A stretch of DNA of 64,000 bases from Botryllus schlosseri (lineage: Eukaryota). Where the stretch lies: positions 15,750,001 through 15,814,000 of the forward strand of contig CM119371.1 of assembly GCA_051294905.1 (NCBI GenBank), read 5' to 3'. The notes below the pieces were generated by a model, which was not told where the DNA came from, made no database searches, and saw only the letters and a program-made list of their open reading frames with translations. Shown here one piece after another: positions 1-64,000 of the stretch (position 1 is its first letter; each line of letters begins with the position of its first letter). Made by a program: the position numbers and the translations under genes.

Positions 1-1110
1 CGAATAGAACTGTAGAAGCCGGGTAATATAGCGCATAGCACTCGCCATCTCAAGTCGTATATACAATAACATAGGCACGGGAAAATTGGTACATATTCCG
101 CGAAGCTTAGCAGCGACAACTGCATAAATTTAGCAACAGAACACGTTGGTTGGCTCCAGCGACGAAATCAATCGATGACCATGTTGTCGTAAGATTCTCT
201 CGATACAGTTGAAATATTCTGTCCTCTTTCGCGTCGAGATTTTGCATGGGATCTGATATTGAAGGCAAATCGTTAGCAACCATGCACTTACAATTCAGTA
301 TACGCAGCCCTGGTGTAATAATCAGAAGCGGTCAAAGTTTACAGTCTTGCTACTGAAGTAGAAATAAAAGTAGCATTTTTAAATATTTAATGTTTAAGCA
401 ACATCAAGTGGAAGCAGAGGTGAATGGTGTTAAAATAACTTAAATGAGTAGTTGAAAACAGTAGATTTTGTCGAAGTGCGGCAAACTCTTTTCCGTTAAT
501 CGGGGGTGGCTGTGATGTACGTTCGCGACTCAAAATGCCTAATGACGCCAGGGATAGCCTAGCCTACAGTACAAAGATAGCGAATATCTTTGAAGACATT
601 TGAATTACAGGGTTGGTTGATTGGTACGGTTTTTATTGATGCTCGGCAACTGTGGTATTGTGCACCAAATCGAAAGTTTGATTAGAGAACAAGACTTTTC
701 TACATTATTCGATTCGACAGGTGTGCGAATTCCATAATAAGCGTTGCTGCGAAAGGCCTAGTAAGAATTTCCTATAACACAATGTTGCCGTCATGGCGCT
801 TGCAGCTTCGTTGATATATTGTCTGCTAGTTGAGCATCTCGGATATTTTAGCAGAAAACGTTCCACTGATTCCGGCTGTGTGCACAGTTCACATAATCTA
901 TGTCATGGCATACGATCCCGTGCACACGATAGTTCAGCCCGAAATCGCGAGTTTGGAGTCGGATATAGGGGTTCTGGAGTCGATCTCGGCCGTACTCGAA
1001 CCCGCAAGCCATTGGTGTCGCAGCTGTGGAACGTACCACTGCGCTACCTGGCCACACGAACCTATGGAAATACTAGCATCGTTATACTTACCGCGTAAAC
1101 ATCATACGAC

Positions 1111-2647
1111 TGTGTGATTATCTCTTACTACTATCTCTCTCTCTAGTAGTTTCCCTAAACGCATGAGCGATCTCGTCTTCTTGTTGTTGTGATTGTGCGA
1201 CGTGCGTGCAATCCGTGCATGCATGTATTAGGGCCAGCACCGTAACTGCCGCACCCCAAACCCCCCAATTGGGGGGGGGGCGAGCTCGAAGGGGGCCCAA
1301 AATTATTTCGTGAATTAGCATAAATCATAGAGTATTTTTTTAAAATTTATGCAATTTTTTCAAAAATTTTTTCGCGCTGCGCGCGAATTCAAGATGCCAT
1401 TTATCTTGATTATTGGGTATTGGGCCATTACCGCGCTACGACCCACCAAGACATACAATCAAGTTGTAAGCCATATAACATGAGACTCCAAGAAGTGTGC
1501 CAAAACGATCGGCAGCGAGAAAACCTTTGCCGAAAAGGACTATGCCGTTATGCTGACCGAAGACTTCGTTATATATACAAAATACATATAGATTTAATTG
1601 TCCATAGGCGCCTAAATGACTGGCGCCGAATGTTCCCGTCTTGGCAATCTGAACCTCACAAGACAAATACCATCCCGCTGAGAAAAATTTTACGCCAGTG
1701 AAGAAATACCAATTTGAAATCGTGTGCGTCTTTCAGTTTAGTACGTTCATGTGATTCTATATTTTTTGATCTAGCAGACTGGAAGTCGCGAAATAACATC
1801 ATGTAACGAAGTCATATCAACGGGTCCGCGCGCCCGAAAATGTTTAATTATTATTTACGGGTCCTGCCGTCTTCAAGACACTTCACTCAGCTCTACCGGT
1901 AAATTTAATTACGTGAGTAGAGAGGACAAAGTGATAGCAATATATATGCAATTGCCGATCTGATTGACCGATTTTATCATAAATTACCGAAAATTTTTGC
2001 GCTTGGCGCTGGCTCGCTATACAGTACAGCTCATTGCGTGACAAACGCGAGCAACGTGATTGGGGAGGGGGTCATTCTATCATCCTATGGGATCCCAAGA
2101 CCCAAGTTGTTGGGTTCTCTGACGAGGTGCTGTTTCGTTCCTGCCAACGGTATACGCCCGAAGATGTTTAATTATTATTGAGTGGTCCTACCTTTTCGAA
2201 CACACGTCACTCAGCTCTACTAGCAAATCTGATTACGTGACCAGAGATAAGATAAAAATTGATAACAATATATATGCAATTCCCGATCATACTGGCCGAT
2301 TCAATCAAGAATTCTAGAAATTTTTGCGCTTCGCGGGCTTAGGCGAGAAAAGCTGACTCACCAAACAACCCCCCAATGTAGATGATAAGTAGCCATAAAC
2401 AGGGTAAAGCCTGAGGGGGGTCTGGGGGGCGTAGCCCCCCATAAGTTAAGTTTATCACACTATGGGGGGCCCAAGACCAACGTTTTGGGGGGGGCTGGCG
2501 AAGTGCTGTTACGGCCCTGATTAGGGCCCACATCTTGTGAGTTGTTGGAGCAATAGGGATTAGGCTAGTCGATGCAACTGTTCTTTTGTATTTCAGTTTG
2601 ATCATTTATTACGGTATTTAACCTATGAATAAATGCAAAGTTGCACA
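1111..2647 (+). repeat. 5' LTR of element A, split by a hAT-like insertion at 1235-2519
   Basis: After removing the insertion it aligns with 14352-14586, with about 11 substitutions and one 9-bp indel by manual count. Confidence 0.95.
1235..2519. mobile_element. Non-autonomous hAT-like DNA transposon (CAGGGCCGTAAC family), copy 1
   Basis: Ends CAGCACCGTAAC...GTTACGGCCCTG. 8-bp TSD ATTAGGGC at 1227-1234 and 2520-2527. Homologous to 14981-16218 and 59608-61883. No transposase ORF. Confidence 0.92.
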
Positions 2648-2818
2648 TGATCAACCGACCATTGATCTTTTGGTCTCCACCCGGCAAGCCGATTATACCC
2701 AGTTCAATATCCAGCGTCCCAAAATATCGCCCAAGAAGATAAAGGCGATATCAGACACTGGTGCACAATCATCCTTGATGGGATTGAAACTGTTTCGAGC
2801 ATGCGGCTTCAAGGACCA
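2648..2818 (+). pseudogene. N-terminal part of element A aspartic protease
   Basis: KIKAISDTGAQSSLMG (DTG motif). The frame resumes after element B at 10840 (GFKD-QHLIPVKKRLVAANDEGIHILG). Confidence 0.9.
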
Positions 2819-2914
2819 TGTAGTGTCTTGGCATTGTGGGTAGGAGTCACATGACCGCGGTGTGCGCGTATGCATGAGACGGGTAGTGAAGCGGGTGATA
2901 GAGTAAGAGCGGAG

Positions 2915-5900
2915 CAATGATATATATACAATGATTGGAAACTACCGTGAGCTCTGCGTTTCAGCGTGTTCCTGGTCACGCTTCATCGCATACACAGTTG
3001 TGCCGTAAACAAAGGCTTCCTCAGCAATACTTCTTTGAGGAACTAGCGATGATATATAATTCATTGGGTTTATTTATCAGTGGCAATTAACGTTAACGTG
3101 TTGAATAGCTTTAAAAGCGCATTTCTTTCTCGCGTCTGGCATTTTTCTTCTGATTATGCTCGCGGACCGCTGCCATATAAACGTTGATTCACGTAATTCG
3201 TACAGTCGTACACCTAGTTCACAAGATAAATTTCGCGCGTCATGCGCGTATCGTAAATCCAATTCACACATTGACGACTCGCAATTCCCGTGATGTAGCC
3301 TTGTGACGACCAACGAGGCTTATGTTCACACAGTCGTGGTCGTTCAACCTTTGTTGCAAGTGACACAACCTTCATTCCAACTTGCTAAATCAATAACATT
3401 ATATATAATTAAATATCAAGCAGACGTAGTTTTTAAAGGAGTAATTCTAGTTATTTTGAGTATTCGAGTAGGTTTGCCTACTTCCGCGGGTGATTGTTTT
3501 CATACTACTCACCAAACAAAAACATCACAACTTGTTTTTTTCCGGGGAAATCTAGATCTCCTGAGTTTTGAAGGTTTTTGAAAATAGCACGCACATATTT
3601 AATGGCCATTTTGCGGCAGTCACTAAGCTTAACCCTGCAATTTCAAAAGTGACTATTTCCAACTGGCTCAGAGCGAACAACCAAATCTACTTTTAGAACT
3701 TTTTAAAAGTACTATACCGATTTATATTTTCGCTACTTCTATTTGAACCTGAGTAAATCATTGTAGCAATACTTCCACTACTTCAGTAGCAACGCTGCAT
3801 ACATCACCCACCTCTGAAAAAAGTCACCTATCCATGATCATTCCACAAAATCTCGATGCCTTACAATACAGAATTGAATTTTCAGGATTTCATCATGTTA
3901 TGTAAAGAAATGAGGAAGATACATACACTTCACAGATATAGAACATTTACGAATACATAATTTAATCCTCAAATCCTTAATTCATGTGTATATGACCGAA
4001 ATAATGATGCAGGCATTTGAAAAAAGTAACATTAATATGCAACTGTACAGAACTAGACCAATGCAAAAATAACCATGTGGACAACAAAAACAGTTTATGC
4101 CTGATTTGTTAAGCAATATCAGTGCTAGATACCAAGTTTTGTTATCTTCAACTTGGGAAAAGTATTTGGATGATGTCCTTAATAATGCAGCAGTACGCTC
4201 GCTTTCGTTGGCTCAAGAATGGCCAAATACGACCCGAATGATGCCGTATCTACTCTTGATGAAATCTGCCTTGTTTAGCTATTTGTCCATCTTTGCTTGC
4301 TCTTGCCCGAATCATTGGTAGGATGGGGAGCATTCTTTTTCCGTAATTTTATATGATATCAAGGTGTCACCAAATTCATTAATATCTGTAAGTGCAGAAT
4401 AAGGATTCGGCTATTTGACCGTACTTGTCCATGGTTAGTAAATGCATAAATGGTTATCGAGACTCAAGAATTTTTTGGTTTCTCAAGTTGCTGTTCCTTC
4501 AGCACAAGAATCTATCCATTTTCGCATTTTAGGCAAGAAATCATTTTCCAGCCAGTCCAAGCGTGAATCGTCTGGACTGCAATATGGCTTCAAGTTGGCG
4601 TTGTAGCTGAACTTGGTTGATGTATTCATGTCGAACCACTTGTAAATACTGGCAAACCATGCAGAAGCTTCTTTAGCCTCACCTCTCCTGCTCGCATAAT
4701 ACGCGCAACACTATTAGAGAGAAGCTGAGCTGCAAAAATCTCCCGCATCTTTGCCAAGCTTTGCATACGAAAATGTGCATCCGTCAATTTGCCGCATCTC
4801 AATTCCGTCAGTTCAAACAGCCGTAAAATGCCGCCATCGAATAAATTTACCATCCTTGTTGAGAAGTTTCGTACCACCAGTGCGGCTGGCGTAGAGGTTG
4901 TTGCGTACGCTCTTGGAACATCTTGCGATTTGCACTGAGTCCATCAGCAACAAACGCAGCTACCCGAAATCCACAATCCTCCACGATGCCGACACATTTC
5001 CAGAATATAGGCCTACTCGAAAGTCGAAATGAAGCCACCGACTTTGTTGCGCAGTATGCCAAGGGTTTGGAAACGGACGTTACCAGGCCACTGGCATAAA
5101 CTTGAAGAGCGTGTGTAGCTGCATGGTTCATCATCATCTACAGGTCTCGACTCCCCAAGATCAACGAATCCTACCATTCCGTCTTTCGTTGTACTGAATA
5201 CAATATTCTCTTTCACTGAAAATGCAAAAAATCAGAAGTAGTTAGACACATGAAACATCACCGTGAACAGCATTGCTGAAATATTCGCGATGAAGTTTTC
5301 GACACAGCTATGAAGTCATGAGAACACAATCTAGCCAATTTACAGGCAAATTCAAGGTTGGAATTGCTCCAATTTGCAATTTGATCGATTTGTGTCCTAT
5401 ACGCAAGAGCAAATGCATTAGACATTAAAACAAAACTCGTTTCAACAGCTTACCAGTCAACTACCGTGGGAATCAAAATATATAGCCAAGGTAGCCCACC
5501 ACTCTGTAGTGCTTACTGCTTATGCAATGATGAAGAGTAGGCTACAGTATAGAATCATTTCCTCACCTTTCAACAAATCAGATGACGCGAATGAAGTTCG
5601 GAAATCTTTAAATCGTCTTTTTTTGTACAATTGATCCAGCCACGATATTGACGCATGCTCTTTACAAATTTCTCAAGGTTTTCCACCCATTCATATTTGG
5701 CGCCAGTACAAAAACGTTTTGCGGAAACTTCAAACAAATGCGCATTGGCAGAGATTTTAGCACACCCTGGTATGCAACACTATCTCACATCTGACGCAAC
5801 CAACTATTCATCAATCAACTATTAATGAGAAAAAAGAGTTATAAATATTATAGTAGCCTTCAATAAAATTGCTTTCTGTTAAATGGGTCTCATCGAATTT

Positions 5901-6257
5901 AAAATGTTTGAATCTCGATCTGTCCTAATTTTCCAAGCTTTTTTACGCTCATCCACAGCTACAAAAACCTAAGCAGCTAGTCAGTACCTGAAAATTGCGC
6001 ATTGGCGGAAGTTTGATTAGACCTTAGCATGCAGTACTGTCTCACTATGCTCGCAAATCCTGTTAACAATCAACCAGCAAACGAAAAAACAGTGGAATAA
6101 CTGCCAGCAAAGGTGATAGCAGCACTCCACCACGGTCAACATTACTCAATGAAGTGTATGCAGTCAACCTTATCCGCGCACACGCTGATTTCGGCGGGAG
6201 TAAACCTTACAGCGTTAGGGGGCGTGGCAGTTTCCAATCATTGTATATATATCATTG
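2915..6257 (-). mobile_element. P-element-superfamily DNA transposon with decayed transposase, inserted in the 5' LTR of element B
   Basis: Perfect 29-bp TIR CAATGATATATATACAATGATTGGAAACT. 8-bp TSD GAGCGGAG at 2907-2914 and 6258-6265. Transposase fragments on the minus strand. Confidence 0.93.
4300..5216 (-). pseudogene. P-element/THAP9-like transposase fragments
   Basis: GMVGFVDLG, ATHALQVYASG...KPLAY, GFRVAAFVADGLSANRKM and KMREIFAAQLLSNSVA match P-transposase motifs. They are split over several frames; boundaries are approximate. Confidence 0.85.
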
Positions 6258-6331
6258 GAGCGGAGTGAATAAAGGATCGGAATAAGACTGCATATACGTG
6301 TGATATCGGACACCGGGTAGGATACTACATT

Positions 6332-6344
6332 TGGCGACGAGGAT
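6332..6344 (+). promoter_or_regulatory. Primer binding site of element B, complementary to the tRNA-Ser(GCT) 3' end
   Basis: TGGCGACGAGGAT lies 2 nt after the 5' LTR. It is the reverse complement of ...ATCCTCGTCGCCA. Confidence 0.8.
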
Positions 6345-6360
6345 AACGTGTTCTGAGACA

Positions 6361-9300
6361 ATGGCGGATGAGAATAATCACGAGGATGTTGCAGGAAACT
6401 TGGCTGGGGCAGCTAGTACTGTCGAATACAGCGCTAGCCCCATGCCAAAATTTGAGATGAGTGGAGATCCCACTGAGATTGCCACCAGCTGGAAAAGGTG
6501 GAAAAGGGGATTTGGCCTGTACATATCAGTGAAACGCATCACAGCCGATGAAAGGAAAGTCTCCGAATTGCTGCACACAGGTGGCTTCGATTTGCAGGAC
6601 CTATATTATTCACTAGTCCCAGAGACTGAGGTTAAAACCTATGCCGAGGTGATTGAAAAACTTGACGAGTATTTGTTACCGAAAGGCAATGCTGCTTTCG
6701 AAAGATACCTCTTCAGGCAAGTGGAACAAAATCCACAAGAAACTATCCATCAGTATGTTTGTAGACTGAAGCAAAAAGCTAAGTCTTGCAATTTTAAAGA
6801 TGAAGACGAAGCAATATGTGATCAGGTATTGGAAAAGTGTACGGATAGTTCCCTGAAAAGGAAACTGCTTGAGAAAAGTACTGCAATGAAACTACCCGAT
6901 TTATTGCAAATATCTGTAGCGCATGAAGCAGTTACTAGGCACCTTATGACCATGAGTCAGCAAGAAGAGTGTGCTGCTGTAAGTGATGACCGTCACAGTC
7001 ACACAGGCTCCGGTAGAGGGCGGAAAATGACTCGGTCAAGGCGTAGCAGTGACAGAAAGAGAGTTGATACTTCCGTGCGTTGTTATCGCTGTGACGAAAC
7101 CGGTCATATCTCGACTGACGTGTCTTGTCCGGCCAGGAAGAAGAACTGCGGTCGCTGTGGGAAAAAGGGTCATTTTGAAAAGCGCTGCAGATCCAGACGA
7201 CCGGCATACCGAGTTAAAGAAACGTTCTCTTCAGATGGATCTAGTAACTCGTCAGATGATCAGGAGGACACAATATGCAATGTGCACAAGGTTCAGAGGA
7301 GTAATTCAAAAACTGCCTACTCTACTGAGGGTGGGTGTAAGGATACTAGCGATGGATTTATTGACTTGACATTGGGAGGAGTTAAATTACAAAGACTCAT
7401 GATTGACAGTGGCTCAGGTGTCAACACAGTGGATAAACCCACCTGGAAATACTTGATATCCAAAGGCTTCAGACACAAGGTGGTTAAGAAAGATGGCAAT
7501 TTGTTTGCTTATGGACAGGACATACCATTGAGTGTATGGCGTGTATTCCATGTCCGTGTCAAGTGTAAAGAAACGACGAGATCATGCAAATGTAAGTTTT
7601 ACGTGATTAATAAACGTGCAAAGCCGCTGTTAGGGAAAAGAGCTGCGGAAGCATTAAATCTGCTGCGAGTTGGACCTCCAACAGATGAGCTAGCTGGAGA
7701 AGTTGTACTACAGCAAAAGGACATTCGTGAGAAAATGTTGAAACAATTCCCGGCTGTGTTCAATGGTATTGGCAAGCTGAAGAATTATCAGATGCACCTG
7801 CACATAGATGGTGATGTCAGACCAGTAGCCCAATCTTGCAGGCCTATTCCATATGGCTATCGAGACTTGGTTGCGAAAAAACTGGAGGAGTTGCAGGAAC
7901 ACGGGATAATTGAACCCGTACCGAATAGTCCGACGACTTGGGTATCTCCTTTGCATGTTGTCCCAAAAGCAAATGGGGATGTTCGCCTTTGTGTGGACAT
8001 GAGGATGGCCAACAAGGCAATTGTACGAGAGCGTCACCCAATTCCAACTGTGGAAGACGTACTTAATGAACTGTCTGGGGCAAAATTCTTTTCTAAGATT
8101 GATCTCAAATGGGGATTTCACCAGATAGAACTTGATGAGGAGTCGAGAGAGATCACAACATTTGTGACCCACGAAGGACTTTTTCGCTATAAACGGCTCA
8201 TGTTTGGTATAAGCAGTGCACCCGAGAAGTACAACAAGATTGTGACTGATATGTTGAGAGACTGTTTTGGGGTAAAAAGCATAGCTGATGATTTAATTGT
8301 TTTTGGGGCTAGCAAAGAGCAACATGACAAGAACCTGATAGGAGTCCTGAAGAGACTTGAGGATGTGGGACTGACTGTTAATGCTGATAAATGCACGTTC
8401 GGTTTTCGAAAACTCACATTTTTCGGACACGACCTTAGCGCAGATGGAGTTTCTCCCAGTGCAGAGAAAGTGGAGGCGATTAGGAGTGCTAAACATCCTC
8501 GGACGGCAGCTGAGGTACGCTCGTTTTTGGGATTGGTTCAGTACTCTTCCAAGTTTTTACCCGATTTCTCACAAACTGCTGAGCCTCTGAGGATGCTTAC
8601 AAGAAAAGGTGCTACCTTCGTGTGGGGGAAGAGTCAGAAAAAATCATTCGAGTTACTGAAAGATATGATTACAAAACCAATGACACTGGGATATTTTCGC
8701 AATGACTGCCAAACCAGAATAATAACAGATGCTGGTCCGGCTGGGTTAGGTGGCGTTTTGACACAGCTCCAAGATGGACACTGGAGAGTCATTTCATATG
8801 CGTCGCGTTGTTTGAGCGAAGTGGAACGCAGATATTCCCAGACAGAAAAGGAGGCTCTGGCAATTGTTTGGGGATGCGAAAGATTCAACCTATATGTGTA
8901 TGGGAGGAAATTCGAAATTGAAACAGATCATAAGCCTCTCGAGTTCATTTATGGGGCTAAGTCGAAGCCTTCCGCTCGAATTGAAAGATGGGTGCTCCGA
9001 TTGCAGGGGTATGACTACAAAGTTGTATATCGACCGGGAAAAGGGAATATTGCCGATGCATTGTCACGATTGAATCCGACTAAGCAGAGTGACGATAGTG
9101 GATCAAGACAGGATTGGGTACGCGCAGTCGTCAAGGCATCCATAACAGGCACCTTGTCAATAAAGGAGATTGAGGATGAATCTGGAAAAGATGATGAACT
9201 ACTTACGTTAAAAGAGTTCATCAAGTCTGGAAATTGGAAAACTTGCAAGATGCCAGGATATCTCGGGGTTTTGGAGGAACTGTGCGTTTCTGGGAACTTA

Positions 9301-10509
9301 ATATTACGAGGAAATCGCATAATCATACCGAGAAGTCTGCGGCCGCAGATACTGAAAATTGCTCATGAGGGGCACCAAGGAATCGTTAAAACAAAGAATC
9401 TCTTGCGCACGAAAGTTTGGTGGCCAAAACTTGATAAAGACGCGGAGAGAATGTGCAGAGCCTGTTATGGCTGTCAAGCAGTTTGTGGATATGCGAAACC
9501 TGAACCTATGGAAAGAACTGCTCTACCAACTGGACCATGGCAAGATCTCGCCGCAGATATCCTTGGCCCCATGCCGACTGGAGAGTCTCTCTTTGTAGTA
9601 GTCGATTACTACAGCCGGTTCTTTGAAGTCGTCATCTTGAAGACAACTACTTCTTCGAAAATCATCAATGCATTAAATGAGATCTTCGCACGATTCGGAC
9701 TTCCAGTGTCTTTGAAGACTGATAATGGTAGCCAATTTACATCGGAGGAGTTTGAAGACTTCCTTCGTGAATATGGTATACAACATAGAACGTCTCCACC
9801 ACTCTGGCCGCAAGCGAATGGGGAGGTAGAAATCCAGAATAAATCCCTTGGCAAGGCAATGAAAGTGGCGCATGCCGAAGGAAAGAGGTGGCAGGAGGAG
9901 CTGTTCAAATTCTTGCTGGCATATCGATCTACCCCGCAATCAACGACAGGAGTGAGTCCTGCCCAGCTCATGTTTGGAAGGCAAATTCGCAACAAGCTTC
10001 CACAGCTTTTGGGGGAAGCCAAAGAAACGGATGAGGAAATCCGTGACAGAGATTGGCAACGTAAAATGAAAGGGAAAATCGAAGCTGATGCAAAACGTGG
10101 AGCTGTGAAGTGCAACATATTGCCTGGAGACAAAGTTCTACTAAAGAATGACAAGCAAGGAAAGCTGGAACCGAGATTTCGAATTTCACCTTACACTGTG
10201 AAAACACGGTGCGGTCAAGAGCTGACTTTGGAATCTAGCGATGGAGTTCGATGTCAAAGAAATAGTTCCTTTGTAAAGCCTCTTGTGCAGTTGGAAGAAG
10301 ATGTAGAGAACGGTTCAGCAAATGATTCTGGAATGAACGACTCTGTGAACGAAGGAACTCCTAGTAATAACATGCCTGCAACAGAACAGCCTCCGGTGCC
10401 GGTACAGCCATCTCGGGCGATGCCGAAGAGACATCCGAGAAGGCCTATCAAGTACAAAGACTATGTTTGCGGCAGTGTTTGGTATAGGAGGGGACACAAG
10501 TATGGGTAG
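6361..10509 (+). CDS. Gag-Pol polyprotein of element B (intact)
   Basis: Uninterrupted ORF; first ATG at 6361. Two zinc knuckles (CYRCDETGH...C, CGRCGKKGHFEKRC), protease IDSGSG, RT IADDL, RNase H TDAG/DHKPL, integrase HHCC plus D..TDNG..E. Confidence 0.97.
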   Translation: MADENNHEDVAGNLAGAASTVEYSASPMPKFEMSGDPTEIATSWKRWKRGFGLYISVKRITADERKVSELLHTGGFDLQDLYYSLVPETEVKTYAEVIEKLDEYLLPKGNAAFERYLFRQVEQNPQETIHQYVCRLKQKAKSCNFKDEDEAICDQVLEKCTDSSLKRKLLEKSTAMKLPDLLQISVAHEAVTRHLMTMSQQEECAAVSDDRHSHTGSGRGRKMTRSRRSSDRKRVDTSVRCYRCDETGHISTDVSCPARKKNCGRCGKKGHFEKRCRSRRPAYRVKETFSSDGSSNSSDDQEDTICNVHKVQRSNSKTAYSTEGGCKDTSDGFIDLTLGGVKLQRLMIDSGSGVNTVDKPTWKYLISKGFRHKVVKKDGNLFAYGQDIPLSVWRVFHVRVKCKETTRSCKCKFYVINKRAKPLLGKRAAEALNLLRVGPPTDELAGEVVLQQKDIREKMLKQFPAVFNGIGKLKNYQMHLHIDGDVRPVAQSCRPIPYGYRDLVAKKLEELQEHGIIEPVPNSPTTWVSPLHVVPKANGDVRLCVDMRMANKAIVRERHPIPTVEDVLNELSGAKFFSKIDLKWGFHQIELDEESREITTFVTHEGLFRYKRLMFGISSAPEKYNKIVTDMLRDCFGVKSIADDLIVFGASKEQHDKNLIGVLKRLEDVGLTVNADKCTFGFRKLTFFGHDLSADGVSPSAEKVEAIRSAKHPRTAAEVRSFLGLVQYSSKFLPDFSQTAEPLRMLTRKGATFVWGKSQKKSFELLKDMITKPMTLGYFRNDCQTRIITDAGPAGLGGVLTQLQDGHWRVISYASRCLSEVERRYSQTEKEALAIVWGCERFNLYVYGRKFEIETDHKPLEFIYGAKSKPSARIERWVLRLQGYDYKVVYRPGKGNIADALSRLNPTKQSDDSGSRQDWVRAVVKASITGTLSIKEIEDESGKDDELLTLKEFIKSGNWKTCKMPGYLGVLEELCVSGNLILRGNRIIIPRSLRPQILKIAHEGHQGIVKTKNLLRTKVWWPKLDKDAERMCRACYGCQAVCGYAKPEPMERTALPTGPWQDLAADILGPMPTGESLFVVVDYYSRFFEVVILKTTTSSKIINALNEIFARFGLPVSLKTDNGSQFTSEEFEDFLREYGIQHRTSPPLWPQANGEVEIQNKSLGKAMKVAHAEGKRWQEELFKFLLAYRSTPQSTTGVSPAQLMFGRQIRNKLPQLLGEAKETDEEIRDRDWQRKMKGKIEADAKRGAVKCNILPGDKVLLKNDKQGKLEPRFRISPYTVKTRCGQELTLESSDGVRCQRNSSFVKPLVQLEEDVENGSANDSGMNDSVNEGTPSNNMPATEQPPVPVQPSRAMPKRHPRRPIKYKDYVCGSVWYRRGHKYG

Positions 10510-10658
10510 CTGATTTGTGTTTGTATTCGCCATTTATGCACATCATTGTAGGGAACTGAGGTGAGCCTAGCGCCCTCGGGTAAAGACCGTGAAGGTCTGT
10601 AGATCTTTCATATTGTTTTGGTCTTGTATTGTATCGTTTCGTTGATATTGCTTTCCTC

Positions 10659-10674
10659 GAAGAAGGAAAGAGAA
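10659..10674 (+). promoter_or_regulatory. Polypurine tract of element B
   Basis: GAAGAAGGAAAGAGAA directly precedes the 3' LTR. Confidence 0.9.
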
Positions 10675-10839
10675 TGTAGTGTCTTGGCATTGTGGGTAGG
10701 AGTCACATGACCGCGGTGTGCGCGTATGCATGAGACGGGTAGTGAAGCGGGTGATAGAGTAAGAGCGGAGTGAATAAAGGATCGGAATAAGACTGCATAT
10801 ACGTGTGATATCGGACACCGGGTAGGATACTACAGACCA

Positions 10840-13800
10840 GCATCTCATCCCGGTAAAGAAACGCTTGGTTGCAGCTAATGATGAGGGTATCCACATCCTG
10901 GGTGCTGTGTTTCTGCGACTTTCGGGTGCAGCAGTTTCTGGCGATGTCATAGAAACCGCTGAGATGGTATACATTACGGATTCTACGAAACTCTTCTACC
11001 TTAGCCGAGATGCCATGCAGCAGTTGGGCATCATTGGGCCCGATTTTCCTCAAATTGGGGCAGCGGCACTCCACGCGACACGAGAGTCAACCCTTGAGGG
11101 TAACCCGCATCAAACATGTAGCTGCCCACGGAGGTCCACGCCTCCTCCACGCCCCCAGCAGCTGCCATTCCAGCCTTGTGCGGAGAATGTGGATAAAATG
11201 AAGCAGTGGTTACTTGAGAGGTATGCATCGTCCACATTCAACAAGTGCAAACACAGCCCACTACCAACCATGACTGGGCCGCCTATTTCCATTCATATCG
11301 ATCCGTCGGCAACACCGACTGCAGTCCACACACCGGCTCCCATTCCACTTCATTGGAAAAAGGAAATCGAGAAGCAGTTGGAGGCGGACGTAAAATTAGG
11401 GGTGATTGAAAAAGTGGAGCCGAACACGCCAACGACCTGGTGTCATAGGGCCATATGGGTGCGCAAGGCAGATGGCAGCCCGAGGAGAGTTGTTGACTTC
11501 CAATCGCTGAACCGCTTCTGCTCTCGAGAAACACACCATGTTGTGCCTCCTTTCAAACAAGCACGCTCGATACCTCCAAACACTTACAGGTCTGTCACAG
11601 ATGCCTGGAATGGCTACCATTCCGTGCCCGTGCGTGAAGAGGATAGACACCTTCTGACATTCATCACTGAGTTCGGGAGATATCGGTATAGAGTGGCCCC
11701 GCAGGGATACCTGGCCAGTGACGACGGGTACGCTTACCGCTACGACAGCATCATTACCGACACACCACGCAAAACGAAGTGCGTGGACGACACGGTCCTC
11801 TGGGACGATGACCTTGTCACGCACTGGTGGAGGATGATTGACTATCTAGAATTAATGGGTCGTGAAGGTATCATCCTAAACGCCTCCAAGTTCCAGTTCT
11901 GCCGCAGACATATCGAGTTCGCCGGCTTCGAAATTACTGCCGAGAATGTTCGCCCTCTGCCCAAATACTTGGAAGCAATACAGTGCTTCCCACGGCCAAC
12001 AAAAATCGCAGATATACGTGCATGGTTTGGGCTGGTCAACCAGGTTTCTCATTATGGCCGGCTTTCTACCATTATGGCACCATTTAAACCGTTACTAAGC
12101 GTGAAAACTCCATTTTGCTGGACTTCCGAACTTGATGATGCATTCGTGAACTCCAAGCTCGAGCTCATCAACGCAATCAAAGATGGAGTACGTATCTTTG
12201 ACCCCACTAGAAGAACGTGCCTGACCCCGGACTGGTCAAGGTCTGGCATTGGCTATACTGGCTGCGACAGAAGTACTGCAAATGCGTTTCCTTGACCCCT
12301 GACTGTTGCGTCCATGGGTGGAAAATCACTCTCGCTGGTTCAAGGTTCCTCCGATCCGCCGAACAACGTTATTGTTCTATAGAGGGCGAGGCGCTTGGAA
12401 TCGCATGGGCAATAGAAGATACGAAGTTCTTCACCCTCGGATGTGACGATCTTATCATCTGCACTGACCACAAACCTTTGGTAAAAATCTTTGGGGACCG
12501 CTCCCTTGATGAAATTACTAACACGAGGATTTTTCGTCTGAAGCAGCGCACATTGTCATGGCGCTTCCGTGTCGTCCATGTTCCTGGCAAACTCATTCCT
12601 GCATCTGATGCGTTCTCCAGGCACCCTGCTTCCTCATCTCCAGTGGATGACATGCCATTGGATCACTGCGACAGTATCGTGGCTTCTCATGAGGACACCA
12701 ATCTGATTGAAATCAGCATCGTGGCCACCTCCCGAGCATCATTGAATGCCATTGAAGTTGTCTCCTGGGACGATGTAAAGCGCAGTACTGCATACGATCC
12801 TGTTCTCAGTGAGTTAAAAAATCACATCATATCAGGATTCCCAGACAAATCGGACAAACTGCCTTTTCAACTACAGTCATATATTGGCGGTACCGCGACG
12901 ACCTTTCGATCGTAGACGATGTTGTCATGTATAATGACAGGATTGTTGTTCCCCCGCCGCTGCGAGGGGTTATCTGTGAAATCTTACACTCGGCACACCA
13001 AGGGACTGCTGCCATGTCACAGAGGGCGCAGGCCACAGTATTTTGGCCTGGGATGACTGAGTGTATAGCACGTACACGAGCACGTTGTGACAACTGCAAT
13101 AAAATGGCACCGAGTCAAGCATACATGCCTCCGGCCGAGCCATTCATACCGACCTACCCTTTCCAAGCTGTTGCCGCTGATTATTGCACCGCTGCAGGCC
13201 ACCACTATTTAGTCGTTGTTGACCGCTTCAGCAACTGGCCAGAGATATTCCATGTGAAGCACGGTGGGCAAACGTCTGGAGCCCTCGGACTCCAAGATGC
13301 ATTACGAAGTTACTTCGGCACGTTTGGTGTGGCCGAAGAACTTAGCAGTGACGGGGGACCCGAGTTTGCTGCGCACAGCACTCGGTAATTTTTTCGAAAA
13401 TGGGGGGTGCGCCACAGGCTGTCGTCAGCCTACCACTCCAGGTCAAATGGCCGCGCGGAGGCTGCGGTGAAATCGATGAAACGACTCCTTCTCGGCAACA
13501 TTTCGCAGGATGGCAGCATCCGGACCGATGCAATTACTCGGGCATTGCTACAGTTTCGCAATTGCCCCGACCCCGCGAATGGACTCTCATCTGCAGAAAT
13601 AGTATTTGGCAGGACTTTGAAAGATGCGTTGCCGATCAAAGAATGGGTTCCAGTTTTCACACAGCGCAACATCAGGCCATTATGGAGGAATCTCTGGCAG
13701 AGTCGCGAGCAAACGTTACGTACCAGATTTGCGAAGCAGCTGGAATCTCTGTCGTTGAACACTAAGCCATTATCACCACTTCTTGGAGGTGATGTCTGTC

Positions 13801-14246
13801 GCATTCAAAACCAAAACGGTCGTTATCCCCTTCGCTGGGACAGAACCGGCACTATGGTTCAGTGCCGAGACCATGAGCAGTACCTCGTGAAAGTGGACGG
13901 TTCCGGCAGATTGACGCTACGTAACAGGAAATTTCTACGCAAGATTGAGCCGTACTTCCCGAACCAAAAGCACACATATTTTCAGCCAACGGTCTCGTCT
14001 CCCGGCACAGCTACGTCACCTCAAGTCGTTTCGCCACCCACTCTAAGTGGACAGTCGAATGAGGTAGACCCGGGCTTGCTGAGATCCACCGAATCGAGTG
14101 CAGAAGATCATCTACCAGCTGGAGTACCGATCGACGACACTAGTGTACCCGCACCGTCTAACAATAGACGCCAGCGCTCAGGCAGAAATGTTACCCCGCC
14201 AGTATGGTACAAGGACTACGTTATTGGGGCCCAAATTTTACGTTGA
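10840..14246 (+). pseudogene. Element A pol (protease C-half, RT, RNase H, integrase) broken by frameshifts
   Basis: Consecutive ORFs 10865-12295 (RT, CVDD), 12217-12915 (RNase H, TDHKPL), 12927-13388 (HSAH..C..C, SDGGPEF) and 13407-14246 (SNGRAE). Confidence 0.95.
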
Positions 14247-14351
14247 TTCCCGCTTCAATCGCCATTAGAGTATTTGGTTGGACGTTCTCTACACGCTGTA
14301 TTTTGAACTCCTCACTCAATGCTCGTTGATTTCGTTAGGAGTTGGGGGGGA

Positions 14352-14586
14352 TGTGGGATTATCTCTTACTACTATCTCTCTCTCTAATAGTTTCTCTAAA
14401 CTCATGAGCGATCTCGTCTTCTCGTTGTTGTGATTTTGCGACGTGCGTGCATGTATGTATTAGCACCCACATCTTGTGAGTTGTTGGAGCAATAGGGATT
14501 AGGCTAGTCGATGCAACTGTTCTTTTGTATTTCAGTTTGATCATTTATTACGGTATTTAACCAATGTATAAATGCAAAGTTGCACA
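14352..14586 (+). repeat. 3' LTR of element A (235 bp)
   Basis: TGTGGG...TGCACA followed by the TSD ACGAC. Confidence 0.96.
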
Positions 14587-14736
14587 ACGACCCTTTCTGT
14601 TTTTCTCTTTGTCTTTTCCGGCAACAGTATACGATAATGGCGACGATAATGATCAGAAATAGGATAAATAGCACTATCAACACAATCACCCACGCGCTGA
14701 GAGACTGTGCCTGAGCGATCGCAGGTGCAGCAGGAT
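14587..14736 (-). pseudogene. Transmembrane exon of the host gene; the rest of the exon is at 1105-1092, beyond the LTR stack
   Basis: Acceptor TTTCACTGCAG, then DPAAPAIAQAQSLSAWVIVLIVLFILFLIIIVAIIVYCCRKRQREKQKGS. Removing element A continues the frame as YDVYA followed by GTAAGT at 1091. Confidence 0.85.
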
Positions 14737-14980
14737 CTGCAGTGAAACAATAAGTTTGACATCATGTGGTCAATAGGAATGAACTATGATGGTGTGAACT
14801 TCTGAAAGGTTCAGGTTCGTGTGAACGCGAACCTTTTTGAAAGGTTTTGTGTGAACCCGGAAGTGAACCTCATGACGTCACGTGACGTCATATTGCTAAT
14901 TCCAACCCTACCTTTCAGTGAAGTGATAGCCATTAGCCAATACCAATGTACATTGTACATTGTACACGATACCTCCGAAG

Positions 14981-16218
14981 CAGAACCGTAACTGCCGCAC
15001 CCCAAACCCCCAATTGGGGGGCCCGAACTCGAAGGGGGCACAAAATTATTTCATGAATTAGCATAAATTATAGAGTATTTTTTTTGAAAAGTTATGCAGC
15101 TTTCTCTGGTTGCCAAATATCTTGATTATTGGATACTCTTCACCCAAGAATATGCAAGATTTATAGAAATGGGCATATCGGCGTTGGCCATTACCGCACC
15201 ACGACGCACCAATATGTAAAGTTTTATGCAATGTAACATGCGACTCCAACATGCGACTGCGCTTACGCTGATACATATAAGTTTAATTGTCCATGGGTGC
15301 CGAAATGACTGGCGCCGAATGTCCCTGTCTTGGCAATCTGAACCTCATAAGACAAATACCATCCCGCACGAAAAAATTATATGCCAGTGAAGAAATACCA
15401 ATTTCAAATCGTGTGCGTGTTATAGTTGGTTTTGGATATTGCGGAGGTCACGAAATACCATCACGTAACGAAGTCATACCACCGGGTCCGCCCTCCCGAA
15501 GATGTTTAATTATTATTTACGAGCCTTACAGTTTCCAAGACACCTCACTCGGCAGTTACGGAAAAATAAGAAGAATATCGGCCTGGTGTAAATGACTATA
15601 GTAGTCGACAAACAGCATGAATACCTCAAAACAAACAAACAAACAAACACCTCACTCGGCTCTACCGGTAAATCTGATTACGCGAGCAGAGAGGACAAGA
15701 AATTGATAGCAATATATGTGTAGGCCTAATTCCCGAACTTATTGACCGATTTTATTATGAATCATTGAAAATTTTCGCGCTTTGCGCGTGCTTACTAAAT
15801 AGTACAACTAGTTTCGTGGTAAAAGCGAACAACGTGATGGAGGGGGGAGTCGATTTAGCACCCTATGTGAGCCCAAACCCCAAGTTTTTTTGAGCCTGAC
15901 GAAGTGCTGTTTCGCTCCTGCCTACGCCCGGATATGTTTAATTATTATTATTGAGTGGTCCTACCTTTTTAAACACACCTCACTCCGCTCTGCCGGTAAA
16001 TCTTAATACGTGAGCAGAGAGAGGATAAAAATTGATAGCAATATATAATACATGCATTTATCGATCATATAGACCGATTCATTCATGAATTATACAAATT
16101 TTTCGCGCTTCGCGCGGTTAGACGAGTTACTTATACTCACACCTAATATATATGATAAGTAGCGGAAAAGCGTAGAGCATGAGGGGGGTCTGGGGGTCGA
16201 AGTGCTGTTACGGCCCTG
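14981..16218. mobile_element. Non-autonomous hAT-like element (CAGGGCCGTAAC family), copy 2
   Basis: Ends CAGAACCGTAAC...GTTACGGCCCTG. 8-bp TSD CTCCGAAG at 14973-14980 and 16219-16226. Confidence 0.92.
15554..15646 (+). mobile_element. 5'-truncated SINE/LINE tail with (AAAC)n end
   Basis: 14-bp TSD ACACCTCACTCGGC at 15540-15553 and 15647-15660. The core ATATCGGCCTGGTGTAAATGAC..TAGTCGA recurs near 33565, 37670 and 39180. Confidence 0.85.
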
Positions 16219-17478
16219 CTCCGAAGTACATATTGACGTTTTAAACGTCGCCAACCGTATCAACTGGCACAATCAAATTATATAATAATCCCTTGAAATC
16301 AATATCTTCCGTCGCTTCATTTGACGTCCGCAATAATATGAGTAGAATTTTAGAATTTTAGAAAGATCGATTTGATGTCAGAGCATTGCAGCAGTAGAGC
16401 CTAATCCAGATCTCGTGTATACTCCTGATAACTAGGCTATATAGATCATGTCATTACCAAAGTCAAATTAAACCAGCGCTAGATTTACCTTCTAATATTC
16501 GGCATAACAGCATGAAAATGTCGATTACTGTGCCATAGCAATAGAAATGTCCAATCGCCGAAGAATCCATTTGTGTTACAGATGTGAAGCGTAAGCTACA
16601 ACTACTTTATACTCGCCACATTTAATTAGCGATAATAACACGAATAAAGATACCCGAGATGACTGCATGATGTAATCAACTATACATCAAGAGGACAGCA
16701 TAATGCCAATAGTTGCCATACCGACCTTCTTAGATATCTAAATAAGCGACGAAACGCAAGCCACGACCTTTTGATATTTTACTATTTTCAATATCTGTTT
16801 GATAGTTTGTTTCGTCCGTGGTTGTACCAAGTCACGGCGTTCAACGTCACAAAAGTACTTCTTTCATTGTATCTTTTGACGCGACTCAACTCGAGTCATT
16901 TTTATTTTATCACCCATTGAGTTCGAGTAATTTTACAAAAGGTAGCACCGAAGTCCAAATCATAGTTTTCAGTACGAATTATTAACGGGTCACGTTTAAC
17001 CATCTTTAACAAGTAGTGTCATGTATAAGCTTCCGCTGCGTCTTAACTTTTGAAAGTGATGAAATAGTGAAGTTTGATGAGTAGTTTCTGGCTTCTGGAG
17101 TAGTTTTAGAGCGAAATTTAAGTTCTCGAATTAAAAAATGTTAATTAAATATTGTCGAGTACGTCGAAATCCAAAATGCCGTCGCGGGCCGTACAAAATG
17201 GTCTCGCGGGCCGCGTGTTCGAGACCGCTGGGTTGCGTCATACTGTACCATATTCGTTTTACCTTTGAATCTGTTTGAATCCCTTTACTGCGGCGATAAC
17301 TCTTGAACAGATCCACCCAAAAATTCTTCAAGTGATAAATAATGTAGTCCCTACTATTACCATGGATATTCTGATGAAAGCAATCTTTAATTATTCAAAT
17401 CGGCTGTGATTCAATGTCGCCCGTACATACTTTGGCAACCTACTTGGCTACAACAAAGTGCACGTGACGATATCTTAC

Positions 17479-17611
17479 ATTTTCCGTGATGACACCACGC
17501 CGTTGTATCATTGGACGGCACGTAGCAACATCCACGTTGAAGACAAGCCGCTATTGGCATACCGCTCCATATGTATACGTTCCTCGACGGGTATATTTTC
17601 GCAGGTTAATC
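17479..17611 (-). pseudogene. Trefoil (P-type) domain exon with a frameshift
   Basis: AG acceptor, then GLTCENIPVEERIH, a frameshift, then WSGMPIAACLQRGCCYVPSNDTTAWCHHGK and a GTAAGA donor. RGCC...WC is the trefoil signature. Confidence 0.8.
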
Positions 17612-17704
17612 CTACCGGGAAACACGTATATTGTGGGTAGACGCATATTAGCTGTGGCAACTGATACTTTTCATGGTATCAATGGACAGAAAAAGTGTAG
17701 TTAC

Positions 17705-17853
17705 CAGAGTCGGTCCACTCGACTGTGTTACAGTATTGCCCTTTGCAGCAAAAGTGGCACACCGCCCCGATCTCTCCAGGCTTGCAAGCCTTATCATTGG
17801 ATGCCACGTATTTCTGACAATCAGATTCGCTCATGCAACCTCTCGAATGTAGC
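17705..17853 (-). CDS. Exon: C-terminal half of a Ly6/uPAR (three-finger) domain
   Basis: Phase-2 acceptor TTCAG. LHSRGCMSESDCQKY...CKPGEIGAVCHFCCKGQYCN (CCxxxxCN). Donor GTAACT. Confidence 0.85.
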
Positions 17854-18709
17854 CTGAATATGTCGAACAAATTACGAAATAGTTCACCATTCGGTTTTGC
17901 TGATCGCTATTAGTAGAGTTTCTCTCGCCATCAATGTATTGACGTTTTAACTAGTATAGGTCTTTAGTGTTTCGTGTTTTAATTTCATGGTCGATGAGAA
18001 TGGTTAACCCACTCAGAGATGACCAGTAACGAAGTACTTATAATTTATTCGATACTCGAGGGGTTATGCTTTGAGATTACTAACACCTCTATTCGAAGTT
18101 TTTTTCTTCGTAAAACTACTTACTATCGACACTTCAGATTTTATAAAGTAGATATTAGTTTTGGGATAAGCTTGCATCACTTTTACGAGCGGAATTTTCA
18201 TGACAACTCGGCGTCATCCCTACCGTGTCTAGGTAACATAATATAATATCGTAGCGTGTCTGATCATCTTGGTTCCTTTCATGTTATCCATTCTCAAATA
18301 CAGCGTGCATGCCTCTTATATACACGCTGTAGACCACGGGGTGTCTGATTAAAAGACTACTGCTCCAAGTCGTTTCGGCACCACTTCTTTATCTTCTCCT
18401 TATATTACGATATTGTGGTGTATTGATTTGATAAACCAAATTATTGAAATGACAACAGGGGAAAGATACATCTTGCAATTGCGATTAACTGTTAAAAGTA
18501 TGCAACCAACTACCAAAGCTACTTTTAAGATATACGTGCTCGAGTACATTTCAGATCACCATTTTCTACCACATGAAGTATAGTTTGGCGTGTCTTCGAT
18601 ATTGCTAATTTAATCGAAGCATATACTTGTCGTAGAGTAGAAATTTGTCGCGTTACTTCTACTTCGACTTGAGTAGTATAGTCGATCGCTCGTGACGGGC
18701 TATTGATTC

Positions 18710-19110
18710 TTATGGGCCCGCTCGCACGTCGTATTGAAAACTCGTGTTGGCATATCGTACTTTTAGACCCCCCCTATCGCTCGCACATCGTAATGTGTTC
18801 TTATGGGTGCACTCGCATGTCGTACTTTCAGGTATAGGCTGCGGCGGTGACTCGTATTGAAAACTCGTGTTGGTATATCGTACTTTCGGGTGTAGGCATC
18901 TCTCGCACATCGTACTTTCGCATGTCGTACTTTCGCGTATAGACTGTGTTGATGATTCGCTATGTGTTCTTATGGTCGCGTCGGCATATCGTACTTTCGG
19001 GTGTAGGCATCTCTCGCACATCGTACTTTCGCATGCCGTACTTTCGCGTATAGATTGTGTTGGTGATTCGCCATGTGTTCTTATGGGTGCGGTCGTGATA
19101 CGCACTTTCA
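18710..19110. repeat. Subterminal nested repeats (111-123-bp units, 8 CGTACTTT motifs); mirrored at 32727-33127
   Basis: Near-identical 111-bp units start at 18869 and 18980. CGTATTGAAAACTCGTGTTGG occurs at about 18730 and 18853. Confidence 0.9.
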
Positions 19111-19562
19111 ACCATCTCTCGCGTGGTGTTGAATAGTCACCAACAATAACCGCACAAACGGAAACGTGGCTTGTTGTGAGGATTAAGCATGCGACCTATA
19201 TTTCGAATGACCTGCGTGCTGAATTGTTTCACGTCCAGCCGCTACTATCGAATATTACACTAGACCGGTCAGTGTGAAATAGTTTGATCGTAAATTATGA
19301 TATATGACGTCGTAGTTTAGTCGTGTCAAATGACCGATCGTGTTCTCTTTCCTCGCTATTGATTGCTACCTGAATAATACTTTCGGCTTATTCGCTGTTT
19401 CGCGCCTACAGAATAGTCTGCTGTTCATAGTCACAGATTCATCGCGATAGCACAATTTTCACACCTCGATCAGTAGAACAACACCACACTAACGCAGTTG
19501 GCGAATCACATAGGTCATACATTTTACGCGAAATATTGTATTGTGGTATACAAATATGCAAA

Positions 19563-20198
19563 CTATTCTTTCAATTCAACAAGTCTAGTTAACGGATCGA
19601 TTTTCAAGCTGCCGACACAGTTTTTAACACGAGTGAGTTGATATTTCTTCCCGGGTACGAGCGAGGCTTTGTTCCATTGATCCAAAACCACCTCACCAGT
19701 ATCATCCTTCAATGTAAAACTGTATAATTTCAACTCCTTTCCGGCCCCAGAATTGACCATCTTCTCCTCTCGAGAAACACAAGTAGCGGCGATCGAAACG
19801 TATTCATCTTTATTCCCGTATACCGATTCGCAGGTCAATAATGGGTATTCTTCAGTCGTATGTCTCGATTTTCCATGCGTGGTTACTGACGAAGCCCGTC
19901 CCAGTAATACAGCAGGTTTTCCAGTAAACTTGTCAATTTGGACCCAACCGGATTTGACCATGAGTTTTTTTCGTTTGGCGAATGCTTTCTCAATGTTCCC
20001 GAACAATTCACGATTGAAACACGTGAAAGATATCTCTTCGTTATTACCGTCGATGAATATACCTTTGAGATATTGGCTAACGCCACCTCTTTTGGGTGAT
20101 GAGACGAATTTGACGCCGACGTGAAAATTTGAAGTTGCTCCGACTTGCATAGTGTTGACGCTGTTCGATGTCATATCGTTTGATAAAGTGGGAGTCAT
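19563..20198 (-). CDS. Tandem OB-fold, RPA70/SSB-like putative ssDNA-binding protein (211 aa), left-arm copy
   Basis: Longest clean ORF in the arm. The second half VSIAATCVSREEKMVNSGAGKELKLYSFTLKDDTGEVVLDQW...GKKYQLTRV resembles RPA OB-folds. The first half has FIDGNNEEISFTCF. Confidence 0.75.
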   Translation of the reverse strand: MTPTLSNDMTSNSVNTMQVGATSNFHVGVKFVSSPKRGGVSQYLKGIFIDGNNEEISFTCFNRELFGNIEKAFAKRKKLMVKSGWVQIDKFTGKPAVLLGRASSVTTHGKSRHTTEEYPLLTCESVYGNKDEYVSIAATCVSREEKMVNSGAGKELKLYSFTLKDDTGEVVLDQWNKASLVPGKKYQLTRVKNCVGSLKIDPLTRLVELKE

Positions 20199-23100
20199 CA
20201 GTGTAACTCACTACACAAATCAAGTTGAATCGTATTTGAATGTATTGATTCGACCCAACTCAAATCCTTTGACAAATCCTATTAACGCGATCTGTTGAAT
20301 CGAACGTAACCTGAATATTACTGACGCCAACATTCACCCGCATCGGATCATTCACACATTCCACGTCGGTGTTTTAACACTTATAGAATCAATACCAACT
20401 ATCTCTAACCCGATAATATTCAATCATTTTGGTAATTTGCCAACTTTAAATCCATTCGCGGGATGTACTAAAGGTAAATCCAAATAATCCAGAATGAAAT
20501 ATTTGGACTTCGACATTGCGTGAATTGAAATAGGTTTGACAAACATGACTACCAACTTTCACCAAGTCACATTTCAAGATTATACTTTGAAACAATCCTT
20601 GAAACTGACAACTCTATTCACGACTCCGTTTCCGTTTGTAAAATAGAGTTTCAGAAATACTATCACTATGACAACTCAACATTTTAACATCTCACCATGC
20701 AGAAACGAGTTAAATACAAAAACCTTGTCAAGTCAATCCGTTTGTAACTCACCGAACCAAAGCAAAAAGTGTCCATACGAAAAGTAGACAAGACTACGCA
20801 AGTAATCACTAACCCACAAACATCAAGTTCGGTTTTAGGCATATACCACCAACTCGTCTTTTTTGTTCAACTGTAAAAGTCGTTACTAGGCCGCAAGACC
20901 AAGAAATTACTATGCGGTATATTTTGTAAGACAAAAGTAATTACTTCTCGGTGTCGGCGACTTGAGATTAACATAATATATTTGAGTATACGACATTTGA
21001 AAGTATGACCATCGTAGTTTCTTACAATCGACCGCAGGTGTTATATCGAAAATTATCGTGATGTAAACATAAGGATTGTCACATCGATTTAACATATGAG
21101 ATTTTGTAATGTTCTATCATGACTTGATTATTAAATTATGACATTATTAGACCAGAGTTGTGTTGAAGGTTATTTTGACATCAACAAACTTTTCAGTGCC
21201 ATTGTTATTAACACATCGAGTTGTAAAACTATGCGTGTCTGAAATGTTCTTGAATGGAAAATTATTCCACCTTGGTACATATCACCCTGCGTATCGCGGA
21301 TATCAGAAAATATTTTACAAATGTAATTGTCTCCACTAACCAAGACTAAAGATGAAACAACAATTTCCTTTGTTAAACAATAACCGGTACAATACTTTAT
21401 CATCGTAATCGGCAGTGAGAATTGAAACACTTTCGCACATTATCCAGCGTCAAGATATCACACTAGGTGAATTGACATACCGCCGCTTGATTAATACCTA
21501 ATCCATTCGCACCATTTCACATACTTTGATCATTACAAAAGTAAATTGGAATATGTTTGTTAGATGCATTCAATTCAACTAGAAGTGTCTGGTACACAAC
21601 AATCGTAATATCGAAAAAGTACTTGCCACACTGTTATTTGCTAAACGTGTTTTGTATTGTTGTCCATTTGTAGTATTGATTGTTTTTGAACCCCCAAATC
21701 ATAATTCCCGACATGAAACCAAGCCGCTGAAAGTCGTTACCATCACGAAGATACAATGTGCACGATGTTTGTCAAATGTGTCCTACCTGGCCAACAGAAA
21801 ACAATTTTCACTCACTCGAAATGAAACCAATGTGATGGTCTCCATTCGATATTTTGTTTGTGTCAAATATACTTTGCAATGAACACATTTGCGTGGTTGA
21901 GCTTTGCCATCATCAAGCTGTCATTTGTATCGTTTAATTAACCGACATTTAGCGATTGGTGAACATACCGAACGATACACAGTCACTTCGAAATACTCCG
22001 TTGATCGTAATTTCCATCATCATAATAATCGAAGTACAATTGCTTCGAATCGCTAGAGTGGTTGAGCTTTACATCATCAGACTGCCATCTGTACATCAAG
22101 AATACATCCGCCTTGTAACTGGGTCGTTTACCTAACCGAGTTGTATGCACAGTTTGATATTTAGCGATTGCAGAACATACCATTTCGAAATACTGCGTTG
22201 ATCTCAATTCCTTTGTCGTGATAATCGAAGTATATTTGTTTCGATTTCATAAAAACCAACTTTTCTATGACATGATAAATTTTTGAAAAGTTATGCTTAG
22301 AAGATTGGTGCATCTCGCGAAAAACTAATATACCACTCATATTGATACTGTTACTCCATTGACCGGTATTTTCAAACGAGTCGATTTTCAACTGAGCAAA
22401 ATTTATTACTTGAGTTGTCCCGCTTACTATATTTAAATGTAAACTCACCCGTCTTTCAACAACAAAGACATGGATAAAAAGTACACAAGCAAACACAACA
22501 AGTTTTACTTTTGTTGGACACCAATTATTATTCCACGCATCTCATTTCATACTAAGTGTATATGAAAGATATTCATGGCACACGAAAATATTCGATATTC
22601 CATGCTACGAACATACGCAATGATTGGTGACGCTTTCACACTATTTCGATTTAGTGTAACAAAAACAACAACAACAATTTTCACTGTCTTGACTTATGAA
22701 AACAACAGACGAACCTTCATTCAATATTTTGTTTTTGTCAACTAGTTACTTTTTCATGAGACCCCCACAACTCTTACAGACGTACGAAAGATATTTACAT
22801 CACACAAAGTAATCAACTTTACTCGATGTTCTCACATTACGAAACTAAAGAATGGTTGGTTTGACTCTACAAACTGTTTCGTCACCTCAAGAACTTTATT
22901 GTCTGAATGGTTGTTCATGTGTCTTAAGAACCAAATAGTTCAACACAGCACTAGTACCAACAGAAACATCAGAGTTGTTTACACAAAAGTTTGTATGTGT
23001 ACAGTATGTGAATACCATGTGTAAGTCCAGCACAATTGTGGTATCCATCCGGGTTTAGTTAACACAATTTACGACACCGAGGTCGCCTCATCTTTCGTAA

Positions 23101-23904
23101 GACAACAAACCAACCAAGGCTTCAGGATATGTCCATGTCATAGCAATACATCAGCTACTCCAACAACAGAGTACATATGTTTTCTAGTTACGGTGCTTAC
23201 ATCTTACACACAAATCAATCTACTTTGCTAACAAAAAGTGCTGAGTCATCAAGTGATTGCCCTAGCAACAAAACAGCTAAACGTACTATCATACAAAATG
23301 GCCGTTATAGTCACCAACGGTACATGGTACAAGTAACAAGTCTCGAGAATCCAGTTATTGAAAAAACGTGAAAGTGTTTCTCCTGCGCCAAGTCGTTATG
23401 TTGACGAAAGCGTATATTGTAATATCATGATCGATTTGCATTCGTTGGTCACAAAATGTCACTACTCTAAATAATTATTTTTTACTCAAACACAAACGCA
23501 TACTTGTCACCATTCGTTTTCATCAAGCACGAGTTCAAGAAACTTACTTACTACGACATGAATTGATATTTTTATGATGTGTAAATACGTAATAATTAAT
23601 TTTAGTAACACTATCAACATCATCGAGTTGTGCGAATAGATTTTCATGTGGTCTTGCGGTTTTAATCGAAGCACACATCATGGTCTAATGTAGAGTCGTC
23701 TCTATTGTACAACAACTCGGTAATCGAAATGCATGCATTAACATTTGAACAACGATCTTGTTTCGTCGCACCAAAAACATGTTCACTGTCACAATACTCT
23801 GCACAAGACGTGGAAATCCTTTTCACCCTCATAATAGTATACCAACGACCACCGACGACAACGTTTAACAATACCAACGACACTGGAAACACTGAACCCA
23901 CGAC

Positions 23905-24695
23905 ACTTACCCGAGTAAAAACACATTTTCCTTTGGCTACATGGCGCTTACCAGAGTAAAAAATATCATTATCACCTGGAGATCCACCGTTACCCGAGCA
24001 ACAAAACCATTTTCTTTTGGAGATCTATCGTTTACCCAGTGTAACAATACATTTTCACATGGCGGTCCATCGTTTACCCAGAGTAACAAAACCATTTTCA
24101 CTTGCAAATATATTTTTCCCTGGGTTACAAACCATTTTCACTTGCAAATATATTTTTTCCCTGGGTAACAAACCATTTTCACTTGCAAATATATTTTTTC
24201 CCTGGGTAACAAACCTTTTTCTCTTGGTAACAAACCTTTTTCACTTGGAAATATATTTTTTCTCTTGGTAACAAACCTTTTTCACTTGGAAATCTATTTT
24301 TCCCAGGGTAACAAACCTTTTTCACTTGCAAATATATTTTTCCCCCTGGGTAACAAACCTTTTTCGCTTGGAAATATATTTTTTCCTTGAGCAACAGACC
24401 ATTTTTACTTGGAAATATATTTTTTCCTTGAGCAACAGACCATTTTTACTTGGAAATATATTTTTTCCCTGAGCAACAAACCATTTTTACTTGGAAATAT
24501 ATTTTTTCCCTGAGCAACAAACCATTTCACTCGGCGGGTCGTCGTTTACCTGAGTAAAAATATCATTTTCCTTTGGAGATCTGGCGTTTACCCATTGTAA
24601 CAATACATTTTCACTTGGAAATCTGTCGTTTACCCGAGTACCAATACCGTTTCACTTGGAAATCTATCTTTTCCCTGGGTAACAATACCATTTTC
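23905..24695. repeat. Tandem array of ~40-41-bp units (roughly 19 copies); mirrored at 27142-27932
   Basis: Unit approx. CCCTGGGTAACAAACCATTTTCACTTGCAAATATATTTTTT, with more diverged units at both array edges. Confidence 0.92.
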
Positions 24696-26083
24696 GTTTT
24701 GAAAACTGACAACCACACCGGTCAATTTGATATTTTTTGTATATTGTTACAACAGACAGCGACAAAATATACACCAACAACGACTCCGATACATTTGTCT
24801 AATCAAATATTCACTTGCTCTGATGCATCCCATCAAAATCATTGGTTACTCACATACAATAACAATGTGCTGTTGTACATCGACATGTATGTTTTCGGAA
24901 TTGGTGAATAAAGGGGTTTCCGATATGTCAGTGATGTCCGGGTTCGTGCTTTGGATTTTCCAGAGTCAAAATGTCTGAATAAAACACCTCCTCGACTTTG
25001 GTAACTGGTTGATACACGGATAATGGTGTTCGGAAAACGGATGAATTTATGTTCCCCATCGCGCTGACAACATCGGGTTACTTGTGAGTTTCCCCGGGTC
25101 TGTTTACTATATTGTGTCTTTACTGGTCAATACATGTCGCTCCAGTCAGCTGAAACCGGATCACCAATATGAGAAAGTGTGGGGGCCGGATCCGGATATT
25201 CACTCATGACCCAACGACCGATATTCAAGTAAACATGTTACAGACCGTGTTTTGTCTCCATGAAAAATACCTATGCATACACCATCACATACAAGTAACG
25301 TCACGATTGTTCACAAGTATTCGCGTAAACGAGGTATACATACAATGTGTCGGTGTACAAACATCATGGAAAACAAATTCATGTTCTCAAGTCTCATCAT
25401 GCGACGACTCTGTGGGTATAGATGACTTGGAGACAGGCAAGCAGCCATATTTGGACGTAACATGGTCTTAGTTTGAACCGACTTCCACCCAACTTGTGAA
25501 AAATCAATCTCACACGAGTACAGCCCTTTCACGGATTCACACCTTGATTTTGTAAGATTGTTCGGATTCTCAGGTAGACTTGTATCGTGATCCAGACTTC
25601 GACATAATCGGATTGCGTAACTCGCTCAATCCCTCCGCGTATTGTTCGTCCTAACCTGCGAACTTTTTTGCTGAGGCCGCAGTGTTTCACATGGTATAAT
25701 GTATTTGGCGATCACCATCGTTATCAATCTTTCACGTGATGAATATGTCAGATGTCGCTACTCCCACATAACGACTACAGATAAACATCGTGAGCAGTGA
25801 CTCCGGATTGGAATCGTAAACAGAGACTCTCTGTGTGTGTGTGTGTGTGAATCTCGAGTTCGATTACGATTAGATAATGTAATCCAAGGTGTGTCTCTGT
25901 GAGTTGAAGGCTTATTTCGTGTTAATCACATCGCAAGAGGGAGCTATCTCGTAATTCTATAGGTCGTTATAAAACGCGGTTGGAAACTTTCGGTCTAGTT
26001 GATCCAGCTACGTATTGAAACGGTTCACCCACGCAGACCACTGAGAAAGCGTTGTCGTTACCTGAGTATATCCACGAGTAAAT

Positions 26084-26359
26084 ATGGGACTACGCGTAAC
26101 TGTCCATAGATTCCTCTGGCCCCACACCGTTGTTTTACGACACAGACAAGATGCAGCGGTGGAAATATTGAAAATGAAAAACGATACCTTGGTGACATTC
26201 GATTTGGATTTTACACCTGATGAACCATACACTCGATTGGTACATTGGGATGACAACTCTATCGTCGAGGTCGAGGGAAAAGAAATGTACAGATTTGTTG
26301 GTGTTGTGGATATTCAGCGAAAATCAGGGTATATGGTTGTATATGGTTCGCATATTTGA
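26084..26359 (+). CDS. Hypothetical 91-aa protein in the unique spacer
   Basis: ATG-initiated ORF with globular-looking composition. TATAAAA at 25968-25974 lies upstream. No family recognised. Confidence 0.4.
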   Translation: MGLRVTVHRFLWPHTVVLRHRQDAAVEILKMKNDTLVTFDLDFTPDEPYTRLVHWDDNSIVEVEGKEMYRFVGVVDIQRKSGYMVVYGSHI

Positions 26360-26410
26360 CTGAGAATATATCGGTATGCATAATGCACTATCCGTTGTAT
26401 CATGTCGTGT

Positions 26411-29400
26411 GTCATCTATACCCACAGAGTCGTCGCATGATGAGACTTGAGAACATGAATTTGTTTTCCATGATGTTTGTACACCGACACATTGTATGTA
26501 TACCTCGTTTACGCGAATACTTGTGAACAATCGTGACGTTACTTGTATGTGATGGTGTATGCATAGGTATTTTTCATGGAGACAAAACACGGTCTGTAAC
26601 ATGTTTACTTGAATATCGGTCGTTGGGTCATGAGTGAATATCCGGATCCGGCCCCCACACTTTCTCATATTGGTGATCCGGTTTCAGCTGACTGGAGCGA
26701 CATGTATTGACCAGTAAAGACACAATATAGTAAACAGACCCGGGGAAACTCACAAGTAACCCGATGTTGTCAGCGCGATGGGGAACATAAATTCATCCGT
26801 TTTCCGAACACCATTATCCGTGTATCAACCAGTTACCAAAGTCGAGGAGGTGTTTTATTCAGACATTTTGACTCTGGAAAATCCAAAGCACGAACCCGGA
26901 CATCACTGACATATCGGAAACCCCTTTATTCACCAATTCCGAAAACATACATGTCGATGTACAACAGCACATTGTTATTGTATGTGAGTAACCAATGATT
27001 TTGATGGGATGCATCAGAGCAAGTGAATATTTGATTAGACAAATGTATCGGAGTCGTTGTTGGTGTATATTTTGTCGCTGTCTGTTGTAACAATATACAA
27101 AAAATATCAAATTGACCGGTGTGGTTGTCAGTTTTCAAAACGAAAATGGTATTGTTACCCAGGGAAAAGATAGATTTCCAAGTGAAACGGTATTGGTACT
27201 CGGGTAAACGACAGATTTCCAAGTGAAAATGTATTGTTACAATGGGTAAACGCCAGATCTCCAAAGGAAAATGATATTTTTACTCAGGTAAACGACGACC
27301 CGCCGAGTGAAATGGTTTGTTGCTCAGGGAAAAAATATATTTCCAAGTAAAAATGGTTTGTTGCTCAGGGAAAAAATATATTTCCAAGTAAAAATGGTCT
27401 GTTGCTCAAGGAAAAAATATATTTCCAAGTAAAAATGGTCTGTTGCTCAAGGAAAAAATATATTTCCAAGCGAAAAAGGTTTGTTACCCAGGGGGAAAAA
27501 TATATTTGCAAGTGAAAAAGGTTTGTTACCCTGGGAAAAATAGATTTCCAAGTGAAAAAGGTTTGTTACCAAGAGAAAAAATATATTTCCAAGTGAAAAA
27601 GGTTTGTTACCAAGAGAAAAAGGTTTGTTACCCAGGGAAAAAATATATTTGCAAGTGAAAATGGTTTGTTACCCAGGGAAAAAATATATTTGCAAGTGAA
27701 AATGGTTTGTAACCCAGGGAAAAATATATTTGCAAGTGAAAATGGTTTTGTTACTCTGGGTAAACGATGGACCGCCATGTGAAAATGTATTGTTACACTG
27801 GGTAAACGATAGATCTCCAAAAGAAAATGGTTTTGTTGCTCGGGTAACGGTGGATCTCCAGGTGATAATGATATTTTTTACTCTGGTAAGCGCCATGTAG
27901 CCAAAGGAAAATGTGTTTTTACTCGGGTAAGTGTCGTGGGTTCAGTGTTTCCAGTGTCGTTGGTATTGTTAAACGTTGTCGTCGGTGGTCGTTGGTATAC
28001 TATTATGAGGGTGAAAAGGATTTCCACGTCTTGTGCAGAGTATTGTGACAGTGAACATGTTTTTGGTGCGACGAAACAAGATCGTTGTTCAAATGTTAAT
28101 GCATGCATTTCGATTACCGAGTTGTTGTACAATAGAGACGACTCTACATTAGACCATGATGTGTGCTTCGATTAAAACCGCAAGACCACATGAAAATCTA
28201 TTCGCACAACTCGATGATGTTGATAGTGTTACTAAAATTAATTATTACGTATTTACACATCATAAAAATATCAATTCATGTCGTAGTAAGTAAGTTTCTT
28301 GAACTCGTGCTTGATGAAAACGAATGGTGACAAGTATGCGTTTGTGTTTGAGTAAAAAATAATTATTTAGAGTAGTGACATTTTGTGACCAACGAATGCA
28401 AATCGATCATGATATTACAATATACGCTTTCGTCAACATAACGACTTGGCGCAGGAGAAACACTTTCACGTTTTTTCAATAACTGGATTCTCGAGACTTG
28501 TTACTTGTACCATGTACCGTTGGTGACTATAACGGCCATTTTGTATGATAGTACGTTTAGCTGTTTTGTTGCTAGGGCAATCACTTGATGACTCAGCACT
28601 TTTTGTTAGCAAAGTAGATTGATTTGTGTGTAAGATGTAAGCACCGTAACTAGAAAACATATGTACTCTGTTGTTGGAGTAGCTGATGTATTGCTATGAC
28701 ATGGACATATCCTGAAGCCTTGGTTGGTTTGTTGTCTTACGAAAGATGAGGCGACCTCGGTGTCGTAAATTGTGTTAACTAAACCCGGATGGATACCACA
28801 ATTGTGCTGGACTTACACATGGTATTCACATACTGTACACATACAAACTTTTGTGTAAACAACTCTGATGTTTCTGTTGGTACTAGTGCTGTGTTGAACT
28901 ATTTGGTTCTTAAGACACATGAACAACCATTCAGACAATAAAGTTCTTGAGGTGACGAAACAGTTTGTAGAGTCAAACCAACCATTCTTTAGTTTCGTAA
29001 TGTGAGAACATCGAGTAAAGTTGATTACTTTGTGTGATGTAAATATCTTTCGTACGTCTGTAAGAGTTGTGGGGGTCTCATGAAAAAGTAACTAGTTGAC
29101 AAAAACAAAATATTGAATGAAGGTTCGTCTGTTGTTTTCATAAGTCAAGACAGTGAAAATTGTTGTTGTTGTTTTTGTTACACTAAATCGAAATAGTGTG
29201 AAAGCGTCACCAATCATTGCGTATGTTCGTAGCATGGAATATCGAATATTTTCGTGTGCCATGAATATCTTTCATATACACTTAGTATGAAATGAGATGC
29301 GTGGAATAATAATTGGTGTCCAACAAAAGTAAAACTTGTTGTGTTTGCTTGTGTACTTTTTATCCATGTCTTTGTTGTTGAAAGACGGGTGAGTTTACAT

Positions 29401-32400
29401 TTAAATATAGTAAGCGGGACAACTCAAGTAATAAATTTTGCTCAGTTGAAAATCGACTCGTTTGAAAATACCGGTCAATGGAGTAACAGTATCAATATGA
29501 GTGGTATATTAGTTTTTCGCGAGATGCACCAATCTTCTAAGCATAACTTTTCAAAAATTTATCATGTCATAGAAAAGTTGGTTTTTATGAAATCGAAACA
29601 AATATACTTCGATTATCACGACAAAGGAATTGAGATCAACGCAGTATTTCGAAATGGTATGTTCTGCAATCGCTAAATATCAAACTGTGCATACAACTCG
29701 GTTAGGTAAACGACCCAGTTACAAGGCGGATGTATTCTTGATGTACAGATGGCAGTCTGATGATGTAAAGCTCAACCACTCTAGCGATTCGAAGCAATTG
29801 TACTTCGATTATTATGATGATGGAAATTACGATCAACGGAGTATTTCGAAGTGACTGTGTATCGTTCGGTATGTTCACCAATCGCTAAATGTCGGTTAAT
29901 TAAACGATACAAATGACAGCTTGATGATGGCAAAGCTCAACCACGCAAATGTGTTCATTGCAAAGTATATTTGACACAAACAAAATATCGAATGGAGACC
30001 ATCACATTGGTTTCATTTCGAGTGAGTGAAAATTGTTTTCTGTTGGCCAGGTAGGACACATTTGACAAACATCGTGCACATTGTATCTTCGTGATGGTAA
30101 CGACTTTCAGCGGCTTGGTTTCATGTCGGGAATTATGATTTGGGGGTTCAAAAACAATCAATACTACAAATGGACAACAATACAAAACACGTTTAGCAAA
30201 TAACAGTGTGGCAAGTACTTTTTCGATATTACGATTGTTGTGTACCAGACACTTCTAGTTGAATTGAATGCATCTAACAAACATATTCCAATTTACTTTT
30301 GTAATGATCAAAGTATGTGAAATGGTGCGAATGGATTAGGTATTAATCAAGCGGCGGTATGTCAATTCACCTAGTGTGATATCTTGACGCTGGATAATGT
30401 GCGAAAGTGTTTCAATTCTCACTGCCGATTACGATGATAAAGTATTGTACCGGTTATTGTTTAACAAAGGAAATTGTTGTTTCATCTTTAGTCTTGGTTA
30501 GTGGAGACAATTACATTTGTAAAATATTTTCTGATATCCGCGATACGCAGGGTGATATGTACCAAGGTGGAATAATTTTCCATTCAAGAACATTTCAGAC
30601 ACGCATAGTTTTACAACTCGATGTGTTAATAACAATGGCACTGAAAAGTTTGTTGATGTCAAAATAACCTTCAACACAACTCTGGTCTAATAATGTCATA
30701 ATTTAATAATCAAGTCATGATAGAACATTACAAAATCTCATATGTTAAATCGATGTGACAATCCTTATGTTTACATCACGATAATTTTCGATATAACACC
30801 TGCGGTCGATTGTAAGAAACTACGATGGTCATACTTTCAAATGTCGTATACTCAAATATATTATGTTAATCTCAAGTCGCCGACACCGAGAAGTAATTAC
30901 TTTTGTCTTACAAAATATACCGCATAGTAATTTCTTGGTCTTGCGGCCTAGTAACGACTTTTACAGTTGAACAAAAAAGACGAGTTGGTGGTATATGCCT
31001 AAAACCGAACTTGATGTTTGTGGGTTAGTGATTACTTGCGTAGTCTTGTCTACTTTTCGTATGGACACTTTTTGCTTTGGTTCGGTGAGTTACAAACGGA
31101 TTGACTTGACAAGGTTTTTGTATTTAACTCGTTTCTGCATGGTGAGATGTTAAAATGTTGAGTTGTCATAGTGATAGTATTTCTGAAACTCTATTTTACA
31201 AACGGAAACGGAGTCGTGAATAGAGTTGTCAGTTTCAAGGATTGTTTCAAAGTATAATCTTGAAATGTGACTTGGTGAAAGTTGGTAGTCATGTTTGTCA
31301 AACCTATTTCAATTCACGCAATGTCGAAGTCCAAATATTTCATTCTGGATTATTTGGATTTACCTTTAGTACATCCCGCGAATGGATTTAAAGTTGGCAA
31401 ATTACCAAAATGATTGAATATTATCGGGTTAGAGATAGTTGGTATTGATTCTATAAGTGTTAAAACACCGACGTGGAATGTGTGAATGATCCGATGCGGG
31501 TGAATGTTGGCGTCAGTAATATTCAGGTTACGTTCGATTCAACAGATCGCGTTAATAGGATTTGTCAAAGGATTTGAGTTGGGTCGAATCAATACATTCA
31601 AATACGATTCAACTTGATTTGTGTAGTGAGTTACACTGATGACTCCCACTTTATCAAACGATATGACATCGAACAGCGTCAACACTATGCAAGTCGGAGC
31701 AACTTCAAATTTTCACGTCGGCGTCAAATTCGTCTCATCACCCAAAAGAGGTGGCGTTAGCCAATATCTCAAAGGTATATTCATCGACGGTAATAACGAA
31801 GAGATATCTTTCACGTGTTTCAATCGTGAATTGTTCGGGAACATTGAGAAAGCATTCGCCAAACGAAAAAAACTCATGGTCAAATCCGGTTGGGTCCAAA
31901 TTGACAAGTTTACTGGAAAACCTGCTGTATTACTGGGACGGGCTTCGTCAGTAACCACGCATGGAAAATCGAGACATACGACTGAAGAATACCCATTATT
32001 GACCTGCGAATCGGTATACGGGAATAAAGATGAATACGTTTCGATCGCCGCTACTTGTGTTTCTCGAGAGGAGAAGATGGTCAATTCTGGGGCCGGAAAG
32101 GAGTTGAAATTATACAGTTTTACATTGAAGGATGATACTGGTGAGGTGGTTTTGGATCAATGGAACAAAGCCTCGCTCGTACCCGGGAAGAAATATCAAC
32201 TCACTCGTGTTAAAAACTGTGTCGGCAGCTTGAAAATCGATCCGTTAACTAGACTTGTTGAATTGAAAGAATAGTTTGCATATTTGTATACCACAATACA
32301 ATATTTCGCGTAAAATGTATGACCTATGTGATTCGCCAACTGCGTTAGTGTGGTGTTGTTCTACTGATCGAGGTGTGAAAATTGTGCTATCGCGATGAAT

Positions 32401-33165
32401 CTGTGACTATGAACAGCAGACTATTCTGTAGGCGCGAAACAGCGAATAAGCCGAAAGTATTATTCAGGTAGCAATCAATAGCGAGGAAAGAGAACACGAT
32501 CGGTCATTTGACACGACTAAACTACGACGTCATATATCATAATTTACGATCAAACTATTTCACACTGACCGGTCTAGTGTAATATTCGATAGTAGCGGCT
32601 GGACGTGAAACAATTCAGCACGCAGGTCATTCGAAATATAGGTCGCATGCTTAATCCTCACAACAAGCCACGTTTCCGTTTGTGCGGTTATTGTTGGTGA
32701 CTATTCAACACCACGCGAGAGATGGTTGAAAGTGCGTATCACGACCGCACCCATAAGAACACATGGCGAATCACCAACACAATCTATACGCGAAAGTACG
32801 GCATGCGAAAGTACGATGTGCGAGAGATGCCTACACCCGAAAGTACGATATGCCGACGCGACCATAAGAACACATAGCGAATCATCAACACAGTCTATAC
32901 GCGAAAGTACGACATGCGAAAGTACGATGTGCGAGAGATGCCTACACCCGAAAGTACGATATACCAACACGAGTTTTCAATACGAGTCACCGCCGCAGCC
33001 TATACCTGAAAGTACGACATGCGAGTGCACCCATAAGAACACATTACGATGTGCGAGCGATAGGGGGGGTCTAAAAGTACGATATGCCAACACGAGTTTT
33101 CAATACGACGTGCGAGCGGGCCCATAAGCCACAATAGCCCGTCACGAGCGATCGACTATACTACT
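26411..33165 (-). repeat. Right arm of giant inverted repeat (6,755 bp)
   Basis: Reverse complement of 18672-25426. Confidence 0.97.
31639..32274 (+). CDS. Tandem OB-fold, RPA70/SSB-like protein (211 aa), right-arm copy
   Basis: Translation identical to 19563-20198. Confidence 0.75.
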   Translation: MTPTLSNDMTSNSVNTMQVGATSNFHVGVKFVSSPKRGGVSQYLKGIFIDGNNEEISFTCFNRELFGNIEKAFAKRKKLMVKSGWVQIDKFTGKPAVLLGRASSVTTHGKSRHTTEEYPLLTCESVYGNKDEYVSIAATCVSREEKMVNSGAGKELKLYSFTLKDDTGEVVLDQWNKASLVPGKKYQLTRVKNCVGSLKIDPLTRLVELKE

Positions 33166-33278
33166 GACTTGAGCAACAAGTCGCACTTCGTCATGAAAAA
33201 CAACACGGGTGAATAACTTTGCTCTTCAAAATATTTGCGCCAATCGCGTACTGACGCGACGAGCCATATGTATAATAC

Positions 33279-33396
33279 CGTTCCGAAGTGTTCGCGAAGT
33301 ATTCGGCTTGCGTGAAGCACCAGTCACCGGAATTAGGACATGTCTTCAAGTAATTTTCAGCTTCGAAATACCTGTCGGTGTTCCAGCACTTTGCCC
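33279..33396 (-). CDS. Exon: N-terminal half of the LU domain that is completed at 17853
   Basis: Acceptor TTCCAG. AKCWNTDRYFEAENYLKTCPNSGDWCFTQAEYFANTSER. The phase-2 GT donor joins in frame to LHSRGC. Confidence 0.75.
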
Positions 33397-34836
33397 CTGG
33401 AATGGAATTGCAGGAATTACTTACTTATCCCCATCAGAATTCCTACCTAAGAGCTGGGGGTTTATCTGGGCTCCTCCTCGCCACCTCATCCGTTTAAGCG
33501 GTGTCTTATAACTGCCCAAAAGTGGGCAGTGCCACATGCCGGCAGCTACGGAATAAAAATTAAAAATATCGGCCTGGTGTAAATGACCAAATGACCATAT
33601 TAGTCGATAAAACCATGAATTACCACATATAAACTTACTTATCCGCATGCAGGTTGTCAGATCGATATCCTCCATGCACGATATGCCTCACAATTATATT
33701 TCAGCGGAATGCCACTTTTATTGAACATTGCTTAGGAAAAATGACTTAATGATTGCTATTAGGATTTGGAAAGTAGAAGGTATACCTTTGGATAGGTTTG
33801 AGTCTCTCTCAAAAGTGACATTACCACGAGAATGTCATGAAATAGCCGATATATCACGGTATCAGAATATACTTGGAAGATTCAACCTATATTTGTACTG
33901 CCGCTAATGATTTTACGTTATCCGTGCAGATGCAACCTGTAATTCCGAAAGTACCAATCTCCGATTAACAGCTAAATGTAGTATTTTACATATTATAAAT
34001 TATTATATATGCAAATCCTGGTGATTTTCAGGCCATTCATTTCTTACTCCCACTCGAAGTAATGTTGACATGTCTTGGAAATAGCTACTTCTAACGGAGT
34101 TAAAATTTTCTATTTGATTAGCATCGCTGACCATTTTAACTATCTCTGTATATAGATCAGTTGTTCTTGAGCATTAGTAACCAGCAGAACACTTACGTTA
34201 ATCTGCAAGCCTTCGCGGAACCCCACATTTCCATGAATACAAGAACCACCGCCATACACATCTTACTAGACATCTAATACATTACCCTATATAACTGGTG
34301 TACAAAATGAACTGTGCAACAACAGACTCTGTTTAAAGAACGAGACCATTAAACTATAAAACATTATAATGAATATTTATTGAAAATCAATGTGACATCT
34401 GGTGTCCCCATTCAGAAACCAGTTCACAAATGCGAGATTTCACCTTGGAAAGTATTATTGTATTGGTCGACCGAAACGTAACAGCGTAATACCAGCTGCT
34501 TAATTGGATTGCTTGTAAATATAGGGGTTAGAATTGGCATTTCAGAAGGTCGTTTCGGTTTCGAACCCTAACCTCCCGCGTACACCACTCCCACTACACA
34601 CGACGTATACCACAACAGTCAATATTATATTACTGATCGTGCCTAATTGCCTGCAACTAATGATGGCCAAGACTGTCGTATCATATATGCATCATACAAA
34701 TCATGTCTATGAGTTGAGTGTGTGACTTGACCTTCACGGAACACTAGGGATAAGAAACATTGATACTTGAATGCTTCCAAAACATCGGCACGATAACTTC
34801 ACGTGGGAAGTCTTCACCCTATCTTATTTCACAGAC

Positions 34837-34960
34837 CTGTTGTTGATGGTGTCGCAAGTGTTGAGGCCTCGACAGCCTGCGCCTCACTGAAAACTCCGCC
34901 GTGATATGATCTCACCCGGAAAAGGTACGAAGTTCCGGATTCCAGCGAACCAACCTCGAT
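34837..34960 (-). CDS. Exon: C-terminal half of a fibronectin type III domain
   Basis: IEVGSLESGTSYLFRVRSYHGGVFSEAQAVEASTL between AG and GT (phase 0 to 1). Confidence 0.82.
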
Positions 34961-35412
34961 CTGTTAAGTAGATGTGATGTATCGCTAAAGCATCGTTTCT
35001 GTCCGCTACGAATATGTGGATTTACTGGATTGGAACTAGGACTAACAGTCAGGGGTGGTCAGTATCGAAGTAGCCTAAATCCTATTTGCGATATAGGCCT
35101 ACTCAAGTATGTTATGTACAATTTCGCTACTTAGCCTACTGAAGCAGTTTCGTGTTGATTATACTGCCACTTCTAATTCAACAACAGTTTTCGCAGCAAA
35201 TTTAATTACTTTTTACATTTTATACATCATGAAATTGTCATGACATCTGGGCGATGGAGAAGGTGAATGATAGTAGCAAATATATTTTGAAATGTCCCCC
35301 TACTTGTTCAGTCCAGTCCTAGTATCGAGTTGAACAGTCGAATACAAGTAGGTCACACGCAGTAAAAGAGGACCGGAAGAATTGTATGTAAGTAGGCCTA
35401 CACCCTTTATGT

Positions 35413-35718
35413 CAGTGGTTCTCAATCTTTTTTAGACACACCCCCCTTTATGACAGTGAAAAATTTCGCGCCCCCCTTATCGTCATATCACAAAATCCAA
35501 CCGGGATGGTAGCAACCCCAACAGATTGTTTGATGGTTCGGAGGGTTATGATGTTGATGAGAGAATTAAAAACTATGAAATTAGGTCTATATATAGAGAA
35601 ACAGCGCGAATTGGAGGTAAATCGCGCAGAACATTTTTTCAGTTGACCGCTTCTTCGCGCCCACTTCAGATGCTTTCACGCCTCCTAAGGGGGGCGCCCC
35701 CCATGTTGAGAACCACTG
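35413..35718. mobile_element. hAT-type MITE
   Basis: TIR CAGTGGTTCTCAA; 8-bp TSD CTTTATGT. Confidence 0.9.
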
Positions 35719-36015
35719 CTTTATGTGATTACAACAGAAAGTCGCTGTTACAGCCATTCGTAAACAATTTAATTAAAATGGCTCAGGTATAGTCTTACTC
35801 AAGGTGGGATATAAGCGTCTGTACGGCAAAAAATCCTAGGCGGAAGGGTCATAACTTCGGCATTGGAAAATGCCCACTCCAACTACTCGATTATAATCGT
35901 TGCGGTCAATACTCCATTCTTGAAACCGTTACAAAGTTCCATCAAGTCTTTAGTGATTGGCTTTCTCGCAACTGTGTATAGTGGCAAATCCACATTATAG
36001 GCTATGCCTACTCAC

Positions 36016-36185
36016 CGCGTTCGTGAATACTGCAACTGTTGTATGGTCTTGACCTGCAGTTGTTCCGCCAAGCAATTTTGCATATTCAACGTCATAACGA
36101 TAATCTCCAATGCAGTCGGGATCCCACGGCAGTTCAACCGACGAATCAGTCACGTAACTCTCCAAGTTTGTTGGTATCTTCGGTA
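36016..36185 (-). CDS. Exon: N-terminal half of the FN3 domain
   Basis: PKIPTNLESYVTDSSVELPWDP...YRYDVEY...FTNA, then GTGAGT (phase 0), in frame with the exon at 34960. Confidence 0.8.
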
Positions 36186-37747
36186 CTTTGAAAACGATGA
36201 GTACAAAATGGTGATGTTTCACTTCAGCACAGGAATTGAGATTTCATTAGTGAGTGATCGTTAAGAAGTGTTTGTTGGCTAGATCCGGTGTACGTACAAT
36301 ATAGTCGGTGTACTGACTTAAAGTTTGTATTAAGCATATCCTCACTCAGTGTTACGTGGTCTTCGATTTTCTGAGACCCATCGTAAATGTTGTAATTGCA
36401 GCTGCGGATAGATGTAGGGGACTATTGGCGGTTGGGGCATAAAATATTTGTTATCAAAGCCATGTTGAATTTCACCAAAGAAAAACTTTCTTCCACGTCG
36501 AAAAAAACTGTCATGACGTTATAATTAATATGTATTTAAATAGGTGATACTGAACAACAGTTTTGTATATTACATCACAATATATCGATCAAAGTCATGC
36601 TGCAGTGCGAGTGAATCCATACCTGCTTCAGTTTTAGATACTTCCAACTTAACATATCCTCATCGGCCGGGATCTGGGTCTATTCCCTTGATCACAATAT
36701 ATAGGCAAGAGATGTACGCATCAGGATAGCTCCGCACCAAATGCTTCCATATATAACAGTAATATTCGCGCCGATAGTGCGATAACAAAATCTTATATAC
36801 TCACATACGTTTCCGAGCGTCATTTTTACATTGCAATGCATTTAGCAAGAGTATCGTCCTATTAAATAGTGTGTTCATATTGAAATGAATCCGAATATTT
36901 TCGGCTGACAGTCGTCAGGGTAATCGTCAGCAATTAGTAGAGAATGGAAAGGAACATTGTGGTATGTCAATAATCGTATCACAAAGTATTGCGTCACCGG
37001 CATGAAATTTCAAACAACCATGGCGAAGAGAGTGCTTAATCTGAATCACTGTTTTTAGATGGTACACGAACTCCTTTTGTTGGTACAGACTTAGCTGGCG
37101 TATTTTGAAAAAAAGTCGACTCCAAGACACTCAAATGAAAGTGAGAACGGCTTCTCCTGACGATGCGAATGAAATCTGTCGTCTCGATAAGCGTAAGCTT
37201 TCATACAAGCAAGATTATCTGACAAATAGGCCTACTTACCAATGGCAGAATTCATGACCTTTGCCTGCTCTGAATCACGATTCAGGGGTTGAATCAAGGG
37301 TGAGCTTTTCTCCGAGCGCATCACGGGTTCATTTCATTATGAATATTCATATTATTCAATTGTATATTGGAGTTCTGCACCTCCAACAAGCTCTTTATTA
37401 TCATCCTGCATCGCTTCTAGTCATATCACCGCCTCTTAGGTGATTAATCGTTACAATAACCTTCTATCTATGTAGAGGAGGCAATCATAGTGCGGTTCAT
37501 TGAAAATATCAAAAAATCGCAATTGTATCAGTTACAGTGCTTCAGTGTTTGTTCACGCCAGAAGTTTACGGAAATTTGGTGCTTATGCGAACTTGAACCG
37601 CAGATGGTTCGCGCCACGTTACATGCACACATATGTGGGTCGTGCTATACGCAATTACGAAAAAATGAAGGATATTGGCCTGATGTAAATGGCCATAGTA
37701 GTCGACAAACACCATGACTACCAAAAAACAAACAAACAATATCTTAC

Positions 37748-37882
37748 CCCAGTTCAACAGCGGGTCTTCGCTATTGCAATTATCCCCATTGCAGCAGTGG
37801 AATGCGTTGGTGTTGCTGCAGAAATACTTGGACAGAGTTTCACAATTGCCCAATTCGTTCGGAGCGAAGCACCCGCGTTGGT
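37748..37882 (-). pseudogene. Exon: C-terminal half of another LU domain
   Basis: QRGCFAPNELGNCETLSKYFCSNTNAFHCCNGDNCN, donor GTAAGA. The acceptor phase does not match the exon ending at 42287, suggesting a small indel or a missed exon. Confidence 0.7.
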
Positions 37883-38351
37883 CTAAAAACGTGTTGAAAG
37901 CTATTCAGTATTGGTACTATTTAATAACGAGTGTACTGCAGAGGCGATTAACGAAGTAACTCTGCTTTTCGGAGTGCGCGAGTATAGGTTTATTTTCTTT
38001 CAGCACTTATACTCAAGTGGGTACAAGTTACAAGTTGTTAAGCAAAACTACATATTTCTCACACTTTCAATTTTGTGAAGTAGGAAATAGTTTTGGGGTA
38101 CTTTTGCATCACCTTTATTTGTGAAAACGTCATAACAACCTGGCGAAATAGCCCATGCATATACATGTGTCATGTGTCATCTCGTAGGTAACCCCGTTTG
38201 TCTATCATTCAGACTTATAATCAGACGCTTAGAAGAAATTCTTGTTGGGCGATAATATTCATATTACCATCCGAATGCAAGAGCAGACCCAACTCTCCCA
38301 GATAAGATATTGAAATTAACGATCCGCATGTGGGCAGCAAAGAAAGGTAAA

Positions 38352-38374
38352 GAGAGAGAGAGAGAGAGAGAGAG
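38352..38374. repeat. (GA)n microsatellite
   Basis: Pure GA run. Confidence 0.9.
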
Positions 38375-39430
38375 ATGCGACGCTCTGCTCACCATTAAAG
38401 CTATATATAATTTTTCGACTAGGACCGCGCGACTGGACTCAATGAACTAAGATCATACTTTTTGGGATCAATTCTACAGTGAGTATCTTGATCGTGATTG
38501 TTCTAAATTGCGAATCCGAGCACCGCGATGAGGAGACGGAACTTTGCAGCCTGAGCATGAAGCGAACTCGAATATGGGCGTAGCCCAGACTCGAGATTGA
38601 CGATTGCGCCTTTCCTTTGGGCAAGGCTGGCTGTGAGGTTGTCTGAGCGGCTTTCTCTCTCATTCATGTATCTGATTACTGCGACAAGGAGTGTGAATCG
38701 CATAATCAAATACTATCACTCCACACTTAATATACGTGGCAAGTCGCATGCGCCCGTTTCATTCGACTGCCGGTTACACTACAATACGCGATAGTAGTCC
38801 AAATATATATAAAATAATCAAGCATGCTGGTTATGAGCATGAACTGAATCTATCACTTCATGCGAAGGATTATACCACATTATAGCATATGATGCAGACA
38901 AATCAGGAGCGCTTCTCGCCCGCCTCGTGGCGTTCACATTAATTCTTGTTGACATGAATAAGTCACCTTCACTCCTAAACATGGCAATATATGTCAAAGG
39001 TAAAGTGTGTTGTTTTTATGTGTGGAACGTGTGCTTTAGGTCAGTTACATGTCGTTCAGTAACGAGTATAATTTATTCTGACGAAAGTCCTCCTCGCCAC
39101 CAAATCCGCGTACGCGGTCTCTTGAAAAGACGCTACAAGGGTCGTGCTACAAGTCGTCAGATACGGAATCATAATAAAGAAAATATGGGCCTGCTTTAAA
39201 TGATCATAGTAGTCGACAAACGCTATCACCACCAAAAACAACAGCCCATTATTGCGGTAACTGAATTTATTTTCGGAAACTGCACCTATTTCTAGTATCA
39301 TTTTTCAGTTTGCGCTTGTCGCTAAATTGCATTTGGGAATGCCAGAAGTAGACAGTAGACACCCACGGTTAACTGCTAAATTATGCCACTTCTCGATTGC
39401 ATCTACTTTATGATACTATTAATTTGAGTA

Positions 39431-40340
39431 GGGGAGATGTGGTACCGATGGATCAAAAATTGGAAAATGATCGCTGGCCCAAAAATGTTCAGCCGAAAAC
39501 AGCAGGTCTTTTGCTGGCTCAGCACTTTGATACAAGCTCTACCTATCGCGCACATATACATGAATATCCGTCTTTTCAAAAAATATTTATGGACGTTCAA
39601 AATTTGTTGCTCGAACGTGTCATCGGTCCCCACCCGGTGGGTCCAATGGCACACGACCCGGGGACCTATGACACATATACCCCAAATACCTCAGATGTGA
39701 CAACTTTTCTTGCTCAGTATTATAATCTAAGCTACAGTAAGCCAAAGAAGAATGTTTGATCGCAACCGACAAGAAATAGAATAAATATTAACTCAAATGT
39801 TGTCATAAAATCACGTTTCGATTTAGGCTCGAACTTATAAATTTGAGGGTACATACATATTGCACGAAAATCGACAGTGTGACTTCCAAACACCTCGTTC
39901 CAGCGATAAAACATCATATGCAATTATTACATAAAGATTTTCTGTACGTAGGGATGTTTCATTTGTTTTATGATTAGTATGCTTAATTATTTTGCTTGAT
40001 TTGGCTATTGTATCATCGGTCCCCACCCTACGAATTTTATACATGAATCGAAAAAAATTCCACTCAAGAAAAGTACTGCAAAAATTAATAGGTGCCATTA
40101 TATAGCCTGATACAAGCCCTGCACTTCACAATAAAAATGATTGCTGGTTTGTTCCCGTTGAAGGTTTCAAAGAAAAATGTATATGTCGATATAAATTTAC
40201 TTTACACCCCCCAAAACAAAAAACATCTGTTTTGCCAGCAAGCAATTGTAGACAAGTTCACGGAGTGTAATCATGGAATTATCATAGAGAATTTTCAAAG
40301 TATTTTCGGTCCCAGTGATCCATCGGTACCACATCTCCCC
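39431..40340. mobile_element. MITE with TA target site (Tc1/mariner/pogo-like)
   Basis: TIR GGGGAGATGTGGTACCGATGGATCA, flanked by TA on both sides. Confidence 0.8.
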
Positions 40341-42286
40341 TACTTGTGAATTATGAGACCTCCATTCTCTACTTCTACATGAAGTTGTTTCAACATGTCC
40401 CTGGCATTGGTACTTTCAATTACAATGGAGTAGAAATTTATGGCGTTATTTCGACTTCAATTGAGTAGCAACGTTGAGTACATTGTCCCCCTTGACCTTG
40501 ACCTCGACCCAATGCCACCACGACCACCATAATTCCTGTTTCGTAAAATTCATAATTTTCATACGCACTACACAAATGTTAAGGTTGCACGTAAGTGAAT
40601 AAGTATTTTATCATCTCCACGGGGCACGAATGTTACCAAACGACTGCCATATAGTCACGTTTTCAATGCGCGAACGCATACACTTCTCGCAAACGCACCA
40701 TCTATTTTGAATTGCTTTGGTACGACAAAAAGATAATGATCCATGTTAGCCCCCAATTAAAGGATTACACACGGCCATACCAAAGCCGAATCCCGTGATT
40801 CAACCCTACAGATATCAAAATAGAATTACGCAATTAGCGGACTTCATCAAAGATATAACCCATTGGACTCGAATGGATTTATATGCTCCGGCGAACACGT
40901 TAAAGATAATGTCAGGTACGATTCTTCCAACGGCAGACTTTGATCATCAATTGAAAAGTTGGAGGACCAGTCGGAATAATGACGAAAAATATCATCCTAA
41001 CTATGGTGGACGGAAATTGTGGCCTAATGTATGGCCAAAAACATATGTGCTATTTTCGCTCAGCTATCCGTACAGAACAAGAATTCGGATGACGATTTAA
41101 GAAATTGGCGATGTGGTATAGCTTTTATATTGAATGGAAATTCACGGATAGAGCTGGGAACAACGGTTCGGGTAATCGAATCCTTGTTCAGTATCAAATG
41201 CAATGATTCGACTCGAGTAGAGGAATACTAAGTAATAAAATATGTGCCTTCATAGACTAATATTTTGTCAACGACAAATATGGTATCAATACTTTATTTC
41301 CATCATTCGAGTGTCTAAATCTCATATAGCCGTATCTGCTCTACATTTTCGCGAACACAGATTTGGGTGATGAGTGTCAAATTCAAGTTGCCTTACAGGC
41401 CGGATTCAAACCTTCAATCTGTTCGCGATTCCAATATGTTTCCTCAAACTGCACGCCCTTGTTTTTCGCTTGAATACTTTATTTATCAATCCTGTATACA
41501 CAATAATTACATTTTAGGGTTATATTCTAGCAACACCTTTATTCGCAAACAACGAAATTTTGGCAAAAATTCGAAGATTAATCATTTGAATTCAACCGCT
41601 AAAACACTGACTTTAATGACGAAATAAAAGTTGGCAAATGTCTATGATTCCTTTGTTTTAGTCGTAATCTCGCGCTAACTCTGAGCGTTGCGTCATGAGG
41701 AATACAAAAGATTTAACTGTAAACGCGGACGTTAGAGTTAATCGTGATTCGGGTTTCTCTGTCTGTCTGGGGCCTTCTGAATCAGAAGTAATACGGCAAT
41801 ATGACCAACTACATTTGAATTCTACTTTATTGTATGTATTATATTTTCCATGCGACTTGCATATTACAGTTTCGCTGGCTCTTGGATCGGCAGTATAGTT
41901 TAGTACGAAGAGTATTATATGCGTGCAATGTATTAGTCGATAACAGGAGAATTCCATCATTAATTTTCGATGATCCATCAAATGCATCGCAAAAGATGAT
42001 AATTTCAGTTTCACCCATAAATTTCCCCTTCGATGTTGTTGGCACTGATGCACGATTTCGTAATATTCCGAGTATACTGATATTTGCGCATTTTCATGTA
42101 TAAGTTTCTATCGTTAGCTCATTCCGCATATTGTTGTTGTTGTTGTTTATTAAAAAGAAAGATTTGGCGCCTATCACCTGTTGGTCTTTTGCACCACGAC
42201 CAAGAATTCCGCATATGATGGGTTAATCGCTATGATTTGATTGAGATTTACAAATATCGGTATAATAAGAAGGAAACATACAGTAC

Positions 42287-42404
42287 CTCTGTCCGTTTTC
42301 AATCCATGCTTGGGTGAAACAAGAAGCACCAGACGAACATTCCATCGTGAAACACAAATAGGGTAATGTCGTCGCCGTACAAACATAGCAACTTACAGCT
42401 TCAC
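42287..42404 (-). CDS. Exon: N-terminal half of an LU domain
   Basis: Acceptor TTTCAG. GEAVSCYVCTATTLPYLCFTMECSSGASCFTQAWIENGQR. 118 bp, phase 1 to 2, same size and CFTQA motif as 33279-33396. Confidence 0.82.
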
Positions 42405-42680
42405 CTGAAATACACCTAATCAATTTAAATATAAAGTCGCGCACATGATCATAGTTATAGTTGTATACAATTATAATGCGAATACAGAGGTGGTCAAAGT
42501 GGTTATCGTTAGCACTCAAGTGGAAGTAGAAGACAGGTAACATAATAGGTTTTGGCGAAAATTTTCAGCTCCAATACCAACGCACAAACTCTAACCAATC
42601 GAAATGCTTCCCCGTTGATAATGAATGTATGAATTGCCACGATGCGATTTCAAAATGACTTTGCTTTGCCTAATTGTGCT

Positions 42681-43108
42681 TAGGGTTGCATTTAAATTAA
42701 ACGGTGTTTTAAAACACTTTGTTTAAAACATGTTTAAAACATGTGTAATTGTGTATATACTTTCCAAAAAACATGTTGCATGAGCCTATACGGACAATTA
42801 CCAACCTATAGCCGACGTAAATCGATATGGAAGGACAGCTTCTTTTAGGTACAGAACTTCAATATACTATTACAATACTATTCAATCGATATGGAAGGGT
42901 TGCAACCCTCAAAATAGTCGCTTCAGAAGCATAGTAGTACAGTTATTACGTCAAAGGAGCGATATTTACCCTATATCTTCAAATGTTACTGTCAATCCAC
43001 CATGACGGCATAGTTGAATATTCGTGACGTCATAGCTTAAAAAACAATAAAAATCATGTTTTAAACAAGGGCTTTGTTTCAAACATGTTTGTCTTAAATG
43101 CAACCCTA
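42681..43108. mobile_element. hAT-type MITE
   Basis: TIR TAGGGTTGCATTTAA; 8-bp TSD ATTGTGCT/ATTTTGCT. A related end occurs at about 49115. Confidence 0.8.
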
Positions 43109-45370
43109 ATTTTGCTATACAGGAGGTACCCTACATAGTGATACGTCGATTACACGTGACGCTCGACGAAATTTTGAAGATACGTTTATCTACGTTGAAT
43201 ACTTTTAAATTCGAATCGTTGCAACTTGCACACTTGAGTAATCAAATACGATAATCAAGCGTTTGGTAACTAACCAACTCTGGCCGTAGCTAGGTCTCAT
43301 CGTCTAGCTATTCTGGTCTATATTGACCAGTGTGCATGGATTACTATGATTCCTTTGGCACTTCGTTCAAAAGTTAAAACAATTTGAATCAATCTTCATC
43401 CAGTATTAAATTAGATAGCGGATAGAAGTAGCACACTAATAAAGAACCAGGTCATAAACATTTTTTGGTGTAGATATATCTAAACATCCTATATATTTAT
43501 GGAGCATATCTCTCTCAGCCATATAGACATAGACAATTAGTGATTGGTGTATTGGCCTAATCGGACTGCATGCTTTACGGCCACCTAACTTGACTTCGAA
43601 CTACATACCTGTAGATGCCATAATAAGCACGGCTACGACTTCGCAAAACAAAATCTTGAGTTTGAAATTTGACTTCAGTAATATTGTATTGCTTCCTACA
43701 CACGGCTCGAGCACTCATAACATGAAAATGCATTCGGTAACCATTACCTTTACAAGACAGAATAATGAATCACGATCATGGTGGCACGCGTTCTTGCCAT
43801 TAGAAATGATTATTTCCAGCAGCTTATGCGTGGATCTCCTTATTCAGAGTCATAAGAACTCTCTAAGCAATTGCTCTGTCATATCTCACAATGATTACGT
43901 AGTGTGTAATTGAAAATATGGAGAATGAAATCCGGGGAGCCTTGTATAGTTAAAGTTATTTTATCAGTATGTAACTATAGGCGAGCAAGCGACCGAGGGT
44001 GTCTGTTTCAGATGCGAATTCGCACGAACTGAAACTTTTCTGTTAAATTTATAAGTGGCATAAACTGGAACATACAATATACTGATAGGTTACAATCATT
44101 GCCGACATGCCAGTATTTACACTGCGTTCGTCCGTATGCTATTTCCACTATCCGGAGGTTGGATTCAGTCAGTTCTATACAACCACCTGACATGAACTTT
44201 CAAGAGTTCAGAGCGGGCAGCATTACTAATTGGCATGTTGATAAGTTGTACTTGTACAATGTACAATTGTACATATGAAATGGGCACTGCGCTCTAAATA
44301 TTTGAGCTGTGGCGTCAAATTAAAGATAAAATCGGGATAAAAGGTGTCTACAGCCATGTTGTTCTGAAAGACGCCGTAATAGTATACTACAGCTACAATA
44401 TAATTTTAATTCTCCCCGTTCGCATGCTAGCTGCATAAATAAATTTCTATGGTGTCGCGGTTGTTCGTCGTTGCTACAAATTGCTGGCACGGTTTCTTCA
44501 CTGCGGCCCATGCTCGACCCAGTTTCTCGACAGGACTGCCCTCCCCTATACCAGGCCAGACAGCATGGTTAGAGTCACGACAGGAAAGAGAACTCGGCGT
44601 AAAAGCTTCCAACAAAATAAAACATTTATAGCTGATCCACTTCAGTAAAAATATCGGAAAACGAAATATAGAAGCGTACAAAAACCATGCGCCAACTGCG
44701 GGGCTTCATTTTAACATATGACCAGAGTGGTTCTCAACCGGTGCGCCGCGGCATATAGGCTACTAGTGTGCCATTCAAATCTCGCAATGATGCCGCGAGA
44801 GATTTCTTCAAAATTTATAAATTATACGTAAACTATTTCTAGTCTATGGCAAACAATCAATAATATAAATTAGGCTCGATATGAAGTTTGTATATATGTC
44901 AAATCAAAATTGCCCTCATACCTAGGCAATCAATACTCCCTGCTATATTTCGCTTTAACCGACCTATCGCGGATTTGAATCTGATTCAAGTTTTTCACAA
45001 TACGTTAATTAATCGCAGAGAAGAATACAGAATTGGCGGTACCTGTGTGGCAATCTATTTTTCAAATCCTCATTGTCTTCCTAATCGCAAGCGAGAAATG
45101 AACTCGTTTGGCAGTGATGTCCACGTTTACACATTCGAATTACAGACATAGCCATCCACAATGCGATTGTGAGGCAGCGTGCTGGCACTGCCGTTACAAC
45201 ACAGGCTTGTAGCGCAACGTTATGTTAGACACGATTAATTTGACAATTAATAAGTAAAGTTGATTAAATTATATCAGTTAACAAATTTCCCGGCTGCAAA
45301 TGTAATAATATCGGTTTGTTGGAAGCTTGGAATTAATATTGAACTGCAGGTGGCTGTCAGTAGAATTTTC

Positions 45371-46171
45371 GGCGCTTCTTCGATATACGCCCGAGATCAA
45401 AACAGTGTTCCCCATGACACCCGTAAATGTTTCCCCATGAACACGATATAAATTTATAAACGTCAAAATATTTTTTTTCTTCATTTGAATAGGCGGATAT
45501 TAGGGTTGGTGGAATGGATATATTGGTGTTGGATGTGGGTTAGGGTCCAAGTCCGGGTTAGGGTATCCCAAGATTACAGTTGGGGGAGGGGGGTATTAGG
45601 GAAGAGAAACGAGGGAGATTAGGGTTGGATGTGGGTTAGGGTCAAAGTTGGGGTTAGGGTATCTCAAGAGTAGGGTTGGGGGAGAGGGGGAAATTAGGGT
45701 TGGGGAAACCCTAACCTCAACTTTAACCCTAACCCCAACCCACATCGAACTCTAAGACCCCCCTCCCCCAACTCTAATATTCCCCTTCCCAAACCCTAAT
45801 TTTGGGATACCCCAAACTCAACTTTGACCCTAACCCTAACCCGCATCCAACTCTTATACCCCTCCCCCAACCTTAATATCCCCCTTCTCCAACCCTAATC
45901 TTGGGATACCCTAACCCCAACTTTGACCCTAACCCACATCCAACCGTAATATCCCTCCTTCCTCTTCCCTAATACCCCGTCCCCAACCGTAATCTTGGGA
46001 TACCCTAACCTCAACTTCGACCCTAACCCACCTCCAACCCTAATATCTGTCTCTCCAAAGGCCAAAAAAAAAATTTTTTACGGTTATAAAATTGTATCGT
46101 GCGTATGGGAAGCACTTGCTGGTGTTACGTGAAACACTGTTTCGATCTCGGGCGTATATCGAAGAAGCGCC
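45371..46171. mobile_element. Foldback MITE with internal telomere-like TTAGGG variants
   Basis: TIR GGCGCTTCTTCGATATACGCCCGAGATC; 8-bp TSD GAATTTTC. The left half is G-rich and the right half C-rich. Confidence 0.88.
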
Positions 46172-47320
46172 GAATTTTCGGGGTTTGGCTACCCTCGAGC
46201 GTGATACACGATCTGCGTGGAAATGCGTTATGAATCCAAGATTAGTTACATCGACAATGCGGGAGTGTGCATATTTTGTCAAACAAATCTTATGGATATA
46301 TTACTGATCATAAGAGCTCAATTATAGCAAGGTCTTTATTCGCATGCGGAATATTATTAGGCCTATCCTCTGATTTATTATTTTGAAGTTTACAATACTG
46401 TACTTACTACTTACGATTCATTACTACCATAAAGGCAGCTAAATATTAAACCTCTATTATATCGATTCAGAAATTGAACCGGGCCAATATATAAATACTA
46501 TACTCGTAGTTATCATAGGAACGTCTACTGCAGAATGCGCTCGCCATCGGCCAAATGGATTGAATTCAAATATCCGTTTGCTATAATCAAGCGATGAATA
46601 AAAAGAACAATATCAAGCAAACATTAATTTTGTATATAATTGAACAGTAAAACATGTGGTAGAAGCTAGAAATGATTGTTTGTTGAGACGTCGATTCGCT
46701 ACTCAAAAGATTTGGAGTTCTAGACATGGACGATATGAATGAAGCTTGAAATTGCCAAGTTTGTATCAGTTCCATTGTGGTCAAAGTCTCACCAATTTTA
46801 ACTACTACTTCACGACTTCACATCGACATGAAATGCGCATAGCTACAACACACGCGCGTCCTCGAAAAACAACTATCACATGATCAGGATGGAGTACAAG
46901 GAAGCGCATCGCTCTATTGAGTATGCCGGACCTGCAGTGCATAACAGCATCTCGCCGGCTATCCGACATGCGTCAAATATAAACAAATGCAATTTCCACT
47001 GAATCAATACTAGTCCGCCCTCAAGATCACCTGACCGCAATCTGACATATCGACCTCGCCAATACCGGCACATGCTCCCTTCATTTTTGTCGCTTACTTT
47101 TATGTTTTCCTTTCCTAAATCTAGTGTGCATGCCTTTTATTTACATGCTTTTCTGTACATGCCGAAATCAAATTGGGACAAATGCTGAATTACAACTGAT
47201 TGCATTTTTGATACTATAATGCAACTAGAATGATGACTCGACTCTATTGTCCAATGTAATGCCGCACACAATGGATAATGTATTGAACAAGAAAAAGAAC
47301 CAATCACTGGACAATAATGG

Positions 47321-49000
47321 TCAATTTGAAATCTTGATATACTTGGCATACGACGCGCAGCATGCCTCCATGTCGCCAGCACTGCGTTTGGTAGGTTGCG
47401 CCTCAATCGCGGGGATTTCAAGCTCGCGTAGTTCAACAGTTTTAACGTCAGTGCCCAACACGCCGCCGAATATGTACAGCTGGTCGGAAAGGTGGACTTT
47501 GACATGTCGACATTGTATCTCCAAATTGCTCAATATCTGCCATTGCCTCGTCTGTTCGTTTAGGAATTCGACCGTACACGTGACGCCTCCGAGAGCGTAC
47601 AGAAATTCCTTGTACCAAATGGCTGCCCCGTACGCCCTCCCCTTGATCATCGACGGAGATTGCGAATACTCCTTTTTTTGGAGTATCAATCTTGAAACAG
47701 AATTGTTTTCGTCTGCATCAGTATGTCCTTCCTGTCCGCCCAACACATAAACCGACTTTTTATCGCTCGCAACAGAAAATCCATCTGAATGTCGCATATC
47801 CTCGTAATCCACCCTGTGCCCCTCAACAGAGGCTATATCAAACATCATAGTTGACCGAATGGAGACCATTATCACCCATTTTCCTGTGCAAATAATCTGA
47901 TTATACTGTGACTTATCGCGGCCACCGTCTTCGTCGTCGCTTTCGTCTTCGTCATCGCTACCGTCGTCGTCGCTACCGTCGTCTTCCCCCATTGTCATTA
48001 CACATCTCCATTCGGTCCCGTTGAAGGCGTGCAAAGAAACACTGTCGCCAACGTAAAGTATCCCCTGATATTCCACAGCCTGACAATGCCGGCCAACAGC
48101 TGATGGCAGTTCACCGGCTTTTTCCCACGTCTCATTGCACAAATCGTATTGGTAAACCACTTTCGTAGCTTTATTAATTGACGTGATGTGGCTCATCGGC
48201 GGGATCCTGTTCTCAGCGGGAGGTAGCTTGCCTGCGAAGAAATTTCGGACATGTTGCAGGCATTTCAGCGAGCCATCAATCAGATTCACTGTACAAATTC
48301 GCTTTTTCACGATTTCTCGCGGAATGCGCTGTAAATCGATCTTTAGAAATAGATCGTGAAATTGTGTTTTTCTTTCTTCTACATTCGCGTTCGTCCACAC
48401 CACCAGCCCGGCCCATTTTATGAGCTCGGATGATCGAAACGAACCCCTCATCAAATCGAAACAATAATCCATCATTTCGTAATCCAGCAAGTTGATACGG
48501 GTAGACTTTACGAGCGCATGTAGATTAGCATCAAGAAATGTCAATATCGGCCCATTTAAAGCATCCTTGTTATAGAGACGAGACAAGTTGATCACTTCCG
48601 CGAACGTTGTCAAATCAATGTTTTCGGCCAGGAATTCGACGCATAGTTCTGATAGTTTCGGCATCTGCAGCATTTCCGCAGCGTCAAGCAGGCCTTTCGC
48701 TAATAGCTTGGAGATCCCCACAGACCCCAAATAAATGAAGTCGACGCATTGGCTCAAAACCTCGGGAGTCATTGCCGAAGAGAAGTCTATAGTTCCGGTG
48801 TTGGCTTCGTACGTGTCATTGGAGAACATCCCCCTAAAATATTCCGTGGATGCGGCCAAAACGCATTTATGCGCCATAACTTCGACGTGTCCGCATGTAA
48901 TTGTGACGTCGCAAAACTCCCCATTTGCTTTCAATTGCGACAACAGATTACTCTGGTGCGGTTCCGATTTTTTGTAAACGATCTTCATCTCAGAGTCCAT
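47321..49000 (-). CDS. Intronless BTB-BACK-Kelch (KLHL-like) protein, 559 aa
   Basis: FCDVTITCG...AHKCVLAASTEYFRGMF (BTB), a BACK region, and Kelch repeats (VYVLGG, LYALGG, LYIFGG). Confidence 0.93.
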   Translation of the reverse strand: MDSEMKIVYKKSEPHQSNLLSQLKANGEFCDVTITCGHVEVMAHKCVLAASTEYFRGMFSNDTYEANTGTIDFSSAMTPEVLSQCVDFIYLGSVGISKLLAKGLLDAAEMLQMPKLSELCVEFLAENIDLTTFAEVINLSRLYNKDALNGPILTFLDANLHALVKSTRINLLDYEMMDYCFDLMRGSFRSSELIKWAGLVVWTNANVEERKTQFHDLFLKIDLQRIPREIVKKRICTVNLIDGSLKCLQHVRNFFAGKLPPAENRIPPMSHITSINKATKVVYQYDLCNETWEKAGELPSAVGRHCQAVEYQGILYVGDSVSLHAFNGTEWRCVMTMGEDDGSDDDGSDDEDESDDEDGGRDKSQYNQIICTGKWVIMVSIRSTMMFDIASVEGHRVDYEDMRHSDGFSVASDKKSVYVLGGQEGHTDADENNSVSRLILQKKEYSQSPSMIKGRAYGAAIWYKEFLYALGGVTCTVEFLNEQTRQWQILSNLEIQCRHVKVHLSDQLYIFGGVLGTDVKTVELRELEIPAIEAQPTKRSAGDMEACCASYAKYIKISN

Positions 49001-49899
49001 AATCTATTCCGCTACAAGAATACCGGAAGACTGAAATAGATGTTATAATATAGTACAGCCTAACATATTTTCCCGGTCGATCTCTTATTATATCTTTAAC
49101 TTCGGCAATAGAATTAGGGTTGCATTTAAAACAAAAATCAATTTAAAACAAACGTGTTGAAACAAGGCCCTTGTCTAGAACATGCTCTTTTCATGGTTTT
49201 TATTTGTTGTTTTTTAAGTCATGACGTCATCATTATTCAATCGCTGGATAGCTTACTCACGACTGCATGAAAGTCTGGAAGATATTAATTTTATTTTATC
49301 CCTGTCGAGCGGCGTACCGTAAATGCGGAATTACTAGCCATCCACATAAACACCACAATATTATTCAAATCGTCGTATGAATATTAGATTTCTTGCTAAA
49401 TATGATGTTGTATCCCGTTAAAGAAGCACTTTATTCGAATAAATATGACGTCGCTGCAATGAAAATCATAGCTGCTGAGTGAGGCGCCAATAAATATTCA
49501 TGGCTCACTTCTTTTGTTCGACTTTCTGTGCCCTATCGTAGATTTCCCTGGATTGAATTCAATACCCTAATTAATGAATACAGATTTACTGATGTCTGGA
49601 GATATGAGCTTATATCATTGACATAACCGAATAATACCATAAATTAGTTATCCGCTTATTTATTACAAACTGGATTCAATCCCCAACTACGGGTATTGGT
49701 ACGGGTAGATATCAGTAAATACATTGCAAATATTCTGAATTGAATCTCTAATGAAAGGATGAACAAATATTCAAATTATTCGACCGCACTGACGGCACAT
49801 GGCGCAACTTCTTAACTCTTCTCACAAACCAATCTATGTCACAGCATGTTTGTATATGTGGTTCCACATGAATCACAAAGTTTTGAATGAAAAAAACGT

Positions 49900-52800
49900 C
49901 GATAAATAATTGTTAGGCGTAGTGATCTGTGGTTATGGCGTAGGACACCATTCCACGTTTTCTTTGCACATTCGTTAAATTCTGTGTTACTCTGCTTTCA
50001 CCACGAGATTTATACCAATTGACACAGCGACCTCAGGCCTGGTGTTTATTTATCGTCATGTATGAGTGAGTCTCTCATTTCCTGACAGCTGTTGTAGGTA
50101 TGAAATCGGCAAAGGTCGAAGCCTATCGCTGTTGAATTGAGTGCAGCATTTGATGATGTTCGGATGGTGACTTCCAACGACTCGGTTAATACAAGCTCCG
50201 TGAGATTGACTTGCTGTTGGGTCATATTCAATGGTTTACTAGGGATATCGTAGTCCTTCACAATCGAGTGCGTCGTGATGTCGCACGAGATGCTACTCGC
50301 TAATTCTCCTCTCAAGCAAATTCACATCACAGCATGTAGTCGTAGTTTTAAATAGGATAAGTTTACTCGAATTGCAACAGAAGGACACAGTTTGGCGTTG
50401 CGATCGTACCGCACGTACTGACAAAATTTTCCTTTGGTTATTCGTTCAATAATTATGTTTCTCTCGTGGCCTAAAATAACTTAGGTATAGAAGGCCACTG
50501 TTACTCTACCCTGACTACACAATAGATGTATACCAAATGTACGTAAAATCTTGGCATCACGAGCTATCGCATGGTTATGCATGAGGGCGTCTCACATTTC
50601 CGCACAGTGTATCCAATTTGTATGGCGCTTTAGAGTTAAGCTGTCTATTTGACCTAATTCTCTTGCCATAAAGAAATGCGAGCACCGTTAAGGCGTGAAT
50701 CACTTGGTGCTGAATCTAGCACCATACTGAATCGATTACTACTGAGCTCAAGAAATCAATTCTGACTACGGCATCGTCTCGCGTCAGATGACAAAGAAAA
50801 AATGCAAACATCAGCTGGACGAGATTGACTTGATCTTTAATGTAGCACGTGACTTATTCGAGATTGAATTAGTACTGAGATCTCTATATCGATTCTGACT
50901 CCAGCTTCATCTAGCATTTGTGTACGCTGTTCTCCTGGTTCTACATCTATAGACATGACAACTGTTGACTGAAAAAGTACGCGATGAGCATTATCGTGCC
51001 TTCTGCCAACAGTATACATGCATGCCCTGTGCGAGACTGATTTCCGGGTACTAGCGTGGCATATTACAGTAGGTAGCATATGTAAGTGTACCCATATGGA
51101 GATCAACATGGAACAGCTCGCAACACAGACACGTTTTGAAATCAGATCGCGAGATCATGTGTCCTTATTTCAATACCTCGACGATTCCGCAGGTTAGGCT
51201 GTGCTCAGTCAACGCGGGACTTGCTTTTGAAAGTGATCTTCGTAACTATCTTTAATTTGACATATAAATACATTTTTGTTCATCTGTCATTACGGCCAGA
51301 ACCGGGATAATAGTTATTAATTCTACACTCAATCAATTAGATAACATAGTATAATATGTAGTTACTAGCTATAGTTTTCGGGTTACGAATATTCGAATTT
51401 AAAAAACGACAGGATACTTTGTCCCATTGCGATCGTACCGACAGCGTAGGATAACTTCATACTTTACACTTTTGCCCCTTACTACGTAATGGACTCGTAT
51501 CAAGTGGAGATAATAGCCTCGCGCCGCGAGTTTTTATATGGTGCAAAAGTGCCAAACTCATTATATCACAGTTCTGTTAGCTATGAAATCGATGTTGAGT
51601 TAAGTGCTAGAGTCGAGGATGTTAGGAAGATGACTGCTACTGACTTTGTTAATCAAGGCACCGTGAGAGTGACTTGCTCTGGTGTCATATTCGATGGATT
51701 ACTTGAAACATCGCACTCATTCACAATCAAGGATGGGGTCTGGTGTCACGCGAATTGCTCCTCGCTATTTATTCTCGCAATCAAATAGATAATACAGCAT
51801 CCAGTTGTTGGTTTTAGTTGGTTACGATTGTATTTTATTTATAAATAAGAAAAAAAGATTGCGATATGACTGATTCTAGATTGGATCAATACCGAGCTCA
51901 GAAAATAGCTTCAGACTAGAGCTTCATATCCCATTTGATGACGCCATTTATCTGACTTTATACACGTGTAAACCTTGGATTGAAAAAAGCCATCGAAGAG
52001 CATTATTGTGCCTCTCTGCCAACAACAGAGAGATATGCCAGACTGTTTTCTTGAAACCCGTAGTATGTTTCTGTAGGATTGTTCAAAAATGACTTTTATG
52101 CTCAAACTGTACTGGCTTCTTGATAAAATTGTTAGGTTACCTAATTAAAGGCTGAACACCAAATTTGGTTCAATTCCAATCCGTAGCCGCATTGCTACAG
52201 GAGAAGAAAGTTTTTTTATTTATTATATCAAAATGAACATAAGAATTTAAATTTTTTTTATTCACCCCACGAACTTGTTAAGTTCTCAATAAAAACGATG
52301 CTCGACATATTTGGCTCAATTCCAACCGGTGGAAGCGGAGTTATTGCCGTCGAAAAATTTTGGATTGGAATAAATAGTGTTTACGGAGCGGAAATTTTTC
52401 AATTCTTTATTTTCATATTTATTTTCATATAATAAAAAAAAATTTCTCCCGTGTAGTAAAGCGGCCACTGGTTGGAATTGAACCAAATTTAGTGTACAGC
52501 CTTTAATGAGATAACCTAACAATTTTATTAAATAGCCAGTACAATTTGAGAATAAAAGTCAATTTTGAACACTCCTAATGTTTCAGTGACATAGTAGTGA
52601 GTGTACCAGTAAGGAGATATCAACACGGAAAAGCCGGTGCCACATACACGTTTTATAAATTCGATCGGGACATATCGCAGCATGTAGATGAAATTCTACA
52701 TACGTTACAGCATTTTGAATTTAGGGAAACATGAGCAATAGTTTGACGCAACGATCATTCTATATACTGAGGCTATGGCGTAGGACATTTTTCACGTTTT

Positions 52801-53650
52801 ATCTGGTAGTACTCTGTTCCCGCCCTTTCTAAGCAAGGAATGTGTAACAATTAAAATCAAAACTTTGCGTAACGGGTTTCTAAATATTGTCATGTATGAC
52901 TGCGTCTAATATCATAACAGCTGTTGTAGCTATTAAAGCGGAGAATGTCGAAGCCTATCGGGGCTCAATGTTAAAGTGAGTGCAGCGGTTGATGATCGTA
53001 GGATGATGAGTTTCAACGACTTGGTTAATACAATCTCAGTAAGATTGACGTTCTGTAGGGCCATATTCAATAGATTAGGATCACTGTACAGTGTACATCG
53101 CACCCATTCACAATTTTAAAGTGAGCTCTGATGTCACACGAAATGTTACCCGCTATTTCGTCTCGCCAACAAACATGCAGATACACAAATACAAATAGAT
53201 ATAAATAAATACACAGTATCTATTTGAAAAAACATCGGAAACTCTTTCGTTTTGTGATCGTGCCCCGTACAGAAGGTATGGCGTAGGTGACTTTCCTCTA
53301 TTATCTACAAACTTATTGGTTTCTTACGGGGCCCGCGATAACTTGGGCGTAAATTAATTATCATAATCCTGATTTCTCTGCCTCCACTCTTTACTACGCA
53401 AGAGATGCATATCAAATGAGTGTATGAACTTCGCGAAGCGGGTTTTACATAGTCATGCATGATTGCATCTCTCTTTTATTCACGGTGTATCGAATCTACA
53501 TTATGCGTTAGCATCGCCGTTGTCATAGGAATCTGATTTTCTCGCTTTGGACGGAGAAAAACGCAAATATTATAAGTAAGTGGTCTGAATTTGCGAAGAC
53601 ATTGGTGACCCGAATTAGTAAAAAGCTTGCGTCGAGGCTACAACTCGGTA
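49900..53650. repeat. Decayed tandem paralogous segments (about three copies)
   Basis: 50090-50320, 51570-51780 and 52915-53170 are mutually similar. The motif TGCGATCGTACC recurs at about 50400, 51428 and (varied) 53255. Stops and frameshifts are present. Confidence 0.6.
52074..52577. mobile_element. MULE-like MITE with long TIRs
   Basis: TAGGATTGTTCAAAA...TTTTGAACACTCCTA; 9-bp TSD ATGTTTCTG/ATGTTTCAG. A partial inverted copy lies at about 54520-54829. Confidence 0.78.
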
Positions 53651-54385
53651 TTAATTATCTGGACTCGGAAGCTAGCAATATTTCAGTGCAGACGTGGAGT
53701 TTAAATAAGGCAATACAATTTTGAAATCTGAAACCTGAAGGGCTCACTTCATGGTAAGTGGTCTGATTTTGCTAATTTGCGAAGATATTGGTGACCCGAT
53801 TGAATATTCTGACAATCACCACAATAAAACTCAATATTAGCTGTAACACTACTCCCGTTCCGGTCGTGAATAGGAAAATGTGCCAAGAACTTTTTATTAA
53901 AGCCTATCTTCTGACGCCTATATCTCGCGTTACCACCATTATCATTCGTCAGCTCATACATATTCTGTTCTTCCTTAAAATTTCGGAACTGACGCTGTAC
54001 AAATGAGTCGAAATTTCGGTTTTATGCAGATTTTTGCTGCCCCGTCACAGCCAAATCCCCCGGAGCGGTAACGGCTGACGCTCAAATTTACAATCAGTGG
54101 AATACATATTGTCAATTTTAACCTTCAAACCTTCTAAGACCCTATGAGCACGCACTTCGGCCGTCTGCTCTCAGACTATTAATATTAGCGCGCCAGTAAC
54201 TTTGGTGCTGATCGTAGATGGCTGATTCGAGATTCGATCACTGCCGAGTTAAAGCCTTACTTACTTCTGAGTTCGGACTTCGGAACGCAGCTTCAAATCG
54301 GATTTGATGACGCTCTTTCCCTGACTTTACACACACACGTCGACCTTGAACTAAATAATGCACTCGATTAGCGTGTCTCTATACC

Positions 54386-56142
54386 CAGTGGCGTAGCAGC
54401 CACCTGGCGGTTCTGGCTCTGCGCCAGGGGCGGCAGGCTCCAAGGGGGCGGCAAAATGAGGCTGCACAGTGCACAGTGCACACCAATTCTTCAATTATGT
54501 ATTATTGTGGTCCCCACCGTAAATACTATTTTATTCAAATCCAAATTTTTCGATGGCAATAACTCCGCTTCCACTGTTCGGAATTTAACAAAATTTGGTG
54601 AACATCGTTTCTATAGACAACCTAACACTTTCATGGGGTGAACAGAAAATTTTCAAATTTTTTGTTATTTATTTTTATATAATGAATAGAAACTTTCTTC
54701 TCCTGTAGCAATGCGGCTACTGGTTGGAATTGAACCAAATTTGGTGTGTAGGCTTAAATTAACCAACCTAACAATTTTATCAAGTAGCCAGTGCGATTTG
54801 AGAAAAAAAGTCATTTTTGAAAAGCCCTAGTGCACAGTGTACACTACACAGCCGGCTAAAAGCAGCGTAATTGGTAGTCCTATATAGCTGGCGTCCCGGG
54901 AGCTAAAATTTAATCAGACTGGTCTCAATCGAAAGCTAGTGTCGCGCTGATTTGGAATATGTTAACATGACAATGGAACCACTCCTAACAATCCGAACAC
55001 AATGACCAATCGACCATGATAATGGAAATTATATCGAGCGATTATTCGGAAAATTGCCGATTTTCAAACCAGGATTTAAATTGTATTTCCGGAATCAGGG
55101 CAACGATAGCTTTCGATTACGATCAGTATTGTTAAATTTGACCGCCCGGAGGGCCTGGCCAACTATAGGATGACCATGACCAATTATGCTGCTTTTACCT
55201 GTCTCATCAGTGTCTGGGTAGTGGGTATTCAAGTGTGACAACTAAGTTGCCCACCTAGCCGTAGGTTAGTGATCTATACTTTGGGTTACGATTGGGGTTT
55301 GGCAAAATCGAGTACCTGAGTGATTCGATTCTGAATCACTTATTAATAATAATATGCTTCGAGTCGAGTATTCCAGTATCCCTATATATGAGGTCAAAAC
55401 AGAATGCCATATGTCACAGTTTAAATATGTACCTTATTTTATCCCACCACAAAGAATATATTGCCTGTTATACATCACATTAAAGATAATTTGGTATTTT
55501 TTCGACCATACTGATTTCATTACATTTTGTGACAATGTTGAGGGGTGATCATGACTTCTGAAATGTGGTATTTCCACTAAACTGAATAACTTTGCACTAC
55601 ATGTTTTGTATGCTGCGATACGGCCAATCAATGTTTCAAGGCTTCCACGGTGGAAAATAGTATCGAAACTATAATTATCGTTGATAAATTAACATCAATG
55701 GCGAGGAGCGTATGATTTCAGTACTCGAAAAAAATCGTCTTTTACTACTGGACTTGAATCATCAGATTGGAGTACTCGAATCATTGTGCCCAGCCCTAGT
55801 TACGATTTGGTACAACAGACCGAGATAGCTGTGAAGGTAAACCGGTCCTAGGAACTGTATAAGTTGGTTATAATTGTCAGATTGACAGATTGGGCATAAA
55901 TTTATACAAGTGTTAATTAAGACTCGAAAATGAAATACATTCGTTCGCTATTTCTCGTCTTTATTATTTTTGGCTTTATTAACGTTGAGACGGTGAGGCT
56001 GAGACGCGGCATATTATTTGAAATATATTTTTTGAAAAGATTGCTTGAACATGAATCTATGTAGAAATTTGCTGCGGTCTACGGAGGGGGGCGGCATTTT
56101 AAGCGAGAGCCAGGGGCGGCAGCACATGCTGCTACGCCAGTG
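54386..56142. mobile_element. Non-autonomous hAT-like element with nested MITE fragments
   Basis: CAGTGGCGTAGCAGC...GCTGCTACGCCAGTG; 8-bp TSD TCTATACC. Confidence 0.85.
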
Positions 56143-56321
56143 TCTATACCAGTGGTACTCAACCGTCGGTCGGCGGGCCGGTGCCGAACCGCCAAGTATA
56201 TTGGAATTCGATATCTCAATTTCAAAATGTAAAAAGTGTAATGCTTGTCCATTAGTGATTTAAAACATCAGATTTTAAATAGATTTATTAATTTGGAACG
56301 TATTTTCTGCATCATGTAGAA

Positions 56322-57846
56322 CAGGGGTGGGCAACATACGGCCCGCGGGCCGGATCCGGCCCGCGAAAGGATTTTGTCCGGCCCGCGGACAGTTTTCAGT
56401 CTTATATGATAATGTGGCCCGCGGCTAAAGTCTGCCGAGATTCCCCGCTATTTGCTTACTATGTCAAATTTTAGTGACTGTATGTTATTTTGTACATGTA
56501 TGCGCACTTGCGTGCGTGCGAGCGGAGCTTGCGCGTAAGTTCGTCGAAGCGAGAAGACTTGCATTATCGGCATTTACGATGCACTTAATCCTAATATCCT
56601 TTGCAGTAATAATAGTGTTTGTAGACTACTATTGTACCACGGCATACTTCTAGACTTTTGTAAGACTGTAAGACGTCGCTTATGCCAGGAGTCGCCAACT
56701 CAAAACGAGTCGCGGGCCAATTTTCAAATTTCGTAGATACCGCGGTCCGCATCAATTCAGTATCGAGGTAAAATAGGCCACACAGATGAACAACGACGCT
56801 ATCTCATCACCTACTCAGCCCTAGTGAATTGATATCTTGGTAAATTTGGGTTACCGGGCTTTATCGAACGCCTTGAAATATTAATTAAGGATTGCACCGT
56901 GTGTTAATTGATCAGAGCATAGTCTCCTATATGGTATCACTAGTGTGTACACAAGCAAATCTCACGGCTTAGTGAAATTGGTCTACGTCACACTTTCCCT
57001 TTGGCCAAAGGCAATTTGACGGTAATTTTTGACCGGCTTGCCGAGCATTAAATTTGATAAAACGGGTATCAATCGAAAACAACCGCGGTACTGATTGCGA
57101 AAATATAAATTTTATTCTGCTCGTGGTCCTGGAACTCTCCAAAATCAGCTCGGATGTTGCATTGTAACGGAGTTTGGTATTGTGACGCAATCAGCATGCC
57201 CTCTGGAAGCAAGTGAGGAGCAGAGTAAATCGCAAACGTATTGGCCCTTGATTGAGCATTGAGCTTCACGCTCTTACTCTCGTGCGCGCTTGCTCATGAG
57301 CTGCTCAGACGGCATGGCATGGCTGCGTCACAATACCAAACTCCGTTACAATGCAACATTCGAGGCTTTTTTTTGGGGGGGGGGGGCAGGACCACGAGCA
57401 GAATACAATTCATATTTCTGCAACCAACACCGTGGTAGCTGTCGATTGATACCCGTTTTATCAAATTCATTGCTCGGAAAGTTGGTCAATAACTACCGTC
57501 AAATTGCCTTTGATGAAATGGAAAGTGTGACGTAGACCAATTTCACTGAGCCGCGAGATTTGCTTGTGTGTTCACACCATATAGGACACTATGATCAGAG
57601 AGAAGCAGACATGGCAGCGCCTGTATGGCAATGCTGTTCTCAAATCTACATTATATCTTCGCTCTTATCGGCGAGAAATGGCTTTGAAAGTGACATTGCT
57701 GTAGTTAAAATAAATTTATTAAATACGATATATTCCTTGTATATGTAGATAAATGGGCGAATAATGTATGGATTCAGCAATCCGGCCCGCCAAGTACTTA
57801 ATTTTCGTATATCCGGCCCGCCGACTGGAGAAGTTGCCCGCCCCTG
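56322..57846. mobile_element. Non-autonomous hAT-like element
   Basis: CAGGGGTGGGCAAC...GTTGCCCGCCCCTG with GGCCCG subterminal repeats; 8-bp TSD ATGTAGAA. Confidence 0.9.
56918..57593. mobile_element. Palindromic P-element-like MITE nested in the hAT element
   Basis: CATAG...CTATG termini, ~280-bp imperfect inverted arms, 7-bp TSD ATCAGAG. Confidence 0.8.
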
Positions 57847-58091
57847 ATGTAGAAGTAGAGAGTTAGTTCATGGTCTACTTTGGATGTTAGTCACGATGGG
57901 GCATGAGTTGTTCGAAACTGTTTAAAAGTAGACTAAAGCTCGGTGCGGACAAGTTATATATGTAAAAGTGACGGAGACTTCTAAACAAACTTCGCCAAAT
58001 TCCGACAATGCAATTAAACGACACATGGCAGAGAGACCATAACAGCAAACAGTAAAGTCACAATTTTTTCTCTCTCTGCTCACATAATCAC

Positions 58092-58900
58092 TAGGGCGGT
58101 TTTTTTACCTAAAAAAAGGAAAATTTTGACCGAACGTATGAAAATTAGGTGTTTTCCCACATAATGTTAAAATTGTACCAATTATCTTCATTTCTGGTGG
58201 GAACTGACTGTCCTAACGAAGTAGTTTGGCCTGAAAAAACGTTTTCGGTTAAGAAACAGGCAACTTTTTACTTGAAAAAACAACAACATTTTAACGAAAG
58301 CTGGCCCTATGAAGAATTCCAGTGGTTACATTATGTCTTATGGTAGAAATAATTTTAAAAAATTGTAGTAGAACGAGAGATATTTTCCTACATTTTTGGG
58401 TAGAAAGTGCATGTCCTTACTAAGAAGCTTGCCAAGGACGTTCAACAGCAGCAGTTGTTGGCTGACAACACTCAAGTTGTGCGTACACTGCTGGTGACAC
58501 ATCGTCTTGCTTCATTCTGACAATGTTGTCTACATCACAATTTTTCATCATGCACTTCTTAATATAAGAATGATGCAATGTGCAAGAAGTCTTTCTTCGG
58601 TTAGGATATTGCGGTGCGTTGACCATAACACCATGTTTACCTACTTGTTTTATTTGACCGTTTATGATTCACAATGAGCAGACCATTAGCCGTTTACAAC
58701 TGCCGTAGGCCTATAAAATAGGCTACAAGCTGTAAAATATCAAATGATAAGTTCACCGACAGCGCAAAACCTACGATACAAATGAAATGCAGACGTCAAA
58801 ACAATTTTGACTTTATGACAAATTTTGGCAAATTTTGACGTAACGCTACAATTTTGACAAAATTTTGACAAATTTTGACATGACAAAAAAAAACGCCCTG
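58092..58900. mobile_element. hAT-type MITE
   Basis: TAGGGCG..TTTTTTT / AAAAAAACGCCCTG ends; 8-bp TSD ATAATCAC/GTAATCAC; AATTTTGAC repeats. Confidence 0.7.
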
Positions 58901-60289
58901 GTAATCACTAATCAGTAATCATATGCCGGCAGAGCTGAGTGACGTGTGTTTGAAAAGGTAGGGCATCTAAATAATAATGAAACATCTTCGGGGGGACCCG
59001 TCGGTATATTGACTTCGTTACATGATGCTATTTCGTACCCTCCTATATCTGGTATGTCAAGAGATATGTCAATCGCTAAAACGTATCAAAAAAGTACGGA
59101 TCCGGCTCCGATTCGGCTCCGGCCGCATCAGAAAAAGCACTGATCAGGCTCCGGTCAAAAATGAAAAAATCCGGCCCGATAACCGATCCGGCTCTGGGCT
59201 ATGCTCCGCACTAACCCACACATACATGGTGTATAAGCGAGTGGCTATGGCGGCACGTTCAAATGTCGAGTAGAGACTTGCGAAATAAAGATCCGCTAGC
59301 GGGCGCCCGAGTTTCGGGCTGAATGTGCCCACTGCCCATATCTAAAGTCTTCAAGAACTGAATCCAACCTAAAAGCCAGAAGCAAAAGATCTATTATTTT
59401 TGTTTTTGTGACTCTTTGCGAAAATTATATCTTCCGCGAAGTTTTGCAGAATCGCGCAAATTTCAAGTAGTTCTTGAACCATATGAGGATAAGATGAAGA
59501 GAACATGTAATTCTGCCATAATGAACAATGCTACGAGCACTCTACGAGAGCTCTATATATCCCTGCTCGTAGTGTAGACGAACATACGTGTATCGCTGTG
59601 CCTATGGCAGGGCCGTAACATCACTTCGTCAGCCCCCCCGGAACGTTGGTCTTGGGCCCCCAACATGGTGATAAACCTACGTTGTTCGCTTTTGCCACGA
59701 AATTATAACTGTACTGTCTAGTGAGCCAGCGCGAGGCGCAATAATTCATGATAACATCGGCCAATAAGATCGGGAATTGCCTATATATTACTATTAATTT
59801 ATTGTCCTCTTCGCTCACGTAATCAGATTTACGGGTAGAGCTGAGTGAGGTGCCTTTGAAACTGCAGAGCCCGTAAATAATGATTGAACATCTTCGGGCG
59901 GGCGGACCCGTTGGTATGAATTCGTTACATGATGTTATTTCGTGACCTCCTGTCTGCTATATCAAAAAATATAGAATCGTCCAAACGTACTAAGCTAAAA
60001 GATCACACGATTTCAGATTGGTATTTGTTCACTGGCATATAATTTTTCCCTGCCGGATGGTATTTGTCTTGTGAGGTTCAGATTGCCGTTCGGCGCCAGT
60101 CATTTAGGCGCCTATGGACAATTAAACCTATATCGAAGTTTTCGGTCGTCATAAGGGCAGTCCTTTTCGGCCAACGTTTTCGCGCTGCCGATCGTTCTGG
60201 CACACTTCTTGGAGTCGCATGATACGTGGCCTAAAACTTTATATGTGTTGGTGCGTCGTGGCGCGGTAATTGTCAACGCCGATATGCAC

Positions 60290-61762
60290 TGTATGGTTAT
60301 GGCTCATACCGTCACGCATGACTTTAGTTCATGCTGACAAAGACTTTTGTGTCAACTCACTGGAGTGGAAGGTAGTGACAAGTACAAGTTTCGGTTAAGT
60401 CTTTCGTTGCTTTATTTACAGCTTAATCATTTATTCGAGTATAAAACTCACTAATAAATGCATAATTGTACATGATTAAACTTCATACACCTGGATAATT
60501 GGCCTGAAATCTTTCATATCAAGCCTGGCACTCAAATGTCTGGTGCACTTGGACTGCAAGATGCTTTACGGAACTACTTCATGACATTCGGCGTTGTAGA
60601 AGAACTGAGCAGCGATGGCGGACCTGAATTCACCGCTCATAGTACGCAAGATTTCCTACGTCGATGGGGTGTTCGTCACAGACTGTCTTCTGCGTACAAT
60701 GCTCGGTCAAATGGCCGGGCTGAAATTGCGGTCAAGTCAATTAAACGACTTATCACTGGAAATATATCACAGGATGGTGAGCTCCGAACCGACTCATTTG
60801 TACGAGCCGTGTTACAGTTCAGAAACTGTCCTGATCCAGACAATGGCCTGTCTCCAGCTCAAATCGTTTTTGGAAGACCTTTGAAAGACGCTCTGCCATT
60901 CAAGAAAGTTGGTTCAGTCTTCAACGGACATATCGTAAGACCGATGTGGACAAAGCTATGGCAAACAAGAGAACGTACGTTACGTACCAGGTTCGCTAAG
61001 CAGCTCGAATCTTTGCGGCCGCGCACTCATAATCTGGCACCCCTTGAAGTGGGGGACATATGTCGTGTACAAAATCAACATGGACGTTTCCCTCTTCGAT
61101 GGGACAAGACCGGTATGATTGTTCAGTGTAACGGCAATGACCAGTATCTTGTTAAGATTGATGGGTCCGGGAGATTGACTTTGCGAAACAGAAAGTACCT
61201 TCGTAAAGTACAGCCATTCTGTCGATATACTGAAAAGCAGCATGGTACGGAAACTTTATTACCCGTGCCGACACCTGAGTCACCGCATGTTGATGGTGCG
61301 AATCCCGCGCAGAGGATTCTCAATGACGCACACGAGGAAAAAGATTGCAACGACCAGCCTGTGGATGATGTTGACGATGCGTACGTGGATGATGACTCTC
61401 CTGGTACTTCTCCATCAACCAGCGCTGATGGTGGCCGCATGTCAAACCGTGTCAAAAATCCTCCATTTTGGCACAAAGACTATGTCCTTGGCGCGGTCTA
61501 TTCATATTGATGCATGTTTATTGTTGCGCCTTTTATTTTCAACTCCTCAAGTTGTGCCTTTCTCGGAGTTGTGGGGGGATGTATGGTTATGGCTCATACC
61601 GTCACGCATGACTTTAGTTCATGCTGACAAAGACTTTTGTGTCAACTCACTGGAGTGGAAGGTAGTGACAAGTGCAAGTTTCGGTTAAGTCTTTCGTTGC
61701 TTTATTTACAGCTTAATCATTTATTCGAGTATAAAACTCACTAATAAATGCATAATTGTACA
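60290..61762 (+). mobile_element. Miniature LTR retrotransposon C (1,473 bp), relative of element A, retaining only part of the integrase
   Basis: 183-bp LTRs at 60290-60472 and 61580-61762 with one substitution seen. 5-bp TSD TGCAC. PPT GGAGTTGTGGGGGGA. Confidence 0.95.
60536..61510 (+). pseudogene. N-terminally truncated Gypsy integrase
   Basis: SDGGPEF...SNGRAE present. The HHCC region and first catalytic Asp are deleted. Highly similar to 12927-14246. Confidence 0.9.
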
Positions 61763-64000
61763 TGCACATTTCCATATTTTTGTCGTATTTGGTTCTTAGG
61801 GGAAGAGTACCCAATAATCAAAACATTTGACAAGTTAAAGTCGCGCCAATTGGGGGGTTTGGGGTGCGGCAGTTACGGCCCTGGCCTATGGCATACAATC
61901 CGTTACGAGTAACGGTAAAAGACAGCTCAGTTTTGATTCATATCAGCTAGCAGCGGTTGATGCTTCGACGCGTCGATATGGAAATCGTCATTTTTAATTT
62001 GACATGTACAAAATTTCAAATCTTTGTCAGATGTACATACATCACGCCTAGCAGTAAAAATCAAACCCCATTTAACTACATAAAAAGATATCAATAATTA
62101 CGCTATATTTGAAAGTAGGCGAAGAGTTGATTATCATCATCCACCTGGGGGAGCTGTCTCTATTGTATTGATAACCTGGCATATGGCATGGCGATGGTCC
62201 TCCAATCATACTACAACACACCCCACTGCTATCCACTGCGCGATAATAAGTAGTGAAATTTGAAATTTCGGCGATTCTGCTATCAATAACCCGATATGAT
62301 ATCGTACTATTTCTTTGTTCACGAATGTTCAGTTTATGTCAGTCCACAAATGAGAAAAAGTCATCTTTCTTTTACGAAGAAATCGATTCAGTGTTGGGAT
62401 AAAGTAACTAACTTCAGGTCACAAGTCATCTCGAATTATTGCACATATTGACTCGAGTCAAGTCGAGTCACTCGATTTTTGGAGATGACTCGAGTCAAGT
62501 CAAGTTACAATTCAAGTCAAATTGTCTTTTCGAAATACGAGGTAGGATTAAAGTCATTGCATTCGCCATCCAGGACAGAATATAGAATTAAATGGACATG
62601 CAAGAATGCGTTGTATAGCTCACGCATTCAAAGAATTGCTAAACAACGGAAGTTAGCTGTGTATACTGTGTAAAGTGAGCCGGAAAGTTGCCCTTAAAAA
62701 AACGTGAAATAACACAAAAGGGTATATTTCTGGAGTCGAGTATTTATCAGTTTTCCGGATTTTTCTCCAGTATCATAGGTCTGAATATTTTGAAAAAGTT
62801 TGCTCTTTTCGGATTTCCAAAAGGTAACCCTAGTAGGCCTATAACCATTGATCTACTGCAGATGAATCTTTCAACAGCCAGAAGTTCATACCAGAACATC
62901 AGATACTACCTTGCCACACCAATTCTACTATGATAAGCTGTAGGAACAGCCATACAGAAGTGGTAATGTGGATCTCAGGGTTCGGTTATTTCCGTGATTC
63001 TACCACCCAATATTGATCGACTTTTTGTGTGTCGACCTTCAATGGTGATGCTTTAAGAACTCGCCAATGACTGGATCCTCATCCCCTGACCAATTTTCCC
63101 TTAACTTTTGTCGAGTCTGCGCACAGTCACCAACTCACTGCGCAGACCCTTGGACAATAACAGTGCGTAACGACTAAAAATAGAGTCATCACTTCGGATT
63201 TTTTGTGCGCAACTTAGATTTTCTGTGCGCAGAGACCGTGTCAGCACTGCGCATTCGCTCACGTGCGCAACTTAGAGGGAACATTGCCTCTGACTTTGAG
63301 CAAATAACCATGGCCCACTTACATTTTGTCGTTGGATGTGAACATTTCATTTTAATCATGTACAGAACAGAAGAATGCCATTAGCTTTGACGCCATACAA
63401 TGTTGTGTCCTCGTCTTGCTACATTATCATCGGCCCATTTAACCAATATATTATATTTTTATATATATTTTAGCCAGCTCGCGGTTTCGCACCTTCACAG
63501 GTGAGCGAAGGCCCAGCCCATTATGCACGCTGAACAACAGCACCTTGGTAAAAGAGGCTCTCCTCGAAAACAGACCCTGAATTTCCCCATCTCATGTCAA
63601 CCTACTATTGCTCGACCTGTTTTCAATTTATTTGTGACGCGTGACACGACTAGAAAGACTTTGTATTACATCAATGCAGCTGGCGGGATGATCCGCGGGA
63701 GTCTCTAAGGATCGCAACGCTGCAGCTCGTATTTTATTTTTGAATGGAGTTTTACTAAATAAAACTGTCTCTCTCTCATTGGAAGTATTACTTCTACTTG
63801 ACAATTTCAAAATATCGAAAAGTCACCAAAGTCGATGAAGTAGAAGTACAAGAAGCGAAAAATTAGTTCTACTCGTGGCAGTACATGAAGTAGAGAAAAA
63901 TTAGAAGTACTTCTTTACTGACCATCTCTGTCGTATTGCAGATACCAGTACTGATAGACGAAATACCAATAATAATAATGTGGTCGCTTACTATTCCTCG

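Follow-up and report, generated by a model that had tools for sequence, protein, structure and literature searches.

To our knowledge, the replication and movement of Mavericks (Polintons) have never been directly observed, and non-autonomous derivatives have barely been documented, with reported TIRs that stay below about 1.5–2 kb. Vertebrate Mavericks are reported to carry an (AGT)2//(ACT)2 or (AG)3//(CT)3 end motif and a perfect 6-bp TSD, to measure 12.7–24.6 kb (mean 16.9 kb) with TIRs of 46–1,447 bp (mean 402), and to occur at low copy number in most hosts; jumping-back initiation and a size constraint have been proposed for them (PMC8097293). All Polintons are described as encoding, by definition, pPolB and an integrase (PMC5499653), and butterfly polintons as bearing gene-carrying TIRs of about 2 kb (10.1101/2025.02.07.637071). 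The palindrome analysed here, which lies in a 64,000-nt stretch of DNA (the window), and its relatives resemble the vertebrate elements in end motif, 6-bp TSD, possession of TIRs and length (palindromes of 12.9–16.0 kb), but the TIRs of the window element, at 6,755 bp, make up 93% of it, far beyond the range given in that survey, and the palindromes lack pPolB, integrase, ATPase, protease and capsid genes and are present in hundreds of copies. With the butterfly polintons, as described, they share TIRs that reach well inward and content that is doubled at both ends, whereas the butterfly elements retain all of the core genes and only a minor part of their length is TIR.

In parvoviruses and AAV, self-complementary genomes are dimeric inverted repeats, undersized adenovirus vector genomes multimerise to packaging size, and the genomes of incomplete adenovirus particles reportedly have large inverted repeats. 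The palindromes are similar to these systems in that a half-length genome is doubled, through a hairpin intermediate, to an inverted dimer that is about as long as the wild type; they differ from the parvovirus/AAV and adenovirus systems, which use hairpin-primed or vector replication, in that their own replication would be protein-primed. Snap-back and copy-back defective viral genomes, in the account given of them, are likewise symmetric palindromes formed by reverse-complement copying of one end, and are gene-lacking and helper-dependent (PMC13506859). Defective viral genomes are formed afresh in every infection and are transient, while the palindromes described here are germline-integrated, heritable and old (dS ~1), have a conserved ORF of their own and seem to be more numerous than their helper. 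Generation de novo during helper replication was considered for the palindromes and rejected on the evidence of their homologous centres at dS ~1 and their inherited layout.

Architecture and insertion of the window palindrome

All coordinates are positions within the window, and WIN denotes the element with 500 bp of flank on each side. The element is 14,494 bp long, of which 13,510 bp (93.2%) are inverted repeat, a near-full-length reverse-complement duplication as in a snap-back genome. The left arm (18672–25426, plus strand) and its mirror, the right arm (26411–33165, minus strand), are 6,755 nt each and are separated by a single-copy spacer, or loop, of 984 nt (25427–26410, plus strand), which is 94% identical to the spacer of another palindrome, C16. 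The arms differ at exactly three positions, clustered at tip positions 35–37 (ATT versus TGG), an identity of 99.956%, short of 100%. The termini are AGTAGT...ACTACT, that is, (AGT)2 at 18672–18677 and (ACT)2 at 33160–33165. Subterminal arrays of short motifs (18672–19300, plus strand) are mirrored at the right end; the first 1 kb of the element contains CTTATGG four times and TCGTACTTT seven times, with a 111-bp tandem repeat at 18875–19086. A further array, of 41–42-bp units, lies in the inner arm (23951–24695, plus strand; mirror copy at 27142–27886), and in total about 1 kb of each 6.7-kb arm consists of tandem repeats.

The hexamer GACTTG stands on either side of the element (18666–18671 and 33166–33171) as a perfect 6-bp TSD. 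Paralogues of the left flank occur elsewhere on the contig, and the three that were fetched (L055–L057) are empty sites: in 3/3 the left flank runs straight into the right one, with a single copy of the hexamer at the junction, as GACTTG, GACTTG and TACTTG. The TSD is no chance match and, as these three paralogous empty sites demonstrate, the whole palindrome was inserted as one unit. What was inserted was a single linear duplex of 14,494 bp, both of whose ends were joined together, in a concerted manner, across a stagger of 6 bp. It is a recent insertion, a young member of an old family. An earlier note on this DNA had reported the arms, spacer, AGTAGT ends and 6-bp TSD, had proposed integration as one unit and had suggested a search for the empty GACTTG site in other haplotypes; our analysis bears out each of these, with three mismatches in the arms and the empty sites supplied by the flank paralogues. 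Its assignment of the ends to the Polinton type agrees with the (AGT)2//(ACT)2 motif and 6-bp TSD reported for vertebrate Mavericks (PMC8097293).

The palindrome family and an autonomous relative

The terminal 529 bp of the window element has 67 genomic matches, mostly as inverted pairs. Eleven of the 12 family members that we read are giant palindromes, and the twelfth, C5, is an element of 15.5 kb with 0.9-kb TIRs. In the family, palindrome arms range from 2 to 14.4 kb and are 98.3–99.98% identical within a copy (gap-free count), while arm DNA is 69–98% identical between copies. Perfect and mutually different 6-bp TSDs flank 8 of the 11 palindromes, the window element and seven siblings; the earlier note had proposed a search for sibling palindromes with different TSDs. 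A codon motif of the ORF at the palindrome centre gave 743 matches in the 495-Mb genome (control, 0) and a tip pattern gave 831, the controls for the motif and tip patterns giving 0 to 5; we estimate the family at several hundred copies, about 740. The depth of element words is 70 to 3,000 times that of the flanks in three samples, a figure to be read only qualitatively. Even deeply diverged copies, which fall into two deep clades separated by dS ~1, have a homologous palindromic plan: an arm, a loop that holds a conserved small ORF, and the arm again in inverted orientation.

On contig C1, 13 palindromes of 12.9–15.0 kb have the central ORF at most 0.45 kb from their midpoint, and two capsid-bearing elements of 15.8 kb are bounded by the same tip pattern; the outliers there are 4 of 30 tip pairs, at 3.3–8.5 kb, and three palindromes of 20.8–26.8 kb, and palindrome C2 measures 31.6 kb. 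The packaging constraint suggested in the earlier note is in keeping with lengths that cluster just under that of the helper, while the short and long elements show that any such constraint is soft at best; the lengths fit it without proving it, and common descent alone could account for similar lengths.

C5 (15,486 bp, TSD CTCGTT, TIRs of 916 bp) bears pPolB, an rve+chromo integrase (rve domain, E 1.3e-15; chromo domain, E 4.6e-9), and two further ORFs, one ATPase-like and one capsid-like. Proteins of 1,000–1,200 aa are matched by a 689-aa ORF of C5 (best E 1.3e-116), and PF03175 is present in 38 of its 44 best matches. The Pfam PF03175 model itself gave no match to the C5 ORF; a profile built from 37 of the matched proteins spans profile positions 57–1172 in C5, where pPolB lies in four reading-frame pieces that could be due to introns or breaks. 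A whole-genome PF03175 scan returned zero matches, but its control likewise was without matches everywhere. The capsid-like ORF (432 aa) has an ESM Atlas score of 0.98 to clusters with 14–30% PF21738 members, and 97 genomic matches, of which about 78 are open and ≥96% identical. A further autonomous clade in the genome has a capsid ORF that is 79% identical.

The motif arrays of C5 (6 and 6 copies) match those of the window element, and WIN positions 623–2030 are 94% identical to the C5 end, with a 211-aa ORF included. Since C5 shares the end motif and the subterminal arrays, a helper exists in the genome, as the earlier note had supposed when it called for an autonomous element with the same termini; the genome has many copies of autonomous Mavericks that combine (AGT)2 ends, the same arrays and the 1.4-kb segment shared at the end. 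C5 and palindrome C6 have nearly identical tips, but between the window element and C5 identity over the first 46 nt is only 77%, so that C5 is no more than a candidate for the exact helper lineage. As to the collinearity with one parental end that a snap-back genome would have, the match to C5 covers only about 1.4–1.5 kb in the outer part of each 6.7-kb arm. The other 5.2 kb or so per window arm has no C5 counterpart and no recognisable coding remnant, and descent from a Maverick end is therefore shown for the outer 1.5 kb only. The window element shares its ends and TSD type with an autonomous element and lacks the enzymes, as a non-autonomous Maverick derivative does, and it may be mobilised by the polymerase and integrase of the helper.

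Missing core genes and conserved reading frames

The window element has no polymerase, integrase or capsid genes. A Pfam scan of five of the longer arm and spacer ORFs found no family past the cut-off and no rve match. When the 17 C5 ORFs were compared with the window element by tblastn, the matches were the 211-aa ORF and the TIR, apart from a weak ATPase-like match in the spacer; the integrase ORF had no match, and the ORFs for morphogenesis (double jelly-roll capsid protein, penton, packaging ATPase, protease) were negative but for that same spacer match. The best E value of the pPolB profile was 2 in the window element and 0.19 across all palindromes. The absence of all core genes claimed in the earlier note is upheld by the Pfam, tblastn and profile results; the note overlooked two ORFs, one of 211 aa in the arms and one of 91 aa in the spacer.

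The 211-aa ORF, which encodes an orphan protein, is present in both arms (19563–20198, minus strand; mirror copy at 31639–32274, plus strand, in a frame open over 31630–32274). It is 96% identical at the amino acid level to its C5 counterpart, which adjoins one of the C5 TIRs. A database search gave one near-identical match only, Pfam gave nothing above the cut-off, and the AF2 model of the protein has a pLDDT of 35.

The central ORF (26084–26359, plus strand; 91 aa plus stop) is single-copy in the loop. It is an orphan of 91–93 aa across palindromes and is open in 10 of the 11 read; among 39 ORFs of ≥60 aa, it alone is open in every copy with a match (8/8), and at least 150 genomic copies were scored, of which 149 are stop-free. 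Its dN/dS between clades is 0.20–0.34, at dS ~1, and these values indicate that it is under purifying selection. A comparison of 8 palindrome spacers, with that of the window element among them, shows two blocks that are kept in 7; one of these blocks, a block of about 53 nt located some 280 nt upstream of the ORF (25751–25803, plus strand) and 80–95% identical across clades, might act as a promoter or as some cis element. Palindrome C6 has no central ORF, yet it has a TSD and arms that are 99.9% identical; the ORF is therefore dispensable in cis. A derivation of the ORF from a packaging ATPase was tried and rejected: the tblastn match (29% over 79 aa, E 9e-5) is confined to one clade, hhalign gives a probability of 7.7%, and a search against 1.84 billion proteins found no ATPase. 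The loop protein is probably functional and would benefit the satellite, perhaps by aiding its replication or packaging or by interfering with the helper.

Concerted arms and a proposed replication route

Sites in the arms were classified on eight copy pairs. The differences between copies comprise 5,378 sites changed in both arms and 338 singletons, with no polar and no cross site among them; with 5,378 both-arm sites against no one-arm site, the arms evolve in complete concert. The arms of individual copies have diverged by 0.02–1.7%. In C16, an older copy, the four quartiles of the arm hold similar numbers of mismatches (13, 15, 15 and 17), an even spread. In C12 20 of 21 fall in one quartile, and older-looking copies also have indels and asymmetric insertions.

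We consider it probable that the palindromes form an old, highly amplified, non-autonomous snap-back lineage of Mavericks/Polintons, mobilised in trans, of which the window element is one young insertion. The lineage may have originated by one template-strand switch (copy-back), which would have doubled a half-length defective genome to about helper length and perhaps kept it packageable. The palindrome would be replicated from its Maverick origins by the protein-primed DNA polymerase of the helper, with the trinucleotide end repeat permitting jumping-back initiation as proposed for Mavericks, and inserted by the helper's rve integrase. Strand-displacement replication would free a single strand able to fold into a 6.7-kb hairpin, in which each arm could serve to correct the other, or both could be rebuilt on a single template; new insertions would begin with identical arms because of this step, and the arms would then drift apart in the chromosome, over the range seen in the copies read. 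More tentatively, the heritable unit may be just the arm plus loop, about 7.7 kb, which would exist as the self-complementary satellite of a Maverick virus that is endogenous and active. Every round of replication would then pass through the 6.7-kb snap-back hairpin, with the second arm corrected or rebuilt; doubling would raise the genome to capsid size, and the loop protein, selected for over at least dS ~1, would favour the satellite over the helper. If this were so, the palindromes would be the first counterpart, in a DNA transposon or endogenous virus, of defective-interfering or self-complementary genomes, and a stable satellite lineage that outnumbers its helper several-fold and makes up about 2% of an animal genome.

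The family offers a natural experiment on what Maverick replication and integration need in cis, the ends and 1.5 kb or so being all that is shared with the helper, and a test of a capsid-size constraint in an endogenous virus. Such complete concert between the arms points to a replication intermediate that is single-stranded and anneals to itself; an intermediate of this kind is predicted by the self-synthesising transposon model, and we know of no evidence for it so far. The palindromes also provide a new orphan protein under selection, which may mediate conflict between satellite and helper, and their long, perfect inverted repeats, which amount to about 10 Mb, are a substantial source of hairpin RNA and of instability in the genome.

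Could the concert arise in the chromosome? Closely spaced inverted repeats are known substrates of intrachromosomal conversion, and human Y chromosome palindromes, through arm-to-arm gene conversion, keep arms >99.9% identical around a unique spacer. The palindromes resemble these in arm identity and in concert around a unique spacer, but the Y palindromes are immobile and each palindrome here is a TSD-bounded insertion. With the same family and helper, duplex replication and a few converting master copies seeding the family, gene conversion rather than the replication cycle could explain the concert; 0 polar against 5,378 both-arm sites fits any homogenising process that is fast enough, and the clustering in C12 resembles a patch event. 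We find this somewhat unlikely in view of the graded divergence, its evenness along the C16 arm and the indels and asymmetric insertions of older-looking copies. Under the snap-back reading, even divergence in C16 is expected because inserted copies, uncorrected, would decay.

The reading of the earlier note as a non-autonomous Polinton derivative is supported by the C5-like ends and arrays and the lack of core genes, but the copy-back derivation from a normal Polinton that it invoked does not agree with an architecture that is old and inherited. A single recent accident would give near-perfect arms and a length close to that of a Polinton; we regard it as practically ruled out, since 11 of 12 members share the architecture, their centres are homologous, the clades stand at dS ~1, the ORF motif has 743 matches and most of the arm is absent from C5. 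An assembly artefact, such as chimeric palindromic long reads, might be suspected from the near-identity of the arms, and the public runs consist of unitigs of about 100 nt, none of which spans the locus; however, the two tips adjoin unique flanks that differ from each other and that run together in the three empty sites, ten more palindromes lie elsewhere, 8 of 11 have their own perfect TSD, arm identity is graded and 13 tip-bounded elements on C1 have the central ORF at their midpoint, and we discount this explanation almost entirely. Foldback TIRs are mainly tandem subrepeats, and foldback TSDs are longer. Foldback transposons (FB, Tetris) are described as having very long tandem-repeat TIRs and mostly non-coding copies (PMC4079207). 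An unrelated element of this cut-and-paste type, with its transposase elsewhere and Maverick-like ends by mere resemblance, would account for very long TIRs with internal tandem repeats and no transposase inside, but is very unlikely: the arms here are mostly unique sequence (tandem repeats are about 1 kb of 6.7 kb), the (AGT)2 ends and the TSD are of Maverick type, the motif arrays are common to C5, and 1.4 kb is 94% identical to an element that bears pPolB and integrase. Finally, and in addition to mobilisation in trans, hairpin RNA from read-through transcripts might feed small-RNA silencing of the autonomous Mavericks, and the palindromes might be retained or tolerated on that account; such a transcript would be homologous to the helper because the arms include the 1.5 kb or so shared with C5. 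This role is improbable, as it leaves both the TSD-bounded spread and the conservation of the loop ORF unexplained, and 105 of the 109 RNA reads fit only in part; a few RNA reads, a weak point in its favour, lie on both strands over 19478–20380.

Structure, insertion and surroundings of the palindrome

The element at 18672-33165 is a palindrome of 14,494 bp, in which inverted-repeat alignment delimits a left arm (18672-25426) and a right arm (26411-33165) of 6,755 nt each around a spacer, or loop, of 984 nt. The inverted repeat takes up 93.2% of its length, and a base-by-base comparison of the arms reveals three mismatches, all at tip positions 35-37, giving an identity of 99.956%. Pfam searches of five of its longer ORFs, tblastn with the ORFs of C5 (a sibling element of the Maverick/Polinton type and candidate helper, named, like the other siblings, after its source contig) and a pPolB profile detected no remnant of a polymerase, an integrase or a capsid gene in the palindrome. 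Our results show that the element lacks any enzyme of its own, and they bear out its description in the earlier note as a giant palindrome with Polinton ends and no core genes. A Polinton by definition, as given in PMC5499653, encodes a polymerase and an integrase, so the present element, with neither, ranks as a non-autonomous derivative rather than a true Polinton.

The termini of the element are AGTAGT...ACTACT, with GACTTG on either side. Paralogues of the left flank are present on the same contig, and in all three that were fetched the left and right flanks are contiguous around one shared hexamer. These serve as empty sites, and their single hexamer and unbroken flanks show that the entire palindrome entered in a single event that duplicated 6 bp, both ends being integrated in concert; the claim that it had integrated as one unit is therefore confirmed. 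The unitigs placed on the element are ~100 nt long, and none of them spans either a junction or an empty site. Scans for Rfam families and tRNAs in the element gave no match, and of the 109 reads placed on it from one raw RNA run, 105 were partial fits, too weak for a claim of expression.

The sole arm difference is a three-base cluster, ATT at 18706-18708 versus TGG at 33129-33131, which falls within the first CTTATGG-type motif of the tip. A similar, non-identical tip sequence to the TGG version occurs in the sibling element C10, and the three bases may have been acquired together, as a patch from a different lineage, instead of by independent mutations.

The insertion is flanked by DNA of a local duplication, of which the same contig carries at least four paralogues (88-93% identical). 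This flanking DNA contains short cysteine-rich frames at 17679-17906 (-) and 33191-33424 (-), for which Pfam gave no match; they give the impression of exons encoding a small secreted protein, and the palindrome may be intronic in a gene of this sort. Elsewhere in the window, an uninterrupted 1,401-aa frame at 6304-10509 (+) encodes reverse transcriptase, RNase H, integrase zinc-binding and rve domains and has the appearance of an intact pol of a Gypsy-like LTR retrotransposon. It is followed at 10826-14246 (+) by a second retroelement, rich in G+C (~50%), whose reverse transcriptase and RNase H are spread over several frames. A single-frame gene for a 560-aa BTB and Kelch protein lies at 47321-49003 (-), and a 344-aa frame at 60476-61510 (+) matches part of the rve integrase core at E 6e-7, short of the Pfam cut-off, and is possibly the remnant of a further mobile element.

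An inherited family with a conserved loop gene

In the host genome (495.5 Mb, 219 contigs) the terminal 529 bp of the window element has 67 matches, mostly in inverted pairs 11-31 kb apart. Seven of the eight inverted tip pairs fetched from these matches are giant palindromes, with arms of 3.6-14.4 kb, and so are all three loci (N5, N11 and N12) sampled through the ORF at the centre of the loop, which brings the palindromes to 11 of the 12 family members read. Arm identity within the palindromes aligned is 98.33-99.98% (gap-free count). Between copies, arm DNA is 69-98% identical and the nearest relative changes from segment to segment; the palindrome lineages are thus old and recombining. Each of the eight palindromes with both canonical tips in the fetched DNA has a perfect 6-bp target site duplication (TSD) of its own: GACTTG, TTCGTC, TTTATA, GTCGTC, ATCATA, TACGGC, CTTGTG and CCTGGG; this count leaves out C10, N5 and N12, one or both tips of which fall outside the fetched sequence. 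The palindromic layout is inherited across the family, and the single copy-back accident proposed earlier gives way to an inherited satellite lineage, of which the window element is one copy.

The family is abundant. A pattern for the tip occurs 831 times in the genome, with 410 and 421 occurrences on the two strands (controls, 0 and 5). Contig C1 holds 30 plus/minus tip pairs less than 40 kb apart, and 16 of them enclose the central ORF: 13 of these span 12.9-15.0 kb with the ORF at most 0.45 kb from the midpoint, and three span 20.8-26.8 kb. Two further pairs, each of 15.8 kb, enclose a capsid ORF, and 12 are unclassified, four of them of 3.3-8.5 kb. Taking ~740 centres of ~14 kb each, we infer that the palindromes amount to ~10 Mb, or ~2% of the genome. 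In contigs of three samples, the depth of element words was 70 to 3,000 times that of the flanks, a purely qualitative figure.

The central ORF (26084-26359, +) encodes 91 aa. Spacers of the two deep clades are unalignable apart from this ORF and a 53-nt block, both of which are kept in seven of the eight palindrome spacers compared, the window element's own included. Counting the three later loci, 10 of the 11 palindromes keep the ORF open; C6, with a spacer of 332 nt, does not have it. Among 39 ORFs of at least 60 aa in arm and spacer it is the sole one open in every copy with a match (8/8), and no other is open in all diverged copies. Between clades its dN/dS is 0.20-0.34 at dS 0.80-1.24 in all ten pairs, and the loop ORF is under purifying selection. 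Comparison of the window element with N12 gives 98.9% identity for the ORF DNA and 86.5% for the adjoining spacer. Genome-wide, 149 of 150 scored matches (of 1,203 candidates) are stop-free, and a nucleotide pattern coding for its DFTPDEP motif gave 743 matches (control, 0).

Among 1.84 billion proteins, a profile of the central ORF matched a single orphan of 91 aa and, at E ~1e-5, two WD40-repeat proteins, which we take as spurious repeat matches. No usable match was obtained in the ESM Atlas, none of 88 pattern matches in an IMG/VR scan with its alignment was confirmed, and the structure prediction (all-beta, pLDDT 46.8) is too poor for a fold search. Derivation from the helper ATPase was rejected as unproven and is kept as a lead only: tblastn gave 29% identity over 79 aa (E 5e-4 to 9e-5) in one clade only, and the stricter tests, a profile HMM (E 1.7) and hhalign (probability 7.7%), did not confirm it.

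Each arm of the window element also carries one copy of a 211-aa orphan ORF, which among the palindromes read occurs elsewhere only in C2 and, as a broken copy, in C1a. The databases contain one near-identical match to it, Pfam gave no family above cut-off, and its predicted structure (pLDDT 35.4) is unusable for a fold search. Neither of the element's two ORFs has an exact-sequence entry in the protein cluster collection; cluster P0081 has three unnamed members.

Kinship with an autonomous Maverick

C5 measures 15,486 bp and is flanked by the TSD CTCGTT; it has terminal inverted repeats (TIRs) of only 916 bp and a dense run of ORFs on one strand. One ORF combines an rve integrase core (E 1.3e-15) with a chromo domain (E 4.6e-9). 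Another, of 689 aa, has its matches among proteins of 1,000-1,200 aa (best E 1.3e-116), the named ones being from sea cucumbers and amphioxus, and PF03175, the family of protein-primed polymerases, is present in 38 of the best 44. A profile made from 37 of these proteins spans positions 57-1172 in C5 as four reading-frame pieces, which could be due to introns or breaks. The 689-aa ORF itself had no match in Pfam, phmmer against PDB gave nothing below E 0.05, and a genome scan with PF03175 gave no match but is uninformative, as its control also gave none in any genome. A 432-aa ORF appears capsid-like, scoring 0.98 in the ESM Atlas against clusters with 14-30% members of PF21738 (double jelly-roll); it has 97 scored matches (of 304 candidates) in the genome, and ~78 of these are both open and at least 96% identical. 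A P-loop and a weak AAA match mark a 191-aa ORF. The genome also holds a second clade of capsid-like ORFs (447 aa, 79% identical), with 11 copies or more that are mostly open, which points to a second autonomous Maverick lineage.

C5 and the palindromes have in common the tip AGTAGTATA, that of C5 being nearly identical to the tip of palindrome C6, and the CTTATGG and TCGTACTTT arrays of the first kilobase. Furthermore, C5 and the window element have 1.4 kb in common at 94% identity, including the 211-aa ORF (96% at the amino-acid level). The palindrome thus shares cis sequences with an abundant element bearing pPolB and integrase, which supports the Polinton affiliation and helper dependence put forward in the earlier note.

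For vertebrate Mavericks, PMC8097293 describes an (AGT)2 end motif, a 6-bp TSD, a part played by the end repeat in jumping back, and constraint on genome size, with TIRs of 46-1,447 bp; the longest Maverick TIRs we found in print are these 1,447 bp and, in a preprint (10.1101/2025.02.07.637071), ~2 kb. In the full-text literature, taken as main texts and apart from the founding Polinton paper, we found no palindromic or giant-TIR non-autonomous Maverick. Self-complementary parvovirus genomes are among the closest functional analogues of the palindrome. So are snap-back defective viral genomes (PMC13506859). Unlike both, the palindrome is germline-integrated, old and highly amplified, and has a conserved gene of its own.

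Concerted arms and a proposed mechanism

We compared the arms in eight pairs of copies, aligning the four arms of each pair and orienting them by the loop ORF. At 5,378 variable sites both arms of a copy agree and the copies differ; at none do the upstream arms agree against the downstream arms, none shows the crossed pattern, and 338 are singletons. Every substitution fixed in lineage divergence therefore sits on both arms, which evolve in complete concert. Within single copies the arms differ at 1 to 60 positions, evenly spread in C16, a pattern that fits arms identical at insertion and decaying later.

We propose that the palindrome would be replicated by the protein-primed polymerase of the helper and inserted by its integrase, having arisen once through a copy-back strand switch. 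Strand-displacement replication would yield a self-annealed hairpin, and at this stage the arms could be corrected or rebuilt. The main rival explanation for the concerted arms, which we consider rather unlikely, is gene conversion in chromosomal master copies. The capsid may set a soft length constraint; the earlier note had suspected packaging behind the length of the element. A strict packaging limit does not fit the 31.6-kb family member on contig C2 (L045-L048, G000:C2:34453200-34485850), which is about twice the unit length.

The arms of this member are 14.4 kb long and 99.9% identical. Nested within each is a palindrome centre, partly broken, that belongs to the window element's clade, and the main centre is of the other clade. 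On contig C11 (L052, G000:C11), a second family tip begins 54 bp past the right tip of N11, leaving two elements nearly back to back, and several central-ORF matches share a strand at spacings of 6-11 kb; both observations hint at clustered or tandem insertions.
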